A stretch of 64,000 nt of DNA from an uncultured Candidatus Saccharibacteria bacterium (GTDB lineage: Bacteria > Patescibacteriota > Minisyncoccia > UBA6257 > GWB1-50-10). The position numbers were made by a program, and so were the translations under genes. A model generated the notes under the pieces. That model did not search any database and was not told the DNA's origin. It saw only the letters and a list, made by a program, of their open reading frames with translations. Positions 1 to 64,000 of this stretch are shown here, in pieces; within the stretch, counting starts at the first letter, position 1; each line of letters begins with the position of its first letter. The stretch spans positions 554 through 64,553 of the forward strand of contig CAYHGT010000003.1 in NCBI GenBank assembly GCA_964356375.1. Reading direction: 5' to 3'.

Positions 1-1335
1 TACGCGCCAGACGAAACAAAGGAAATTAGCGGACAAGTAAATATTGACAAGGATCGTCTTGCCGAGCTTTTTGAAAAAATTAAAACACTTGAGATATTGG
101 AACGCGAACTTGACGAGTTCAAGAGCCCACTTGTCTCGCAACTTTTGGAAATTGTGTTAAGTGGCGCTATGGCGCTTAAAGCATCCGATATCCACATGGA
201 ACCAGGGCAGGAGATGAGCGCCTTACGGTATCGCATTGACGGTATCCTCCACACCGCCTATTCAAAATTCAACGCGCACACCTATCGTTCGGTTGTGATG
301 CGCATCAAACTTCTTTCAAATTTAAAATTGAACGTGATGGACGAACCACAAGATGGTCGCTTCACGGTCGGCCTTGCAAATAGAGATATTGAAATCCGCA
401 CCTCTATCATTCCATCCGAATTCGGCGAGACAATCGTGATGCGTATCTTGGACCCGTTGGCGCTCAAAGTAAATCTTGAAGAGCTTGGTTGGCGTCCGGA
501 CGATTTAGAAATTGTAAAAAAAGAAATTGCAAAACCAAACGGACTCATTCTTACCACGGGCCCCACGGGTTCAGGTAAAACGACGACGCTCTACGCATTT
601 TTGAAAAAGGTGTATTCGCCAGAAATTAAAATAATCACCGTTGAAGATCCGATTGAATATCACATTGAGGGTATTTCGCAAACCCAAGTGAACCCCGATG
701 TGAGCTACACGTTTGCGAGCGGTCTTCGTTCTATTTTGCGCCAAGATCCAAACGTGATTCTTATCGGTGAAATCCGTGATAAGGAGACCGCGGAAATTTC
801 CGTGAACGCGGCGCTCACGGGTCACCTCGTGTTTTCAACCCTTCACACAAACGATGCAATCGGCGCAATTCCACGCTTCATAGATTTGGGTGCAAAACCA
901 AACACGCTCGCGCCATCATTGAATCTTGTGATTGCGCAACGTCTCGTGCGTGTACTGTGCAAAGTGTGCAAAGTAAAAAAAGAGCTTTCTCCAGAAATAC
1001 AAGAAAAAATTAAAAGGTTTGTTGTGGGGCTTCCCGCGCGCGTGGATAAAACTCCGTACGCGGACTTCGCAATCTATGAACATAAGGGTTGTGCGGAATG
1101 TGGCAACATTGGATATCGCGGGCGTGTTTCTGTTTTTGAACTTTTTGCAATTGATGACGAGATTAGGGAGGCGATTTACCACATTCCATCCGAAACAGAG
1201 TTATTCACATTGGCAAGAAAGCAAGGAATGGTTACAATGCAAGAAGACGGTCTGTTGAAGGTTATCTTGGGTGTGACGAGTGTTGCGGAAGTGGAACGCA
1301 CGACCGGGATTGTGGAGTGGCTTGCGAATGCCTAA
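1..1335 (+). CDS. pilB: Type II/IV secretion / type IV pilus assembly ATPase (GspE/PilB family), 5' end truncated by the window edge
   Basis: The reading frame is open from nt 1. Walker A GPTGSGKTT, the PilB/GspE-typical ILRQDPNVILIGEIRD, and a C-terminal tetracysteine CxxC...CxxC zinc motif are present. Confidence 0.85.
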   Translation, partial: YAPDETKEISGQVNIDKDRLAELFEKIKTLEILERELDEFKSPLVSQLLEIVLSGAMALKASDIHMEPGQEMSALRYRIDGILHTAYSKFNAHTYRSVVMRIKLLSNLKLNVMDEPQDGRFTVGLANRDIEIRTSIIPSEFGETIVMRILDPLALKVNLEELGWRPDDLEIVKKEIAKPNGLILTTGPTGSGKTTTLYAFLKKVYSPEIKIITVEDPIEYHIEGISQTQVNPDVSYTFASGLRSILRQDPNVILIGEIRDKETAEISVNAALTGHLVFSTLHTNDAIGAIPRFIDLGAKPNTLAPSLNLVIAQRLVRVLCKVCKVKKELSPEIQEKIKRFVVGLPARVDKTPYADFAIYEHKGCAECGNIGYRGRVSVFELFAIDDEIREAIYHIPSETELFTLARKQGMVTMQEDGLLKVILGVTSVAEVERTTGIVEWLANA

Positions 1336-1591
1336 AAGCTTTGAGTTACAAAGCTAAGCTGGGATAACAAAAAATCCCGAACTAAGTTCTGTGGGCAGGG
1401 CGCCCACAAAGGCATTTGTAAAACCTTTCTTAAATGTAGTTTAAGGAAGGAACGGATATTTCCGAGGAGTTATCCAGCCGAAGCCAAACAATCCTAAGGT
1501 CTAAGAAAGAATCCGAATACCCACAGAACCTAATTAAGGATTTCTGTTAGCTATTCTATCACTTAACTAACTATTTGTCAATGCCTTGTTT

Positions 1592-1616
1592 TTCCGCCTT
1601 TTTTAGGCGGTTTTTT
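1592..1616 (+). terminator. Rho-independent terminator hairpin (ccgccttttttaggcgg + T-run)
   Basis: GC stem-loop followed by a T tract, within the 520-bp pilB-ruvB spacer. Confidence 0.4.
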
Positions 1617-1854
1617 ATTGAATTCTATCTGCAAACCACCACCCGCTACACAAAATTCCCGTTTTTGACACGAAGAACATCTCGGAAGCCACTTCAGTGG
1701 CTGAGAGGGAAGAAATTGTTCAATAGAACAATATTTTGGTTCTGAGTGGTAAAAATGGGAATAGACAAAACACCTCACTTAGAAAATAAACCACGTCTTT
1801 CGAATGGACAAACACGAGTAATTCGCTCAAACTTAAATCATAAAGACAAAACCC

Positions 1855-2862
1855 ATGAAGAAAGCGGATATAAAAAAAGAAGACGTGGTTGAGGAGATAA
1901 ATTTTGATCTCTCGCTACGTCCCTCGCGCTGGGAAGATTATGTGGGCCAAGAAAACGTAAAAAATAATCTTCGCCTTATTGTTGACGCCGCAAAAGGGCG
2001 CGGTGAGACGTGCGATCACTTGCTCTTCTATGGACAACCGGGGCTTGGCAAGACAACGCTCGCCTATCTAGTTGGAAAAGAAATGGGTGCAAACATCAAA
2101 TCAACCTCAGGCCCCGCACTTGAAAAAACTGGTGATATTGCGGCGCTCCTCACTAATCTTGAGCCAAATGAGATTCTCTTTATTGACGAGGCGCATCGTG
2201 TGAACACGACGGTGGAGGAGATTCTCTACCCGGCAATGGAAAGTAGGAAGTTACACCTAATTGTCGGTAAAGGGCCGTCTGCGCGAACGTTTTCACTTGA
2301 TCTTCCCCCATTCACAATTATTGCGGCAACAACAAAAGCAAATCTTTTATCAGCTCCGCTTCGTTCACGTTTCGGTGCGACGTTTCGCTTGGACTACTAC
2401 ACACCAAAAGATTTGGAGCGTATTATTCTCCGCTCTGCAAAATTATTGAACGTATCTCTTCTTCCAGAGGCAACGAAACTTATTTCTGAGGCGTCGCGCT
2501 TTACCCCGCGTTCGGCGAATCGCCTTTTGAAACGCGCCCGCGATTATGCGCAAATTTATTTGAATAATGTTATTAATGAAGAAGCGGTTAGAAAAACTCT
2601 GGATCTTTTGGAAATTGATTCGCTTGGTTTGGACGAGACGGACAGACAACTTTTGACCGCGATAATTGATAAGTTTAATGGTGGACCCGTGGGCCTAAAA
2701 GCCCTTGGCGCTGCGCTAAACGAGGAGCCGGGCACCATAGAAGATGTGTACGAGCCATTCCTTATGAAGCTTGGGCTTTTAAATAGAACGTCTGGTGGAC
2801 GCACCGCGACAGAGCTTGCCTACGAACACTTGGGGTTCAAAAAGAAAGGTGGCTTAGTCTAA
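1855..2862 (+). CDS. ruvB: Holliday junction branch migration helicase RuvB
   Basis: GQPGLGKTTLA P-loop and RuvB-like AAA+ architecture; length 335 aa. Confidence 0.93.
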   Translation: MKKADIKKEDVVEEINFDLSLRPSRWEDYVGQENVKNNLRLIVDAAKGRGETCDHLLFYGQPGLGKTTLAYLVGKEMGANIKSTSGPALEKTGDIAALLTNLEPNEILFIDEAHRVNTTVEEILYPAMESRKLHLIVGKGPSARTFSLDLPPFTIIAATTKANLLSAPLRSRFGATFRLDYYTPKDLERIILRSAKLLNVSLLPEATKLISEASRFTPRSANRLLKRARDYAQIYLNNVINEEAVRKTLDLLEIDSLGLDETDRQLLTAIIDKFNGGPVGLKALGAALNEEPGTIEDVYEPFLMKLGLLNRTSGGRTATELAYEHLGFKKKGGLV

Positions 2863-2867
2863 TTGTT

Positions 2868-3320
2868 ATGATTCTTAAAAGTTCGTCTGCGTTAGAAACT
2901 AAAACGTTGGCCTCAACACTTGTTGCGAAAATTCTTCGCGCACCAAACAAAAAACACAAAGCATTCATCATAAAACTGACTGGTGAGCTTGGTGCAGGCA
3001 AGACCACATTCGCCCAAGGATTTGCAAAAGCACTTGGTGTCGCGCACCACATTACAAGCCCAACGTTTGTGATAATGCGCAGATACGCACTAAAGAAAAA
3101 TAAGAGGTATGAAAATTTGTACCATGTAGATGCGTACAGAATGAAGCAACTAAAAGAAATGCATCCGTTGAATATTAAGGAGATCCTCATAAATCCAAAA
3201 AATATTGTACTTATTGAATGGGCAAAAAATATTGAGGGCTCGCTTTTGCGCGGTGTCTCATCAATCAAGTTCGCACACGGGAAAAAAGAAAACGAGCGCA
3301 TTATTTCTACTACCCTATGA
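2868..3320 (+). CDS. tsaE: tRNA t6A37 threonylcarbamoyladenosine biosynthesis ATPase TsaE (YjeE)
   Basis: LTGELGAGKTTFAQG P-loop followed by SPTF motif; 150 aa. Confidence 0.8.
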   Translation: MILKSSSALETKTLASTLVAKILRAPNKKHKAFIIKLTGELGAGKTTFAQGFAKALGVAHHITSPTFVIMRRYALKKNKRYENLYHVDAYRMKQLKEMHPLNIKEILINPKNIVLIEWAKNIEGSLLRGVSSIKFAHGKKENERIISTTL

Positions 3321-5773
3321 AATCTTTACTCCTTATTGATGCGCACGCACTAATTCATCGCTCATTTCACGCAATCCCCCCACTCACCACACCAAATGGT
3401 GAACCGATTGGGGCAATTTATGGATTGACTCGCGCGCTTATGAAAACGATGCGCGAGCACGAGCCGGACTATGTCGCGGCCGCGTTTGATAGACCAGAAC
3501 CCACATTTCGCAAAGAAATGTTTGATGGATACAAGGCACAACGCCCGAAAGCACCCGACGAGCTCGTTTCACAACTTATAAAAGCGCGCGAACTTTTCCA
3601 AAAACTCAACATCCCTTGTTTTGAGCTTGCGGGGTTTGAGGGCGACGATATTATCGGCACACTCGCAGAAAAATTTGGAAAGTATGAAAATCTTCAAATC
3701 ACAATTTTGACGGGTGATATGGACACACTCCAGCTCGTAAAAGGAACACATATAGTGGTCCGCACACCGAAAAAAGGGGTAAGCGAAACAATAACATACG
3801 ACGACGAAGCAGTTCGTGCGCGTTACGAACTTGGCCCAGATCAGATGACTGATTACAAAGGATTGGTTGGCGATCCGTCGGACAATATTCCAGGCGTTCC
3901 TGGGGTGGGTCCAAAAACCGCACTGGAAGCACTCAAAGAATTCAGCACAATTGAAAACTTGTATGCGAAAATGGAGAGCACACACAAACTCGCAAAGAAG
4001 TTCCTTCCTTTCAAAGAAAATGCGTTCTTTTCCAAAAAACTGGCGACCATTCATACAGCGGTTCCCATAAAAGTTGTGCTCGCTGATTTAGAATATAAGA
4101 AGCCGGGTGATGTTGACATACAAGCATATTTTTTATCACTCGGGTTTGAAAGTATGGCGGGAGGAAAACCGAAAATTGAAAAAACAGAGAAACTGAGATT
4201 CGAAAAACCGCAAACGCTGGACCTCCATTTCAAAAAAGATAATTTTGTAGTTCTTGCGAACACAAAAGATGCGCAGCGCCTCGCATACAAACTACAGAAC
4301 ACAAAACCAAAAATTGCGTTTGATTGGAAACCGTTTCTCAAGAAACTTACGAAAGAAGACGTGGAGATTTGCGATCCGTTATTTGATATACATATTGCCT
4401 CGTGGCTTGTAAGTCCAGATAAAAAGGATGCCTCCTTCCATGAACTTGCCTTAGAAATAATGGGTATTGATATTGAAACCAGCCCAGATAAGACAGAGGA
4501 TGCGCTTGAAATACTCGCGGGAGTTTTTGAAGAAAAAATAAAAAAGAACAACCTGGAAAAAGTATTTTATGAGATAGAGATGCCCCTCATTCGCGTGCTT
4601 GCGGGCATGGAAACGCGCGGTATTACGATTGATGCGGAAACGCTGAAAGTGCTGGGAAAAGAAATGCGGAGCGAGCTCAGTTTATTAGAGAAACAAATCT
4701 ATGATGTTGCGAGCGGTCCATTCAACATCAATTCACCGCAACAGATAAGCGAGGTGTTATTTGAGCGATTGAAGATTGAAACACACACAAAAAAAAGGAC
4801 GGCGACGGGTCAGCGAAAAACCGGTAAAGATATCTTAACGGAGCTCGTGGGCGCGCACCCGATTGTACCCCTCATACTTCAATACAGAGAAACGTTCAAG
4901 GTGTTTTCTGGATTCTTAACACCGCTTAGTGAGATGAGCGCCTTGGATGGAAAGGTGCACACTACTTACCTACAAACTGGCGCTGGCACAGGTCGCCTTT
5001 CCTCGGAGAAACCAAACTTACAAAACATTCCAAACGGCGGAAAATGGGCAAAAGAATTACGCGATGCGTTTCTTCCAACAAAAGGATTTACGCTCGTCTC
5101 ACTTGATTACTCACAAATTGAGCTTCGTCTTTTAGCGCACGTGTCGCGCGATGAAACGCTTGTCTCGGCGTTTATGGCGGGCGAGGACATTCACGCGCTC
5201 ACCGCATCAAAAGTATTTGGCATTCCTCTCAAGGATGTAAACGTAAAACAACGACGCGTCGCCAAAACACTGAACTTTGGCATTGTGTATGGAATGGGTC
5301 CGCGTTCGTTTGCAAAAACAAGCGGTGTTTCAATAGATGAGGCAAAACGATTTATTGCGGAATACTTCCGCGCATTTCCAAAAGTAAGCGTGTGGCAGGA
5401 ACGAGTGAAAGCAGAAATGAAAAAAAATGGATTTGTAGAAAATGAAAATGGACGACGGCGTTGGTTTCCTAAAAGCGGGGCTCCCGGTGAATTTGAGCGC
5501 GCGGCAATTAATATGCCACTGCAAGGGCTCGGCGCAGATATTTTAAAAACAGCAATGATCCGTTCATCGCGCGAACTTTTGGAAAACAAGAACGCAAAAG
5601 ATGCGGCGTTTCTTCTCCTCTCAATACACGACGAGCTTCTTTTTGAGATACGCGATGATGTGGTTTCTACGCTTACGCCACACCTTAAATCAATTATGGA
5701 AGATGTATACCCGCTCTCCGTCCCGCTCGTTGCCGAAATGAAAATAGGGAAAAAATGGGGTACAATGGAATAA
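3317..5773 (+). CDS. polA: DNA polymerase I (5'-3' exonuclease + polymerase domains)
   Basis: N-terminal FEN-like domain (LLLIDAHALIHRSFHA), GVPGVGPKTA HhH, and Pol A motifs (DYSQIELRLLAH, RRRAKTLNFGIVYG, HDELLFE). Confidence 0.95.
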   Translation: MKSLLLIDAHALIHRSFHAIPPLTTPNGEPIGAIYGLTRALMKTMREHEPDYVAAAFDRPEPTFRKEMFDGYKAQRPKAPDELVSQLIKARELFQKLNIPCFELAGFEGDDIIGTLAEKFGKYENLQITILTGDMDTLQLVKGTHIVVRTPKKGVSETITYDDEAVRARYELGPDQMTDYKGLVGDPSDNIPGVPGVGPKTALEALKEFSTIENLYAKMESTHKLAKKFLPFKENAFFSKKLATIHTAVPIKVVLADLEYKKPGDVDIQAYFLSLGFESMAGGKPKIEKTEKLRFEKPQTLDLHFKKDNFVVLANTKDAQRLAYKLQNTKPKIAFDWKPFLKKLTKEDVEICDPLFDIHIASWLVSPDKKDASFHELALEIMGIDIETSPDKTEDALEILAGVFEEKIKKNNLEKVFYEIEMPLIRVLAGMETRGITIDAETLKVLGKEMRSELSLLEKQIYDVASGPFNINSPQQISEVLFERLKIETHTKKRTATGQRKTGKDILTELVGAHPIVPLILQYRETFKVFSGFLTPLSEMSALDGKVHTTYLQTGAGTGRLSSEKPNLQNIPNGGKWAKELRDAFLPTKGFTLVSLDYSQIELRLLAHVSRDETLVSAFMAGEDIHALTASKVFGIPLKDVNVKQRRVAKTLNFGIVYGMGPRSFAKTSGVSIDEAKRFIAEYFRAFPKVSVWQERVKAEMKKNGFVENENGRRRWFPKSGAPGEFERAAINMPLQGLGADILKTAMIRSSRELLENKNAKDAAFLLLSIHDELLFEIRDDVVSTLTPHLKSIMEDVYPLSVPLVAEMKIGKKWGTME

Positions 5774-5774
5774 T

Positions 5775-7115
5775 ATGGGACTAGACAAACCGACGTTAAA
5801 AACTTTTTTGCGTTTTTTGAGAAACGGGGAGATGCGCTCACTCTACATCGTGCTTGCGATTATTGCCGCAGTATTTATATTTGTTTCATTTCAATATTCT
5901 TTTTCTTTCAGCGTATTGTTGGTTATTTTATTCTCGTTTATTGTGGGACAACTTATCGGCACGTTTATGAAGCTCGCGCGCTTGAGCTCTGAGGAAAAAT
6001 TTAAAACCAAAGAGCGTGATGTGATTATCGCTTTCTTGGAAGACGGGGTAATCATGTATGACCTTAATTTTAGAGTGCTTACATTCAATGCCGCCGCCGA
6101 AACAATTTTTGGTCTTTCTTCAGCTGAGGTACTTGAAAAGCAATTTGACCCGGGCATCGCAAAAACACCGCACTATAGAGTTTTTGTACAAACACTTTTC
6201 CCCTCACTTGCACCATCAATGATACAGGTCTCTGAAACAGATAGGTGGCCTCAGGTTGTTGAGCTTTCGTTTGAAAACCCACGACTTGAGCTACTCATCA
6301 CGCTCCACCAAATAAAAGATGAGGCGGGACGACTTACTGGTTTTATTAAGCTTGTGCATGACATGACACGCGAAAAGGGATTGCTTCAGTCAAAAACTGA
6401 TTTTATCAGTGTTGCCGCGCATCAATTAAGAACGCCTCTTACTGCGCTTCATTGGGCAATTGAAAGTATTGTTAAGTTTTCAGAAAACAATCCGGAAATA
6501 AAGTCGCTTGCTGAAGAAGCGCTTGCTGTATCCGAGCGCTCGCTTAAAATAACAAACGATTTATTGGATGTGTCAAAAATTGAGGAAGGTAAATTTGGAT
6601 ACTCATTCCAACCAACAAACCTCGTTGATTTTGTTGCAAATATTACAAAAGAAACAAAGACACTCGCCGCACAATATGGTATCGCAGTTGAATTCACTCC
6701 CCCATCAACACAAATTCCAGAAGTGTCTATTGATCAAAATCGTCTAAGTTCAGTTCTATTTAACCTTATTGATAATGCAATCCGTTATAACGCAAAAAAC
6801 GGCAAGGTCACAATCTCAATCGGCGAAGAGTCGGGTGGTCGTTTTGCGCGCGTATCGGTTGTGGACACGGGCATCGGCATCTCCAAAGAAGATATTAAGA
6901 ATCTATTCCAGAAGCTATACCGCGGAACAAACGCAGCTCAAGTTGAGCCGAATGGAAGCGGTTTGGGGCTCTACATTGCAAAAAACATTGTGAAAAGGCA
7001 CGGTGGCACAATGGGAGTTGAGTCAGAACTTAACAGGGGCTCAACGTTCTGGTTCACCGTCCCGCTTGATCCAACGCTCGTTCCAAAAAACGAGGTGGTA
7101 ATTGGTGCATTCTAA
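5775..7115 (+). CDS. Two-component sensor histidine kinase (TM + PAS + HisKA + HATPase_c)
   Basis: N-terminal TM segments. H-box ISVAAHQLRTPLTAL. N/G boxes DNAIRYN, VVDTGIGI, GSGLGLYIAKNIVKRHGG. Confidence 0.8.
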   Translation: MGLDKPTLKTFLRFLRNGEMRSLYIVLAIIAAVFIFVSFQYSFSFSVLLVILFSFIVGQLIGTFMKLARLSSEEKFKTKERDVIIAFLEDGVIMYDLNFRVLTFNAAAETIFGLSSAEVLEKQFDPGIAKTPHYRVFVQTLFPSLAPSMIQVSETDRWPQVVELSFENPRLELLITLHQIKDEAGRLTGFIKLVHDMTREKGLLQSKTDFISVAAHQLRTPLTALHWAIESIVKFSENNPEIKSLAEEALAVSERSLKITNDLLDVSKIEEGKFGYSFQPTNLVDFVANITKETKTLAAQYGIAVEFTPPSTQIPEVSIDQNRLSSVLFNLIDNAIRYNAKNGKVTISIGEESGGRFARVSVVDTGIGISKEDIKNLFQKLYRGTNAAQVEPNGSGLGLYIAKNIVKRHGGTMGVESELNRGSTFWFTVPLDPTLVPKNEVVIGAF

Positions 7116-7593
7116 ATATATGATAGTTCTTGGTATAGACCCGGGCACCACAAGAATTGGGTATGGCGCAATTCGCGTATCAAGTAATTCTCTTACTCAT
7201 GTTGCGAGTGGCATTTTGGAAACCGAAACATACCAAAACGATGCGGAACGCCTGCGCGAGATAAGTATAGCGCTAGAAAAATTAATTGTGGATATTAATC
7301 CGGAAAAAGTTGGTGTAGAACGTTTATTTTTCTCAAAAAATAAAAAAACGGCGCTTGCGGTTGCAGAAGCGCGTGGAGTTATTCTTGGAATGGTTGCAAA
7401 AAAACACATTCTTCTTTACGAACTTACTCCGAATGAGGTGAAGCTCGCGGTCACAGGAAATGGGGACTCCTCAAAGCGCGCGGTAGCAAAAATGGTCTCT
7501 CTTTTGCTTCATATCAACGTAGATGGTTTTTTAGACGACGCGACCGACGCACTCGCAATAGCCATCGCATCTGCAAACACGCGACTTTCGTAA
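7102..7593 (+). CDS. ruvC: Crossover junction endodeoxyribonuclease RuvC
   Basis: MIVLGIDPGTTRIGYG start; C-terminal DDATDALAIAIA catalytic region. Confidence 0.9.
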   Translation: MVHSKYMIVLGIDPGTTRIGYGAIRVSSNSLTHVASGILETETYQNDAERLREISIALEKLIVDINPEKVGVERLFFSKNKKTALAVAEARGVILGMVAKKHILLYELTPNEVKLAVTGNGDSSKRAVAKMVSLLLHINVDGFLDDATDALAIAIASANTRLS

Positions 7594-7697
7594 CCGACGA
7601 CTTACGACCAACAACTAACAACGAGTGCTGAGTTAGTTGTTTTTTCGCTCTTTTGTTGTAGGTCGTGGGTTGTTAGTCGCAGGTTTTTGCCAGCATC

Positions 7698-7725
7698 TTG
7701 ACACGAAACCCGTTCGGGGTATACT
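7698..7725 (+). promoter_or_regulatory. Putative sigma70-type promoter (TTGACA-16-TATACT)
   Basis: Near-consensus -35/-10 hexamers with 16-nt spacing in the 640-bp ruvC-PBP1A spacer, upstream of a hairpin and a repeat unit. Confidence 0.3.
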
Positions 7726-7876
7726 TCTGCCATTCAGCTGTAAAAACAAGACAGCTGTACATAAAAGGCTAAGCATTTGTCGCTCTCCTCGGCTCGGAAA
7801 TAAGAAGGAGTACCTCCTTATTTCTCTCGCACTGCGTCAGCGATAAAACGGTCGAATAAAACAACGTTTTACTGGC

Positions 7877-8038
7877 ATGCAATCATTGAAAGACGACGGT
7901 ATTTTTACCAGCGGTGACGAGAATTTGAAGGAGGGTCTCGGTGAGGCGCTCTTTGACCCCTCTCTCCCAATTGAGGGGGAAGGAGAAGAAGAAGCTCCCG
8001 TAGTCGCGGACGAAGAAGAAACACCAGAAGAGTTCTAG
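7877..8038 (+). CDS. Small acidic protein (53 aa, MQSLKDDGIFTSGDENLKEGLGEALFDPSLPIEGEGEEEAPVVADEEETPEEF)
   Basis: ATG-initiated ORF not listed in the track (below 60 aa). Strongly acidic composition; it lies in an otherwise non-coding spacer. Confidence 0.2.
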   Translation: MQSLKDDGIFTSGDENLKEGLGEALFDPSLPIEGEGEEEAPVVADEEETPEEF

Positions 8039-8232
8039 TTCGCACAAGAAAAAATCCCTTTAGCGCAAAACGTGAAGGGGTTTTTTCTTTTCTGTTTGTT
8101 CACTTTGGTTTGCGAAGCACTCTTCCGGTGATTTTTCTTCTTGTTTTGGGCGAGGCCGTGGCTGAAACAAAAAGAAAGGGGCGGAAAGGAGTTTCATAAT
8201 TCAAGGTGCTAATATAAGATAAGACCTGTTAT

Positions 8233-10698
8233 ATGAAAAATACAAAGAGAAAAATGGGTGTGTTTGTGTTATCATCGTTTGCGGTGCTCGCTTTTTTATT
8301 AAGCGTACTTGCGGTTGGCGCGGTGTTTATAATTGTAACTTTGCGAGAATTGCCAGCCCCCGATCAATTTGGTAATCGCGAGGTAAGCCAGTCCACAAAA
8401 CTATATGATCGTACAGGACAAACCCTCATCTACGAAATATATGGAAATGAAAAGAGAACTATAGTTCCTTTCGCCGAAATACCAGACACTCTTAAAAACG
8501 CTGTACTTGCGGCGGAAGATTCTAATTTTTATAACGAACCTGCGTTTAACTGGCGTGGTATTTTGCGCGCATTTATTGCAAATCTTAAAAGTGGCGCGGT
8601 GACGCAGGGTGGCTCAACACTTTCTCAACAACTGGTGAAGAACACACTTCTCTCTCCCGAGCGTACTGTCACTAGAAAAATAAAAGAACTTATTCTTGCA
8701 ACGAAGCTTGAATCAAAATACTCCAAGCAAGATATTTTTAGTTTTTATTTGAATCAAATTCCTTTCGGCTCCAATGCATATGGTGTTGAGGCGGCGAGCC
8801 AGATTTATTTTGGAAAACCGGTAAAAAATTTGTCTCTTCGCGAATCAACTATTCTCGCAAGCATGTTAAAAGCACCAAGTTATTATTCGCCGTGGGGTAC
8901 ACACAAAAAGGAGCTGTACGAGCGTAGTGATTACGTGCTTGATAGAATGATGAGTCTCGGCTCAATATCCAAAAAAGATGGGGAGACCGCAAAAAAACAG
9001 AAGCTTGCGTTTTCTCTTCCCTCTCTTGGCTCAATATCCGCACCCCATTTCTCGCTCGCGGTTAAAGAATATCTTGTAAACAAGTATGGGGAGCGCGCGG
9101 TTTCAAGTGGAGGGTTAAAGGTTATCACCACACTTGATGTAAAACTCCAGGTTGCGGCAGAAAAGGCGGTACAAGAAGGCGTGGCGCGCAATGCGGATTT
9201 GTACAACGGGAGAAACGCCGCGTTGATAGCAGAAGACCCTAAAACAGGGCAAATTTTAGCAATGGTTGGGTCTAAGGATTACTTTGGCGATCCTGAACCA
9301 AAGGGGTGCACCTCCTCAGTTAATTGCCTTTTTGAGGGAAATTTTAATGTGGCCACACAGGCATTGCGTCAACCAGGTTCCGCGCTTAAGCCATTTGTGT
9401 ATATGACCGCGTTCCAAAAAGGATATTCACCAAAAACGGTTTTGTTTGATGTGCAAACAGAATTTGATACACGAAACGATCCGGCAACAAGTTATAAACC
9501 GGGAAATTTTGATAATTTATTTAGAGGACCTGTTCGCATGGAACAGGCGCTCGCACAATCATTAAATGTTCCTGCGGTAGAAACACTGTATCTCTCGGGA
9601 CTTGATGATGTATTAAAAAATTTAAGCATGTTTGGCGTATCTTCGCTTAAAGAAAGGTGGCGGTATGGACTCTCGCTTACGTTAGGTGGTGGCGAAATAA
9701 AACTTGTAGATTTAGTAAAGGCCTACTCTGTGCTTTCGCAAAACGGAACATTACACGAACAACAAATGGTACTAAAGGTTGAGAATAGTAAGGGCACTAC
9801 ATTGGAAGAATATACCGATCGGAGTTCTCGTGTAATAGATCCGCAATACCCAAAACTCATCACGCAAATTCTTTCCGATTCAGACCTTCGTTCAGCAGTA
9901 TTCCGCTCAAGCCTATCCCTCACTGTGTTTGATGGATATGAGGTCGCGCTCAAAACCGGAACAACTCAGGATTATCGCGATGCATGGACGTTCGGATACA
10001 CCCCTAACTTGGTTGTTGGCGTGTGGGCAGGCAACAACGACAATACCCCGATGAAAAGTCAGGGGAGTAGTATTTTAGCGGCGGTGCCTATGTGGAGCGC
10101 GTTTATGAAAGAAGCTCTTCCACAAACAAAAATGGAACTGTTTGAAAAACCGGATTCGTATTCGCTCCCCTCAAAACCAATGTTGAATGGAGAGCACATT
10201 TATTCACCTTTAGTGAACGGGATTCGCGTGCCGCAAGTGCACTCAATTCTTTATTATGTTGATAAATCAAATCCATTGGGAGGTATGCCGGACGACCCCG
10301 CAAGAGATTCACAATTTACAAATTGGGAAACCGCAGTAAGTGATTGGGTAAAGGAAAACCCTGGCGTGTTAGGTGTATATATAAAAACGAGCCCGCGGAG
10401 CACAACTCCGTCCGCGCCAGGCGCCTCTGCGTCTGTTGTAATTAACGAACCCAAAAACGCGGAATTCGCAAACGCGCCGTTACGCATAAAAGCGAGGCTG
10501 TCCGCGTCAAACGATTTATTAGAACGCGTTGAGTTGTATTTTGATCGTCGGCTTGTAGGAGCGGAGGATATAAGTGGTTCGGTGTACTACTATCAAAATG
10601 ATTTAAATATTCCGCTTGGAGCGCAAAATCTTGTTGAAATAAAAATAAAAACCCGCGGTGGCGCAACCGCGTCCCAGTCCGTAATTGTGTATCATTAA
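8233..10698 (+). CDS. mrcA: Class A penicillin-binding protein 1A (glycosyltransferase GT51 + transpeptidase)
   Basis: N-terminal TM anchor; GT51 motifs EDSNFY, GGSTLSQQL, RKIKE; transpeptidase SxxK-like region; 821 aa. Confidence 0.88.
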   Translation: MKNTKRKMGVFVLSSFAVLAFLLSVLAVGAVFIIVTLRELPAPDQFGNREVSQSTKLYDRTGQTLIYEIYGNEKRTIVPFAEIPDTLKNAVLAAEDSNFYNEPAFNWRGILRAFIANLKSGAVTQGGSTLSQQLVKNTLLSPERTVTRKIKELILATKLESKYSKQDIFSFYLNQIPFGSNAYGVEAASQIYFGKPVKNLSLRESTILASMLKAPSYYSPWGTHKKELYERSDYVLDRMMSLGSISKKDGETAKKQKLAFSLPSLGSISAPHFSLAVKEYLVNKYGERAVSSGGLKVITTLDVKLQVAAEKAVQEGVARNADLYNGRNAALIAEDPKTGQILAMVGSKDYFGDPEPKGCTSSVNCLFEGNFNVATQALRQPGSALKPFVYMTAFQKGYSPKTVLFDVQTEFDTRNDPATSYKPGNFDNLFRGPVRMEQALAQSLNVPAVETLYLSGLDDVLKNLSMFGVSSLKERWRYGLSLTLGGGEIKLVDLVKAYSVLSQNGTLHEQQMVLKVENSKGTTLEEYTDRSSRVIDPQYPKLITQILSDSDLRSAVFRSSLSLTVFDGYEVALKTGTTQDYRDAWTFGYTPNLVVGVWAGNNDNTPMKSQGSSILAAVPMWSAFMKEALPQTKMELFEKPDSYSLPSKPMLNGEHIYSPLVNGIRVPQVHSILYYVDKSNPLGGMPDDPARDSQFTNWETAVSDWVKENPGVLGVYIKTSPRSTTPSAPGASASVVINEPKNAEFANAPLRIKARLSASNDLLERVELYFDRRLVGAEDISGSVYYYQNDLNIPLGAQNLVEIKIKTRGGATASQSVIVYH

Positions 10699-10702
10699 TA
10701 GC

Positions 10703-10728
10703 AAAAAAACCCGCGTTAGCGGGTTTTT
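10703..10728 (+). terminator. Bidirectional Rho-independent terminator (aaaaaaacccgcgttagcgggttttt)
   Basis: Perfect GC stem flanked by A/T runs, between convergent PBP1A and dnaN. Confidence 0.6.
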
Positions 10729-10735
10729 AATACTA

Positions 10736-11842
10736 TTAGTTTTTTATAGGCATAACCACATACATAAGTCCTGTTTCTATTGGGTTTTTTAGCACTGCGG
10801 GTCGGTCGGAAGAATTCACGCCAAGTACTATATCTTCGGACGAATAAATTTTGAGTCCGTCTAATAAATACCTCCAGTTAAATACTATAGAAAACACATC
10901 GCCTTTGAATTTTATTGGAATTTTATAGTGATTTTCTCCAAGCGAGGAATCCGCAGAAGATAGCTCCAAAAACTTTTTGTTTTCCCCAATTGAAATGGTT
11001 ATGCTATTTCCTCTTCCTGAAAACGCGCTTGTGAGCTTTACTGCGTTTATAAATTCGTTACGGTTGAGTGTCGCTTCGTTTTGGGTTTGTTTTGGAATAA
11101 TGGCTTTGTATTCAGGGAATACCCCATCCACAAGACGAGAAATGAGTTGGCGCGACTGTGTTTTGAAAAGAACCTGGTTTTGTTCTATAAAAATCTCTAC
11201 ATCGCCTGTATTCCCTGTTAAAAAACGAACAAGTTCTTCGGCTGTTTTATATGGAACTATCATTGAAATATCGTTTTGCACATGGAGATTTTCTATTTTC
11301 ATAATTCTCTCTGCGAGACGAAAGCTATCGGTCGCAGCAAGGATAACTTCGTTATCAAACACACGGAAAAATACACCGCTAATTTCGGGTCGTATTTCCG
11401 AATATTGTGTAGCCACAATAACGTTTTGCAATGATTCCAAAAATCTAGAAATGGGAAATTTTACTACATTGTCTTTCTCATTAATATTTGGAATAATCGG
11501 AAAATCTTTCGCGCTTTGCGCCTGAATAGTTGCTTCGTAGTTATCTGTGATTATTTCAATTTGTTTATCTTTTACCTCAAGTGATACTCGCTCGGCATTT
11601 AGGTTTTTCGCAACTGGACCAAACACAGAAACAGGGATGGTTATTTCCCCGTCTTCCACTATTTTCCCAGGAACGACTTGAGTAATCGCGAGTTCAAGGT
11701 TTGTGCATGTAAACAAAATACGACCACCTTCGGTTTTAATAAGAATGTTTTTTAATATCGGAAGATTCGCGACAGTACTCACTGCCCGCTCAACCGCATT
11801 TAACCCTTCTATTATATTATTCTTTAGTATTATTAATTTCAT
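10736..11842 (-). CDS. dnaN: DNA polymerase III beta sliding clamp
   Basis: 368 aa, three-domain clamp pattern, N-terminal MKLIILKNNIIEGLNAVERAV; located immediately downstream of dnaA. Confidence 0.9.
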   Translation of the reverse strand: MKLIILKNNIIEGLNAVERAVSTVANLPILKNILIKTEGGRILFTCTNLELAITQVVPGKIVEDGEITIPVSVFGPVAKNLNAERVSLEVKDKQIEIITDNYEATIQAQSAKDFPIIPNINEKDNVVKFPISRFLESLQNVIVATQYSEIRPEISGVFFRVFDNEVILAATDSFRLAERIMKIENLHVQNDISMIVPYKTAEELVRFLTGNTGDVEIFIEQNQVLFKTQSRQLISRLVDGVFPEYKAIIPKQTQNEATLNRNEFINAVKLTSAFSGRGNSITISIGENKKFLELSSADSSLGENHYKIPIKFKGDVFSIVFNWRYLLDGLKIYSSEDIVLGVNSSDRPAVLKNPIETGLMYVVMPIKN

Positions 11843-11849
11843 AGATAGT

Positions 11850-12038
11850 GGTAGTAGTAGGTGTTGTGAATATGTGGATATACTTGTTTTTGTAAGCTTG
11901 TGTTTGGTTTTCTTTTTCCTATCCTGTGGAAAACAAACTAAGTGGTGTTGATGATTTCTTCTTTTTTATTTTTCTCATATTTTTATACAGCAACTATCAA
12001 CATACTTATCCATCGCCTTATCCACTTATTATCCCACA
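11850..12038. promoter_or_regulatory. oriC: DnaA-box cluster (oriC candidate) in the dnaA-dnaN intergenic spacer
   Basis: Several 7-8/9 matches to TTATCCACA (tgtggata at 11873; cttatccat, ttatccact and ttatcccaca at 12006-12037) in an AT-rich spacer. Context is the canonical dnaA-dnaN arrangement. Confidence 0.5.
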
Positions 12039-13421
12039 CTACACATTTTTGAATAAAAGCTCTTTTATAAGAAGTATTTTTTGGTTAAGCGCGGAATTTA
12101 CTGTTATTTCCTTCGCTATCTTCTCATATGCATGAATCACGGTTGTGTGGTCCCGTTTCCCCATTTTTTCTCCTATATTAGGATATGAGAGCTTCAAAAT
12201 CTCCCTCAAAAGATACATCGCGACCTGCCGCGGCTCCACAACCTCCTGTTTTCTTCCTCTGTCCGTCAAATCCGACTGCGAAACCTCATAAAACTCGGAA
12301 ACCGTTCTTACCACCTCATTTGCAGTGATGTTTTTTGGAGATACTTGCGCGGTTTCGTTAATGATGTAATCAAGCTTCTTCGTGTCAATTTTCTCGTGTT
12401 TATACTGCTCATAAAACAAAACCTTGTTTAAAACCCCCTCTACCTCTCTAATATTGCGTTGTATTTTGGTCGCGATGTATTCAAGTGTCTTTTCGTCTAT
12501 ATCAACATTAAGTGCGTGTGCCTTAGTTTTTAGAATCGCGAGGCGCATCTCATAATCAGGATATGCAACATCCGCTATCATACCACCTTCAAAACGAGAA
12601 CGGAGACGCTCTTCAAGGGTTGGAATTGCGGCTGGAGGCCTATCAGACGAGATGATGATTTGTTTGTTGTTTTCGTAAAGTGCATTAAATGTATAAAAAA
12701 ATTCCAATTCAGTTGCGGGTTTTCCTCCAATGAATTGAATGTCATCAATAATGAGCATATCAACACCCCTATATTTCTTTTTCATATCCTCCGCGCGTTT
12801 GTTGCGAAGCGCCCACACCACATCGTTTACAAATTTTTCAGACGTAACATAAAGAACACTCACCTTACCGCCATATTTTTCATTTACCGCGTTGCCGGCA
12901 GCTTGAAGCAAGTGAGTCTTCCCAAGCCCAACGCCTCCATAAATAAACAACGGATTATATTTTTTCCCAACACTATCAATAACTGCATTAATAGCGGCGC
13001 ACGCAAGTTCATTTGATGAACCAACCACAAACGTATCAAACGTGTATTTTGGATTGAGATTTGTTTTTGGATCAATCTTAAGCTCGGTAATCGGAATATT
13101 ATTATTTTCTTCCGTGAGTTCTGCTTCTTTTTGTTTGTGAGATTGTTTTGCGGGCTGAAGTGGCGTGTTGTGATTTACCACCACATAGTTCACATATTTA
13201 ATAGAGCCATCAATATTGCGGAGAGAGCCCAAAATAATCTTGTGATACCGATTTTTAATCCACTCCTTCGCAAAATTATTAGGAAGCCCCACTAACGCAA
13301 TCCCCTCCTTCTCATTTTTCTCTATAAGCTGACTGTTTTTGAACCACGTTAAGAAGTTTGGACGCGAAATCTGGAGTTCTATTTCGCCAAGCACAGTCTT
13401 CCAAAGTTCTTGATGGTCCAT
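12039..13421 (-). CDS. dnaA: Chromosomal replication initiator protein DnaA
   Basis: AAA+ Walker A GGVGLGKTHLLQA and the DnaA C-terminal DNA-binding domain; 460 aa. Confidence 0.95.
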   Translation of the reverse strand: MDHQELWKTVLGEIELQISRPNFLTWFKNSQLIEKNEKEGIALVGLPNNFAKEWIKNRYHKIILGSLRNIDGSIKYVNYVVVNHNTPLQPAKQSHKQKEAELTEENNNIPITELKIDPKTNLNPKYTFDTFVVGSSNELACAAINAVIDSVGKKYNPLFIYGGVGLGKTHLLQAAGNAVNEKYGGKVSVLYVTSEKFVNDVVWALRNKRAEDMKKKYRGVDMLIIDDIQFIGGKPATELEFFYTFNALYENNKQIIISSDRPPAAIPTLEERLRSRFEGGMIADVAYPDYEMRLAILKTKAHALNVDIDEKTLEYIATKIQRNIREVEGVLNKVLFYEQYKHEKIDTKKLDYIINETAQVSPKNITANEVVRTVSEFYEVSQSDLTDRGRKQEVVEPRQVAMYLLREILKLSYPNIGEKMGKRDHTTVIHAYEKIAKEITVNSALNQKILLIKELLFKNV

Positions 13422-13739
13422 GGTGTGTTTTTAAAAAATAAAGTAAAAAATCCAGAAAAGAAAAATAAAATTGCAAACTTCCCATCTATCATATAGGTAT
13501 TCTAAAAACTTTCAATATTGATTTGTGAACCCGTTTGTGCTTTAATTGTGCACTACTTGTTGATAACGCGTTTTTTCTACCTACGGGAGATTTCCCAAAA
13601 GGGAGAGAAGACGAAACAATGGAGTGATGGCACCCCACTCCGCCCTACGGGCTTTGAGGGGTTGTTATTCGCTTCGCGAATAACAAAAATTGTGTTTTAA
13701 AAAAACGTGTGGTACTATTCCATATAAGAAAACAAACAT

Positions 13740-13874
13740 ATGAGTCAAACATATCAACCAAAGAAAAAGAAAAGAAGGAATACGCACGGGTTTTTGAAAC
13801 GAAGCAGGTCTCCCGGAGGACGTGCCGTTCTTGCGCGCAGAAGACAAAAAGGGCGCAAAAAGCTCTCGGTTTAA
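13740..13874 (+). CDS. rpmH: 50S ribosomal protein L34
   Basis: Not in the ORF track (44 aa). Translation [44 protein letters not shown] matches the L34 consensus; it sits in the canonical position upstream of rnpA. Confidence 0.9.
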
Positions 13875-14140
13875 TGGCTTTGAGCACCAACATGCCAGAG
13901 AAACACGAAGCGCCGGTTATTATCAAAAAAAACAGAAGTGGCTTCCAAAAGAAGCCACTTCTTATTACAGTTGGCAAGGGAGTCGCAAAAAAAGCGACCG
14001 AGCGAAACCTTATTAAGAGACGCATTCGCGCGATTGTTCGCGAGTCAGGCATTTTGGAGAAAGGAGATGTGACAATTATTGCGCGTCCCGCTGTCGCCAA
14101 ACTCTCATTTGCGGAATTGAAAGCATTCATAGTACACTAA
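13874..14140 (+). CDS. rnpA: Ribonuclease P protein component
   Basis: C-terminal part of the track ORF 13709-14140 (KKNRSGFQKKPLLITVGKGVAKKATERNLIKRRIRAIV...) is RnpA-like. The ATG at 13874 overlaps the rpmH stop (taATGg). The true start could be a non-ATG codon slightly upstream. Confidence 0.75.
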   Translation: MALSTNMPEKHEAPVIIKKNRSGFQKKPLLITVGKGVAKKATERNLIKRRIRAIVRESGILEKGDVTIIARPAVAKLSFAELKAFIVH

Positions 14141-14145
14141 GCAAG

Positions 14146-14829
14146 ATGTTTGCATTCTTTAACACGTATCTTTACATGCCGACCGTGTCGGCGCTTTTGT
14201 TTATTTACAACACTATCACGTTCCAAGACCTCGGTCTCGCAATCGTATTTTTAACCATCGTAGTACGCGTGGTTCTTTTCCCTGTATTTTATAAAGGAGC
14301 GAAGGACCAGGCGCTTATGCAGCGTATTCAACCACATATTAAAAAAATCCAACTGGACCATAAGGACAACAAAGAGGCGCAGGCGCGCGCAATGCTGGAT
14401 TTGTACAAAAAATATAAACTTAATCCATTCGCGGGCATTTTTTTACTCATCCTGCAACTCCCCGTCTTTATAGTTCTCTTCCAAGTATTTTCAAAAGAAC
14501 TTTCAACCGGAATATTCGCAACCACCACACTTCTCGGCTTCATTGACCTCGGCGCCAAAGGGTATGTCTTGCCGATTATCGCGGCCGCGGCGCAATATTT
14601 TCAAACAAAGTTGATGATGGGACCGCAGGCAAAAAACGCATCGAACGAAAACGACAACCTAATGGCGAGAATGGCAAAAACAATGGCAGTTGTAGGTCCT
14701 GCGTTCACCTTCTTCATTCTTGTAAATCTTCCAGCGGCGCTCAGTGTCTATTGGACAGTGTCTGGCGTCTTTTCTATCTTCCAGCAGATATATATCAACA
14801 AAAGATTGCCAAAATTTGAGGATGAGTAG
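14146..14829 (+). CDS. yidC: Membrane protein insertase YidC (short Oxa1-like form)
   Basis: Five-TM core with conserved RVVLFPV...LNPFAG...LQLPVFI motifs; 227 aa; rpmH-rnpA-yidC synteny. Confidence 0.85.
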   Translation: MFAFFNTYLYMPTVSALLFIYNTITFQDLGLAIVFLTIVVRVVLFPVFYKGAKDQALMQRIQPHIKKIQLDHKDNKEAQARAMLDLYKKYKLNPFAGIFLLILQLPVFIVLFQVFSKELSTGIFATTTLLGFIDLGAKGYVLPIIAAAAQYFQTKLMMGPQAKNASNENDNLMARMAKTMAVVGPAFTFFILVNLPAALSVYWTVSGVFSIFQQIYINKRLPKFEDE

Positions 14830-14860
14830 TATACTGAAATCCTAAAATCAACCAAAACAA

Positions 14861-15313
14861 ATGGAAACAAATACTTCTAACGAGATGAACCCCATTATTG
14901 AAAAAACCAAGGAAATAATAGCGCTTTTGGGCTACCCGGAGGCAGAGGTTGCGGTAGACGAGGAGCGTCGGAAGATAATCATCCTTATTGATGACCGATT
15001 TGTGGTTGAGAATGTTGAGATTATCCTTCCAGCAGTTGACCACATAATAAACCTCGTTCTTAAAAAGGGTGGGCTTATTCCACACATTGTTGACCTTAAT
15101 TACTATAGAAAGGAGCGGGAGCGCCTTATTGTAGAGCTTGTGAAGGCCGCGGCACGCAAAGCAACAATTACCAAAGAAGAGGTTGAGCTTCCTGCGATGA
15201 ATGGCTATGAAAGGCGCTTGGTGCACATGGAAATCACCGCGCACCCCGATTTAAAAACAGAAAGCACAGGAATGGGAAAAGAGCGACGCGTAGTAATAAA
15301 ATTTGTTTCATAA
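14861..15313 (+). CDS. jag: Jag/KhpB-type R3H (KH-like) RNA-binding protein
   Basis: C-terminal R3H-like GYERRLVHMEI motif; conserved position after yidC. Confidence 0.7.
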   Translation: METNTSNEMNPIIEKTKEIIALLGYPEAEVAVDEERRKIIILIDDRFVVENVEIILPAVDHIINLVLKKGGLIPHIVDLNYYRKERERLIVELVKAAARKATITKEEVELPAMNGYERRLVHMEITAHPDLKTESTGMGKERRVVIKFVS

Positions 15314-15320
15314 GTAATAC

Positions 15321-15348
15321 AAAAATCCCCGTATATGCGGGGATTTTT
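15321..15348 (+). terminator. Bidirectional terminator (aaaaatccccgtatatgcggggattttt)
   Basis: Perfect hairpin with flanking A/T runs between convergent jag and the pilin-peptidase gene. Confidence 0.6.
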
Positions 15349-15368
15349 AGTACAGAATTAAATTAATT

Positions 15369-16868
15369 TTAGTATGCCAGCTCCACATGAATGTGAAGAT
15401 TTTGTGAGCCCATTGCCACTGCGTCGCAAGTTGGCTTAAGCTGAGTGTTGCCAGACGAATCCTTGTATTCGCATCTCGCAATATTGCCCGAGCCCGAACC
15501 ATTTAACAAGTCAATTACGTGATTATACGCACTTACACCACTATAAGTCGTTCCACTTATAGTATATGTGGTGGGCACAATATCAAAAGCTGCGCCTATA
15601 TAATGTTTTGAATTTGGGGCGTGATCGCCGCCAGTAAGAGATGTGACCGTGGCGATAACACCCGCATCACTCAATTGATCTATTTTGTAAAGAAGTGCGA
15701 GCGATGGAAAAACAGGAGGGTTTCTATCTCTTCTACACGCGATGCCGTTCGTACTACACCCACTACTGCACACATAAGGCGTTTCTCCGCGTTTCAACGA
15801 TTGTAGGACACCAGCCGCCGATGACTCGGACGGACTACAAGAGGCACCAGTACCAAATGTTATACCAAATGTTTGGAGCTGCCCCGCCAGCTCCTTTATA
15901 TTATCAGGAACAGTCCCAGGGGCGCCGTCTGGATTAATAATCCCACTACCGCCTAAATAGCCGGGTTCTTGTTTTGATCCGGGGCTTATGAGCGTACAGG
16001 GCTCAACATCCTTCGCAAGACCAACGTATGCAAACTTCCCAGCATCAGTTCCTGGTCCTCGGTATGCATATACAAGACAGCGCGCGGTTTCCACGCTTTG
16101 CCCAATCTTTTTGTAGGGATACACCCACACTATAGAGCCCATTGTGATATCCGGAAGAAACCCTAATGGTGTGTACGCAGCAACCCAACTGAGGTCATAA
16201 TATTCATCAACATCGCGGAATGTCATACCTCCACTACTAACATTAACACGAAGTCTACGATATCTGCATGTATTGTTAGCGGCTGGCGTAACACCAGTTA
16301 TTCTCGTAAAAGACGTACCCGGTATTGTTTTTGCTGGCCTACATTCCTCTGGGGGTTCTTGTAAAGCGGCTGGCGTAGAAGTATTTGTGGGAACAGTGCT
16401 CGTAGAGAGCATTTCTCCAAGCGAGACGATGCGCGGGTTTACTGTGCTAAGTATAAGGTAGGAACCAAGGAGAAGCACAATGCCAATAATTGCAGAGGTT
16501 ATCTTTTCTCTTCCCTCGCTTTTCTGGGTAATACTTTCTGTAAATAGAGATATTTGAATGGAGCCCCAGACAATCATGCCGACCGCGACAATACCTGAAA
16601 TGCCAACCGCAAATTGATAGAGGCGGATAAGATAGTCCTGAATTGTAGAGTTAGCCGTAAGAGGCGCGGCACACGTATCAAGTCCCAAAACTCCCGGTGA
16701 GGGAATACAAGGTGGCGCAAATTCAAGCCTTAATGGAACGGGGTCGGCCGCGAGTGTCGCCAACGGAAACAAAACCACAAAAGAGAGGAGTGCACAAAAA
16801 ACAATTTTTTTAATAGTCATAGATAGGAGGTTCATTTGATTGATGTTGTATGACATATATATAACCAT
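15369..16868 (-). CDS. Fusion protein: signal peptide + VirB2/TrbC-like pilin domain (two hydrophobic helices) + Cys-rich linker + C-terminal LAS/M15-type zinc D,D- or L,D-peptidase (peptidoglycan hydrolase) domain
   Basis: N-terminal region IQDYLIRLYQFAVGISGIVAVGMIVWGSIQISLF...EGREKITSAIIGIVLLLGSYLI parallels the three VirB2-like paralogs at 41.7-43.1 kb. C-terminus carries SKHYIGAAFD (SxHxxGxAxD, H-x6-D) and HIHVE (HxH), the metal ligands of VanY/VanX/M15 LAS peptidases. The probable true start is MTIKK at 16820. Confidence 0.5.
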   Translation of the reverse strand: MVIYMSYNINQMNLLSMTIKKIVFCALLSFVVLFPLATLAADPVPLRLEFAPPCIPSPGVLGLDTCAAPLTANSTIQDYLIRLYQFAVGISGIVAVGMIVWGSIQISLFTESITQKSEGREKITSAIIGIVLLLGSYLILSTVNPRIVSLGEMLSTSTVPTNTSTPAALQEPPEECRPAKTIPGTSFTRITGVTPAANNTCRYRRLRVNVSSGGMTFRDVDEYYDLSWVAAYTPLGFLPDITMGSIVWVYPYKKIGQSVETARCLVYAYRGPGTDAGKFAYVGLAKDVEPCTLISPGSKQEPGYLGGSGIINPDGAPGTVPDNIKELAGQLQTFGITFGTGASCSPSESSAAGVLQSLKRGETPYVCSSGCSTNGIACRRDRNPPVFPSLALLYKIDQLSDAGVIATVTSLTGGDHAPNSKHYIGAAFDIVPTTYTISGTTYSGVSAYNHVIDLLNGSGSGNIARCEYKDSSGNTQLKPTCDAVAMGSQNLHIHVELAY

Positions 16869-17985
16869 CGTATCTATTCACAAAATAAATAGAGTTGTTT
16901 ACCGACACCACATTATCCGCATCAAGCGAGGGAATTGGACCAGATTCTCCTACTACAACAGCAGAATCAGTTCCTGATTGTAAAACTATTTTGTAAAGGT
17001 CATCGCTTGTGTATAGTTTATTCATAAAATAATCATCAGGTATAGCATTTGTTCTTACAAACACACCCCTATCTTTTGGAACAAAGCAGTACACCACATC
17101 AGCCCCACCATCGCATTTTGTAGGAAGCGTAATTAGGACAAGTGGAACAAGCTCGCTGAATGTTCTGTCTAATATTGAAAACTTGTTTGGTGAAGAAAAG
17201 CGGAACAAGACATCTTTATTACTACCCCACCGCACAAATGAACCAAACGCGGGACTTATGACGAGCGTCACTATCCCGGTTTTTGTATCAATTTGCCACA
17301 CGCGCGAACTAGCGTATGAAGACGGTTTTTCGGAAATCAGTATTTCGGTTGCGGATTTTGCGTAAAACGAAATACCCCTCATAGAAAAATTGGAAACAAT
17401 AGTTTTAAACACATAAGGTTGTTTTGATATGTCTATAAACGAAAGCGAAGTTACTCCATTTTTTTGTACACTTCCAACTAATTGTGTTTCGGTACTCGCC
17501 CACGCCACACTTATAATTTCTTTAGGAAGTGGGCGCCACACCTTATCAATGGTGTCAAAAAGTGCCCACTGTGGAGATGAGGGATTGCCGTACGAGATAA
17601 GCGCTCTTTCACCCGAGGGAGATGGTTCAACACGTATTAATCCGGCTATGGTTTGTTTTGACGCGGGCACATCCCCGCTATCCTTTGCTTCTATTACTTC
17701 GCCATCGGCCGAGATGTAGAATACCGCTTTGGTTGTTTTGGAAACCCAAAACCCGAGCACGGGCTTATTTGAAAGCTTCCTAAACGTATAAGAATCTTCG
17801 GTTGAAGTGCTTGCAATTGCTCCTATCCTCGCATCTTGTGGTAATGGAACATTGATTGTCGCGTTTGGTTGTTCCTCTTGCGCAACAGGAGCAGGAACGA
17901 AAAATTTTGACCAAAGAAAATAAACAAAAAATACAGCAAGAAGTACAGAAACGGATATGATAATAATTTTATAAATCGGTTTCAT
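16810..17985 (-). CDS. Hypothetical membrane-anchored extracytoplasmic protein (T4SS-like cluster)
   Basis: Single N-terminal TM (IIIISVSVLLAVFFVYFLW) followed by a roughly 360-aa beta-rich domain; overlaps neighbouring genes (operon-like packing). Confidence 0.45.
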   Translation of the reverse strand: MKPIYKIIIISVSVLLAVFFVYFLWSKFFVPAPVAQEEQPNATINVPLPQDARIGAIASTSTEDSYTFRKLSNKPVLGFWVSKTTKAVFYISADGEVIEAKDSGDVPASKQTIAGLIRVEPSPSGERALISYGNPSSPQWALFDTIDKVWRPLPKEIISVAWASTETQLVGSVQKNGVTSLSFIDISKQPYVFKTIVSNFSMRGISFYAKSATEILISEKPSSYASSRVWQIDTKTGIVTLVISPAFGSFVRWGSNKDVLFRFSSPNKFSILDRTFSELVPLVLITLPTKCDGGADVVYCFVPKDRGVFVRTNAIPDDYFMNKLYTSDDLYKIVLQSGTDSAVVVGESGPIPSLDADNVVSVNNSIYFVNRYDGYIYVIQHQSNEPPIYDY

Positions 17986-17989
17986 ATAG

Positions 17990-18694
17990 TTATCGTATGA
18001 ATATATTGGTATCGGTCTTTATAATATTGGTCATATCATCCCTGCTTTGCACATAAGAAGAAACCGCCACGTTTTTCTGCGCCTCTGAAAAAGGGCTACT
18101 AATTTTGAGAGAAATAGAATTTTCGGCTCCCATGTTTTTCTTTATACTTCCCACCTGCCAATAGAAAATAAAGCGATTAAGTGATGCAACATTAAAGAAA
18201 TAAGGAACCGCACGCATGGTAACGTCGGAATTTGCGTTAATTATTGAATGAGGATATGGAATTTCTATCGCGACTACGGGCTGTGAGATTGGTATTAAAA
18301 TAGATTGTTCTGCGATTATGTTGCCAAGCGTGATTTCCGCGCGGACAAAAATACCATCTACGTCATTGGTATCAGGTTTCAGCGATGTTTGCTTTAATCC
18401 GATTCCAGAATCTATTTGATTTCCCGAGTTATACCACGCGATATTCGCTTGCGAAAGATCTGCAGATTTGCCATTTATGAGCATTTCAGTAGAAACGGTT
18501 ATCGGTGTGCCAATCGTTGGTAGTGCCCTTCCCCTATAATTAGAAGGATAAAAATTTTCAGCACTCCACGTGAGAATTATCTGTGGCGGAATTTGCGGAG
18601 CTGGCGCTGTTTTTGCCGCATGTGCGAAAAAAAAGGGCACAAAAAAACCTAGTATAGAAAACGATAGTATGGTTGTTTTGAAAAAACTTCTCAT
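17990..18694 (-). CDS. Hypothetical secreted protein (T4SS-like cluster)
   Basis: Signal peptide MRSFFKTTILSFSILGFFVPFFFAHAA; no recognisable motifs. Confidence 0.45.
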   Translation of the reverse strand: MRSFFKTTILSFSILGFFVPFFFAHAAKTAPAPQIPPQIILTWSAENFYPSNYRGRALPTIGTPITVSTEMLINGKSADLSQANIAWYNSGNQIDSGIGLKQTSLKPDTNDVDGIFVRAEITLGNIIAEQSILIPISQPVVAIEIPYPHSIINANSDVTMRAVPYFFNVASLNRFIFYWQVGSIKKNMGAENSISLKISSPFSEAQKNVAVSSYVQSRDDMTNIIKTDTNIFIR

Positions 18695-18699
18695 ATTTC

Positions 18700-19215
18700 T
18701 TATTTTTTGATAGGAACCTTGTTTGCTACTTTTTCTACCGCCTGCACCACCGCAAACTTTTCTGGATGATTTTCCATATATACCGTCACAAGGAATGTGA
18801 ATATCAGCGTTGGAATAAATGGGATTAATTGTACAAGAAAAGGAACAAGAAAACGTTTTGCTAAGCTTGATGTCACCTTACACCCCTTAATTGTAAACCA
18901 AAATGTGAAAATGAACCACGAGGTGAATTGTACAATAGTACCCAACAAACTGAAGGAGAAGAAATCTCCAATCGCGGCTAGTATATCAAGGATGATACAA
19001 ATCAAAGAGCCTAAAATTATCTCAATGGTTGAGAATTTTGGCCCCGTAGAAGATCCCAAATGCTTCCCCGCTTTTTCAAAAGCGCGCCCCTTTTCGTTAT
19101 TTTGTACTCGTATTGAAGCGGAGTGTCCTACGGTACTCACACCCTCCCCGACCGTCATCGTTCTTCTGCTTACAACACGTCTTGCTCCAGGCATAATTGG
19201 CGCATTTGTTGCCAT
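18700..19215 (-). CDS. Hypothetical polytopic membrane protein (T4SS-like cluster)
   Basis: Three to four predicted TM helices; directly downstream of the VirB4 gene. Confidence 0.45.
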   Translation of the reverse strand: MATNAPIMPGARRVVSRRTMTVGEGVSTVGHSASIRVQNNEKGRAFEKAGKHLGSSTGPKFSTIEIILGSLICIILDILAAIGDFFSFSLLGTIVQFTSWFIFTFWFTIKGCKVTSSLAKRFLVPFLVQLIPFIPTLIFTFLVTVYMENHPEKFAVVQAVEKVANKVPIKK

Positions 19216-19218
19216 ACG

Positions 19219-20970
19219 TTATTTTTTTAGTCCCTTAATTTCCAAGATCTGCTCGGGGTTTGTGGTGATAATCTGGTCCTCGGTGTAGGAAGCAACAATC
19301 TTAATCGCAACGTGCTTTGCGCCCGCAAAGAAAAGCGCCTCACCAATGTTTGCCTCAAGAAGGAATCCTTTCTCGCCCTCGGTTAAGCTGAACGCGCCCG
19401 CAACAACATCAATAGCCGCTGGCGACTGCTTCATAAGAATTTGCGTTGCCGAGTTAGTGATAATTGGTTTGCCATATTCTGATTTCAAGAAATCTTCCAC
19501 GTCTTGCGTGATAGTTGTAATGCCGAGGTAATATTTGCGGGCGCGCTTCACAAGCCCAAAAAGGAATGACGCGCTGTCCTTAAACTTCATCATAATCCAC
19601 GCCTCATCAACGACGAGCACGCGTTGGCGAAGCTCTGCGCGAATAAGATTCCACACGAAATTCAATACGATATACATCGCAATCGGGCGAAGTTCTTCGT
19701 CTAAATCACGAATTGAAAAAACAATGAGGCGGTTTTTAAAATCAACATTCGTGGGTGCGTTCGTAAAGCCCGCGTATGTGCCGTGTACAAATTTTTCAAG
19801 ACGTTGCGCGAGCTGAAGCCCTCCCTTTGTGTTTTGTAAAATAACCTGAAGATCCTCAAGAAGTGGAGGCTCCATTTCTTTTGTCTGGCCGAAATTGTCT
19901 GCGGTAATATCGCGCGACGCGTATGTATCAGAAAGCGCCTTATCAAGGAGAGCGTCTTCTTCGGGCGATATTACACCAAGCATCAGTTTTATAAGACCCG
20001 AGAGGTTCAAGATATGGGACTTAAATACATCCGCAGGTTCATCCCCTTCTGGAATAATAGGAATATCAAACGGATTGATATGGCTTTGCGATGTGAGCGA
20101 AATTTTGAAATAACTTCCGCCAATAGCATTGGAAAGATTTTGGTACTCATTTTCTGGATCTATTACAATCACATTTGTGCCAGTCATAAGCGAGCGCAAA
20201 ATGAGAAGTTTTGCGGTGTATGATTTACCAGCGCCAGCTTTTGCAAATACCACCTGGTTTGCATTTTCAAGCGAGAATCGGTCAAAAATAACTAAGCTAT
20301 TGTTGTGCATGTTTACGCCATACATCACACCCTTGTCGGATGTAAGGTCCGGAGAGACGAACGGAAAAAGCGAAGAGGCTGGCCCAGAATTAAGCGGTGT
20401 GTGTGTTTCAAGCTTATCTGTGCAGAGCGGAAGGACCGAATCAAATCCCTCCATCTGCTTGAAAAGCGCGGGCTTTATATAGACCAACTTACTCTGAAGC
20501 ATTGATTCTAATTGGGTTTCAAGTTTTGCGAGCGCATCCAAGCTTTGTCCATAAAGTGTGATATATACCCCAACTTTGAAAAGCTTTTCTCTCGCTTGCA
20601 TTAATGAATCGCGCAAGCTCTCAATGTCTTGGTAGGCGGTCTCAAGCAGTGGATCGCGCACCATACCCTTTGTTGCTTTTTCGTCCATTTCCGACTGGAC
20701 CTGCGCCACCTTTTTTTGGAGGTTGCGTAAAGCCCCCGCAGTTTCCATGGGATGTATGAAAATAGAGATATCCATCATCTCGGAAAGATTGATGATGGGC
20801 GAGAACCAGCCGGAAGAAACGAAGCGCGGGTATGTGAAAATGAAAACAGTTTTTACGAAATAATCACCGAGTTTCAGATAGTTCGGACTCACTTCAAGTC
20901 CCGAGGGCGCAACAATGTTTGGAAGGTCTCCAGGCGACGGCTTATATGTTTGTGGAATTTGTATCTTCAT
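19219..20970 (-). CDS. virB4: VirB4/TrbE/CagE-family type IV secretion ATPase, C-terminal two-thirds (ATPase domain)
   Basis: Walker A VVFAKAGAGKSYTAKL, the VirB4 signature DPENEY (DPKGEY-like), Walker B VLVVDEAW, and the upstream YPRFVSSGWFSPIINL VirB4 core. Its ATG is supplied by the terminal motif of a mini-element (cttctaacgggATG). Confidence 0.85.
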   Translation of the reverse strand: MKIQIPQTYKPSPGDLPNIVAPSGLEVSPNYLKLGDYFVKTVFIFTYPRFVSSGWFSPIINLSEMMDISIFIHPMETAGALRNLQKKVAQVQSEMDEKATKGMVRDPLLETAYQDIESLRDSLMQAREKLFKVGVYITLYGQSLDALAKLETQLESMLQSKLVYIKPALFKQMEGFDSVLPLCTDKLETHTPLNSGPASSLFPFVSPDLTSDKGVMYGVNMHNNSLVIFDRFSLENANQVVFAKAGAGKSYTAKLLILRSLMTGTNVIVIDPENEYQNLSNAIGGSYFKISLTSQSHINPFDIPIIPEGDEPADVFKSHILNLSGLIKLMLGVISPEEDALLDKALSDTYASRDITADNFGQTKEMEPPLLEDLQVILQNTKGGLQLAQRLEKFVHGTYAGFTNAPTNVDFKNRLIVFSIRDLDEELRPIAMYIVLNFVWNLIRAELRQRVLVVDEAWIMMKFKDSASFLFGLVKRARKYYLGITTITQDVEDFLKSEYGKPIITNSATQILMKQSPAAIDVVAGAFSLTEGEKGFLLEANIGEALFFAGAKHVAIKIVASYTEDQIITTNPEQILEIKGLKK

Positions 20971-21103
20971 CCCGTTAGAAGCGATTAACGCTTATTGTTT
21001 GTTTGTGCGACCAATCAACTGCTGTTTCCAATTTTGAAATTTTTGCCACGCGCACGACCACCGCAGGTGGTCGGCTTCTAACGGGATTCATCCCGTTAAT
21101 TAG
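20968..21103. mobile_element. Miniature inverted-repeat element (CATCCCGTTAGAAG ... CTTCTAACGGGAT, plus an adjacent truncated second terminus) inserted between the two VirB4 halves; contains a 38-aa read-through ORF (minus strand, 20975-21091)
   Basis: 14-bp terminal inverted repeats. Outward reading of each end gives TAA-CGGG-ATG. The interior is an uninterrupted ATG-to-TAA frame of 117 nt (MNPVRSRPPAVVVRVAKISKLETAVDWSHKQTISVNRF). Confidence 0.45.
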
Positions 21104-21139
21104 TGTGTCCACATTTTTTGTTATAGTTTGGTTCATTCT

Positions 21140-21778
21140 TTATAATTTTTTGGTAAGCTCCATACCCTTTTTCTCGGTGAGTTGTGGATTGTACATATTG
21201 TAGAATAGTTCCACGATTTCATCGGTATCTAATTGGGTCACATGGAGACCAACCTGCTCTAAGCCGTCAGTTACCTCGGAAACGCGATGTTCAAGTTGTT
21301 CAAGCGCGGCTTGTTCCGATTGGTTTGCCTCAACTTTTGTTTGTTTTTTAAACATATCAAGAAGATTGAATGACGATTTTTGGATAGACGATCCCTCGTA
21401 GGGCACAATTACAAAAAATGTCTTATTAATGATAGCGTTTTGGTCAACAAACGAGCGGATAAACTCCGCGTATTCGGCAATCTGAATCTTCAAAAGCGCA
21501 TTTTCTTCCTGTTCTTCACGCTGTTTCATTTTTGCAAGATATGCATCCACATTCACTTTTCGCGAGTGAATGAAAAGCTGGATTGAAAAATCAATCGTAT
21601 TCAAAAAATTCTGGAAACTATTAAGTATGGTCACCTGCTCGGCCTCCGATTTAAGATCAAAATTAACGCCACCCACAATGAGTATTTTACGAATACCGCC
21701 ACTCTTCAAATATGCGACACCGTCGCGCACCTCTTTTATATCAACGAATTGTTGTGTGGGAATGCTTACTTCTGCCAT
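21140..21778 (-). CDS. virB4: VirB4-family ATPase, N-terminal domain (separate ORF)
   Basis: FVDIKEVRDGVAYLKSGGIRKILIVGGVNFDLKSEAEQ resembles the N-terminal segment of Gram-positive-type VirB4 (TcpF/Orf16/PrgJ-like). 212 + 583 aa is about full VirB4 length; it lies directly upstream of the ATPase ORF on the same strand. Confidence 0.5.
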   Translation of the reverse strand: MAEVSIPTQQFVDIKEVRDGVAYLKSGGIRKILIVGGVNFDLKSEAEQVTILNSFQNFLNTIDFSIQLFIHSRKVNVDAYLAKMKQREEQEENALLKIQIAEYAEFIRSFVDQNAIINKTFFVIVPYEGSSIQKSSFNLLDMFKKQTKVEANQSEQAALEQLEHRVSEVTDGLEQVGLHVTQLDTDEIVELFYNMYNPQLTEKKGMELTKKL

Positions 21779-21857
21779 ATGTCATTAGTATACCGCATTT
21801 TTCTACCTACGGTAAATCTTCCATGTCCGCCGATAGGCAGGCGCAGGGGAGACAACC

Positions 21858-22343
21858 TTAATAATCAACTCTCTTCGCTACCTTATGCTCCCCCGTTAAA
21901 TATGTCACAGATTGATATCGAGCGCCGCTCGCACTCTTGTGTTTGAGGATTTCTCCCGTGGTGATGCTCTGCGCAAGTGATTTAATTTTGTCCTGGATAC
22001 TTATATTGTTGCGCAACGCCTGGATTTTTTCCAAATCAGAGGTATCAAGCGTGGTCTGCTCCATCGCGCGTTGCCATGTATATCTGCGAGGCTTCCATAT
22101 AAAGGAGACCGCAGAAACCAAAATTGTTGGAAAGTCCTGACCGTTTATTTTCACAAACGCAAGCGCAATCGCGATACTGGCCAAAATAACAGAGATAAAT
22201 AACCACAAGAAAAACGTAAGCACATAAAAACCGGCAATAGAAATACCTCCCGCAACCGCGAGATAAAAAAATTGCATCAGCGTAAACGGGCCGACTATTT
22301 TCGCCTTCTCCTCAATAAATTGTGGGACTTGGAATTCTGCCAT
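21858..22343 (-). CDS. VirB3/PrgI-like small two-TM membrane protein
   Basis: 161 aa with two TM helices (FFYLAVAGGISIAGFYVLTFFLWLFISVILASIAIALAFV), immediately upstream of virB4 in the conserved virB3-virB4 order. Confidence 0.35.
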   Translation of the reverse strand: MAEFQVPQFIEEKAKIVGPFTLMQFFYLAVAGGISIAGFYVLTFFLWLFISVILASIAIALAFVKINGQDFPTILVSAVSFIWKPRRYTWQRAMEQTTLDTSDLEKIQALRNNISIQDKIKSLAQSITTGEILKHKSASGARYQSVTYLTGEHKVAKRVDY

Positions 22344-22357
22344 GTGTAAAAAGAAAA

Positions 22358-23590
22358 CTACTTTAAATGAACCACATTTCCTTCTAGTGCCGGACCGTTT
22401 TCTTTTGGCGCGTATTCAGCCCCTTTTGTCTGGGTATTAGGAAGTTTAGCGGGTACAGCGCTTATTGTGATGGGAACGGGCTGACTCGTTGTGGGTTTTA
22501 GGTTGCCACCCTCCGGAAGATGTTCAGCGGGGACATAGATTTTAGGTTGTTTGTCTGCAACCGAAATCTTCTTTTCTTCCCTTTTTTTGTTGAATATGGA
22601 TTTTAGTGACCATCTCCTTCCCTCTTCTTTTACAGATTCATTTAGCGCTGACGTATCAACGACCGTAGGAGTGGAGGCCGTCTCTGGTGCTTTTGATTGC
22701 AATGCATCAATTGAGCCCGCGATACTCGGTGTGACAACAGGACTTATTTTTTCCGTCTCGTTGTCGTATGTTGTAGGTCGTTTGTCGTTGGTTGAGATAT
22801 TTTGCAACGCTTCCAAATGAATGAGACCCTCGGGAGTTTGCGAAAGCGGAGAAGACGATGAGCGGATTTCGCTATAATGCACAACTTTTTCCTCGTCTTT
22901 CTTCTTTTCAAATGGCCAACTGAACGCATGCGGGGTTTCAATTTTTACTTTCACAGCCGGCTTCGCCTCCGTTGATTCGGGAGAAGATGCAAACATATTG
23001 AACGGAATTGGCGACCTCCTCTTTTCTGTGCGCTCCGCAGGCTTCTCAAAGAATGAACCGCTCTTTTGGAGCACCATCGGACCACCTTCTTCATGGATAG
23101 GCAATGAGACAGGTTCTGTGTCCTCGGTTCCTATCGCGCTTACTTGTATTTTTTCGCCAATTAGCCCCACTGATTCTACCTTTGTTTCCGTCGCCACCTC
23201 TTCATTGTTCGGCTGTGTGGTTGTTTTTTCACTTTCTTCAGTTGCTTCCGTTTCGTCACCGTACGGATTATACGCCTCTTCAAGCTCCTCTTTTACCGAA
23301 TCAAAAATACGCGCATTAATTTCATTCGCAAGCGCGCGTGAATGTTCGTGGTTTAGAAATAGTCGTTCGCCTATCTCATGCGTAAGTTCGCTTTTTGCCA
23401 AGAAGCCCATAAGTACAAACGCAATGAGTGCTCCAAGTTCCCACTGTTTTTCCTCGTCAAGATAGTGTTCCCTACCGATGTTTTCCAACATCTTTTTTCC
23501 TTGTTGTGAATCAACCGCATCACGAAGTTCTTCGTGGAGCGCGGTATAACGATTAGTGAATGCTGTTTTTGTGGGGAATGTGAATGCCAT
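22358..23590 (-). CDS. Hypothetical acidic, low-complexity (E/T/P/K-rich) protein
   Basis: 410-aa ORF with a structured N-terminal part of about 90 aa, then a long disordered region; no motif recognised. Confidence 0.45.
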   Translation of the reverse strand: MAFTFPTKTAFTNRYTALHEELRDAVDSQQGKKMLENIGREHYLDEEKQWELGALIAFVLMGFLAKSELTHEIGERLFLNHEHSRALANEINARIFDSVKEELEEAYNPYGDETEATEESEKTTTQPNNEEVATETKVESVGLIGEKIQVSAIGTEDTEPVSLPIHEEGGPMVLQKSGSFFEKPAERTEKRRSPIPFNMFASSPESTEAKPAVKVKIETPHAFSWPFEKKKDEEKVVHYSEIRSSSSPLSQTPEGLIHLEALQNISTNDKRPTTYDNETEKISPVVTPSIAGSIDALQSKAPETASTPTVVDTSALNESVKEEGRRWSLKSIFNKKREEKKISVADKQPKIYVPAEHLPEGGNLKPTTSQPVPITISAVPAKLPNTQTKGAEYAPKENGPALEGNVVHLK

Positions 23591-23594
23591 TTTA

Positions 23595-25838
23595 TTATGT
23601 AATTATTTTTGGTCCTTGCGCATTCCGTTCAGCGTCTTCTTTCGCCCTGCGCGCGCGTTCTTCTTCTCTTGATTGCGCAGCCGCCTTAGCGCGAATATTC
23701 GCGATCGGGGTGTTTTCGGTGAATCCCTCAGTAATAATCGGACTTGTAGTTTTTTCTTTTGGAGTATTTGGTTGTTTTTTATTCTCTTTTTCTTTTTTCT
23801 CAGCTTCCGCGATTTCTTTTTTCGCGTCATTCCAAAGATCCGTGATTTTTTCTAGCGGGTTTTCAGAGAACCACCCGTCGTTCTTAGCATTCCTTGCCGC
23901 AATAGTAGCTTCCACAAGGTCTTTTGCGCGCTCCTCCCACTGCGCTTTTGTTTTTGGTTTCTGCCCCTCTATTTTCTGCCACTTCGCGGTCTGCTCCTTT
24001 GCGGCAGTAATTTTTGAATCCAAATCATGTTTCATTCCGGGCGCGGGTATATATGCTTTGTTTTTAATATCCTCGTCTTTCTTTGCGGTCATAGCCACAA
24101 GCTGTTTCTCCCATTCCGTTCTTGCTGGTGATGCTTCTGCCGAAGTCTTTCTCATCTTAGAGAGTTCTTTGTATGTAGCGTCTCGTTGCGCCTCAAAGAA
24201 CGAGGTCTTGAGACCTTTTGCGAGGAGCATTTCGCGTTTCAACTCAAACTCCTCAGCTTGTTTCATAAGACCCTCTTCGGTTTCCGGAAGTTTTGTTTTC
24301 TTTCTCATCTCGTCCTCCAATTTCTCAATATTTTTCTTCATGTCGCTTACATCAACGCCAGCCTTCTCAAGCTCTTCCAGTTTCTTAAGCTTCTTCTCAT
24401 GGTTTTTCTCATCTTCTTCTAACGATGTTGTTTCTTTCGCTTTCTTCGCTTCGCTAATCTTGGTTTCTACACCCTTTTCTCCGCCCGTAAGTACTGCCCA
24501 CGCGAGAGAGCCTAGCGAGTCCGGTTTCGTGGAGGCGCCATCCACCGTCTGGAGTCCTTGACCCGCAACACGTATCATGGCTTGTAGAGGTGCGCGCACT
24601 GGTGTCATTGCAAGCATTGCCGCCTTTCCAAACAGATTTTTTGGTTTGTACTCGCCCACCGTCTTTATACCCGTACCAAAACGAAGCGCTTGTCGCCCAA
24701 TTGCCCCCCCCACCCGAGATTGGGCAATTTTTTGACCAAATGTTTTTGCGCCCTTGCCTGCATAATTCTTCGCAATCGCGCCAAGTCCTTGAAGTCTATC
24801 AATACCCGCAGCTGCCGCGACGATGCCCATTTTTTGTGCAGCAATAAGTCCGCCAATCAAGATTCCGCTAAGAACAGTCATTTGTGAACCGATAACCATG
24901 ATGTTTTGCAATGCGCCCATTTTGAAAAACTCATTGGTCGTATTCACTTTACCAAGCGCCTCCGCGCTTCCAAGCGCAAGATAGAGAAAAAACATAAGTA
25001 TAGGGGCAAAGAATACCTGTTCCATGAACTTGCTCCACCATTTAGAGAACTTATCCGCCTGTCCTGGAATTACCCAAAAGAGCCACGTAATTGGCGCAAG
25101 GATGAGAAGAATGGAGAGCCACACAAACCGTACGAGAAGCATGATAGCAAAAATAAACATAATGATGGTAGCGATAAGATTAAATCCAGTGATAAAAAAG
25201 ATTTCCGCGATGGACGCCATAACCGCAGTTGAAAGACTCGTGCCCACACCGGCTTCATCCGCAGGATTTGGTGGTAAGGGGTCATTTCCACTATTTAACA
25301 TAAATTGTTGAGAATTAAATGCGCCCGCCAACTTGTTTACCACACCAAACATCCCCCCTTCGTTTATTTTGCTCATAAAGAAATTGGTGATTACATTGGA
25401 GAAATCAATAAATACCCCCCCAATAGCGAGGCTGAAGTTCACGAGGATTGCGGCTGCGATGAGTTTTGGAAGCAATTTTTTATACCCGTATTCTTCAGAG
25501 CCGACGATGGTGGCAAAAGCGATGATAATCATTGCGAGCACGAATCCAAGGTTCGCAAGGTCGCGCGTAATTGTCCAACCAACACCCACAAGCTGGTTTA
25601 CACCCGTGTTGGCAACTGTGGTATTGAGCGTCATCATAAATTCAACGAGCGCGCCCGCGAGCATAAACGCAAGTGAGATAAAGAAGTTATAGAGATAGAT
25701 AATAAATTTTGCGGAGTAGGATACTATATCAGCAAGCATCTGATCCGCGAATGCCGCGTGCGCAAATTGAGGCACAATAAGTCCCACGAGGATAAGCGCG
25801 CCGAGACCCGAAAGCATTTTTTTATTGCGTAGCTTCAT
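23595..25838 (-). CDS. Large polytopic membrane protein, VirB6/TrbL-like, with a lysine/glutamate-rich C-terminal tail
   Basis: Signal-like N-terminus, at least eight hydrophobic helices over about 400 aa, then a roughly 300-aa charged coiled-coil-like tail. The position within the T4SS-like gene block fits the enlarged VirB6 homologs of Gram-positive systems. Confidence 0.45.
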   Translation of the reverse strand: MKLRNKKMLSGLGALILVGLIVPQFAHAAFADQMLADIVSYSAKFIIYLYNFFISLAFMLAGALVEFMMTLNTTVANTGVNQLVGVGWTITRDLANLGFVLAMIIIAFATIVGSEEYGYKKLLPKLIAAAILVNFSLAIGGVFIDFSNVITNFFMSKINEGGMFGVVNKLAGAFNSQQFMLNSGNDPLPPNPADEAGVGTSLSTAVMASIAEIFFITGFNLIATIIMFIFAIMLLVRFVWLSILLILAPITWLFWVIPGQADKFSKWWSKFMEQVFFAPILMFFLYLALGSAEALGKVNTTNEFFKMGALQNIMVIGSQMTVLSGILIGGLIAAQKMGIVAAAAGIDRLQGLGAIAKNYAGKGAKTFGQKIAQSRVGGAIGRQALRFGTGIKTVGEYKPKNLFGKAAMLAMTPVRAPLQAMIRVAGQGLQTVDGASTKPDSLGSLAWAVLTGGEKGVETKISEAKKAKETTSLEEDEKNHEKKLKKLEELEKAGVDVSDMKKNIEKLEDEMRKKTKLPETEEGLMKQAEEFELKREMLLAKGLKTSFFEAQRDATYKELSKMRKTSAEASPARTEWEKQLVAMTAKKDEDIKNKAYIPAPGMKHDLDSKITAAKEQTAKWQKIEGQKPKTKAQWEERAKDLVEATIAARNAKNDGWFSENPLEKITDLWNDAKKEIAEAEKKEKENKKQPNTPKEKTTSPIITEGFTENTPIANIRAKAAAQSREEERARRAKEDAERNAQGPKIIT

Positions 25839-25846
25839 TATGCGAT

Positions 25847-27958
25847 TTAATACTGCACGCGTAGTCTACCCGTTGTCGTCACATTCACTGTTTTTGATAC
25901 AACCCCACCAGCACCATAACAAGAGAGCGTGTAGGTAGATAATGAACCGGGGTCGCTAAAAAGGCGAACATTCTCAGAGCCCGAAGTTGCTCTCAGTCCA
26001 TCCCAATCGCCAGATGCGGTACATGAACTTGCGCCCGTGGTAGACCAAGTAATTTTCACAAGTCCTCCAACATGTACACGTGCGGGAGTCCGAGTGAGCG
26101 TAAGTGTTGGAATTGTAGATGTGCTGGTCCCACCACCAACTGGCACCGCCGGACACATATATGGGGCGGGTGCCACGGTGCTGGTGCACGCATTAAGTTG
26201 TGAGGTTACGTCAGTCGATGCGAATGCGGTTTTATCAGCGGTGAGCTTATTTATCATATCGTTTATTGCGGTTGCATATTGTTGAACCTCCGTATAAAGA
26301 GCGAATACATCTTCTGGGGTAGTTTCGGGATCGTTTAGTGTCGCAATCATGTCAATCAGTCGTTGTTTGAGGGTATTAAGCAGTGAATTTGCGCCAGTAA
26401 TATCCGAGGAAAGTGATATGATAGCGGAGAACAAATTCGCGGTTGTAGGACACTGCGCCTTTTGTGCGGTCTTTTGCGCCTCGCACGCCGAAAGAAGCGA
26501 CAGGTCTGACTGAGACACAGACGGCAAGGCCGTAACATCGGCAACCAAAGGAGCAAGCACATCATTTAACGCGGCGAGTGCGCTTTCAGCAAGACTAAGC
26601 GCGGTTGAGGTAGAAACAAGTGCTGGATTCGTTGAAGTGGTGGTCGTGTCTAAAAGTTCCGAGCCATACTCAAGATAAATCATATCGCGTTTGCACTTTT
26701 CAGTTTGTGCGGTGGTTACGTTTGGACCTGTTGGCATGCTTGTGCAATATGGTTCGGGTGCTTTGTTTGTAGAACTATTACTGAATATGTTTTTGGATGC
26801 GTCACTAAGACCCTTTACACCTTCTTTTGCGAGGCGATTAAAGGCCGCATCAAATATTGCGGAAAGATAAGGAGTAAGGTCGTCGGCGCTTACGAGCGCG
26901 TCCTTGTCATTGCTACCAAGCGAATTGCCGAGTATTGTGCCAAGTGTTTCTCCTGGTGTTGTAATTTTCTGGCCTTCTGCCTTACATACAATTTTTGTGA
27001 TTATGTCTTCAAGTGGTAATGCTGGCACTATTTTTCCTCGCGCGACCGATTCGGATGGTGGCTCGCTCGGGTCTATAAGAGAGTTATCATTACCAGCGAG
27101 GAATGTTGCAATAACCGTTTCGGGGCCAAGGTCATTATCAGCATCTCCAAGTGAGCTCCTTCCGATGACGGACCACGTGATACACATTTTTGTAGACAAA
27201 AATCCTTTAGTGCCAGCCGTCTCAGTTTTTAACGCATCAGTTTTTGCACCCTTCCTACGCGAAAGATCATCAATTGCCAAAAGTTGAAGTCCATATTTAT
27301 TATTTTGGAGGCTATTCACTTCTTGATATGCAAGCCAACTCCCATTTTCAAAATTATCAGCAAATGCGCGTACATTACCTATCACTTTTGAGAGTGTGCA
27401 ACTTGCGGCCTTGGAAAGTTTAGGCGGTGTTTGCAGGTTTAGTTGTAATTGAATGCCGAGTTTTGCGTCACACAGTTGTCCCGCACCGATTTCTTGGAGC
27501 GTATCTCCGAGCGCGGCGTCTGCGCTATCCCTAAGCACCGAGTTGAAATTAGTAACGAATTTAGGGTTCCCTCCCGTTCCACTTATCCAAGCGACTACAT
27601 CATCGGTGAGCCTATCAAGTAGGTGCTTTTTAAACTTATTAAATGCAATTTTAATGAGCATCTTCCAGAGAGCTTTTAAACATTCTTCTACGTTATCCCA
27701 AAACTTTTGCCAAGAAGTCCTGTGATCAAGCGCCGCAACCGCTGGATCTGGCGCTAAGGAGCTCAGTTTGCCAGAAACTAGTGCGGCAAGCCATTTAGCC
27801 GCCTTTGTTATTCCACATTTTTTGAATACCTCCTGCGCCCCCCCATCCGCGCTTGCAGCGGCCGCGTTCGCTCTATCTGGGAGCACAAAATACAACGAAT
27901 TCGCAAGAATTATTATAGAAAGAAGCGAGGCGATAGTTTTTGTTGTAGATGGACGCAT
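25847..27958 (-). CDS. Large secreted protein with C-terminal Ig/PKD-like beta-sandwich domain
   Basis: Signal peptide (IASLLSIIILANSLYFV...ANA); Cys-containing; C-terminal roughly 100 aa rich in T/S/G beta-strand pattern. Confidence 0.45.
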   Translation of the reverse strand: MRPSTTKTIASLLSIIILANSLYFVLPDRANAAAASADGGAQEVFKKCGITKAAKWLAALVSGKLSSLAPDPAVAALDHRTSWQKFWDNVEECLKALWKMLIKIAFNKFKKHLLDRLTDDVVAWISGTGGNPKFVTNFNSVLRDSADAALGDTLQEIGAGQLCDAKLGIQLQLNLQTPPKLSKAASCTLSKVIGNVRAFADNFENGSWLAYQEVNSLQNNKYGLQLLAIDDLSRRKGAKTDALKTETAGTKGFLSTKMCITWSVIGRSSLGDADNDLGPETVIATFLAGNDNSLIDPSEPPSESVARGKIVPALPLEDIITKIVCKAEGQKITTPGETLGTILGNSLGSNDKDALVSADDLTPYLSAIFDAAFNRLAKEGVKGLSDASKNIFSNSSTNKAPEPYCTSMPTGPNVTTAQTEKCKRDMIYLEYGSELLDTTTTSTNPALVSTSTALSLAESALAALNDVLAPLVADVTALPSVSQSDLSLLSACEAQKTAQKAQCPTTANLFSAIISLSSDITGANSLLNTLKQRLIDMIATLNDPETTPEDVFALYTEVQQYATAINDMINKLTADKTAFASTDVTSQLNACTSTVAPAPYMCPAVPVGGGTSTSTIPTLTLTRTPARVHVGGLVKITWSTTGASSCTASGDWDGLRATSGSENVRLFSDPGSLSTYTLSCYGAGGVVSKTVNVTTTGRLRVQY

Positions 27959-27960
27959 GT

Positions 27961-28719
27961 TTAAAATATGATTCCGCGTGAACGGTTTATAAAATCAAGC
28001 TGAATGCCTTTTTCTTGGCTAAGCAACGCGGAAAGACTTTGAGATGCGGTTGCCGCATACAAAGGGTCATTCTCTTTATTCAAAAATGCTTGCGCGTAGG
28101 TAAGTTTCGCTTGCCAGAAATTAAGCAAGGTCAAATGAAAATCCGCCAAACTTTTCGGAACGGGCATTGCAAGAAGTATGGAAATATACGAAGAAATAGA
28201 ATTCGTTATATTAACCAATCTTTGCGAGTCCCCACCCGTAACGAAGTTTCCGAGCACTTCGTAAAAATCGGAAATTGCTGTCATGTTTTTTTCATCCGCA
28301 GAGGTAAGCGTCCTAAGATATGTTTTTACGGCACTATTGGAGGAGACGTTTAAAATTTTTATATCTTTTTCTGTAAAGTATGAAACCGGAATTGGTTTAC
28401 TGGTTGCCTTTTTTACGATGTCATTCAAAACCACATCGCTTGGAACCGCGACCTGCTTATCCGTTCCCATTCCTTGTGGATTAAGTTTTAATATTTCAAG
28501 CCCATATGCCCTTGCCGCGTCATCGGTTACATTGCGAGATGTATTGTTGTCCGCAACTGAATTTGTTAAATCTGCAAACCGAGCATCATTGCCTCCGCTC
28601 ACGCCGGAAATAGATATATCAATACTCCCTGTGTTCGTTTTATTTCCGAACACAAGCCAAGATGCACCCACAACTCCTACGAGAAGGATGCCTACCGCGA
28701 TAATCGTTCTTTTCCACAT
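27961..28719 (-). CDS. Bitopic membrane protein (N-terminal TM + periplasmic domain), possibly VirB8-like
   Basis: Single N-terminal TM (IIAVGILLVGVVGASWLVF) and about 220 aa of extracytoplasmic domain. The VirB8 analogy rests on topology and size only. Confidence 0.3.
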   Translation of the reverse strand: MWKRTIIAVGILLVGVVGASWLVFGNKTNTGSIDISISGVSGGNDARFADLTNSVADNNTSRNVTDDAARAYGLEILKLNPQGMGTDKQVAVPSDVVLNDIVKKATSKPIPVSYFTEKDIKILNVSSNSAVKTYLRTLTSADEKNMTAISDFYEVLGNFVTGGDSQRLVNITNSISSYISILLAMPVPKSLADFHLTLLNFWQAKLTYAQAFLNKENDPLYAATASQSLSALLSQEKGIQLDFINRSRGIIF

Positions 28720-28725
28720 AGGTAC

Positions 28726-29544
28726 TCATTTATTATACAACACAAACGCTAATTGTTTTATAGCGTTTATGTGCATATGTTGCGGTCTCGCAGTTCCAGA
28801 AACGTCCAAATCCGCAAACAGTTTCTGACGTTCTGTTTCCGAGAGTTTTGCAAACGAAGGACACGTTTTTAGGTTGTTCAAAATCGTTTTTCTCGGTTGT
28901 TTGAAGAGCGCTTTTATGAGTGGGTAATAAAATTCAGGAGGCGTTATATCGGGTTTTTCGTGCGTTACGAGTCGAATGACCGCCGAATCTACCTTTGGTG
29001 GTGGCAAAAACAGTTTTTTCGGCAACGTCATTAACATTTCAACGTCCGCAAAGTATTGTACGCTTGAAGCAAGAAGGTTCATCTCCCCCGCACCCGCGGA
29101 TACGCGTTCCGCCACCTCTTTTTGAGTGGTAAACACTGACACGGTTGGTTTTTGAGCGAGCCCCTCAATCACGCGGAAAAGGAATCCCGTGATGTAATAA
29201 GGAATATTGCCTATAAGTTTGTAGGATTGGCCAGAAATTTTCTTGCTTTCCACGAGCTTCGGCAATTCAATGAGCGCATCGCCCTCAATAATATGCAATC
29301 TTCCTTCTGCAATAAGCAAGGAGAATTTTGCTTGAAGTCCTGGAATAAGCATTGCGTCGCGCTCAAGAAGAAAAAGGCGCGCGTGTTTTAGATTGCGCAC
29401 CTTGTCCACAAGAAACGAAGTAAGTTCACCGTGTCCAGGGCCTATCTCAATAATCGTGTCGTTTTCTTTGATATGGACCGCATTTGCAATCGCGTCAAGT
29501 TTTTCTCTGCTATTTAAAAAATGTTGGCCAAGTTTCTGTCGCAT
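28726..29544 (-). CDS. rsmA: 16S rRNA (adenine1518/1519-N6)-dimethyltransferase RsmA/KsgA
   Basis: MRQKLGQHFL start, SAM-binding IIEIGPGHGELT, 272 aa. Confidence 0.9.
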   Translation of the reverse strand: MRQKLGQHFLNSREKLDAIANAVHIKENDTIIEIGPGHGELTSFLVDKVRNLKHARLFLLERDAMLIPGLQAKFSLLIAEGRLHIIEGDALIELPKLVESKKISGQSYKLIGNIPYYITGFLFRVIEGLAQKPTVSVFTTQKEVAERVSAGAGEMNLLASSVQYFADVEMLMTLPKKLFLPPPKVDSAVIRLVTHEKPDITPPEFYYPLIKALFKQPRKTILNNLKTCPSFAKLSETERQKLFADLDVSGTARPQHMHINAIKQLAFVLYNK

Positions 29545-29553
29545 TTTTATTTT

Positions 29554-29991
29554 CTATGGCGCAAGACCCGTGCCGATGGATGTAAGCAATCCCCTGTTTC
29601 CGAGCATAGTACAAATATATCCCGCTTGCATCCAACATGCCTGTACTCCTGGGATGTATGTGGCGAGCATACCGGATCCTGGACGAACCATGTAATTTGA
29701 ATGAGTCTCGGTAAGAAGTCTCGAGTAGGTATATGTGCCAGACTTTGTTAAGTCCTTTCCCTTAATGTAAACATACATAGCAGCCAACCAAGAGGTGTAT
29801 GCGCAAGTACACGCCGTCATTGACATAAGTGTTCCTCCAACCGCAAGACCGCCAGGATTTACTCCCGCAACCGCCTCAGCTGATTTTATGTGCACGCCGA
29901 AAGAGGCGCCCACAATCGCGACAAAAATAATAATAGAAAATAAAACCCTATGTATATTTATGTAAGAAAAAATCTTCATATATGACTTCAT
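29554..29991 (-). CDS. Hypothetical Cys-rich membrane or secreted protein
   Basis: Probable start MKSYMK at 29991; one N-terminal TM/signal (VLFSIIIFVAIVGASFGV). Confidence 0.4.
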   Translation of the reverse strand: MKSYMKIFSYINIHRVLFSIIIFVAIVGASFGVHIKSAEAVAGVNPGGLAVGGTLMSMTACTCAYTSWLAAMYVYIKGKDLTKSGTYTYSRLLTETHSNYMVRPGSGMLATYIPGVQACWMQAGYICTMLGNRGLLTSIGTGLAP

Positions 29992-30245
29992 TCTATCACA
30001 AGGATTGATCCGTGACCACGCACAAACCAAAAAAGTGGTGCTGTAATTAATTACAGCACCAGATTGTGTTGCGAGTTGAGATGGGAATAATAAGCATTGA
30101 ACGATTGACCGTCTAGATTGAAAAAAATACTAAAATTTGTTATCATATACATATTCCTACAATATATAGGTTCGGAAAAATAATAGAGCCACTCATTAGC
30201 GAAGTATCTAAAACGACCAGTATATGGTCGCTGATTTTCGTAATT

Positions 30246-31217
30246 ATGGCTCTTTTCCTCAACTTTCTCCCCCAGTCGCACTCAAATGCGATTTTTTATT
30301 ACGCGGGTAATGAAACTGCTAGTTTTGAGAATAAGGGTGGCCCAGCGGTATCCCTAAACGACCCCGCGGTACAATCCAACCTCAATGTGTCTCCGTCGTA
30401 CGCCGTGGACGCAAGGCAGGTTGTGACAGATAGCGAGAGCGGTTCGGCGATTGCGGCGTCTAATCCAGTACCCGACTTTGCAATCTCTGACAACGGCTTG
30501 AGGCAGTATACGGTGCAAATGGGCGATACTATCGTGAAGATTGCTAAGAAATTTAATATTTCGGACGATACGATAAAATTTGCGAATCGCGGAATAAAGT
30601 CTGTGCGAGTTGGCGCAACACTTACCATTCTTCCCGTGTCAGGTGTGCTTTACTTTGTAAAAGAGGGTGACGCATTGGAATTGATAGCACAAAAATATAC
30701 AACCGAGGTAGACGCGATAAAGCGATATAACCCGAATTATCAAAAAATACTTGCAGATGGAAACGGCCGACTCATTTTACCGTTCGTGAAGCCGTCCGAA
30801 AAAACAATGGCACAGAATTCCGACAAACTCCCCGAATTTAAAAACTTTTTCACACTTCCACTCGCGGGTCTGAATTTCGGTGAGTTGCACGCGAATAACG
30901 CGGTGGACATTGGAAATAAATGTGGAGTTGCGGTAAAAGCTTCTGCGGGAGGAACGGTAATTGAAGACAGCATATTGAAAAGCGACGGTTCAAGCGGATG
31001 GAATAATGGCTATGGATTATTTGTACTCATTGAACACTCAAATGGTGTAAAGACGCGCTATGCGCACCTCAACAAAGTTTTGGTAAAAGTTGGCGATTCT
31101 GTAAATCAAGGAGACCAGATTGGATTGGTTGGTAATACTGGAAATGCGGATGGACCGACGGGTTGTCATTTGCACTTTGAGATCATTGGCGCAAGAAATC
31201 CGTTTGCTACCAAGTAA
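30246..31217 (+). CDS. Peptidoglycan hydrolase: two LysM domains + M23 (LytM) metallopeptidase
   Basis: LysM repeats (YTVQMGDTIVKIAKKFNISDDTIKFAN; YFVKEGDALELIAQKYTTEVDAIKRYNP). M23 catalytic HxxxD...HLHFEI motif at the C-terminus. Confidence 0.85.
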   Translation: MALFLNFLPQSHSNAIFYYAGNETASFENKGGPAVSLNDPAVQSNLNVSPSYAVDARQVVTDSESGSAIAASNPVPDFAISDNGLRQYTVQMGDTIVKIAKKFNISDDTIKFANRGIKSVRVGATLTILPVSGVLYFVKEGDALELIAQKYTTEVDAIKRYNPNYQKILADGNGRLILPFVKPSEKTMAQNSDKLPEFKNFFTLPLAGLNFGELHANNAVDIGNKCGVAVKASAGGTVIEDSILKSDGSSGWNNGYGLFVLIEHSNGVKTRYAHLNKVLVKVGDSVNQGDQIGLVGNTGNADGPTGCHLHFEIIGARNPFATK

Positions 31218-31345
31218 GAATTTTTGTGTTCCACGAAAATTCTTGCTCTTGGTTCACTCGGACGAAATGAAAACTGGCTCTCATTTCGCTTCTCGCTGCC
31301 AAGAGTAGGGCTTGGGGGAAAGGGATTAGGGAATAGCGCGGAACA

Positions 31346-31684
31346 TCACGAGGCGGGGACCCTCAATTTTTTTATTATAACGCTTAAAATTTTAAGAATC
31401 TCAACAATAAGTATTTCGGCGTTTTTCAATTCGTTTTTTTGGCCTAATCCAAGCTCTTTTGCAATAATCAATTGCGTTTCAAGTTCTGCCGCCGAACCAA
31501 GGGCGATACCCAAAAACCGCACGTACTCTCGTCTGCCCCCACGCAAATACCCCTCAGCAATATTTGAAGGAACAGATACCGCCGCTCTTCGCATCTGATT
31601 TGAGAGCGAAAACACTTCCGATTTTGGAAACGTTTCGGTGAGTACATAAATTGTTTTCACCAACCCGATTCCTTTCTGCCACAC
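31346..31684 (-). CDS. Four-helix-bundle protein (TIGR02436-like, '23S rRNA intervening-sequence protein' family)
   Basis: 112 aa with the family-typical ...PKSEVFSLSNQMRRAAVSVPSNIAEG...AELETQL... pattern. Confidence 0.65.
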   Translation of the reverse strand: MWQKGIGLVKTIYVLTETFPKSEVFSLSNQMRRAAVSVPSNIAEGYLRGGRREYVRFLGIALGSAAELETQLIIAKELGLGQKNELKNAEILIVEILKILSVIIKKLRVPAS

Positions 31685-31748
31685 GATTAGTTTTTTGTGT
31701 GATTGCGTGTCTCCTTTTGTTAATCCCTTTTCCCTCCGTCCCTAACCC

Positions 31749-33290
31749 CTATTCCCTAAGTCTATATTGGAACGCCTCAGCAAGGTGTTCTTTTTTTACA
31801 TTTTCCGATTCGGCAAGATCCGCGATGGTTCGCCCCACTTTTAAGACGCGATAATATCCGCGTGTAGAAAGTACCTGTTTTTCTAAAATCTGTTTTAGGA
31901 ATTCTTCAGCGTCCGCATCCGATATAGCATATTTTTCCGTTTGGCGAGAGTTCATTTCGGCATTCGTATGAATGCGTGGAGAGATGTCTTTGAATCGTAT
32001 TCGTTGCATTTCTCGCGCAGTAGCAATTTGTGATTTAAGCGATTGCTCATCACTCATCTCCTTTTCCTCACGTGGTTTTTGTAAATCCTCTATTGGAATT
32101 TTCTTGACCTCAATCTGAATATCAAAGCGATCAAGTAGGGGTCCCGAAAGTTTTTTCTGATAGCGCAGTATTTCGTGCGCGCTACATTTACATTCTTTGT
32201 CACCCGATTCGTAGTGACCGCATGGACATGGATTCATTGCGGCTGCCAAAATAAATCGCGCGGGAAATATAAGCGTTTTTTTTGCGCGCGCAATGTGCAC
32301 CTTCCCGTCTTCAAGCGGCTGGCGGAGTCCTTCCAAAATGTCTCTATGAAATTCAGGAAGTTCATCCAAAAATAATACACCCCTGTGCGACAAACTTATT
32401 TCTCCCGGGCGTGGATTAGTACCTCCGCCCAAAATTGAAACTAAAGAAGCGCTGTGGTGTGGCGCGCGAAATGGGCGCCACTCAATAAATGACGCGCGTT
32501 GTGTAAGTCCCGCAGCGCTGTAAATTCTAGTAATCTCAATACTTTCTTCAAGTGAGGGAAGTGGAAGAATAGAAGGAATCGCTTGAGCGAGCATTGTCTT
32601 TCCAGTGCCTGGAGGTCCGGACATTAAAATATTGTGTCCACCCGCTGCCGCAATCGCGAGGGCGCGTTTCGCCGCCACGTGTCCGCGAATATCGTGGAGC
32701 GCGACTTGTAAGGGCGCATAGCCCGGAACGAATTCCGTGCGCGGTTGTGGTTTTAGAAGTGTTGTGCCTTCAAGATGATCTATAAGCTCTTTCATGGTAT
32801 GCACAGGAATAACTTCTATTCCTTCAACAACCGCAGCTTCTGCCGCATTTTGTGCGGGAAGAAAAAGTTGTGCGAGCCCGCGCGCACGCACAAGAAGTGC
32901 GATGTTTAAGGCGCCGCTAATTGGACGAAGCGCGCCATCAAGCGAAAGCTCTCCCACAAATAACTTGTCGTGCGCGGGAAATGTTTTTAACTGATTACTC
33001 GCAAGCATATACGCGACCGCGATAGGAAGATCAAAACGGGCACCCGCTTTTTTCGTGTCTGCGGGCGCAAGATTTATGGTGATTTTTCTATTTTCGCGCG
33101 TAGGCGGTTTTACGCCCGAATTTTTAAGCGCGGAATTTACACGTTCTTTTGCTTCGCTCACCGCCTTATCTGCAAGTCCCACAATATTAAAAGAGTGGAG
33201 ACCTACATTTAAATCGGCCTCCACCTCTATGAGTTCAGCATCAATTCCCTCAAGTTCCGCCGAGAAAAGTTTCGGAACGGAGCTAATCAT
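31749..33290 (-). CDS. comM: Mg-chelatase-like AAA+ ATPase YifB/ComM (competence-associated)
   Basis: N-terminal Lon-like domain, Walker [14 protein letters not shown], ChlI-type domain, C-terminal Mg_chelatase_C; 513 aa. Confidence 0.85.
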   Translation of the reverse strand: MISSVPKLFSAELEGIDAELIEVEADLNVGLHSFNIVGLADKAVSEAKERVNSALKNSGVKPPTRENRKITINLAPADTKKAGARFDLPIAVAYMLASNQLKTFPAHDKLFVGELSLDGALRPISGALNIALLVRARGLAQLFLPAQNAAEAAVVEGIEVIPVHTMKELIDHLEGTTLLKPQPRTEFVPGYAPLQVALHDIRGHVAAKRALAIAAAGGHNILMSGPPGTGKTMLAQAIPSILPLPSLEESIEITRIYSAAGLTQRASFIEWRPFRAPHHSASLVSILGGGTNPRPGEISLSHRGVLFLDELPEFHRDILEGLRQPLEDGKVHIARAKKTLIFPARFILAAAMNPCPCGHYESGDKECKCSAHEILRYQKKLSGPLLDRFDIQIEVKKIPIEDLQKPREEKEMSDEQSLKSQIATAREMQRIRFKDISPRIHTNAEMNSRQTEKYAISDADAEEFLKQILEKQVLSTRGYYRVLKVGRTIADLAESENVKKEHLAEAFQYRLRE

Positions 33291-33305
33291 CGTTTAGAAG
33301 AGGCA

Positions 33306-33632
33306 CTATTTTAGTTTGCAGGATTTGCAGAGGCGTGACTCCGGTTCGGCCGTGAGTACCTCAAGCGAAATGGGATTGTGACATTCTTCGCACACGCCAT
33401 ACTCGCCCACCACGATGCGCTCAAGCGCGCCATTCACGTCGCGCAAGTGTTCTTTTGTGACTACTTGTATACCGAGTTTATTCGCAAATTCCTCCGCTTC
33501 GTCGGTTTCTTCATCAAGCGCATCTACATCGCTTCCGAAGTCGGTATGTGGATCCTCTAGCTCGTGAGTGAGCTTGATCTTATCCTCAAGCAATTTTTCT
33601 TTGAGTGTTTCCAACTCCTCTTTTGTAATCAT
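33306..33632 (-). CDS. DksA/TraR-family C4-type zinc-finger protein
   Basis: Coiled-coil N-terminus and C-terminal CEEC-x17-CKSC zinc finger. Confidence 0.7.
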   Translation of the reverse strand: MITKEELETLKEKLLEDKIKLTHELEDPHTDFGSDVDALDEETDEAEEFANKLGIQVVTKEHLRDVNGALERIVVGEYGVCEECHNPISLEVLTAEPESRLCKSCKLK

Positions 33633-33664
33633 AGTTTAAAAAATAGTGCAGTGCGCGCGTAGTG

Positions 33665-33771
33665 TCAATCCCGTTAGAGGCAACTGACCCCACCAGTTTC
33701 ATCTATTGTGCCAGCAGGAGCTGTGTGTTGATATCCCAGAAGCGTGGTAGACTCAAGCCTCTAACGGGATC
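33665..33771. repeat. Inverted-repeat mini-element copy A (TCAATCCCGTTAGAGG ... GCCTCTAACGGGATC, about 107 bp)
   Basis: 13-15-bp perfect terminal inverted repeats around a non-conserved spacer of about 80 bp; homologous termini occur at 48436-48537 and 59366-59469. Confidence 0.55.
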
Positions 33772-33789
33772 AAACGCAACAGGATTATT

Positions 33790-34548
33790 CTACCACATCC
33801 GTATTTTTTCCGCGCGGACTATAAGGAACATCGGAATCTCGGTCAAAAGTTTTGCTGCGCTACCCTTATTCATCACGGTATGCATGCTGAACACAGGTTC
33901 ACGAATATCAGTAATACAAAATCCAGCGGTGTGAAGAACACGCGAATAATATTCAAGCGGGCGATGATATACTTCTGTTTCGCGCGACACGCCCTGTAGA
34001 TGCCAATCTTTTCTAAATGGAGTTGTGTATTGGCTTAACTCGTAATGAGGGAGTTGTCCCTGTAGAAGCTCAGAAAAATTTTTACGCACCGCACCGCTTA
34101 CAAAAAATGGATGAAGAATAGAAAAAATAAAAAACCCACCAGTTTTTGTGACGCGTCCTAATTCACTCACCGCGCAATCAATCGGGTCAAAATCCATAAG
34201 CACCATATTTGAAATAACACCATCAAATGACCCACTAAAAAATGTAAGCGGTTTTTTTAAATCGTGCACAAAAAATGTAAGCGAATCGGATTCTGGATAA
34301 CGTTCTTTTGCAATTTCAATCAGGTTTTCTGAAGCATCAACGCCAATTACAGTGGCACCCTTTGTATGCATATCAGCGGAAAAATATCCCTGTCCGCATC
34401 CCGCATCAAGGATTCGTTTCCCATTCAAATAGGGCAAGAGCGCATTCACTGCTGGATTCAATAATTGTTCACGAAAAAAATCGCCACGCATAATGAGTGC
34501 ATCATATTCGTGCGCGATTATGTTCCAACTTTTTATATTGTCATCCAT
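33790..34548 (-). CDS. Class I SAM-dependent methyltransferase
   Basis: Motif I ILDAGCGQGYFS and motif post-I VIGVDASENLIEIAK; 252 aa. Confidence 0.8.
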   Translation of the reverse strand: MDDNIKSWNIIAHEYDALIMRGDFFREQLLNPAVNALLPYLNGKRILDAGCGQGYFSADMHTKGATVIGVDASENLIEIAKERYPESDSLTFFVHDLKKPLTFFSGSFDGVISNMVLMDFDPIDCAVSELGRVTKTGGFFIFSILHPFFVSGAVRKNFSELLQGQLPHYELSQYTTPFRKDWHLQGVSRETEVYHRPLEYYSRVLHTAGFCITDIREPVFSMHTVMNKGSAAKLLTEIPMFLIVRAEKIRMW

Positions 34549-34555
34549 CGGAAAA

Positions 34556-35605
34556 CTACAGTCCGAGTTTTACGGCTGCGGCCTGCGCGCCCGCGTAGCT
34601 CGTGCTAATCACAAGATTATCGTTAAGCCACGCATAGCTAAACGCGACATTCTTTGTTGAATATGAAATGTAGCGCGCAATAAATGTGCTTACTTTTCCA
34701 TCTTTCCAGCGCCCAGCGGTTCCCGGATTCGCAAGGAACATTGACGCAAATTCGTTGTTCGTTTCAAGTTTTTTAATCTCTGTTTGTGCGGTTACAACAT
34801 CCGCGCCCGATGCGAGTTTCAAAACCATACCCGGCCACGCGCCTGTTTTATCAACATAGGTAAAGAACGAGGCGTCTGGTTGGAATAACAACATCGTACT
34901 TGAGGTGAATACACTCGGCACAAAAAGAGGAGCAATCGCGGATAGCGCATATGTTTTTCCGACACTGTTTTTGAAGACAATTTCTTTCAGTAATGGTACG
35001 TCCACGGTGTTTGATTGGATTGCGCTTTTTACTGCATCAAGTGTTACGGACGCGAGCGTTGCTTCGGATATCGTATCGGCAGATGTTTTAAATAACGATG
35101 TATGCATCACGACAGTTTCAAACGGTGATTCGGTGATTGTGCTCGTTGCTTCTATGGGAAGTTCTGGGGGGGGTACCTCTTGATTCACAACGGGTGGTTG
35201 TTCTGTGACTGGCGCTATTACAGGAGCCACTGCAAAGAAGCGAGGGTATATGAAAAAGTAGCCGAGTGCAATAAGCGCACCAACACCAACGAGTACTGCG
35301 AGAAGCATGAACCAATTTGTTTTTGATTTTGGCATTTGCATTTCCGGAATAGCAGATGCGGGATTCGCGTTTCCAAAATCTGTTTGCGGTGGAATTACTG
35401 AAGACGGAGCCGGAATATTTCCGGTGGGATTATATGGCTTCGGTTCGCCACCGCCCGTTTCTTTTATTGAGGCAATGTCGGAAGACATTGTTCTCATTGC
35501 TACTTCTGCTATGGGCGTGTTTGCGAGCGGAACCTCGCCCTCGCCCGCTCCGATCACTGGGTTTTTTTCCGACCAATTTTGACCCGGGGTTTGAAAGTCT
35601 GTCAT
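34556..35605 (-). CDS. Hypothetical single-pass membrane protein with Pro-rich N-terminal region
   Basis: TM WFMLLAVLVGVGALIALGYFFIY; no catalytic motifs. Confidence 0.45.
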   Translation of the reverse strand: MTDFQTPGQNWSEKNPVIGAGEGEVPLANTPIAEVAMRTMSSDIASIKETGGGEPKPYNPTGNIPAPSSVIPPQTDFGNANPASAIPEMQMPKSKTNWFMLLAVLVGVGALIALGYFFIYPRFFAVAPVIAPVTEQPPVVNQEVPPPELPIEATSTITESPFETVVMHTSLFKTSADTISEATLASVTLDAVKSAIQSNTVDVPLLKEIVFKNSVGKTYALSAIAPLFVPSVFTSSTMLLFQPDASFFTYVDKTGAWPGMVLKLASGADVVTAQTEIKKLETNNEFASMFLANPGTAGRWKDGKVSTFIARYISYSTKNVAFSYAWLNDNLVISTSYAGAQAAAVKLGL

Positions 35606-35628
35606 TGCCTTTATTATACACTATCGTA

Positions 35629-35790
35629 TAGGGGTTAGGGATAAGGGGCAAGGGGATAGTCCATGGAAGGGGGGCGAGGGTGTATAGTAATGGAATGTGG
35701 GGGGAACGAAACAAAAAACCGCATGTGCGGTTTTTTGTTCCTAATCCCTAATCCCTAACCCCTTTCCCCTAATCACTATACCCTACTCTT
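35629..35790. repeat. G-rich arm / terminator hairpin / C-rich arm composite (GGGGTTAGGGATAAGGGG ... aaaaaaccgcatgtgcggtttttt ... CCTAATCCCTAATCCCTAACCCC)
   Basis: TTAGGG(A)-like heptamer repeats on one side of a canonical intrinsic terminator, and their reverse complement on the other side. Located between convergent genes. Related copies at 31725-31760, 41646-41711, 44717-44868 and 49857-49936. Confidence 0.6.
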
Positions 35791-37834
35791 TTTGAGCAAT
35801 TGCTTTAAGTGAGAGCGAGGTCTTTCCGTGTTCAGATCTCACAATCTTCGCGGTTACCACCTGTCCCATATGAACTACATCCTCAACTTTTTTCACAAAA
35901 CCTTCCTTTAGTTCAGATACATGAATCATGCCGTCTTGTCCGCCACCCAAATCAACAATGGCGCCGAATTCAAGAATTTTTATGATGGGACCCGTCACAA
36001 TATCACCCACGCTGTATTCGTGTGTAAGTGAGCGTACGATTTCCAACGCTTTGGTAACCATTGCAGAATCGGTTCCCGACACGAATACCGTGCCGTCCTC
36101 ATCAATATCAATTGAGATGTCACCACCGCAATCCTCAATAATTCCGTTAATCGTTTTTCCTCCAGGACCAATAACCAAACCAATCTGGTCCTGATGAATT
36201 GTGAGCTTCATAATTAATGGCGCGTACTTTGAAATTGTCTCGCGTGGCGCGGAAAGTGTCTTATTCATTACACCAAGAATTGTTGCGCGCGCTTTTTCTC
36301 CTGCTCGCAACGCCTCCACAAAAATTTCTTTTGTGATGCCACCAATCTTTACATCCATCTGAATTGCCGCGATGCCTTCGCTTGTGCCCGCAACTTTGAA
36401 ATCCATATCGCCATAGTGGTCCTCGGGACCCTGAATGTCTGTCAAAATTTTATATTCACCGTTCTCACCCGTCATAAGTCCGATTGCGATTCCCGCAACG
36501 GGTTTTTTAATCGGCACACCCGCATCCATAAGCGAGAGCGATGTCCCGCAAATCGTCGCCTGTGATGATGAGCCGTTTGAAGAAAGTGTTTCCGCAACCA
36601 CACGAATTGTGTAGGGAAATTTATCTTTGTCGGGAAGCACCTGCGCAATTGCTTTCTGCGCCAAGGCACCATGTCCAATCTCACGCCTTCCCGGTCCGCG
36701 TGAACGTCCCGTCTCGCCCGTTGAGAAGCTTGGGAAGTTGTAGTGAAGCATAAATCGCTTTTTTGTCGTACCCTCAATATTTTCCACAAGTTGTTCGTCT
36801 GCGGGTGAACCAAGCGTCGTGACAGCGAGCACCTGTGTATCTCCGCGCATAAATACTGCCGAGCCGTGGAGGCGCTCAAACATATGCACTTCTGCATACA
36901 AATCGCGCACCTCATCAAATCCGCGCCCATCAACGCGCTTACCGTCCTTCAATACATGGGTATGTACGAATTCATCAACAATCGTCTCAAATATATGCTC
37001 GCCGTGTTTCAATGCGGTTTCTGCTTGCTCTGTTGTTTTTAAGTATTCAAACAACGCATCTTTTACAGTTGAGAGCGTGTCATTCTTCAACGCCCCTTCC
37101 AATTTTCCATTCAAGAAACGCACAAAAAGTTCTTTTACTGCGGGAGCGGTTTCTGGCTCCATTACATTCTGTTTCTTTTTGCCGAGCTCCTTAATAATGT
37201 TTTGCTGGAACGTGATAAGTTTCTTTATCTCTTCATGTGTAGACACAAACACGTCCGTCGCAATTTTTTCTGAGATTTCTTTTCCTTCAAGTTCAATCAT
37301 ATTAATGAATGAGTCCATGCCCGCAAAAAATGCGGAATATGTCTTGCCGTCCGCGGCCTCCGTAATTCCTGCGCGCACACCAGCAACCGGACCCCCCCAT
37401 GGAATATCCGAAATGCCGAGCGCGAGCGATGCGCCAAGAAGCGCCACCACATCAGGGCTGTGAATTCCGTCGTATGAAATTATTGTGAGCACCACCTGCA
37501 CCTCTCGGCGCAAGCGTTGGTCAAAAAGCGGACGAATAGTTCTATCAATTAATCTTCCAGACAAGACCGCATTTTCTGTAGGTCGGTTTTCGCGACGCAC
37601 GAACCGGCTACCCAAAATCTTACCCGCTGCATAAAACCTTTCCTCGTAATCCACCGTAAGCGGGAAATAATCCAAATTTGTTTCCTTGTGTCCCATTACT
37701 ACCGCCACGAGGACGACCGTCTCGCCATGTTTTACCAAAAGCGCAGCGTTCGCCTGATGCGCGAGCTCCGAAACCTCCACCTCCAACTTTGCGTCCCCCA
37801 ACACCGTCTCAAACTTCTTTCTATTTAATGTCAT
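35783..37834 (-). CDS. pnp: Polyribonucleotide nucleotidyltransferase (PNPase)
   Basis: Two RNase PH domains, KH and S1 domains; 683 aa. Confidence 0.95.
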   Translation of the reverse strand: MTLNRKKFETVLGDAKLEVEVSELAHQANAALLVKHGETVVLVAVVMGHKETNLDYFPLTVDYEERFYAAGKILGSRFVRRENRPTENAVLSGRLIDRTIRPLFDQRLRREVQVVLTIISYDGIHSPDVVALLGASLALGISDIPWGGPVAGVRAGITEAADGKTYSAFFAGMDSFINMIELEGKEISEKIATDVFVSTHEEIKKLITFQQNIIKELGKKKQNVMEPETAPAVKELFVRFLNGKLEGALKNDTLSTVKDALFEYLKTTEQAETALKHGEHIFETIVDEFVHTHVLKDGKRVDGRGFDEVRDLYAEVHMFERLHGSAVFMRGDTQVLAVTTLGSPADEQLVENIEGTTKKRFMLHYNFPSFSTGETGRSRGPGRREIGHGALAQKAIAQVLPDKDKFPYTIRVVAETLSSNGSSSQATICGTSLSLMDAGVPIKKPVAGIAIGLMTGENGEYKILTDIQGPEDHYGDMDFKVAGTSEGIAAIQMDVKIGGITKEIFVEALRAGEKARATILGVMNKTLSAPRETISKYAPLIMKLTIHQDQIGLVIGPGGKTINGIIEDCGGDISIDIDEDGTVFVSGTDSAMVTKALEIVRSLTHEYSVGDIVTGPIIKILEFGAIVDLGGGQDGMIHVSELKEGFVKKVEDVVHMGQVVTAKIVRSEHGKTSLSLKAIAQKE

Positions 37835-38050
37835 TTTGTGTTGTGTCCCATTATGTCAAACGGGACTTGATTTATGTTTTTTTTCGCCTTTATTTGTTTG
37901 CTCATCCTAACCCGTATTTTGATTTTTTGCTAGTTGAGCGCCCTAAGGACGCGAAACCCCGCAGGAAGCGGGGCGGAAGTGAGCGGAGTCCCGCCGAGCG
38001 GCGTGAAGGAGCGCCTCTCAATAAAAAATCCCCGAATAATTCTCGGGGAC

Positions 38051-38377
38051 TCATTGTTTTTCGCGCTTTATGAATTTTGCTCGTTTGTAACCAAGACATG
38101 GGTCCCAGTAGGTGGTGATGCTACGCTCAAGCTCTCCAAGAAATTCTCGGTAGAGTTTTTCGTAGGGCATTCTTTTTGTGACGAAGGAATTTTTGCGCCA
38201 CCTGCTTAAGATGCTACGGATGGTCGCCTTATCAAGGCAGATAAGTCGGCACGCACCACAACCAAAAAGCGGAAGTTCGAGACGATATATTGAATATCGT
38301 ATGAATTGCGCCATAAATTTAATCGCTTTCATCTTGCATCGCGGACAATACAAATCATATTCGGCCATTGTCGGCAT
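38051..38377 (-). CDS. Hypothetical zinc-ribbon protein (CPRC ... CGAC)
   Basis: 108-aa ORF with CxxC-x23-CxxC; bidirectional terminator hairpin just downstream at about 38020-38050. Confidence 0.35.
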   Translation of the reverse strand: MPTMAEYDLYCPRCKMKAIKFMAQFIRYSIYRLELPLFGCGACRLICLDKATIRSILSRWRKNSFVTKRMPYEKLYREFLGELERSITTYWDPCLGYKRAKFIKREKQ

Positions 38378-38457
38378 ACGCGCCCTCCTTTCAATTTACT
38401 TCTTGCACGTTAGCACGATCTCTTTTATACTACAACCAGTAACTAAGAGGAGTCGAG

Positions 38458-38832
38458 ATGCCCGTCTATATATATGACAAGGATGCGTTTGAAAAAATGG
38501 TTCTTGTGGAAGGCGAGGAATACCGAAGGTGTAAATCAAAGAAAGTATTTGATAATTGTTCATTTGATGCATTTATTGAAGAGTGGCGAAGGACGCACAC
38601 GCGACCGCTCTGGTGGTATCGCTTGCGAAAATGGCTGGGTGTTCCGTATGACGGGCATTATTTATACCAGTATGGTAGCGTTCGTATGACAGGCACCGCA
38701 TCTATCTACGGTTCCGGCGGTTGGAATCGGTATGGAGTAGATGAAAACGGGGAGATTAGGTTTTTAAGATTTTTTGCTATTGAGAAAGACGAAAAGACGG
38801 CGCAAAAGATTGGCTTCCGACTTAATGGGTAA
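38458..38832 (+). CDS. Hypothetical protein (124 aa)
   Basis: ATG ORF followed by a strong terminator (gaaccgagcacgtagctcggtttttttt, 38840-38868); no recognised motif. Confidence 0.35.
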   Translation: MPVYIYDKDAFEKMVLVEGEEYRRCKSKKVFDNCSFDAFIEEWRRTHTRPLWWYRLRKWLGVPYDGHYLYQYGSVRMTGTASIYGSGGWNRYGVDENGEIRFLRFFAIEKDEKTAQKIGFRLNG

Positions 38833-38896
38833 TAACTGAACCGAGCACGTAGCTCGGTTTTTTTTGTAAACAAAAAACACTCGTAGTAGCGAGTGT

Positions 38897-39541
38897 TTAT
38901 CTGTTTCGTATACCCATCAGAATTTTTGGAATTTTCTCTATTTCTATAAACGGATCCGCAATCTCTTTCAACTTTCCCGATGATGTTTTTGAAAAGCCCG
39001 CAACCTCCACATGTTTTCCCAAACCAACCTTAAGATATTCCACGAGCGGAATATGGTCCCCGTCACCCGTCACAAGGATAACGGTATCAAGTGAACCAGA
39101 AAGCCGAATCGCATCAACTGCCATGCCGACATCCCAGTCCGCTTTCTTTGAGCCATCGGGGTAAATTTGTAAGTCCTTTGAGCGAAGTTCAAAACCGGTT
39201 TTGCGAAGCGCATCAAAAAATGATTCCTCGCCTGCCGCGGTGTCGCTCTTTACCACGTAGGCAATCGCCTGCACGAGCACGCGGTCTTTTACGAGTGAGT
39301 TCACGAGTTCCTGAAAATTAATGCGCGAATTAAAGAGATGTTTTGCGGAGTGATAAATGTTTTGAATGTCCAAAAAAATCCCAACGCGCTGATTTTTGTA
39401 CGCGCTTGGGATTTCTTTTTTTACTGTCGGTTGAGTTCTTGGTAAGGTTGCCCGTGGGCCCGCTCCAGTAGAGGTGGGGCCTGTAGCGGAGGTTGTCCTT
39501 GGGCTACGCCTCGATATCGAGTTTTTTGACCAACTTGTCAT
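38897..39541 (-). CDS. NYN-domain (LabA/PIN-like) protein
   Basis: GIFLDIQNIY...VILVTGDGDHIPLVEYLK core typical of LabA/NYN nucleases. The N-terminal 60 aa of the track ORF overlaps rpsO and is probably not translated, so the true start is likely internal or non-ATG. Confidence 0.6.
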   Translation of the reverse strand: MTSWSKNSISRRSPRTTSATGPTSTGAGPRATLPRTQPTVKKEIPSAYKNQRVGIFLDIQNIYHSAKHLFNSRINFQELVNSLVKDRVLVQAIAYVVKSDTAAGEESFFDALRKTGFELRSKDLQIYPDGSKKADWDVGMAVDAIRLSGSLDTVILVTGDGDHIPLVEYLKVGLGKHVEVAGFSKTSSGKLKEIADPFIEIEKIPKILMGIRNR

Positions 39542-39770
39542 ATTTCTTTTCGTCTTCGCGTTTCAAATACTGCAAGAACCTTCGGCGCTTTCCTACCATC
39601 ATAAGAAGTCCTCGGCGTGAGTGATGATCTTTTGCGTGTTTTTTCAAATGGTCGGCAAGCGACTTAATTTGCTTCGTCAAAAGACCTACTTGTACTTCGG
39701 CAGAGCCGGTATCGGTCGCGTGGGTCTGAAAATCTTTGACCACGGCCTGTTTCTTTCGCTTCGTAAGCAT
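39504..39770 (-). CDS. rpsO: 30S ribosomal protein S15
   Basis: MLTKRKKQAVVKDFQTHATDTGSAEVQVGLLT...HHSRRGLLMMVGKRRRFL matches S15. Start taken at the MLTKRKK methionine rather than the longer track ORF. Confidence 0.9.
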   Translation of the reverse strand: MLTKRKKQAVVKDFQTHATDTGSAEVQVGLLTKQIKSLADHLKKHAKDHHSRRGLLMMVGKRRRFLQYLKREDEKKYDKLVKKLDIEA

Positions 39771-39868
39771 GTGGGTAATCTTACTATGAATCGCTAGAAT
39801 TGTCAAAAACATGAGCAATAATCACGTATTCACCTGTCGCACAATATTTTCATGCTACAATTGGGGTA

Positions 39869-40765
39869 ATGACCGATGTTGAGAAGTATTTTCACGAATA
39901 TCTGGATTATTTAGAGATTGAGAAGAATCGCTCGCTTAAAACGCGCGAGAACTACGCGCACTATTTGGAGGTTTTTCTAAAAGAAACGGGTGTGAAAAAA
40001 CCGAGCGATATCACGGACGCGGTGGTTCGTTCGTTCCGTATTACGCTCGCCCGACGCGAGATGAAAAAAATTACACAGAACTATTACGTAATCGCCCTCC
40101 GCAATTTTTTGAAATATTTAGTGCGACGCAGGATAAGGTCCTTGGCACCCGAGACCATAGAACTTCCGAAGGTTGCGCGTCGCGATATTGAGGTGCTGGA
40201 CTATAAGGAGCTTGAGCGCTTACTCGTGGCTCCCAAGGGCGACTCGCTTCGCGTGCTCCGCGACAGGGCTATACTTGAAGTTTTATTTTCCACGGGCCTC
40301 CGCGTTTCGGAAATCTGTAAACTTCCCCGCTATCTTGATTTAGCGCGCGGAGAAATGTCTGTGCGCGGGAAGGGTGAGAAGATTCGCGTGGTTTTCTTAT
40401 CCGATAGTTCAAAAACAGCCATAAAAGAATATTTAAAAAAACGGACCGATGCGGACGAGGCGCTTTTCATCGGTGTCGCAAAAAGCGGAAAACCGCTGGG
40501 AAAAATAGATTCACGCACAATTCAGCGTCTCGTAGATTCCTACGCACGAAAAGCAGGTATCGCAAAGCGCGTGCATCCCCACGAACTGCGCCACTCGTTT
40601 GCGACCGACCTCTTAATAAATGGTGCCGACCTCCGTTCTGTCCAAGAGCTTTTGGGCCACGCAAATATTTCTACCACGCAGGTTTACACGCATCTTACAA
40701 ATAAAGAGCTTCATGAGGTTCATGAAGCGTTCCACGGAAGGCGCAGGAAAAAAGATGACGAATAA
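39869..40765 (+). CDS. xerC: Tyrosine site-specific recombinase XerC/XerD family
   Basis: R...HxxR...Y catalytic pattern (HELRHSFATDLL, LLGHANISTTQVYTHL); 298 aa. Confidence 0.88.
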   Translation: MTDVEKYFHEYLDYLEIEKNRSLKTRENYAHYLEVFLKETGVKKPSDITDAVVRSFRITLARREMKKITQNYYVIALRNFLKYLVRRRIRSLAPETIELPKVARRDIEVLDYKELERLLVAPKGDSLRVLRDRAILEVLFSTGLRVSEICKLPRYLDLARGEMSVRGKGEKIRVVFLSDSSKTAIKEYLKKRTDADEALFIGVAKSGKPLGKIDSRTIQRLVDSYARKAGIAKRVHPHELRHSFATDLLINGADLRSVQELLGHANISTTQVYTHLTNKELHEVHEAFHGRRRKKDDE

Positions 40766-40852
40766 TTTTCCCCTTCTTTTTTTTCACCGCTTACATTGCG
40801 CGAAACATTGATTAATCTACCCTTGTGTAATGGGTAGATTAATCAAACGTAA

Positions 40853-41296
40853 TTAATCGGCTGTATGGGTGTGGAGGGTTGCAATTAGTTTACGCACAAG
40901 CCCTTCAATTTCGTTATATTTGGCGGTCATATTTTCAAGTGTAGTATCGCCTCCGTCCTTTACATCCCACCAGATTACCCGTGTATCATTTTTTAAGAAG
41001 TCGGGAATGTATGGTTCCTCAGCCATTGAGACAACCACATCGTATTGGTTAAGCATTTTGGGTAATAATTTTTTTGTACGATTATCGCGTATATTCAATC
41101 CGTGAGCCTCCAGAACAGTAAAAAAGAACGACGTGTCGTTGAATAAATTGGATAAGACCTGTCCTTCAGGCTCATCTTTTGTGCCCACGAACGTACCTAC
41201 GGACGATGCGTCATGGCTGTGCGTCAACTGATTATAAATCGCCTCCGCTATTTGGCTTCGATACCAATTTCCTTTGCAAATAAATAAAACTTTCAT
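40853..41296 (-). CDS. Low-molecular-weight protein-tyrosine phosphatase / ArsC-family protein
   Basis: N-terminal CX5R P-loop VLFICKGNWYRSQIAEAI. Confidence 0.7.
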   Translation of the reverse strand: MKVLFICKGNWYRSQIAEAIYNQLTHSHDASSVGTFVGTKDEPEGQVLSNLFNDTSFFFTVLEAHGLNIRDNRTKKLLPKMLNQYDVVVSMAEEPYIPDFLKNDTRVIWWDVKDGGDTTLENMTAKYNEIEGLVRKLIATLHTHTAD

Positions 41297-41462
41297 AAAT
41301 TATTTCGCTTTGTTTACGCCGAGCTTGTCGAGGCGTGCTCCCGAGAGGGAGTTGAACTACATTCGGTCTGCTGACCTCAGTACTTCCTCGCTCGCGCTCG
41401 GTCGTCGCTCCGGTGTTCCAATCCTCTCGGAAAAACAAATTCGTTTGAATTTGTTTTTCATG

Positions 41463-41544
41463 TGCTCCCGAGAGGATTTGAACCTCTAACCCTTGCGGGA
41501 CAGCGTCCTAAGCGCTGCGCGTATGCCAGTTCCGCCACGGGAGC
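41463..41544 (-). tRNA. tRNA-Leu (anticodon UAG), class II with long variable arm
   Basis: Hand-folded cloverleaf: acceptor GCTCCCG/CGGGAGC, anticodon loop CTTAGGA, variable arm TCCCGCAAGGGTT, T-loop TTCAAAT. No encoded CCA. Confidence 0.75.
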
Positions 41545-41728
41545 ATACTACAAAAATCCGAATCACTTCGAAAAATTATACGCCAATTTTGCATTTTTTC
41601 CACACATCGCACCCATTTGCTTTTCATCTATTCCTTCAGCTCCGCCTAACCCCCTATCCCCACCCAAAATAACCAAAAACCTCCGAAACATGAAAGTTCG
41701 GAGGTTTTTATTTTAAGAGAGCGATGCG

Positions 41729-42085
41729 TTAGAGCGCGCCACCACCTGCGGGGGCAGTGAGTGTCACACCCAAGAAGCTCCTGACAATCTCCGGAATTGC
41801 AAACGCCAAGAGGCCAACCGCGATACCGACAATTGCGTAGGTAAGCATATGCTTTGCCTCATCAATTTTTGCAGTGTCACCTCCCGCGGTTAAATATTTG
41901 AATCCAGCCATAAGGATAAATATTGTTGCCACGAGGAAGAAGATAGCCATGACCCACTGCATAAAAAGCGTAACTTTTTGCCAAATGCCAGCAAGATCGG
42001 TCGGCGCGTTGCCTACAACAGCAGCAGACGCAAGCATGGGAATTAACACAAGTCCGATTATTGCGTATTTCGTAAGGTTTTTCAT
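41729..42085 (-). CDS. VirB2/TrbC-like pilin (paralog 1)
   Basis: Signal peptide followed by two hydrophobic helices separated by a short G..D.AK loop (FILMAGFKYLTAGGDTAKIDEAKHMLTYAIVGIAVGLL); 118 aa. Confidence 0.55.
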   Translation of the reverse strand: MKNLTKYAIIGLVLIPMLASAAVVGNAPTDLAGIWQKVTLFMQWVMAIFFLVATIFILMAGFKYLTAGGDTAKIDEAKHMLTYAIVGIAVGLLAFAIPEIVRSFLGVTLTAPAGGGAL

Positions 42086-42127
42086 AAGATAATTATTGAA
42101 TAAATAAAAGTATCAAACATCCGACCT

Positions 42128-42532
42128 TTACTGACTAAGGAAATTCGTAATAATCAGTCCGATTCCTTTAGCAAGTAAAAGTATAGCATACCCCACAACC
42201 GTCCACAATAATGCGCTCCTCGCCGTGGTGAGTTTTTCTGGCTCTCCCGCAGACGTCATAAAGAGATATGCCGCCCAGATAACCATCGCGGCTGCAACGG
42301 GTGTTGCAAACACAATAAGTCCATCAATAATTTTTCCAATGAGGTCGTTTATGTTGCTCACGCCAAGTGGATTCGGCAGGGTGACCGATGTGACCGCACC
42401 CACTGGCAATGTTTGTGCGCTTGCATGTACCGCAACGAAAAGCATCGCTAGCATAAGCACAAAGAAGATTTTTTTTGTATTATTTTTCATCCCATTAGAA
42501 GTATAAGTTTTCATCCCGTTAAAGTTTTTCAT
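42128..42532 (-). CDS. VirB2/TrbC-like pilin (paralog 2)
   Basis: Same architecture (MVIWAAYLFMTSAGEPEKLTTARSALLWTVVGYAILLL). N-terminus MKNFNGMKTYTSNGMKNN has two ATGs, each formed by a CATCCC(A/G)TTA(G/A)A element terminus. Confidence 0.55.
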   Translation of the reverse strand: MKNFNGMKTYTSNGMKNNTKKIFFVLMLAMLFVAVHASAQTLPVGAVTSVTLPNPLGVSNINDLIGKIIDGLIVFATPVAAAMVIWAAYLFMTSAGEPEKLTTARSALLWTVVGYAILLLAKGIGLIITNFLSQ

Positions 42533-42586
42533 ATGTTGATAATTTGTTTTCTACTATTGTTTATTTTTACTATAATTTTCATTATA

Positions 42587-42676
42587 CAAGTTTGTCTTCC
42601 TTCGGTAGATGTCTCATACCTTTGGTAGATCTACCGTAGGTATGACCGTAGGGACATAAAACTCTAACGGGACTTC
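42587..42676. repeat. Roughly 90-bp direct repeat copy 1 (...tttgtcttccttcggtagatgtctcatacctttggtagatctaccgtaggtatgaccgtagggacataaaactctaacgggactt)
   Basis: Near-identical copy at 43180-43269. Ends with the CTCTAACGGGA mini-element terminus; contains the GGTAGATCTACC palindrome. Confidence 0.7.
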
Positions 42677-42682
42677 GTTTTT

Positions 42683-43144
42683 TTATGTACACGTAATAGT
42701 TGCCCACGGGGCCGACACGCCCGATTGCACGAATACAGAGAGTACAGTATTCACGATTGTCCACGCGGCAACTGCAATCGCAATGCCTATAATAGCACTT
42801 GTCATAATACTCTTTGCATCAGTTAGGGTTTTCTCATTTCCTCCCGCAGCCATCATACGAATTGCACCCCACGCAATCATACCCGTTCCGATGGAGAAAG
42901 CGAGCTGAAATCCGAATGTAATGATGTTGCGCATTACAATCATTGCATCACATAAACTACACGGACCAATTGGTCCGCCGTCTGGACCAATTGCATCACC
43001 ACTACACTTGGCGCCTTCCCAAATATTTATTGCCTGCGCCTGATGCATTGGCACAAAAAGCGCGAGACCTATAAAGATAAGAAGCGAGAGCGCGACGATT
43101 TGTTTCGTCCCGTTAAAGTTTTTATAAATTAGTTTTTTTATCAT
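42683..43144 (-). CDS. VirB2/TrbC-like pilin (paralog 3)
   Basis: Same architecture (MIAWGAIRMMAAGGNEKTLTDAKSIMTSAIIGIAIAVAA) plus a Cys-rich insert. N-terminus ...KNFNGTKQ retains the element-derived motif with ATG changed to ACG. Confidence 0.55.
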   Translation of the reverse strand: MIKKLIYKNFNGTKQIVALSLLIFIGLALFVPMHQAQAINIWEGAKCSGDAIGPDGGPIGPCSLCDAMIVMRNIITFGFQLAFSIGTGMIAWGAIRMMAAGGNEKTLTDAKSIMTSAIIGIAIAVAAWTIVNTVLSVFVQSGVSAPWATITCT

Positions 43145-43179
43145 TGATGATTTCTTATTTTTCTACGATTTCCGCCCTA

Positions 43180-43269
43180 CAAATTTGTCTTCCTTCGGTA
43201 GATGTCTCATACCTTTGGTAGATCTACCGTAGGTATGACCGTAGGGACATAAAACTCTAACGGGACTTA
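43180..43269. repeat. Roughly 90-bp direct repeat copy 2
   Basis: See copy 1 (42587-42676). Confidence 0.7.
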
Positions 43270-43277
43270 TGCCTTTA

Positions 43278-44597
43278 TTATAAACTTTTTTGTCTAAAGA
43301 TGTCATTTACCTCGCTTACCGCCTGCTGGGCTGATTCATAGACGGAAAGTTTTTTGGAAACCGCATTGTCTATCATACGCGAAAAAATATCTCGTACGGT
43401 TCTATCGTCTGGCTTCGGCCACGAGCGCGCAATGAGCGCGGAACGCGCGAAGACGCTCATCACGGGGTCATTCAAATTTTGGTTGATGAGCGAGAGAAGC
43501 GCGGGTGGCGTGTTCATTACCCCGAGATACATATTGGCAATCGTTAGATTTGTGGTGAGCGCTAAGATGAGTTTTTTTGCCGCGTCATTTTGTTTCGTCT
43601 GTATGGAAACCGCGAGACCGTAGTAGAATGGATGAGTAACGGCGAATTTTTTGGCTAATGTTTCTGGTTGCGGCATCGCCGTCACACCGAAATTCAAAAA
43701 CGAATTTTTTGTACGAATCGCATTTACGTCCGAAAGATAGCCGAAAATCATTGCAACTTTTTCCTGGCTAAATGCATCAATAGAATATTGCATCGCATCA
43801 TTCCAGGAGTAGGTGCTATTTGTTGAATCTCCAAACTGTGTATAGAATGCAAGCGCGTTTCTTCCTTCTTCGGACGAGAATAGGGCACCAGAAAATCCAG
43901 GATCTACCATCTTAGTACCTGTCTGGAGCATAAGTGTGCCAAGTATATCGGATGCATTTTTCACATTTTTTTCTGAACCACCAAGCGTGCTCGCTGCAAT
44001 AAGAACCGTGCTTGTGCTCGTCTTATTTTTTACATCTCTCTTCACGAGTTTGGGCGTAATATTTTTAAACTCCTCCCATGTAGTAGGTGGAAATGGAATG
44101 CTAGCGGCATTCAGCATGTCTTTGTTATAGATGAGTACAAGCGTATCAATAGAGAGTGGAAGCGCATATACCTGCTCTTTCTGCACAAATGTCTGTGTGA
44201 CGGTCTGTGGGAAAAGCTGGTCAACTTGTGCCAAGGAGATTGCGCTAGCCGAAAAAGGTATTATTTTATTCGCGAAGCGCGGAAAGCTTTCATTCGCGAC
44301 CATAAAGATGTCCGGACTATTTCCAGAGGCAAATGCTTCAAGGAGTTTTGATTCATAATCTTCTTGCGTATCAAACCCGCGATACGCCATTTGGATATTT
44401 GGATACGTTTTTTTAAATTCAGCGAGCGCATCGCTCCATTGTCCTATGTCGCGTCCCACGCCCCACATTTTAAGATTTGCCTGAATAGCGGTTAGTTCCG
44501 CTTTTTGGAATCCAGGGAGCATGCCGAAAGCCATAAGAATAAAAACAAGCACCAAAAAGCCGCCAACGCCGATAATAATTAATTGGTTCCGAGTCAT
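43278..44597 (-). CDS. ABC-transporter extracellular solute-binding protein (family 1-like)
   Basis: N-terminal TM/signal anchor; about 410-aa periplasmic-binding-protein-like region. Its ATG start codon is formed by the terminal CAT of a mini-element end (CATCCTGTTAGAAG). Confidence 0.6.
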   Translation of the reverse strand: MTRNQLIIIGVGGFLVLVFILMAFGMLPGFQKAELTAIQANLKMWGVGRDIGQWSDALAEFKKTYPNIQMAYRGFDTQEDYESKLLEAFASGNSPDIFMVANESFPRFANKIIPFSASAISLAQVDQLFPQTVTQTFVQKEQVYALPLSIDTLVLIYNKDMLNAASIPFPPTTWEEFKNITPKLVKRDVKNKTSTSTVLIAASTLGGSEKNVKNASDILGTLMLQTGTKMVDPGFSGALFSSEEGRNALAFYTQFGDSTNSTYSWNDAMQYSIDAFSQEKVAMIFGYLSDVNAIRTKNSFLNFGVTAMPQPETLAKKFAVTHPFYYGLAVSIQTKQNDAAKKLILALTTNLTIANMYLGVMNTPPALLSLINQNLNDPVMSVFARSALIARSWPKPDDRTVRDIFSRMIDNAVSKKLSVYESAQQAVSEVNDIFRQKSL

Positions 44598-44697
44598 CCT
44601 GTTAGAAGTATAAGTTTAATTTATTTTCGACTGATTTGTGCTGTGTGTGTTCTTGCGTTTTATTCATATTTCTCGTTTTGAGACCTCTAACGGGACG
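44595..44697. repeat. Inverted-repeat mini-element copy D (CATCCTGTTAGAAG ... CCTCTAACGGGACG)
   Basis: Terminal inverted repeats; interior start (TATAAGTTT) shared with the copy at 42488. Confidence 0.5.
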
Positions 44698-44780
44698 GGT
44701 CTCATTTATTATAACAGGGAATGGGGGTAGGGCATAGGGGTTGAGTGGGGCTTAGGGAAAAGGGCTTAGGGGTTAGAAAG

Positions 44781-44805
44781 AAAAAAACCGCATACGCGGT
44801 TTTTG
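44781..44805. terminator. Bidirectional intrinsic terminator (aaaaaaaccgcatacgcggttttt) embedded in a G-arm/C-arm composite repeat
   Basis: Near-identical to the hairpin at 35714-35738; between the solute-binding protein region and the gyrA 3' end. Confidence 0.6.
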
Positions 44806-44862
44806 TCTACGCTTATTTTGCCACACAGCTACTTTTTTTCCCTAAACCCTTACCCCTATTCC

Positions 44863-54960: not shown

Positions 54961-54970
54961 GGGGGGGGGG
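54961..54970. repeat. Homopolymeric G tract (G10) about 20 bp upstream of the pilin-LamG gene ATG
   Basis: A run of ten consecutive G at 54961-54970 in a genome otherwise devoid of long homopolymers. It lies in the promoter/5' leader of a surface-adhesin-type gene. Confidence 0.8.
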
Positions 54971-54989
54971 TATCCCCTCAAAAGCTCCC

Positions 54990-56312
54990 ATGCATGATAT
55001 GGCTTTCTTACGCACCTCTCCACATAGTTTCACGCATGCAAAAGGCTTCCCCCTTCGACTTTGCTCAGGGTTAACCCTTCGACAGTTCAATAAACTCACC
55101 ACAAGCAACGCTCAGGGTAAAACCCTAGAGAAGGGTTTTACCCTCGTAGAGCTCCTTATCGTCATAGGCATCCTCGCCATCCTCTCTGTGGCTGTCGTAG
55201 TAGTCCTAAACCCTGCAGAGCTCATCAAACAATCAAGAGATTCAAGTAGAATGTCTGACTTTGCAGCCATCTCTACCGCAATGAGCCTCTATACCATAGA
55301 TCAACCAGGAGGCTTCACAGGTTCTTCAAGCATAGTATATGTCTCTATCCCTGATACCTCAAACACATGTGCGAATCTAGGTCTCCCTACCCTCCCCACA
55401 GGATACTCCTATGCATGCTCCTCTACCTCCACATACAGGAAGGTAGATGGCACAGGCTGGATGCCTCTCTCCCTAAGTAGTATGGCAACAGGAGCTCCCT
55501 TCTCTGTCCTCCCCATTGACCCCGTAAATACCACCTCATCAGGCAACTACTATACATATACCCCGAGTGGTCAGAAATATGAGGTTGCTACCCCTTTTGA
55601 ATCAGCAAAATACAAGCTAGGAGGCTCTGCAGACAGAGCATCTATGGATGGAGGCATCTATACAGGTCTCTATGAATCAGGCTCCTCCCTCACGCTTGCC
55701 CCCATTGATTATGGAGACCCATCTCTAGTGGGATATTGGACATTCAATGAAGGAACGGGAACCAAGGTCTATGATTACTCGGGCCACAACGCGAGTGGGA
55801 CGTGGCAGGGAACCCTCGGTTCCCAATGGACGGGAGGCAAGGTGGGGGCATACGCGGGGAATTTTAATGGGACAGATAATAGTGTGGCTATTCAGTACAG
55901 AAATATTGGGGAAACTTTGACATATTCACTTTGGACAAATGTAGCTACTACATCAGTGCAGATAGTTTTTAGTTTTATGAACACAGCGCTTCGAATAAAT
56001 TCTGGTAATTTAGCGACGACATTTTTTCCAAATGTTACGGCAGGCACCACATATAGTGCAAATTATACGTTTACTATCGGAACCTGGTATCACATTGTGG
56101 TTACTCAAACCGGTTCTACTATCGCAACATATATCAATGGAACAAGCTTAGGAAGCCAAACTGTGCAGCCGGTTAGTACGGGAAGCACCTCAAATGCTAT
56201 TGGCTCTTACGCCAATGCGTCGTTTGCTAATGATATCATTGACGATGTCCGCATCTACAATCGCGCACTCTCCGCTTCCGAAATCCTCGCGCTCTACAAC
56301 GCCACGAAATAA
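54990..56312 (+). CDS. Type IV pilin-like protein (class III prepilin signal) fused to a C-terminal LamG / concanavalin-A-like lectin domain
   Basis: Prepilin peptidase site KG|FTLVELLIVIGILAILSVAVV with Glu+5. C-terminal ...GTWYHIVVTQ...DDVRIYNRALSASEILALYN is characteristic of LamG-type jelly-roll domains. The 47-aa leader implied by the 54990 ATG is atypically long, so the true start is uncertain. Confidence 0.65.
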   Translation: MHDMAFLRTSPHSFTHAKGFPLRLCSGLTLRQFNKLTTSNAQGKTLEKGFTLVELLIVIGILAILSVAVVVVLNPAELIKQSRDSSRMSDFAAISTAMSLYTIDQPGGFTGSSSIVYVSIPDTSNTCANLGLPTLPTGYSYACSSTSTYRKVDGTGWMPLSLSSMATGAPFSVLPIDPVNTTSSGNYYTYTPSGQKYEVATPFESAKYKLGGSADRASMDGGIYTGLYESGSSLTLAPIDYGDPSLVGYWTFNEGTGTKVYDYSGHNASGTWQGTLGSQWTGGKVGAYAGNFNGTDNSVAIQYRNIGETLTYSLWTNVATTSVQIVFSFMNTALRINSGNLATTFFPNVTAGTTYSANYTFTIGTWYHIVVTQTGSTIATYINGTSLGSQTVQPVSTGSTSNAIGSYANASFANDIIDDVRIYNRALSASEILALYNATK

Positions 56313-56367
56313 GACCGATTCTCTGCGGTGTTCGCCATTCTCGCATTCGAAATGTATAATTGGATAT

Positions 56368-57048
56368 ATGGCAAAAGCAGTAATTATTTACGGACCTCCG
56401 GGGTCGGGAAAGGGGACTCAAGCAGATTTGTTGGCAAGAAAATTTAATTTTATCCATCTTGATACGGGACGATATCTTGAGGGTCTTTTTCGTTCACCAA
56501 AAGCAAAGACGGATCCAACATTAAAACGCGAAAAGGCTAATTTTGATTCTGGAAGATTGTGTACGCCAGAATGGGTTTTGAAAATTACGCGAGAAGAAAC
56601 GGAGCGCATCGCAAAAGCGGGATATAATCTGGTTTTTAGTGGTTCGCCGCGCACACTCTTTGAGGCGTTTGGTGACAAAAAAACCAAAGGACTTTCGGAT
56701 ACGCTTATAAAGTCATTCGGAAAAAACAATGTGTCTGTGGTATTGCTTGAGGTGCGTGATGCAACATCCGTGAAACGCAATAGTCATCGCGTAGTGTGTT
56801 CGCAGTGCGGACTTCCAAAATTGGAAAGTGTAAAAATTCCGCACTGTCCGTTATGTGCGGGACCTATGCGCACGCGTTCTTTGGATAATCCCGAGATTAT
56901 AAAAGTACGCCTCAAGGAATACAGAGACCGAACCTATCCGATTGTGGCGCAAATGAAAAAGAAAGGATTTTCAATATCAAAAATTGATGGAGAGCCGTTG
57001 CCATACAAAGTTTCGGATAAAGTAGTGAAGGCATTAAAGCTTGGATAA
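56368..57048 (+). CDS. adk: Adenylate kinase (long form with zinc-ribbon LID)
   Basis: AVIIYGPPGSGKGTQA P-loop; LID domain CSQCG...CPLC. Start set at MAKAV (56368) rather than the overlapping upstream ATG of the track ORF. Confidence 0.88.
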   Translation: MAKAVIIYGPPGSGKGTQADLLARKFNFIHLDTGRYLEGLFRSPKAKTDPTLKREKANFDSGRLCTPEWVLKITREETERIAKAGYNLVFSGSPRTLFEAFGDKKTKGLSDTLIKSFGKNNVSVVLLEVRDATSVKRNSHRVVCSQCGLPKLESVKIPHCPLCAGPMRTRSLDNPEIIKVRLKEYRDRTYPIVAQMKKKGFSISKIDGEPLPYKVSDKVVKALKLG

Positions 57049-57054
57049 TAAAAA

Positions 57055-57819
57055 ATGAAAGTACGGCTTAAAGACGAAAACGACATAAAATTAATGCGCG
57101 TGTCGGGCAAGATTCTCGCACATACAATTGCGGAACTTGTGATTGCATCAAAAGAAGGTGTGCAACTTTCTGTGCTTGATGCACTTGCGCGCAAACTTAT
57201 TTCTGAAGCGGGCGCGACACCGACATTTTTGGGTTATACCCCAGAGGGCGCAACAAAGCCGTATCCTGTGGCGCTCTGCGCGTCAGTCAATGCTCAAATT
57301 GTGCACGGCATTCCCGGAAACTATATTTTGAAAAGTGGTGACTTATTTTCCATTGATTTGGGCGTGACATATAAGGGTCGGATAACTGATTCGGCTGTCA
57401 CAATTGGTATTGGAAAAATAAGCGATGAGGCCAAGTTGCTTATGAGAACAACGGAGCTTTCTTTGGAGAGAGCCATCAAAGAATGTGTGCCCGGGAAGCA
57501 TCTGGGGGATATTGGCTATGTGATAGGAAACACCGCTAAAAATGCCAATTTTCGCGTAATTCAAGGCCTTACTGGACATGGTGTGGGCTTCGAGCTCCAT
57601 GAGGACCCTAGCGTTTTTAACTATGGAACGAGGGGCGAGGGGTTGAAGCTTGTACCTGGACTTGTAATAGCAATTGAGCCAATGTTCTCTGTGGGCTCAC
57701 AATATGCGGTAGCTATGCGCGATGGAAGTTACGAAACGAAAGATGGAAGTTTAAGCGCTCATTTTGAACACACAATAGCCATTACGGAACACGGACACGA
57801 GGTACTCACGGAACGATAA
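57055..57819 (+). CDS. map: Methionine aminopeptidase type I
   Basis: Pita-bread fold metal ligands (D..D..H..E..E pattern: FSIDLGV, TGHGVG, HEDP, AIEPM, EHTI); 254 aa; adk-map synteny. Confidence 0.9.
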   Translation: MKVRLKDENDIKLMRVSGKILAHTIAELVIASKEGVQLSVLDALARKLISEAGATPTFLGYTPEGATKPYPVALCASVNAQIVHGIPGNYILKSGDLFSIDLGVTYKGRITDSAVTIGIGKISDEAKLLMRTTELSLERAIKECVPGKHLGDIGYVIGNTAKNANFRVIQGLTGHGVGFELHEDPSVFNYGTRGEGLKLVPGLVIAIEPMFSVGSQYAVAMRDGSYETKDGSLSAHFEHTIAITEHGHEVLTER

Positions 57820-57860
57820 ATAAAAAAATAATAAACCCCCGCATAGCGGGGGCTTTTCAT

Positions 57861-58169
57861 TTATGGCGTGAGCGGTTTTCCGTCCAGGTCCTTTCCGACA
57901 AGCGTTCGAGCGATGCCGCCGAAGGTCAGCCAGACGAACCAGCACAGAATTGAAATTGCGAATGCTAATGGCCAAATAAAGCCAAGGGAAAATGTTTCCC
58001 AATCAGTCAACACATTCGGTTTTTTGCCGAAAAAGTGAAGGAAATCAGAAAACCAATTCTTCTTTCGCAGTATATAGATGTACATCCACGCGATATTCCC
58101 ATAGACGATGATGCCCACGAGAATCGCGAGTGTAAGAAGAACGGGATGGTGCAAAAGCGAGTTCATCAA
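57861..58169 (-). CDS. Small two-to-three-TM membrane protein (paralog A)
   Basis: MMNSLLHHPVLLTLAILVGIIVYG... C-terminal ...GKDLDGKPLTP; paralogous to the next gene. Confidence 0.4.
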   Translation of the reverse strand: MMNSLLHHPVLLTLAILVGIIVYGNIAWMYIYILRKKNWFSDFLHFFGKKPNVLTDWETFSLGFIWPLAFAISILCWFVWLTFGGIARTLVGKDLDGKPLTP

Positions 58170-58175
58170 ATCCTC

Positions 58176-58607
58176 CTATTTATCCGACGGTGTTAGCGTC
58201 TTACCCGTGATGAGCTTGAAGAGTCCACCGCAGAAGATGAGCTTGTAAGCCCACTTGAGAAGTAACCACGCATGGTCCAAAATCCATACAATGGCAAAGC
58301 AGACGCAAAACCCAATACCGAGGAGAATGATGACAATCAAAATGGTGACCGCGCCAGTCAAAAAGATTGGCCAGAGCGCACCGATAATAAATGGTTTCCC
58401 ATCGTTCTCCCAAACACCACACATAAAACAGCAAAGGAGTTTTGGAAAGTCAGAGTCGATATCAGGGTCATCATACATTTTAACGAGAGCGAAATATACG
58501 TAGACTTGTCCAATGAATGCATAGATGAGAATCGCAAGAATTGCGAAGATTGGAAAAAGAACGTGATGATGCGACGGATGGAGCAGAATGTCCAATAGCG
58601 AGTTCAT
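58176..58607 (-). CDS. Small three-to-four-TM membrane protein (paralog B)
   Basis: MNSLLDILLHPSHHHVLFPIFAILAILIYAF... C-terminal ...GKTLTPSDK. Shares the N-terminal (MxNSLL..H..VL..I.AIL) and C-terminal (GK.LTP) motifs with paralog A. Confidence 0.4.
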   Translation of the reverse strand: MNSLLDILLHPSHHHVLFPIFAILAILIYAFIGQVYVYFALVKMYDDPDIDSDFPKLLCCFMCGVWENDGKPFIIGALWPIFLTGAVTILIVIILLGIGFCVCFAIVWILDHAWLLLKWAYKLIFCGGLFKLITGKTLTPSDK

Positions 58608-59350
58608 TGAATCCTCCTAATGAATGAGCGACCCATCAGTGGGTCTTTTGCATTTTTTGATTTCTTTTCTGGTGCGAGAACAATGAGACGATGTGTAAAG
58701 CTCGTGTACCATCTCCGCGCACTCCAGAGGCCGTAGGTATAGACCGCGAATTTATCAGTTGAGTTATCCACATCAAAGCAGAATTCAACGAGCCCAACCT
58801 TTCCATTCGCGTAAAGGAACGGGAATAGGGTAGAGCATCCGTCGGAACTCATAAGCAATGATTTGTGCGTTCGCACAAGCTCAACAATTTGATGTTCGCT
58901 CAAGCAAAGTACGCGCGGATTTTTGTGCTTCTTCTTGCACAAAATCTGCGTAAACATTTGTCTGAACGTGGCATCGCACTTCAATTCGTATACATTGGCG
59001 AGCGCAGTTTTGGTAGGCTTTTTACTCGGTGTGTCAGACAGCAACTTGATGTCGCCGTATTTGATATCGAGCAGACTCTTCTTGATGAAAATGTCGTCCG
59101 CGTCTTTGATGACCACGCTACCATCGCAGGCCGGAATGGCCAGCTCCGATAATGAGATGAGCGAGAGCAGTTCAATCTTTTTCACGGCTTTCTCAGCGCG
59201 TGATTGTAGGAGCTTGCCAATCGTGGCAGACAAAGCGACTCGTAAGACGTTCATAGTGCTCCTCCTAAATGATGAAAGTATGTTGTTCTCGTTCCTCGCA
59301 CGATGCGGGGTCTCGAGATGTTTTTTAAAATTCTGCACACATTTTAGCAC
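58604..59350 (-). CDS. Hypothetical protein (248 aa), translationally coupled (ATGA overlap) to the membrane-protein pair
   Basis: ORF with 4-nt overlap to the downstream gene; no recognised domain. Confidence 0.35.
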   Translation of the reverse strand: MLKCVQNFKKHLETPHRARNENNILSSFRRSTMNVLRVALSATIGKLLQSRAEKAVKKIELLSLISLSELAIPACDGSVVIKDADDIFIKKSLLDIKYGDIKLLSDTPSKKPTKTALANVYELKCDATFRQMFTQILCKKKHKNPRVLCLSEHQIVELVRTHKSLLMSSDGCSTLFPFLYANGKVGLVEFCFDVDNSTDKFAVYTYGLWSARRWYTSFTHRLIVLAPEKKSKNAKDPLMGRSFIRRIQ

Positions 59351-59365
59351 AGAAAATTTGCTTCG

Positions 59366-59469
59366 TCAATCCCGTTAGAGATGTCAGAATATCAAAATAC
59401 AAAAGATGCGGTCATCTCAAGCTGTGTTAATAAATGAATGTCTAAAAGACTAATATCTCTAACGGGATC
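59366..59469. repeat. Inverted-repeat mini-element copy C (TCAATCCCGTTAGAGATG ... ATCTCTAACGGGATCAA)
   Basis: Perfect 14-bp terminal inverted repeats; 104 bp; located in the promoter region of the 58604-59350 operon. Confidence 0.55.
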
Positions 59470-59685
59470 AACCCTACTTTTTAAGCTTGTGTGGGTTGTG
59501 ATTCGGACATGCCCACCCACCAACCCGAGTAATACCAAACAAACATTGCGTTTTCATTTTAAGTAGCGCGTTAATAATTTCAAATGATTAGGTTGGTGGG
59601 TGGGCACGCTTTGTTTGAACAGCGTTCGGGAATAGTCTTTGTACCCTCTCCTCCTTCGCTCACACGAGCTTCGGAAGGACTGCGG

Positions 59686-61863
59686 TTATTTTTCTAACGT
59701 ATGAGGATTATGCATTTTACACGCTTTATTACTGCATCTTTCTGGTATTGTCTTTGTGCCCTCCATCATGAGCGAACCGCAGAGCTCGCACTTCTTTCCT
59801 GTGGGACGCGATTTAATAATGAATCTGCATTTCGGATAATTCGCACAACTAAAGAATGGCCCAAAGCGTCCACGGCGCTCTACTATCTCGCCACCACAAT
59901 CGGGACATTTCACACCCGTCTTCCTCTTCTCTTCTTCTTCTGGACTTTGCTTTATATAATGACAGCCATTTTTACCACGCTTCCAATTACTGCACGCAAT
60001 AAATTTTCCGAATTTTCCCTCGCGCTCAAGAAGTTTTCCTCCGCATTCTGGACACAATTCTCCCGTTTCCTTTGGGCCTTCCATAATTGAGCCATCAAGC
60101 TTGCGGGCGCCGAGGCAGGCAGGGAAAAGACGACAACTCAAAAACTTTCCTGCGCGCCCAAGTTTGATAAGCATTGTGCCGTGACTCTCGTCCAATGGGC
60201 ACTTGAATCGCGGGTCCTCGCCAAGCACGGTTACCTTTTCAAGTTTATTTTTTTCCTTTATTTCTTTTGTAAACGGTCCGTAAAACGCTTTTAGAATTTT
60301 GGCGTACTCCTTTTTACCGTTTGCAATATCATCCAGGTCATTTTCCATTTCCGCAGTAAACGAATCACTGATATAGCTTGCAAAATTCTTTTCAAGAAAA
60401 TCACTTACTACTTCACCGGTATCGGTAGGGAAGAGCGCTTTATTTTGTTTTTCAACATATCCACGATCTTGCAGTGTTTTAATAATAGATGCATAGGTAC
60501 TTGGTCGGCCAATATCGCGTTTCTCAAGTTCTTTCACGAGTCCTGCTTCGGTATAGCGCGGTGGTGGTTCGGTCTCTTTACCTTCTGCTTCAATTGATAC
60601 AAGTGTAAGTGGTTCACCTTCCTTGAGCGGAGGTAACTCCACATCTTCACCTTTGGCGCCCGTGTCCGCCAAAAGCCAGCCGGGAAAAAGAACAACATTT
60701 CCATTGATTGAAAAATTTGGAATAGCATCTTTTTCACCAATATTTGCGCTTACTTTGGTGCGCAATACTTTTGCATCTGTCATTTGAGATGCAACGGTAC
60801 GTTGCCAAATTAAATCATAAAGGTGTTTCTGCTCATCAGTCGTTCCCGCACGCTTCGCAGACGGTTTTGTAATACGAATCGCTTCGTGCGCTTCTTGCGC
60901 ATTCTTGCTTCTCGTCACATATTTTCTCGGTGATAAAAACTCCGCACCGTATTGTTTTTCAATAACCGCATAAATATCCGCAAGTGCGAGCTCACTTAAG
61001 TTCACGCTATCGGTGCGCATATAGGTAATATGTCCTGCCTCATACAATTTTTGCGCAATGCCCATTGTACGCGAAGGTGAGAAGCCGAGACGTGAGCTTG
61101 CGGTCTGTTGGAGGGTTGAGGTGATGAATGGCGGTTTTGGCGAACGTTTTGCTTCTGTTTGTTTTATAGATATGATAGACCACGCGCCTTTCTTTGCCTC
61201 AGCAAGAATTGTATTGGTTTCCACCTCATCGCGCGGTTCTTTGTCACACCGAAGTGTAAGTTCTTGATTTTTTTTAGTTTTGAATTGTCCCTCAATTGTC
61301 CAAAAATGTTCTGAAACAAACGCACGAATCTCGCGTTCCTTTTCCATAACAATACGGAGCGCGGGGGATTGTACGCGTCCTGCGGAAAGTCCATAGCGCA
61401 CCTTCTTCCAAATGAGTCCAGATAAATCATATCCAACCAACCTATCAAGCACACGACGCGCTTCTTGCGCCATTCTCAAATTTTCATCAATATCGCGCGG
61501 ATGCTTTATCGCTTCTTGTACCGCGGGTTCCGTGATTTCGTAGAATACCACGCGTTTCGGTTTTTTAAGTCCCACGGCCTCCTTGATATGCCACGCAATT
61601 GCCTCACCTTCACGGTCAGGGTCAGTTGCGAGTAAGACCTCACTCGCTTTTTTCGCGAGCTCCTGGATTTCATGGACTACTTTCTCCTTTCCTTTTGAAA
61701 TTTCGTAGTGAGGAATAAAACCGTTGGCCACGTCAATGGCCTTTTTGTTGCTTTTCGGAAGGTCGCGAATATGTCCTACGCTTGCGACTACTTTGTAATC
61801 GCCCTTCAGGTATTTTTCAATTGTTTTGGCCTTTGCGGGGCTCTCTACAATAACAAGTTTCAT
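59686..61863 (-). CDS. topA: DNA topoisomerase I with C-terminal zinc ribbons
   Basis: MKLVIVESPAKAKTIEKYL Toprim start; active-site Tyr region; three C4 zinc-ribbon repeats at the C-terminus; 725 aa. Confidence 0.95.
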   Translation of the reverse strand: MKLVIVESPAKAKTIEKYLKGDYKVVASVGHIRDLPKSNKKAIDVANGFIPHYEISKGKEKVVHEIQELAKKASEVLLATDPDREGEAIAWHIKEAVGLKKPKRVVFYEITEPAVQEAIKHPRDIDENLRMAQEARRVLDRLVGYDLSGLIWKKVRYGLSAGRVQSPALRIVMEKEREIRAFVSEHFWTIEGQFKTKKNQELTLRCDKEPRDEVETNTILAEAKKGAWSIISIKQTEAKRSPKPPFITSTLQQTASSRLGFSPSRTMGIAQKLYEAGHITYMRTDSVNLSELALADIYAVIEKQYGAEFLSPRKYVTRSKNAQEAHEAIRITKPSAKRAGTTDEQKHLYDLIWQRTVASQMTDAKVLRTKVSANIGEKDAIPNFSINGNVVLFPGWLLADTGAKGEDVELPPLKEGEPLTLVSIEAEGKETEPPPRYTEAGLVKELEKRDIGRPSTYASIIKTLQDRGYVEKQNKALFPTDTGEVVSDFLEKNFASYISDSFTAEMENDLDDIANGKKEYAKILKAFYGPFTKEIKEKNKLEKVTVLGEDPRFKCPLDESHGTMLIKLGRAGKFLSCRLFPACLGARKLDGSIMEGPKETGELCPECGGKLLEREGKFGKFIACSNWKRGKNGCHYIKQSPEEEEKRKTGVKCPDCGGEIVERRGRFGPFFSCANYPKCRFIIKSRPTGKKCELCGSLMMEGTKTIPERCSNKACKMHNPHTLEK

Positions 61864-61882
61864 GAGCGTCTATATATATATA

Positions 61883-62764
61883 TTATGAACGGATTCTAAA
61901 CAAACCACTCTCATCCAATACAATACCATCAAATATAAGCAACGTGAGTTTCTCACTAACGATATGTGGCGGAAGTATAGTGAGTTCAATTATTTTGTCA
62001 ATTGTGAGTGGATCGGGGGATTCTAAAAGGCAACGCGCAATCGCAATTTCATTTTCATCCGTGAGTTCGGTGATACGCGCAACACTTTGTTCTTTTTGTG
62101 GCACATCACTCATCCCTAAGTCCTCCAAAATATCTAAGAAACCAGTGACTAAGCGCGCTCCATCACGAATAAGTCGGTGTGAACCTCGATAGTTTGTATG
62201 GTTCACATTGCCAGGGAAAATGAAGACCTCGCGCCCCTGCTCAACAGCATTGCGCGCGGTTGCAAGCGACCCAGAGCGCTCAGGTGCTTCTATAACTACT
62301 GTGGCGACAGAAAGTCCGCTCACGATTCTATTTCGTTCTAGAAACTGATTCGGATAAGAGGGCGTGCCGTCGGGATATTCCGAAATGATGCATCCACCGT
62401 TTTCCACAATAAGTTTTGCCAGGTGTTCGTGCTGTTTCGGATATACTGAATCAAGCCCATTTGCGAGTATTGCAATTGTCCTTCCTTTTCCCGCGAGCGC
62501 GCCCTCGTGAGCCGATCCATCAATGCCGAGCGCGAGTCCGCTTACGATAGTAAATCCTCGTTTTGCCAATTCTTTTGCGGTTTCATGTGCAATCGCCAAC
62601 CCTTCACGCGTTGCTTTACGCGTGCCTACGATAGAAATACAAATCTCGTCGCGCGCGGGCAACTCTCCGATGTAATGAAGTTGTTCAGGAAAACCAACCG
62701 TTTCTTTGAGAAGTGCGGGGTACTTATTATCATCCGACTGCAACATAAATATACGCGGTTCCAT
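61883..62764 (-). CDS. dprA: DNA-processing protein DprA (Smf)
   Basis: Rossmann-like DprA core (IVSGLALGIDGSAHEGAL...GRTIAILANGLD); 293 aa. Confidence 0.85.
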   Translation of the reverse strand: MEPRIFMLQSDDNKYPALLKETVGFPEQLHYIGELPARDEICISIVGTRKATREGLAIAHETAKELAKRGFTIVSGLALGIDGSAHEGALAGKGRTIAILANGLDSVYPKQHEHLAKLIVENGGCIISEYPDGTPSYPNQFLERNRIVSGLSVATVVIEAPERSGSLATARNAVEQGREVFIFPGNVNHTNYRGSHRLIRDGARLVTGFLDILEDLGMSDVPQKEQSVARITELTDENEIAIARCLLESPDPLTIDKIIELTILPPHIVSEKLTLLIFDGIVLDESGLFRIRS

Positions 62765-63000
62765 TATATATAACCTTGAATTACGAAACTCCTTTTCTGC
62801 TATTTTCCTTCTGTTTCGGCTACAGCCCTGCCTACCGGCAGGCAGGTTTGTGAAAATTCCTCACCAGATTCTGCTTGAATATGCCTCGGAATTTTTACTT
62901 CGCCTCGCCTGAAACAAGAAGAAAAATCATCGGAAGTGAGTTTTGTAAATCAAGGTGTGATAAAATAAGTATACACTACGATTTGTGTGCACACATTCCT

Positions 63001-63531
63001 ATGGACCCGTTTAAAAAAACATTACTGATTGAAAGCGGTATTACAATCGCCATACTCGCGGTTCTTTTATTTAGCATAATGTTTCTTGGCAAAACGATTA
63101 CTGAGTACGGAATCCAGATTGTTTCATTGCGAAATCAGTTTGCCGCACGATCAGGTTCATTGAATGCACTCGCATCACTTCGTTCCCAATATTCTTTGGC
63201 AGTGAGCAAAGATCTACAAATCATGAATAACGCGGTGCCGATTAAAGACCAACTTATTAATCTTACGAAGGAATTTCAATTGCTCTCGTCGCGAAGCGGA
63301 CTCTCATCTTCATTTGCATTTTTGAGCGAATCACCAGCGAGTGGCGCAACGTTTGGCACTATACGGTTTAAGCTTGATGTGAGCGGTAACTTTGGAAAAT
63401 TACTTTCTTTTGTAACAGAACTTCAAAATTTCAAATATCTTTCATCGTTTGATAATTATTCCATTACGCGGACGACTGGCGAAAACGGTCAGCTAAACAC
63501 AAGCGGGCAGATTTATTATAGACATCAATAA
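63001..63531 (+). CDS. PilO-like type IV pilus assembly membrane protein (putative)
   Basis: Start chosen at MDPFKK (63001). N-terminal TM (LIESGITIAILAVLLFSIMFL), coiled-coil segment, C-terminal alpha/beta region. Topology fits PilN/PilO-class proteins; sequence evidence is weak. Confidence 0.3.
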   Translation: MDPFKKTLLIESGITIAILAVLLFSIMFLGKTITEYGIQIVSLRNQFAARSGSLNALASLRSQYSLAVSKDLQIMNNAVPIKDQLINLTKEFQLLSSRSGLSSSFAFLSESPASGATFGTIRFKLDVSGNFGKLLSFVTELQNFKYLSSFDNYSITRTTGENGQLNTSGQIYYRHQ

Positions 63532-63533
63532 CC

Positions 63534-63761
63534 ATGTCTATGGCGCTATTCAAAAAATTACAATCACATATAATGTCGCGGAGGGTATTATTTTCAATAC
63601 TCGCAATTGCGATGATTGTAGGGCTTGGTTTTTTTGTTGTGTATGCAGTCACGTTTCTTGGCGAAAACTTGAATGCAGCGCTTACCGCGGGAACAGCAAA
63701 TACCGCAACAGAAAAGTTTGACATCAAAGGGTTTGAGGCATTAAAGTTACAAAGGCCGTAA
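63534..63761 (+). CDS. Small single-TM protein (75 aa), possibly pilus-assembly associated
   Basis: TM VLFSILAIAMIVGLGFFVVYAV; immediately follows the PilO-like gene. Confidence 0.3.
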   Translation: MSMALFKKLQSHIMSRRVLFSILAIAMIVGLGFFVVYAVTFLGENLNAALTAGTANTATEKFDIKGFEALKLQRP

Positions 63762-63915
63762 TTTCTCGGCATTTTTTGAGACATCGGGCTTGTAGCACTA
63801 AGAAGCGCGCACGCCCATCGTTCGAAGTTTCGCTTCGGGCTTGTAGTGCGAAGACGCACTCACGCCCGTCACTCGGAGAAAATGAATATTGGTATATTCA
63901 TTTTCCTCCTCGCTA

Positions 63916-63987
63916 GGGCGTGTAGTTCAGTGGTAGAACGCTGTCCTGATAAGACAGAGGTCGAAGGTTCGATCCCTTCCACGCCCA
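63916..63987 (+). tRNA. tRNA-Ile (anticodon GAU)
   Basis: Acceptor GGGCGTG/CACGCCC, anticodon stem CTGTC/GACAG with loop CTGATAA, T-loop TTCGATC. Confidence 0.8.
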
Positions 63988-64000
63988 CCCACCAACCTAA

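Follow-up and report, generated by a model that had tools for sequence, protein, structure and literature searches.

Inverted heptanucleotide arrays at gene boundaries and around a PF05635 gene in a Saccharibacteria genome

In several intergenic regions of an uncultured Candidatus Saccharibacteria bacterium, a G-rich tract faces a C-rich tract across a hairpin, and the question arises of what these paired tracts are and why they are situated where genes end. In the analysed stretch of 64,000 nucleotides (hereafter the window), G-rich or C-rich tracts are present at all five sites at which the initial annotation had placed them. A sixth arm, A5, was missing from that annotation, and together with arm A6 it flanks a gene instead of a terminator (Table 1).

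The unit of the arms is an imperfect heptanucleotide, GGG(G)WWA, of which each array contains about 4-9 copies at a spacing of 6-9 nt, with TAG at the unit junctions. TRF assigns a period of 7 or 14 to 35740-35785, 44748-44776, and 49859-49889, and the telomere-like TTAGGG unit proposed at first is accordingly replaced by a heptad. Strings of TTAGGG and TTTAGGG, as in eukaryotic telomere repeats, do occur inside the arms, but the likeness is superficial: The arrays are internal to the replicon and not at its ends, they are short (24-75 nt), imperfect, and composed of mixed units, and they form inverted pairs around terminators, such that telomere-like hexamers were rejected as an explanation. 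Equally rejected was an origin by chance or compositional bias. The 7-nt-periodic pattern GGGNWWRGGGNWWRGGGNWWRGGG has five matches in the window and none in 100 dinucleotide-preserving shuffles, and although 88% of the window is coding, all seven tracts with at least four runs of three or more G or C belong to the heptad family and all seven are intergenic. G-rich motifs that are common throughout coding regions had been named at the outset as an observation that would speak against a repeat family; coding DNA contains no tract with at least four runs, and the suggestion of a small dispersed repeat family is supported.

Table 1. Position and character of the arms, the hairpins, and the PF05635 gene in the window
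Feature	Composite	Coordinates	Strand	Remarks
Hairpin module beside A5		31262-31295	.	Homologous to 49803-49858 and 7786-7850 (family D17); stem changes preserve pairing
Arm A5, G-heptad array GGGCTTGGGGGAAAGGGATTAGGG	E3	31308-31331	+	3' arm; C-rich on the minus (sense) strand of the cassette; pairs with A6 in the whole-cassette fold
PF05635/TIGR02436 four-helix-bundle gene	E3	31346-31684	-	'23S rRNA intervening-sequence protein' (S23p, Avd-like); cargo between the arms
Arm A6, minus strand reads TTAGGGAATAGGGGTTAGGGACGGAGGGAAAAGGG	E3	31725-31760	-	5' arm; second TAG (31749-31751) is the stop of the ChlI/ComM-like gene
Arm A1	E1	35629-35706	+	G-rich on the plus (non-coding) strand; situated upstream of gene 34556-35605 (minus strand); abuts extended -10 box TGTATAAT (35613-35620, minus strand)
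Core intrinsic terminator hairpin, AAAAAACCGCATGTGCGGTTTTTTG	E1	35709-35736	.	Family D20; RNA fold
Arm A2	E1	35739-35790	-	mRNA strand G-rich; starts at PNPase TAG stop (35783-35785); TRF: CCTAATC x 5.6
Arm A8, weak, three runs, minus strand reads GGGTGGGGATAGGGGGTTAGG		41646-41670	-	After terminator 41676-41711; upstream of tRNA-Leu
Arm A3, 8 G-runs	E2	44717-44776	+	Abuts extended -10 box TGTTATAAT (44708-44716, minus strand) of solute-binding-protein gene; conserved in L235
Core terminator hairpin, AAAAACCGCATACGCGGTTTTTG	E2	44781-44805	.	Sequence is that of a generic terminator
Arm A4	E2	44838-44868	-	mRNA strand G-rich; starts at GyrA TAG stop (44863-44865)
Arm A7	E5 (half composite)	49857-49890	+	Hairpin module 49803-49858 before, terminator after
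Terminator hairpin beside A7, AAGACCCCCGCCTATCGGCGGGGGTCTT and T-run	E5	49910-49937	-	Terminator consensus scan

Paired arms are convergent, such that on whichever strand they are read a G arm comes first, followed by the centre and a C arm, and E1, E2, and E3 are such convergent inverted pairs. The TAG stop codons of PNPase, GyrA, and ChlI either mark the start of arms A2, A4, and A6 or are overlapped by them, and directly after these three stop codons the mRNA strand is the G-rich one. On the non-coding strand, arm A1 precedes a start codon by 24 bp; A3, A5, and A7 are situated 90-120 bp away. Concerning the orientation of the neighbouring genes, the description as five convergent gene ends holds for the site at 49857 only; at 35629-35790, 44717-44868, 41646-41711, and 31725-31760, the genes are co-directional on the minus strand. 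The newly found arm A5 is also located at convergent gene ends. What the arms share with one another is the heptad consensus alone (family D2, 69-71% identity), and their lengths differ.

The composites E1 (35629-35790) and E2 (44717-44868) contain no ORF and are situated between co-directional genes, where their arms occupy the two free spacers of the gene boundary, namely that between stop codon and terminator and that between terminator and extended -10 promoter. At the 3' ends of PNPase and GyrA, the order is stop TAG, G arm, terminator, C arm, and TGnTATAAT. The RNA folds of E1 (-66.3 kcal/mol, z = -5.7) and E2 (-57.3 kcal/mol, z = -4.9) were matched in stability by no shuffle, and both folds contain pairing between the two arms. 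The near-identity that had been noted for the core hairpins is confirmed (CCGCATGTGCGG and CCGCATACGCGG), the two cores being 78% identical over 36 nt. The core hairpin of E1, with 15 pairs in the RNA fold, is palindromic and can therefore be read as a terminator from either strand. Predicted intrinsic terminators form the centres of E1, E2, and E5, consisting of a GC-rich hairpin and a T-run, and the terminator consensus scan picks 44804-44783 and 49937-49910. The association of the arms with terminators is hence correct insofar as an intrinsic terminator is their usual neighbour in the window, but arms also bracket a PF05635 gene, both here and in many phyla. That arms and terminator together constitute a private mobile unit was rejected: The core AAAAACCGCATRYGCGGTTTTT is found in 78 metagenome loci, and it is accompanied by arms only in the orthologue L235.

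Of the remaining sites, E5, a candidate for a decayed cassette, is homologous to E3 in the arm and the hairpin module, excluding the 3' end of the gene. The 41646 site, a half site as E5 is, is a weak member of the family, in which the order on the transcribed strand is reversed, the terminator being followed by the G arm.

E3 (31308-31760) is a full cassette of arm, gene, and arm, situated between two convergent genes, the ChlI/ComM-like gene and a LysM-peptidase gene. The enclosed gene matches the Pfam family PF05635 with E = 4e-34, TIGR02436 with 120 bits (cut-off 24), and the structure PDB 2GSC (XCC0516) with E = 1e-20. In the fold of the cassette, the arms pair and form the closing structure (z = -2.6). 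Anti-phage defence annotation (PADLOC) gave no match, and Rfam at gathering thresholds yielded tRNAs only, in the window as well as in eight PF05635 loci; rRNA is absent from the window, and E3 lies between protein-coding genes. In the window copy of the PF05635 gene, the ancestral ATG is lost.

Comparison with relatives identifies E3 as an insertion of about 530 bp. L007, L008, and L010 lack this insertion at the syntenic site, the gap between their ChlI and LysM genes measuring 13-26 bp, whereas the closer lineage L134, with a ChlI of 95% identity (vs. 91% for L007), possesses it. Among the sister strains L132 and L134-L136, the number of heptads in arm A6 differs in steps of about 14-21 nt, i.e., roughly two to three heptads, and variation of the arms between relatives is seen in L132, L134-L136, L217, and L235. 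In relatives whose PNPase is 93%, 85%, and 75% identical, the syntenic loci contain plain terminators and no arms, and the orthologous site of E1 in L008 contains a similar hairpin without arms, to which the core hairpin of E1 appears to be orthologous. The arms are therefore lineage-specific, as had been suggested, in the sense that their sequence flavour is narrow, but not in kind, since arrays of this kind are known in Xanthomonas and Nostoc (PMC4692102). With arms absent at the syntenic sites of L007, L008/L009, and L010, a conserved regulatory element of these genes was rejected as a general claim, and because close relatives thrive without arms, any function of the arms must be dispensable. 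E2 is about 91% identical in L235, compared to 86% for gyrA, while the adjacent leader is unalignable; compensatory changes in E2 between the window and L235 were not seen. Arrays are gained and lost among close relatives, their length changes by about one to three heptads at a time, in agreement with replication slippage, and at least the gene-bearing form would spread as a unit.

The flanks of PF05635 genes in general were surveyed with 90 such genes and 841 control ORFs in 80 species genomes of many phyla. The period-7 signal of the flanks amounts to 17.8 and 15.7 matches of 28, compared to 12.3 in the controls, whereas the periods 5, 6, and 9 exhibit no excess and period 8 only a slight one (13.4 and 13.0 vs. 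12.0). An alignment of the upstream flank with the reverse-complemented downstream flank attains a score of at least 15 in 61% of the PF05635 genes, but in only 5% of the controls. At least one period-7 array accompanies 81% of the 90 genes, with arrays on both sides in 48%, and about 19% of the surveyed genes possess none. The most frequent array length is four units, five being also common, and this applies to G-rich and non-G-rich flavours alike; flavours without G-runs but with the same architecture are, e.g., GCTTCTA, GTTGACA, CAGGAGT, and CGTACTT. The polarity of the arms is canonical in 32 cases and opposite in two, and tracts of the G type are 15-27 times denser near a PF05635 gene. 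The flavour of the heptads follows the identity of the PF05635 proteins (r = -0.23; 0 of 500 permutations), cross-phylum pairs included. ORF-less arrays in PF05635 loci match the gene-flanking flavour within one mismatch in 32% of cases, vs. 6% for random other loci, and in one locus (L144) a second flavour is found that is unrelated to the arms of its PF05635 gene. Curated plasmid records from Nostoc punctiforme, Picosynechococcus, Riemerella, and Stanieria repeat the pattern of PF05635 gene and heptads. In the reverse direction, 120 stretches of viral contigs (1-15 kb of larger contigs) were selected by the G-heptad pattern, and a PF05635 ORF is present in none of them. Within the stretches sampled, arrays thus occur in the absence of the gene, and the arrays were rejected as a predictor of a nearby PF05635 gene; the link runs from the gene to the arrays. 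An earlier report of this link was not found in the literature searched, which is no proof that none exists.

From this survey, i.e., from the proportion of genes with arrays, the inverted relation of their flanks, and the preference for four units, it follows that the arms in the window represent a local flavour of a pan-bacterial architecture. On balance, we consider it somewhat probable that they are such a flavour of inverted heptad arrays around PF05635 genes and that they act as an extended hairpin at transcript boundaries. The latter role is likely by analogy with the closing stem of intervening sequences in rRNA. Such sequences of the 23S rRNA carry an S23p ORF in Leptospira, Coxiella, and Brucella, and their terminal inverted repeats form a stem of 28 bp, the length of four heptads, which is cut by RNase III (PMC4990558). 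Inverted heptad arrays bracketing PF05635 genes would share this design of closing stem and S23p ORF. In a read-through transcript, the G arm would pair with the C arm and form an imperfect helix of about 30 bp around the terminator or the ORF, which could reinforce or insulate the transcript boundary or, following the same analogy, could serve as a processing site for RNase III.

Despite this similarity in design, there are some differences among these elements. E3 resembles a 23S rRNA intervening sequence in that the PF05635/S23p ORF lies in the loop and the inverted arms close the minimum-free-energy fold, but among the composites this is true of E3 only; E1 and E2 do not contain an ORF. 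Furthermore, E3 is situated outside an rRNA gene, does not represent an insertion in helix 25 or 45, and has arms made of heptad repeats. Common to intervening sequences and heptad cassettes is a sporadic distribution, which suggests horizontal spread (PMC4990558). Two points weigh on the extended hairpin itself. Given efficient termination at the core hairpin, transcription would seldom extend into the C arm and the long helix would seldom be formed, which counts against this role; at about 65-70% identity, moreover, the arms match in their GGG blocks only, and internal loops therefore abound in the helix. Further points against the main reading are the lack of compensatory changes in E2 relative to L235, the PF05635 genes without a period-7 array, the viral-contig stretches with arrays but no PF05635 ORF, and the close relatives without arms. 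Finally, the formation of a stem does not need a periodicity of 7 nt, and the hairpin model leaves this periodicity unexplained.

Unexpected in a plain stem, a period of 7 nt would be a natural consequence of protein contacts that recur along the array, as in an alternative that we regard as rather unlikely: The heptad arrays would serve the PF05635 protein, a toroidal pentamer, either as mobility ends or as cognate sites of binding, with one subunit per heptad on single-stranded RNA or DNA. The S23p/PF05635 protein is a homopentamer (PMC4990558), the structure 2GSC comprises five chains, and the arrays beside the gene of this protein most often have four units, five being also common. The arms of the gene itself would then serve autoregulation or propagation, and E1, E2, and E5 would be targets in trans or sites seeded by the protein. 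The tight linkage of arrays and gene across phyla agrees with this, as do the covariation of flavour and protein sequence and the flavour shared by solo arrays in the same locus. Such covariation, however, is equally expected if arms and gene merely travel together, and the viral-contig stretches with arrays but no PF05635 ORF, the unrelated second flavour in L144, and the lost ATG of the window copy all argue against recognition by the pentamer.

Compared to this, we consider it improbable that the arms act, as initially annotated, by a G-quadruplex on the G strand and an i-motif on the C strand, which would pause the polymerase, strengthen termination, or shield 3' ends. Of the eight arms, seven satisfy the sequence rule of four G3+ runs with spacers of 1-7 nt, and the strand that is G-rich right behind three stop codons is the mRNA strand. 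The closest description of the window arms is that of the G-rich heptameric repeats GGGAATC of Xanthomonas and GGGGA(C/T)T of Nostoc (the cyanobacterial STRR1 type), whose function is unknown (Rehm et al. 2015, PMC4692102); both form G-quadruplexes in vitro, with about four units preferred. Nevertheless, since flavours without G-runs exhibit the same architecture and the same mode of four units, the G-quadruplex is not the general principle, and G-quadruplex potential is no prerequisite for the preference for four units that had been reported. In addition, the nearby complementary arm favours a duplex or hairpin, and relatives do without arms altogether. The G-quadruplex reading is thereby weakened, whereas a candidate role of the arms in enhancing termination or in protecting 3' ends is in itself plausible.

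In both the repeats of Rehm et al. and the window arms, the unit is 7 nt long with a tract of three to four G, the arrays are intergenic with a preference for about four units, they lie mostly between co-directional ORFs and form convergent pairs, and they vary between close relatives. The repeats of Rehm et al. are characterised by hundreds of copies in a genome. In X. campestris, 70 convergent inverted heptamer pairs have been reported, and in Xanthomonas and Nostoc convergent heptanucleotide pairs are known near stop and start codons (PMC4692102). The window arms differ from these repeats in their occurrence in Patescibacteria, in a GGG(G)WWA unit that has TAG at its junctions, and in being more degenerate; furthermore, they enclose an intrinsic terminator hairpin, whereas terminators are not mentioned in that study (PMC4692102). 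Nor is a link to PF05635 drawn there, although the supplement lists a GGGAATC repeat over the start codon of XCC0516, the PF05635 protein of PDB 2GSC (PMC4692102).

To a similarly low degree of probability, the arms could be functionless slippage repeats in the tolerant spacers around terminators, the opposite arm being copied by template switching at the hairpin. Heptamers are the over-represented class of long repeats in bacteria and vary in length in Xanthomonas species (PMC4692102), and the differing presence among close relatives, the length steps of the sister strains, and the fact that the arms fill exactly the non-functional spacers all suit such an origin. What is not expected from local slippage alone is the cross-phylum enrichment at one gene family and a flavour that tracks the protein. 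The polarity is consistently convergent, and conservation is higher in E2 than in the coding DNA around it, beside a leader that cannot be aligned, both of which argue against repeats without function. Very improbable, finally, are classical MITEs with terminal inverted repeats and a transposase encoded elsewhere: Inverted arms, an intergenic position, a length of 150-160 bp, the similar cores of E1 and E2, and sites that represent insertions relative to some relatives would fit, but no target-site duplication is definable in alignments to empty or variant sites, the arms of unequal length have no common terminal sequence beyond the heptad consensus, the core hairpin is generic and arm-less in 77 unrelated metagenome loci, and neither a transposase next to the composites in the window nor a transposase-bearing relative was found.

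The REP/BIME elements of enterobacteria are thought to stabilise upstream mRNA and to modulate termination. Like the window arms, they occur dispersed at 3' gene ends as short, imperfect palindromes in inverted pairs; unlike them, they contain no tandem heptads, are linked to the RAYT transposase and not to PF05635, and exhibit no sequence similarity. Among the ORFs next to the window arms, no RAYT was found. Another group of heptamers, TAACTGA and further direct repeats, is described for Beggiatoaceae, cyanobacteria, and Bacteroidetes (PMC4679880). Equally to the window arms, the TAACTGA repeats are intergenic heptamer arrays (of 2-6 units) near start codons with a patchy phylogenetic distribution, and relatives without them have shorter intergenic regions, which resembles the case in the window; however, they are almost all direct and not G-rich, and PF05635 is not mentioned (PMC4679880).

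Returning to the reading of the arms as inverted arrays that belong to PF05635 genes, the comparison ties together two puzzles of about thirty years, namely the bacterial heptanucleotide repeats (STRR, GGGAATC, TAACTGA) and the S23p/PF05635 protein of rRNA intervening sequences. The tie is a strong and easily reproduced statistical link, based on this locus and the comparison of 80 genomes. We tentatively propose, while considering it less probable than not, that heptad arrays and PF05635 pentamer constitute one unrecognised, horizontally spreading bacterial cassette system, in which the protein would recognise or require about four to five cognate heptads on both sides of its gene and at ORF-less satellites at gene boundaries; such a system would unite the 23S rRNA intervening sequences, STRR, GGGAATC, and the window arms. 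Each of the two puzzles gains a concrete question, i.e., whether the pentamer binds the flanking heptads and whether RNase III cuts the arm helix. Concerning genome annotation, the cassette is recognisable and can supply the stop codons of its neighbours, break short-read assemblies, and sit in operons; in Picosynechococcus, it is found inside an operon between cas10 and cmr3.

The repeat arms of the window consist of imperfect heptads of the form GGG(G)WWA and not, as the initial annotation had it, of telomere-like TTAGGG hexamers: TRF assigns them periods of 7 or 14 (CCTAATC x 5.6, GGGCTTA x 4.1, AGGGATTAGGGAAA x 2.2). The G- and C-rich tracts described there are present at their places, and the E3 arm at 31308-31331, which had been overlooked, was added by a regular expression for at least three runs of three or more G. 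All seven tracts with at least four runs, on both strands of the 64 kb, are members of the heptad-arm family, and none lies inside a credible gene (the window is 88% coding). The 7-nt-periodic pattern GGGNWWRGGGNWWRGGGNWWRGGG has five matches in the window and none in 100 dinucleotide-preserving shuffles; together with the period-7 and period-14 arrays and the intergenic placement, this identifies the tracts as real and non-random. The initial observation is thus upheld, its description had to be corrected in part, and its interpretation is right in part.

Coordinates of heptad arms and other features in the window
Feature	Position	Context
E1	35629-35706 (G-rich on + strand), hairpin AAAAAACCGCATGTGCGGTTTTTTG, 35739-35790 (C-rich)	between PNPase stop codon 35783-35785 (-) and start of next minus-strand gene (35605)
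E2	44717-44776 with 44838-44868	between GyrA stop 44863-44865 and solute-binding-protein gene
E3 arms	31308-31331 and 31725-31760	bracket ORF 31346-31684 (-), PF05635, E = 4e-34
E5 arm	49857-49890	flanked by two hairpins; junction probably convergent
Weak member	41646-41670	three runs, order reversed
TGTATAAT box	within 35603-35622	349-aa gene 3' of PNPase
Second heptad flavour	7594-7684	directly 3' of stop codon of gene 7102-7593 (+)
Inverted-repeat element of ~100 nt	20971-21085, 33670-33768, 44607-44694, 48440-48533, 51519-51615, 59371-59466
Hairpin module	7786-7850, 49803-49858, 31262-31295
111-nt direct repeat	42565-42675 and 43158-43268	pilin region
tRNA-Ile, anticodon UAU	53504-53576
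tRNA-Ile(GAU)	63916-63989

By its PNPase homologues, T4SS-pilin genes and tRNA-Ile(UAU), the host belongs to the Patescibacteria (Paceibacterota / Jorgensenbacteria-like). E1 and E2 are situated at co-directional junctions and not at the convergent gene ends originally proposed. On the mRNA strand, both exhibit the same order of TAG stop codon, which is itself the first unit of the arm, G arm, terminator hairpin, C arm and extended -10 box (TGTATAAT or TGTTATAAT), the latter at a distance of only some bases from the next gene or its leader; the convergently oriented arms thus fill exactly the two free spacers of the gene boundary. In the predicted RNA folds, the arms pair around the terminator both in E1 (-66.3 kcal/mol, z = -5.7) and in E2 (-57.3 kcal/mol, z = -4.9). 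The function-unassigned 349-aa gene 3' of PNPase possesses a conserved TGTATAAT box in the window and in the related loci L007, L008, L010 and L217; since this box ends only about 7-9 nt ahead of the ATG in all of them, a leaderless or near-leaderless mRNA is suggested.

In E3, the centre is a gene. Its product is a PF05635 '23S rRNA intervening-sequence protein', matches TIGR02436 ('four helix bundle protein') with 120 bits (cut-off 24) and is homologous to PDB 2GSC, i.e., XCC0516 of Xanthomonas campestris. On the sense strand of this gene, G arm, centre and C arm follow each other as in E1 and E2, the TAG stop of the upstream ChlI/ComM-like gene falls within an arm, and the predicted fold of the whole 471 nt is closed by the arms. 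At 31706-31708 (minus strand), ACG is found where the sister strains L132 and L134 have the ATG start, such that the ORF of the window can only begin eight codons downstream, at GTG 31684. The gene is possibly in decay, a state likewise described for the Coxiella S23p ORF (PMC4990558).

The connection of heptads with PF05635 extends across bacteria. A protein-based scan with one genome per species yielded 80 loci with homologues of 46-61% identity, spanning Patescibacteria, Acidobacteriota, Rickettsiales, Bacteroidota, Omnitrophota, Planctomycetota, Firmicutes, Elusimicrobiota and others. Within 300 bp of these genes, the density of G-heptad tracts is 0.585 per kb versus 0.021 elsewhere (27x), and the polarity is canonical (G upstream, C downstream) in 32 arms and opposite in 2. 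Most of the remaining genes have flanking heptads that differ in sequence, always arranged as an inverted pair (e.g., GGTCGTA, GCTTCTA/GGTTCTA, GCGTCTA, GTTGACA, CGTACTT). Concerning the 130-bp flanks of 90 PF05635 genes, compared with 841 control ORFs from the same loci, the period-7 signal amounts to 17.8 and 15.7 matches per 28 versus 12.3, with no excess at periods 5, 6 and 9 and a slight one at period 8 (13.4/13.0 versus 12.0). Aligned with the reverse-complemented downstream flank, the upstream flank reaches a score of at least 15 in 61% of the PF05635 genes and 5% of the controls, and of at least 18 in 52% and 2%, respectively. A TRF period-7 array adjoins 81% of the 90 genes, on both sides in 48%; median copy number is 4.3 in GGG-containing flavours and 4.4 in the others, the most frequent value being 4 in either group. 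The flavour of the heptads follows protein identity (r = -0.23; 0 of 500 permutations) even across phyla, as between two MAGs of Gammaproteobacteria and Gottesmanbacteria and two of Omnitrophota and Nitrospinota. Elsewhere in these loci, the same flavour also appears in arrays and pairs that lack an ORF, which correspond to E1 and E2 of the window. The pattern recurs in curated plasmid records (Nostoc punctiforme, CAGGAGT x 8; Riemerella, AAGGTTC; Stanieria and Nostoc 7120, GCAGAAG/CTTCTGC). In the Picosynechococcus sp. PCC 7003 plasmid NZ_CP016476.1 (locus L222, 126209-127269), a PF05635 cassette with GGAGATA arms lies inside a type III-B CRISPR operon, between cas10/cmr2 and cmr3.

The association holds from gene to arrays and not in reverse: arrays do not predict a PF05635 gene, and among the matches listed, 0 of 120 viral-contig stretches picked by the G-heptad pattern contained a PF05635 ORF. 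G-heptad arrays were found in at least 120 IMG/VR contigs (L012-L131, e.g., L029, L030, L035, L037, L039, L088, L103, L127); by a rough estimate, only a handful would be expected by chance. Most of the contigs have a GC content of about 0.6, and many exhibit a G array, short spacer and C array, or an array beside a terminator-like hairpin; some matches, in contigs of giant viruses, are genuine telomere-like runs of TTTAGGG.

G-rich heptamer repeats without known function were described by Rehm et al. 2015 (PMC4692102), with the unit GGGAATC for Xanthomonas and GGGGA(C/T)T for Nostoc. Equally to the window arms, they show an intergenic bias, a preference for four units, a position between aligned ORFs and length variation between species, and convergent inverted pairs, 70 of them in X. 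campestris, are found as well. The window element is a variant of this known but unexplained kind of repeat, with a new phylum, a new unit and terminators at its centre. According to the supplement of that study, repeat #15 overlaps the start codon of XCC0516 and thus sits on the gene of the PF05635 protein of PDB 2GSC, a connection not drawn within the paper. The PF05635 protein is likewise not mentioned in the TAACTGA repeat paper, and in Nostoc, contiguous heptamers are reported by a preprint to exert regulatory effects and to have an unidentified interacting partner. As our literature search found no paper tying PF05635 to heptad repeats, their strong association is apparently unreported; it makes both old puzzles, the heptad repeats and the S23p/PF05635 protein, testable.

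Among relatives, E1 is identical in six conspecific metagenome contigs. No arm and no PF05635 gene exist in the syntenic loci (12-22 kb searched for arms) of L007 (PNPase identity 93%), L008/L009 (GCA_026396755.1, 85%) and L010 (GCA_037444725.1, 75%), where the 3' ends of PNPase and GyrA are plain terminator-plus-promoter spacers of 77-123 bp. In relatives lacking the PF05635 gene, the ChlI and LysM-peptidase genes converge 13-26 bp apart, which identifies E3 as an insertion of about 530 bp. Its cassette is present in the closer lineage L134 (ChlI 95% identical versus 91% for L007), and the strains L132 and L134-L136 differ in the length of its arms by two to three heptads. E1 recurs with other arm lengths in L217 (PNPase 88%), so either L007 has lost or replaced it, or there were two gains. 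In L235 (gyrA 86% identical), arms and terminator of E2 are about 91% identical, whereas the adjoining 5' leader is unalignable. Arms turn over between relatives and, where kept, are conserved at least as well as coding DNA.

In the favoured reading, the two arms of a read-through RNA, or of extruded DNA, would form a helix of about 30 bp with the terminator or ORF inside. [quoted passage not shown] Insulation of the transcript boundary is one possible effect of the arm helix, which would also be a candidate RNase III site. Alternatively, the arrays could be bound by the PF05635 pentamer or serve as its mobility ends, which would account for the 7-nt period, the length of 4-5 units and the co-variation of flavour. 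The Xanthomonas and Nostoc repeats form G4 in vitro (PMC4692102), and the arms, too, might work via G4 and i-motif structures; non-G flavours behave as the G-rich ones do, which weakens this explanation. Neutral slippage could also generate such arrays, but E2 is conserved, the polarity is fixed and the arms are associated with the PF05635 gene, all of which weakens this account. A classical MITE is unlikely, as no target-site duplication is definable, the copies do not share termini and the terminator at the core is of a generic type.

The second heptad flavour comprises CGACTTA/CGACCAA/CAACTAA, a centre and GTTGTAG/GTCGTGG/GTTGTTA as an inverted pair, followed by TTTTT; the terminator hairpin itself appears to be made of heptads. 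Two of the three copies of a hairpin module (cctcggctcggaaa..stem-loop..tttctctcgc.ctgcgtc.gcgata) adjoin heptad arms, and its stem varies in sequence with pairing preserved. The roughly 100-nt inverted-repeat element (CCCGTTAGAG-N(74-95)-CTCTAACGGG) has no match in Rfam; its 3' arm abuts an ATG start codon in three of the six copies (..CTAACGGGATG). One copy lies in the leader of the gene for the solute-binding protein and is missing from the orthologous leader of L235. Both a MITE and a 5'-UTR regulatory element come into question for this repeat. The 111-nt repeat copies, 92% identical, lie upstream of two neighbouring minus-strand genes. Besides tRNA-Ile(GAU), the window encodes a tRNA-Ile with anticodon UAU, which is unusual for bacteria, AUA normally being read by a lysidine-modified CAU tRNA.

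Follow-up and report, generated by a model that had tools for sequence, protein, structure and literature searches.

Start-codon insertions of a putative MITE-like element in an old operon of divergent VirB2/TrbC-like pilin genes

The stretch of DNA analysed (64 kb, referred to as the window) contains three consecutive genes on the minus strand, pilin 1 (41729..42085), pilin 2 (42128..42532) and pilin 3 (42683..43144), encoding proteins of 118, 134 and 153 aa, the first length according to the ORF call and the two latter as longest ORFs. All three ORFs, which had been proposed as pilin genes in an initial annotation of the DNA, scored above the gathering score of PF18895 (T4SS_pilin, 26.6 bits) in a profile search, with 36.6 bits for pilin 1, 31.2 bits for pilin 2 and 34.7 bits for pilin 3, and pilin 2 also passed PF04956 (TrbC/VirB2) with 28.2 bits against a cut-off of 27.9 bits. 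The pairwise identity among them is 26–28%, in agreement with the strong divergence described earlier, and the genes are predicted to be VirB2/TrbC-like pilin paralogs. The architecture they had been said to share, a signal followed by helix-loop-helix, was recovered as well; AxA motifs and an aligned two-helix core can be read by eye in all three sequences, signal peptides included (that of pilin 1 ends in LASA, followed by AVV), and an AlphaFold2 model of pilin 3 (mean pLDDT 67.8, helices at 2–35, 64–99 and 104–138) comprises a signal helix, a short beta segment with Cys, and the helix-loop-helix hairpin that the two latter helices form. A Foldseek search of the PDB with this model gave generic helical hairpins and no match at E <= 0.001, and sequence and profile searches of the PDB with the pilins gave nothing relevant. 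The Cys-rich insert and the Gly-rich tail pointed out in the initial annotation are both real, the former being located in pilin 3, where C62, C65 and C152 are found in all of 17 orthologs and C47 in nearly all, and the latter in pilin 1, in whose orthologs it is not conserved.

A T4SS-like cluster is found at 15369–27958 on the same contig, near dnaA, with genes for a VirB4-like ATPase (19219–20970) and PrgI/VirB3 (21858–22343), and no relaxase was noticed near it. The presence of such a system had been noted before at a distance of 15 kb, which is better given as 14–21 kb from the pilin array. The three proteins are presumably exported helix-loop-helix pilins and this T4SS their user.

When comparing the window with related metagenome contigs the order gyrA-SBP-pilin 3-pilin 2-pilin 1 was found to be common to them, SBP being a gene for a membrane-anchored solute-binding protein (SBP_bac_1/8; 43278..44597, minus strand) located directly before the pilins in all relatives. 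Three related lineages have this gene order; L002 and L003 contain all three pilins and the contig of L004 stops after the second. Orthologous pilins of the window and its relatives are 61–92% identical (74–77% for pilin 1 in L002 and L003, 63–92% for pilin 2) as against 21–37% for paralogs, and the triplication is therefore old, each copy having been kept separately. The trio is, as judged from these comparisons, an old, stable and vertically inherited operon. An intrinsic terminator hairpin (41675..41709, minus strand) is located 3' of pilin 1 and is conserved in L002 and L003, and the spacer of 42 nt upstream of pilin 1 is also conserved in relatives and free of the elements described below. 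Pilin spacers in relatives measure 3–17 nt compared to 135–150 nt at the corresponding junctions of the window, and since the genes are this close together in relatives both window spacers are lineage-specific and recent insertions. A -10-like box, TATAAT (43277..43282, minus strand), overlaps the SBP stop codon; in the relatives it is situated 6–8 nt before the pilin 3 ATG, so near that it suggests a leaderless start.

The two long spacers contain direct repeats, reported earlier as roughly 90 bp with coordinates that agree with ours. The repeat covers 111 nt at 92% identity (42565–42675 and 43158–43268), and its longest identical run is 85 nt (42591..42675, identical to 43184–43268) with a nested palindrome inside (42614–42645, second copy at 43207–43238). 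The two identical runs are placed 593 bp apart and flank pilin 3, and the repeat is beyond chance, its 32-nt core being matched 0 times in 100 shuffles. The mini-element termini mentioned in the initial annotation were also found, in the form of the 16-nt inverted repeats GTCCCGTTAGAGTTTT / AAAACTTTAACGGGAC. Two elements of ~160 nt are present on the minus strand: copy A (42514..42675) between pilin 3 and pilin 2, with its distal arm TCCCGTTAGAG at 42672–42662 and its proximal arm CTTTAACGGGA at 42524–42514, and copy B (43108..43268) between the SBP gene and pilin 3, with the distal arm at 43265–43255, the distal end of the element 8–10 nt after the -10-like box, and the proximal arm at 43118–43108. 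Both copies are absent from these positions in L002, L003 and L004. Neither has a clean target duplication, the flanks being mutated (in copy B to ATAAG on the distal and CGAA on the proximal side). The two copies are unevenly alike, 85 identical nt being followed by ~55 nt that are far more diverged and contain indels, and an extra assumption such as gene conversion is therefore needed.

Comparison of the pilin 2 junction with L002 places the ancestral start at the ATG at 42490 (M15), while the start that the element junction has rebuilt is the ATG at 42514 (M7). The ancestral ATG is immediately preceded by the remnant of a second proximal arm, CTTCTAATGGGA (42490..42501, minus strand), which forms a direct repeat and resembles the proximal end of an element at the SBP start. 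For pilin 3, the start codon of the orthologs corresponds to codon 13, which in the window reads ACG (43108–43106), and the first 12 codons, including the ATG at 43144, are located inside copy B. Since the pilin 3 start codon has been lost to mutation in both of its copies (ATA and ACG), a start at the element-internal ATG 43144 would be required, adding 12 residues to the signal peptide.

The element at the SBP start (44597..44695, minus strand) is the third of the same family, situated between the -10 box of the gene (TATAAT, 44713–44708) and its ATG, and has a degenerate proximal arm (CTTCTAACAGGA followed by TG). It is absent in L002, L003 and L004, where TATAAT is found 7 nt from the ATG. 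A canonical member of 117 nt (20970..21086, minus strand) is located at the start codon of the gene for the VirB4-like T4SS ATPase, with TGAA as target duplication and an open upstream ORF of 38 codons (MNPVRSRPP...NRF) ending at a UAA in the proximal arm. The window harbours 8 copies of the family, three of the seven paired ones having a perfect target duplication, and the 11-nt arm occurs 15 times, as convergent pairs, compared to 0.7 expected. For four of the insertions (SBP, pilin 3, pilin 2 and a Lactamase_B gene) empty sites can be seen in relatives.

Scanning of metagenomes revealed the paired-arm pattern at 120 loci or more (at least 120), with the ends TCCCGTTAGAR...YTCTAACGGGA. The copies are 83–159 nt long with no transposase gene inside, and the terminal inverted repeat consists of the invariant 11-nt arm and 2–9 further pairs (90.6% of cells paired in 32 copies). 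A perfect 4-bp target duplication, mostly TGAA, is present in 85 of 137 copies (62%), and 108 of the 137 (79%) exactly adjoin the start codon of an ORF of at least 60 codons; the median length is 8 codons for the in-frame open stretch upstream and 208 codons for the ORF downstream. The consensus of the distal flank is ATGAA, and the last A of the element together with the duplicated TG gives a rebuilt ATG. The orientation relative to the gene is fixed, CCTR standing beside the proximal arm in 42 and beside the distal arm in 1 of 107 copies. Of 75 copies, 34 have an open frame starting at the retained upstream (distal) ATG, as against 1 and 0 copies with either of the remaining frames open and a mean of 8.4 (maximum 16) with shuffled interiors; these 34 frames close at a UAA situated 4 nt upstream of the rebuilt AUG, close at a UGA that overlaps this AUG, or continue in phase into the gene. 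Interiors are largely unrelated between subfamilies, the same arms being found at unrelated genes. In its terminal inverted repeats, family-wide target duplications, small size, many copies and filled as well as empty sites, the family agrees with MITEs.

The pilin copies, 158–159 nt long compared to a family mode of 115–121 nt, carry a nested palindrome that is absent from every other family member sampled. From their arms, position and reading frame they are most readily classed as decayed members of this putative MITE-like family. Their exact 21-nt distal end had no match in the metagenome scan, and the only open frame of the repeat, used as alignment query, retrieved no other copies; a scan of genome contigs for the palindrome core gave simple hairpins in two MAGs (L008 and L009) and no element, and no inverted-repeat pairs of the family type were found in L002–L004, L006, L008 and L009. 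Neither an autonomous element nor a transposase with ends of this kind turned up in the ~0.88 Mb scanned, which comprised the 120 metagenome loci, the window and four contigs with pilin 1, the sole arm pair more than 250 nt apart being a 267-nt pair in a tandem cluster of one locus (L013). No description of the family was found in Rfam or the searchable literature, and Rfam searches of the window, the pilin region and four element-bearing metagenome loci at gathering and permissive thresholds gave tRNAs and chance matches only. An attC-like reading of GTTAGAG/CTCTAAC was dropped, since core sites of attC come in the reverse order and the units are no gene cassettes. A reading as DNA uptake sequences was likewise dropped; the copies are spaced pairs with target duplications.

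We consider it probable, with good confidence, that the locus is an old divergent pilin operon with two MITE-like insertions, homogenised over ~90 nt, at or next to the start codons of pilins 3 and 2. The non-autonomous element would have inserted at these sites, and a related copy at the SBP start. Family-wide, insertion duplicates a 4-bp target (typically the TGAA of ATGAA), has one orientation and restores the start codon at the junction. In many copies the ORF from the original ATG stays open as far as the UAA that precedes the rebuilt AUG by 4 nt, or as far as the overlapping UGA, and as the upstream frame closes beside the rebuilt AUG, downstream translation may be preserved by coupling of termination and reinitiation. 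The pass-through frame is kept in only 45% of the copies, and coupling may therefore not be general. The identity and orthology of the genes, the status of the insertions and the anatomy and statistics of the element are established by the data, and leaderless promoters, translational coupling and the present expression state of the pilins are inferred. A wider proposal is put forward tentatively, with somewhat less than even confidence: the copies may belong to an undescribed family, common in groundwater and sediment metagenomes (on Patescibacteria-type contigs), that would insert in one orientation precisely at ATG starts, many of them probably of leaderless mRNAs, rebuild the ATG and limit the damage with a pass-through upstream ORF (MNPVR...) handing ribosomes on via UAA-N4-AUG or AUGA. 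If true, the element would do at the level of translation what an intron or intein does, surviving inside essential genes.

The initial annotation had regarded the repeats as a substrate for recombination or paralog switching, with antigenic or host-range pilin variation as a possible outcome. Spelled out, homologous recombination between the direct repeats of 85–111 nt would delete, duplicate or swap pilins 3 and 2. Identical runs of 85 nt do flank pilin 3, and their identity itself suggests recombination (gene conversion) between the copies. However, gene order and content are conserved in the three related lineages with 1:1 orthologs and the repeats are absent there, and the paralogs, at their low identity, are each complete with a signal peptide of their own, unlike silent-cassette systems. 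The comparison of strains or metagenomes for variants in order or copy number, suggested earlier, turned up contigs in five further runs or assemblies (ERR3654040, SRR32696694, SRR32696683, ERZ1292621 and ERZ1292622) that match the window at 98–100% and are essentially identical to it, with no variant in order, copy number or orientation of the pilin locus among them. Four of these five compared contigs (L001, L130–L133) break at the repeat, as short-read assemblies do, which makes recombinants hard to see, and rare ones are possible. With the order fixed, the samples essentially identical and the repeats outside the mature coding parts, the locus does not have the form of an expression locus with cassettes, and pilin variation by this route is very unlikely.

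A regulatory function of the repeats is improbable, though less so. The element could be an exapted cis-regulatory leader, the 5' end of which pairs over 16 nt around the start site and blocks initiation of pilins 3 and 2 until the stem is opened; a long-range stem enclosing the whole leader is predicted in both copies (z = -4.8 and -6.2), at SBP and pilin 3 the distal arm is closely preceded by a -10-like box, and ~90 nt are perfectly conserved between copies though the genes are 26% identical. Against this, a conserved cis-regulatory RNA or riboswitch would be looked for upstream of the orthologous pilin genes as well, which lack the leader; identical arms enclose interiors of different kinds at genes with no relation to each other, and there is no match to an Rfam family. 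Family-wide, sense-strand G-U pairs (20) are no commoner than A-C pairs (27), and the covariation of the arms is thus that of co-evolving transposon ends and not of RNA selection. In front of several genes the same inverted repeat also flanks segments of 75–135 nt, an arrangement like that of multi-locus invertase systems, and a gene for an Xer-like tyrosine recombinase (39869–40765) is located 1 kb from the array, which brings to mind invertons, with a shared recombinase of this kind flipping promoter segments and phase-varying the pilins. We give this a negligible probability: the independent assemblies all agree in the orientation of the interior, where a population of invertons would contain both, members of the family are oriented one way with respect to the gene (42 versus 1), target-site duplications and empty sites indicate insertion and not inversion, and the recombinase gene keeps its synteny in relatives without the repeats.

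If the MITE-like reading is correct, start-codon targeting with regeneration of the codon is unusual for bacterial mobile DNA, and so is an open frame ending exactly at the new start. Such behaviour would account for the tolerance of small, gene-dense genomes to many insertions, and the element bears on translation start in Patescibacteria. In practice, gene callers misplace start codons at the elements, as for pilins 2 and 3 here, and short-read assemblies will break at element sites.

The array is one more case of a published pattern, and its repeats are not to be read as a mechanism of variation. In Patescibacteria 441 VirB2 arrays of 2–11 genes with a mean identity of 25% have been described, the idea that divergent pilin arrays aid host adaptation has already been raised, and an essential VirB2 array of Ca. 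Southlakia epibionticum ML1 is cited (PMC12102498). Like these arrays, defined by at least two tandem pilin genes at ~25% identity, the window has three tandem PF18895/PF04956 pilins at 26–28% and a VirB4-type T4SS near dnaA on the same replicon, no relaxase having been noticed nearby. Unlike them, it has the array 14–21 kb from virB4, where the pilins and the gene for a solute-binding protein form a conserved operon, and two of the start codons carry mobile-element insertions. Bartonella and Anaplasma also have arrays of VirB2 paralogs, consisting of several divergent tandem genes and proposed to broaden host interaction (cited in PMC12102498). The window differs from these in having no sign of recent amplification or exchange, the paralogs being old with 1:1 orthologs.

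As small non-autonomous elements with terminal inverted repeats and short target duplications, the family members resemble the Correia/NEMIS elements of Neisseria. These are non-autonomous, 100–160 bp long, with terminal inverted repeats and short target duplications, and many copies adjoin genes and are co-transcribed, the ends being able to pair in RNA; Correia elements have TA as target and homologous interiors, and they are not known to prefer start codons, to keep one orientation towards the gene or to contain a pass-through frame. The family described here departs from them in its start-codon targeting, fixed orientation, pass-through frame and interiors that are largely unrelated between subfamilies. 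The palindromic elements of Rickettsia are small and selfish and are tolerated inside expressed genes, where they are found within coding sequences as in-frame peptide insertions and the frame stays usable. The present family likewise keeps the reading frame of the host gene usable, but it is located at the start codon and mostly has a separate upstream ORF, ending at or next to the rebuilt AUG.

The three consecutive minus-strand ORFs at 41729-43144 (118, 134 and 153 aa, here pilin 1, 2 and 3) all scored above the curated Pfam threshold of PF18895 (T4SS_pilin) in a profile search, and the middle one, pilin 2, also passed that for PF04956 (TrbC/VirB2), which bears out their initial annotation as VirB2/TrbC-like pilin genes. 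The proposed helix-loop-helix architecture was present as a hairpin in an AlphaFold2 model of the 153-aa pilin 3, built with 17 orthologs (mean pLDDT 67.8), together with a signal helix and a short Cys-containing beta segment. Foldseek of this model against PDB gave generic helical hairpins only, so the fold test adds nothing to the Pfam profile matches.

The spacers 5' of the 134- and 153-aa genes have a direct repeat in common, previously noted as about 90 bp, which was found to cover 111 nt at 92% identity with an identical run of 85 nt (42591-42675 = 43184-43268) and to contain a 32-nt near-palindrome found nowhere else in the window. The mini-element termini noted in the spacers could also be recognised, each copy being bounded by 16-nt inverted repeats. 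Related contigs were retrieved from other metagenomes through exact-protein look-ups of pilin 3 homologs. In these relatives only 8–10 nt separate the stop of the upstream solute-binding protein gene (SBP, 43278-44597, minus strand) from the ATG of pilin 3 and 3–17 nt separate pilin 3 from pilin 2, whereas the window spacers are long and thus represent insertions. In three relatives (L002, L003 and L004) a TATAAT box lies 6–8 nt 5' of the ATG of both SBP and pilin 3, a spacing which suggests leaderless starts, and in the window ~160 nt are inserted exactly between the TATAAT box and the coding sequence. Pilin 3 orthologs begin MK(H/Q)..., aligning with codon 13 (ACG) in the window, and the annotated first 12 codons, including the ATG at 43144, are element sequence. 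The ancestral ATG of pilin 2 is at 42490, preceded by 12 nt that remain of a further element arm.

With one mismatch allowed, the window contains 15 occurrences of the 11-mer TCCCGTTAGAG (0.7 expected), which form seven convergent pairs 96–159 nt apart, together with an eighth, degenerate one at the start of SBP; the interiors are unrelated except in the two pilin copies. Five of the eight abut a downstream start codon (VirB4-like, 614-aa protein, SBP, pilin 2 and pilin 3) and three abut a TTGACA-like -35 box spaced 17 nt from a -10 box, one of these promoters being present in L003 without the element. The six copies outside the array (20970-21086, 33669-33769, 48439-48534, 51518-51616, 59370-59467 and 44597-44695) are situated at the starts of the VirB4-like ATPase, the 614-aa protein and SBP, or directly against such -35 boxes.

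A metagenome scan with the pattern TCCCGTTAGAR-N70-100-YTCTAACGGGA matched at least 120 loci in many groundwater and sediment samples, some on contigs of 0.6–0.75 Mb, and the family statistics rest on 137 usable copies among the matches listed. Among these, 85 of 137 carry a perfect 4-bp target duplication (TGAA/TTCA 55, TGGA/TCCA 9, TGAG/CTCA 7) and 108 of 137 adjoin exactly a start codon whose ORF spans 60 codons or more. The gene-distal flank is ATGAA (90, 84, 78, 74 and 82 of 107 listed copies, position by position), indicating that the original start codon is retained while the last A of the element and the duplicated TG rebuild a second ATG. Upstream of the retained ATG the frame is open for a median of only 8 codons, against a median length of 208 codons for the downstream ORF, again among the matches listed, which argues that these ATGs are true gene starts. 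Since insertion restores its own ATGAA target, repeated insertions at one start codon seem possible; tandem elements or adjoining remnants of an earlier copy were seen on two metagenome contigs (L013, 8830-9213; L116, 6131-6270) and in the window at 21087-21101, where TTAACGGGATGAA lies directly 5' of the VirB4 copy. The element is asymmetric and has one constant orientation: of 107 listed copies, 42 have a CCTR bulge beside the gene-proximal arm and one has it beside the distal arm.

In a 32-member subfamily the ends pair as a 13-bp and a 9-bp helix, and five of the pairs covary. Selection on the arms as RNA is disfavoured, as sense-strand G-U pairs are no commoner than A-C pairs (20 against 27), and the covariation rather fits co-evolving transposon ends. 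Searches revealed no autonomous copy in the scanned DNA, no Rfam match and no description in the searchable literature, and the interest of the spacers lies in the MITE-like family that they reveal, associated with start codons and apparently undescribed.

Of the 75 listed copies that retain the distal ATG, 34 have its frame open across the AT-rich interior; the other two frames are open in 1 and 0 (shuffled interiors: mean 8.4, maximum 16). These open frames end at a UAA inside the proximal arm (UAAcgggAUG) in 20 cases, including the copy at the VirB4-like gene, which encodes MNPVRSRPP...NRF, and at a UGA overlapping the rebuilt AUG (AUGA) in 11, while three continue in frame into the gene. 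Ribosomes might therefore be pictured as starting at the original ATG, translating through the element and then reinitiating at the rebuilt AUG, which, if true, would make insertion nearly harmless. More than half of the copies with the distal ATG have internal stops, so such a mechanism would either not be universal or decay over time.

The two pilin copies (A, 42514-42675, and B, 43108-43268) are atypical members of the family, 158–159 nt long, without a clean target duplication (flanks CGAAG...TGAA in A and ATAAG...CGAA in B) and with a nested palindrome absent from the other members examined. Of the six frames, only the one matching the upstream ORF of the family is open over a long stretch (SPVRVLCPYGHTYGRSTKGMRHLPKEDK), but it now ends ahead of the junction. 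A and B are 100% identical over 85 nt; the ~55 nt that follow are much less similar and contain indels, and similarity is high again at the proximal arm, a pattern attributed to putative gene conversion across the distal part. Folding predictions enclose the start region of both copies in a 16-bp long-range stem (z = -4.8 and -6.2), which is a consequence of the terminal repeats and may depress translation; exaptation for a regulatory role is considered improbable. The palindrome CTACCTNCGGTAGATCTACCGAAGGTA also stands alone in other MAGs, at L008 2680-2715 (QYPD01000042.1, labelled Spirochaetia), apparently in frame within an aminoacyl-tRNA synthetase-like coding sequence (peptide STYGRSTEGRQ), and in the ftsA-ftsZ spacer of a Patescibacteria MAG (L009, 4615-4650).

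The gene order gyrA, SBP, pilin 3, pilin 2, pilin 1 is kept in the related contigs L002, L003 and L004-L007 (L004 stops after its second pilin gene), with a Xer-type recombinase next in L003 as in the window. Each window pilin has 1:1 orthologs at 61–92% identity whereas paralogs within and between genomes share 21–37%, so the triplication is older than these lineages and each copy is separately maintained. In a search for variation in copy number or order, five other runs or assemblies yielded contigs in which pilin 1 or pilin 3 is identical, and these matched the window at 98–100%, with an N-run (L131) and a 1-nt gap (L132) as the sole differences. Of these five contigs, four begin or stop within the spacer repeat, as expected of a repeat exceeding the assembler's k-mer. 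With fixed order, 1:1 orthologs and spacers that are insertions, the idea of the repeats as substrate for recombination or paralog switching is unsupported, and from these comparisons the array is old and static.

The tight string of the membrane-anchored, extracellular SBP and three pilins, seen in every relative examined, hints at a functional link between them. Variation between species concentrates in pilin termini that are probably exposed. The C-terminal tail of pilin 1 differs between species (TAPAGGGAL versus NVSGVQQL), and window pilin 2 (42128-42490) lacks a Gly/Ala/Pro-rich segment of ~10–14 residues carried by its orthologs directly after the signal peptide, e.g. TPGGGAPGAGAGT (L002 4063-4458, L003 6447-6839, L004 6441-6845). 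Four Cys are kept in pilin 3 orthologs (42683-43144, ortholog alignment A5), three close to the N-terminus of the mature protein and the fourth second or third from the C-terminus (...ITC then one or two residues). Head-to-tail cyclisation is known in some VirB2/TrbC pilins, and a disulfide joining both ends of pilin 3 could conceivably replace it. The terminator hairpin that follows gyrA lies between G-rich and complementary C-rich tracts with TAGGG/CCCTA-like units, e.g. GGGAATAGGGGTAAGGGTTTAGGG ... CCCTAAGCCCTTTTCCCTAAGCCCC (44730-44860). A similar tract is found 3' of the terminator after pilin 1 (41640-41670), and the tracts are also kept in L002 (2140-2290 and 4900-4960).

The T4SS-like system proposed for the same window is real, a cluster at 15369-27958 with a VirB4-like ATPase, PrgI/VirB3 and a 499-aa protein with a pilin domain. 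ORFs resembling dnaN and dnaA (10736-13421), assigned by eye from N-terminal sequences only, lie within 2–4 kb of it, which fits the published finding that T4SS genes of Patescibacteria are placed close to the origin (PMC12102498). The same 2025 survey described 441 VirB2 arrays of 2–11 genes each in Patescibacteria and already raised host adaptation for them. The window array thus belongs to a known kind and is ordinary among Patescibacteria, its three genes sharing 26–28% identity as compared with a mean of 25% in the published arrays.
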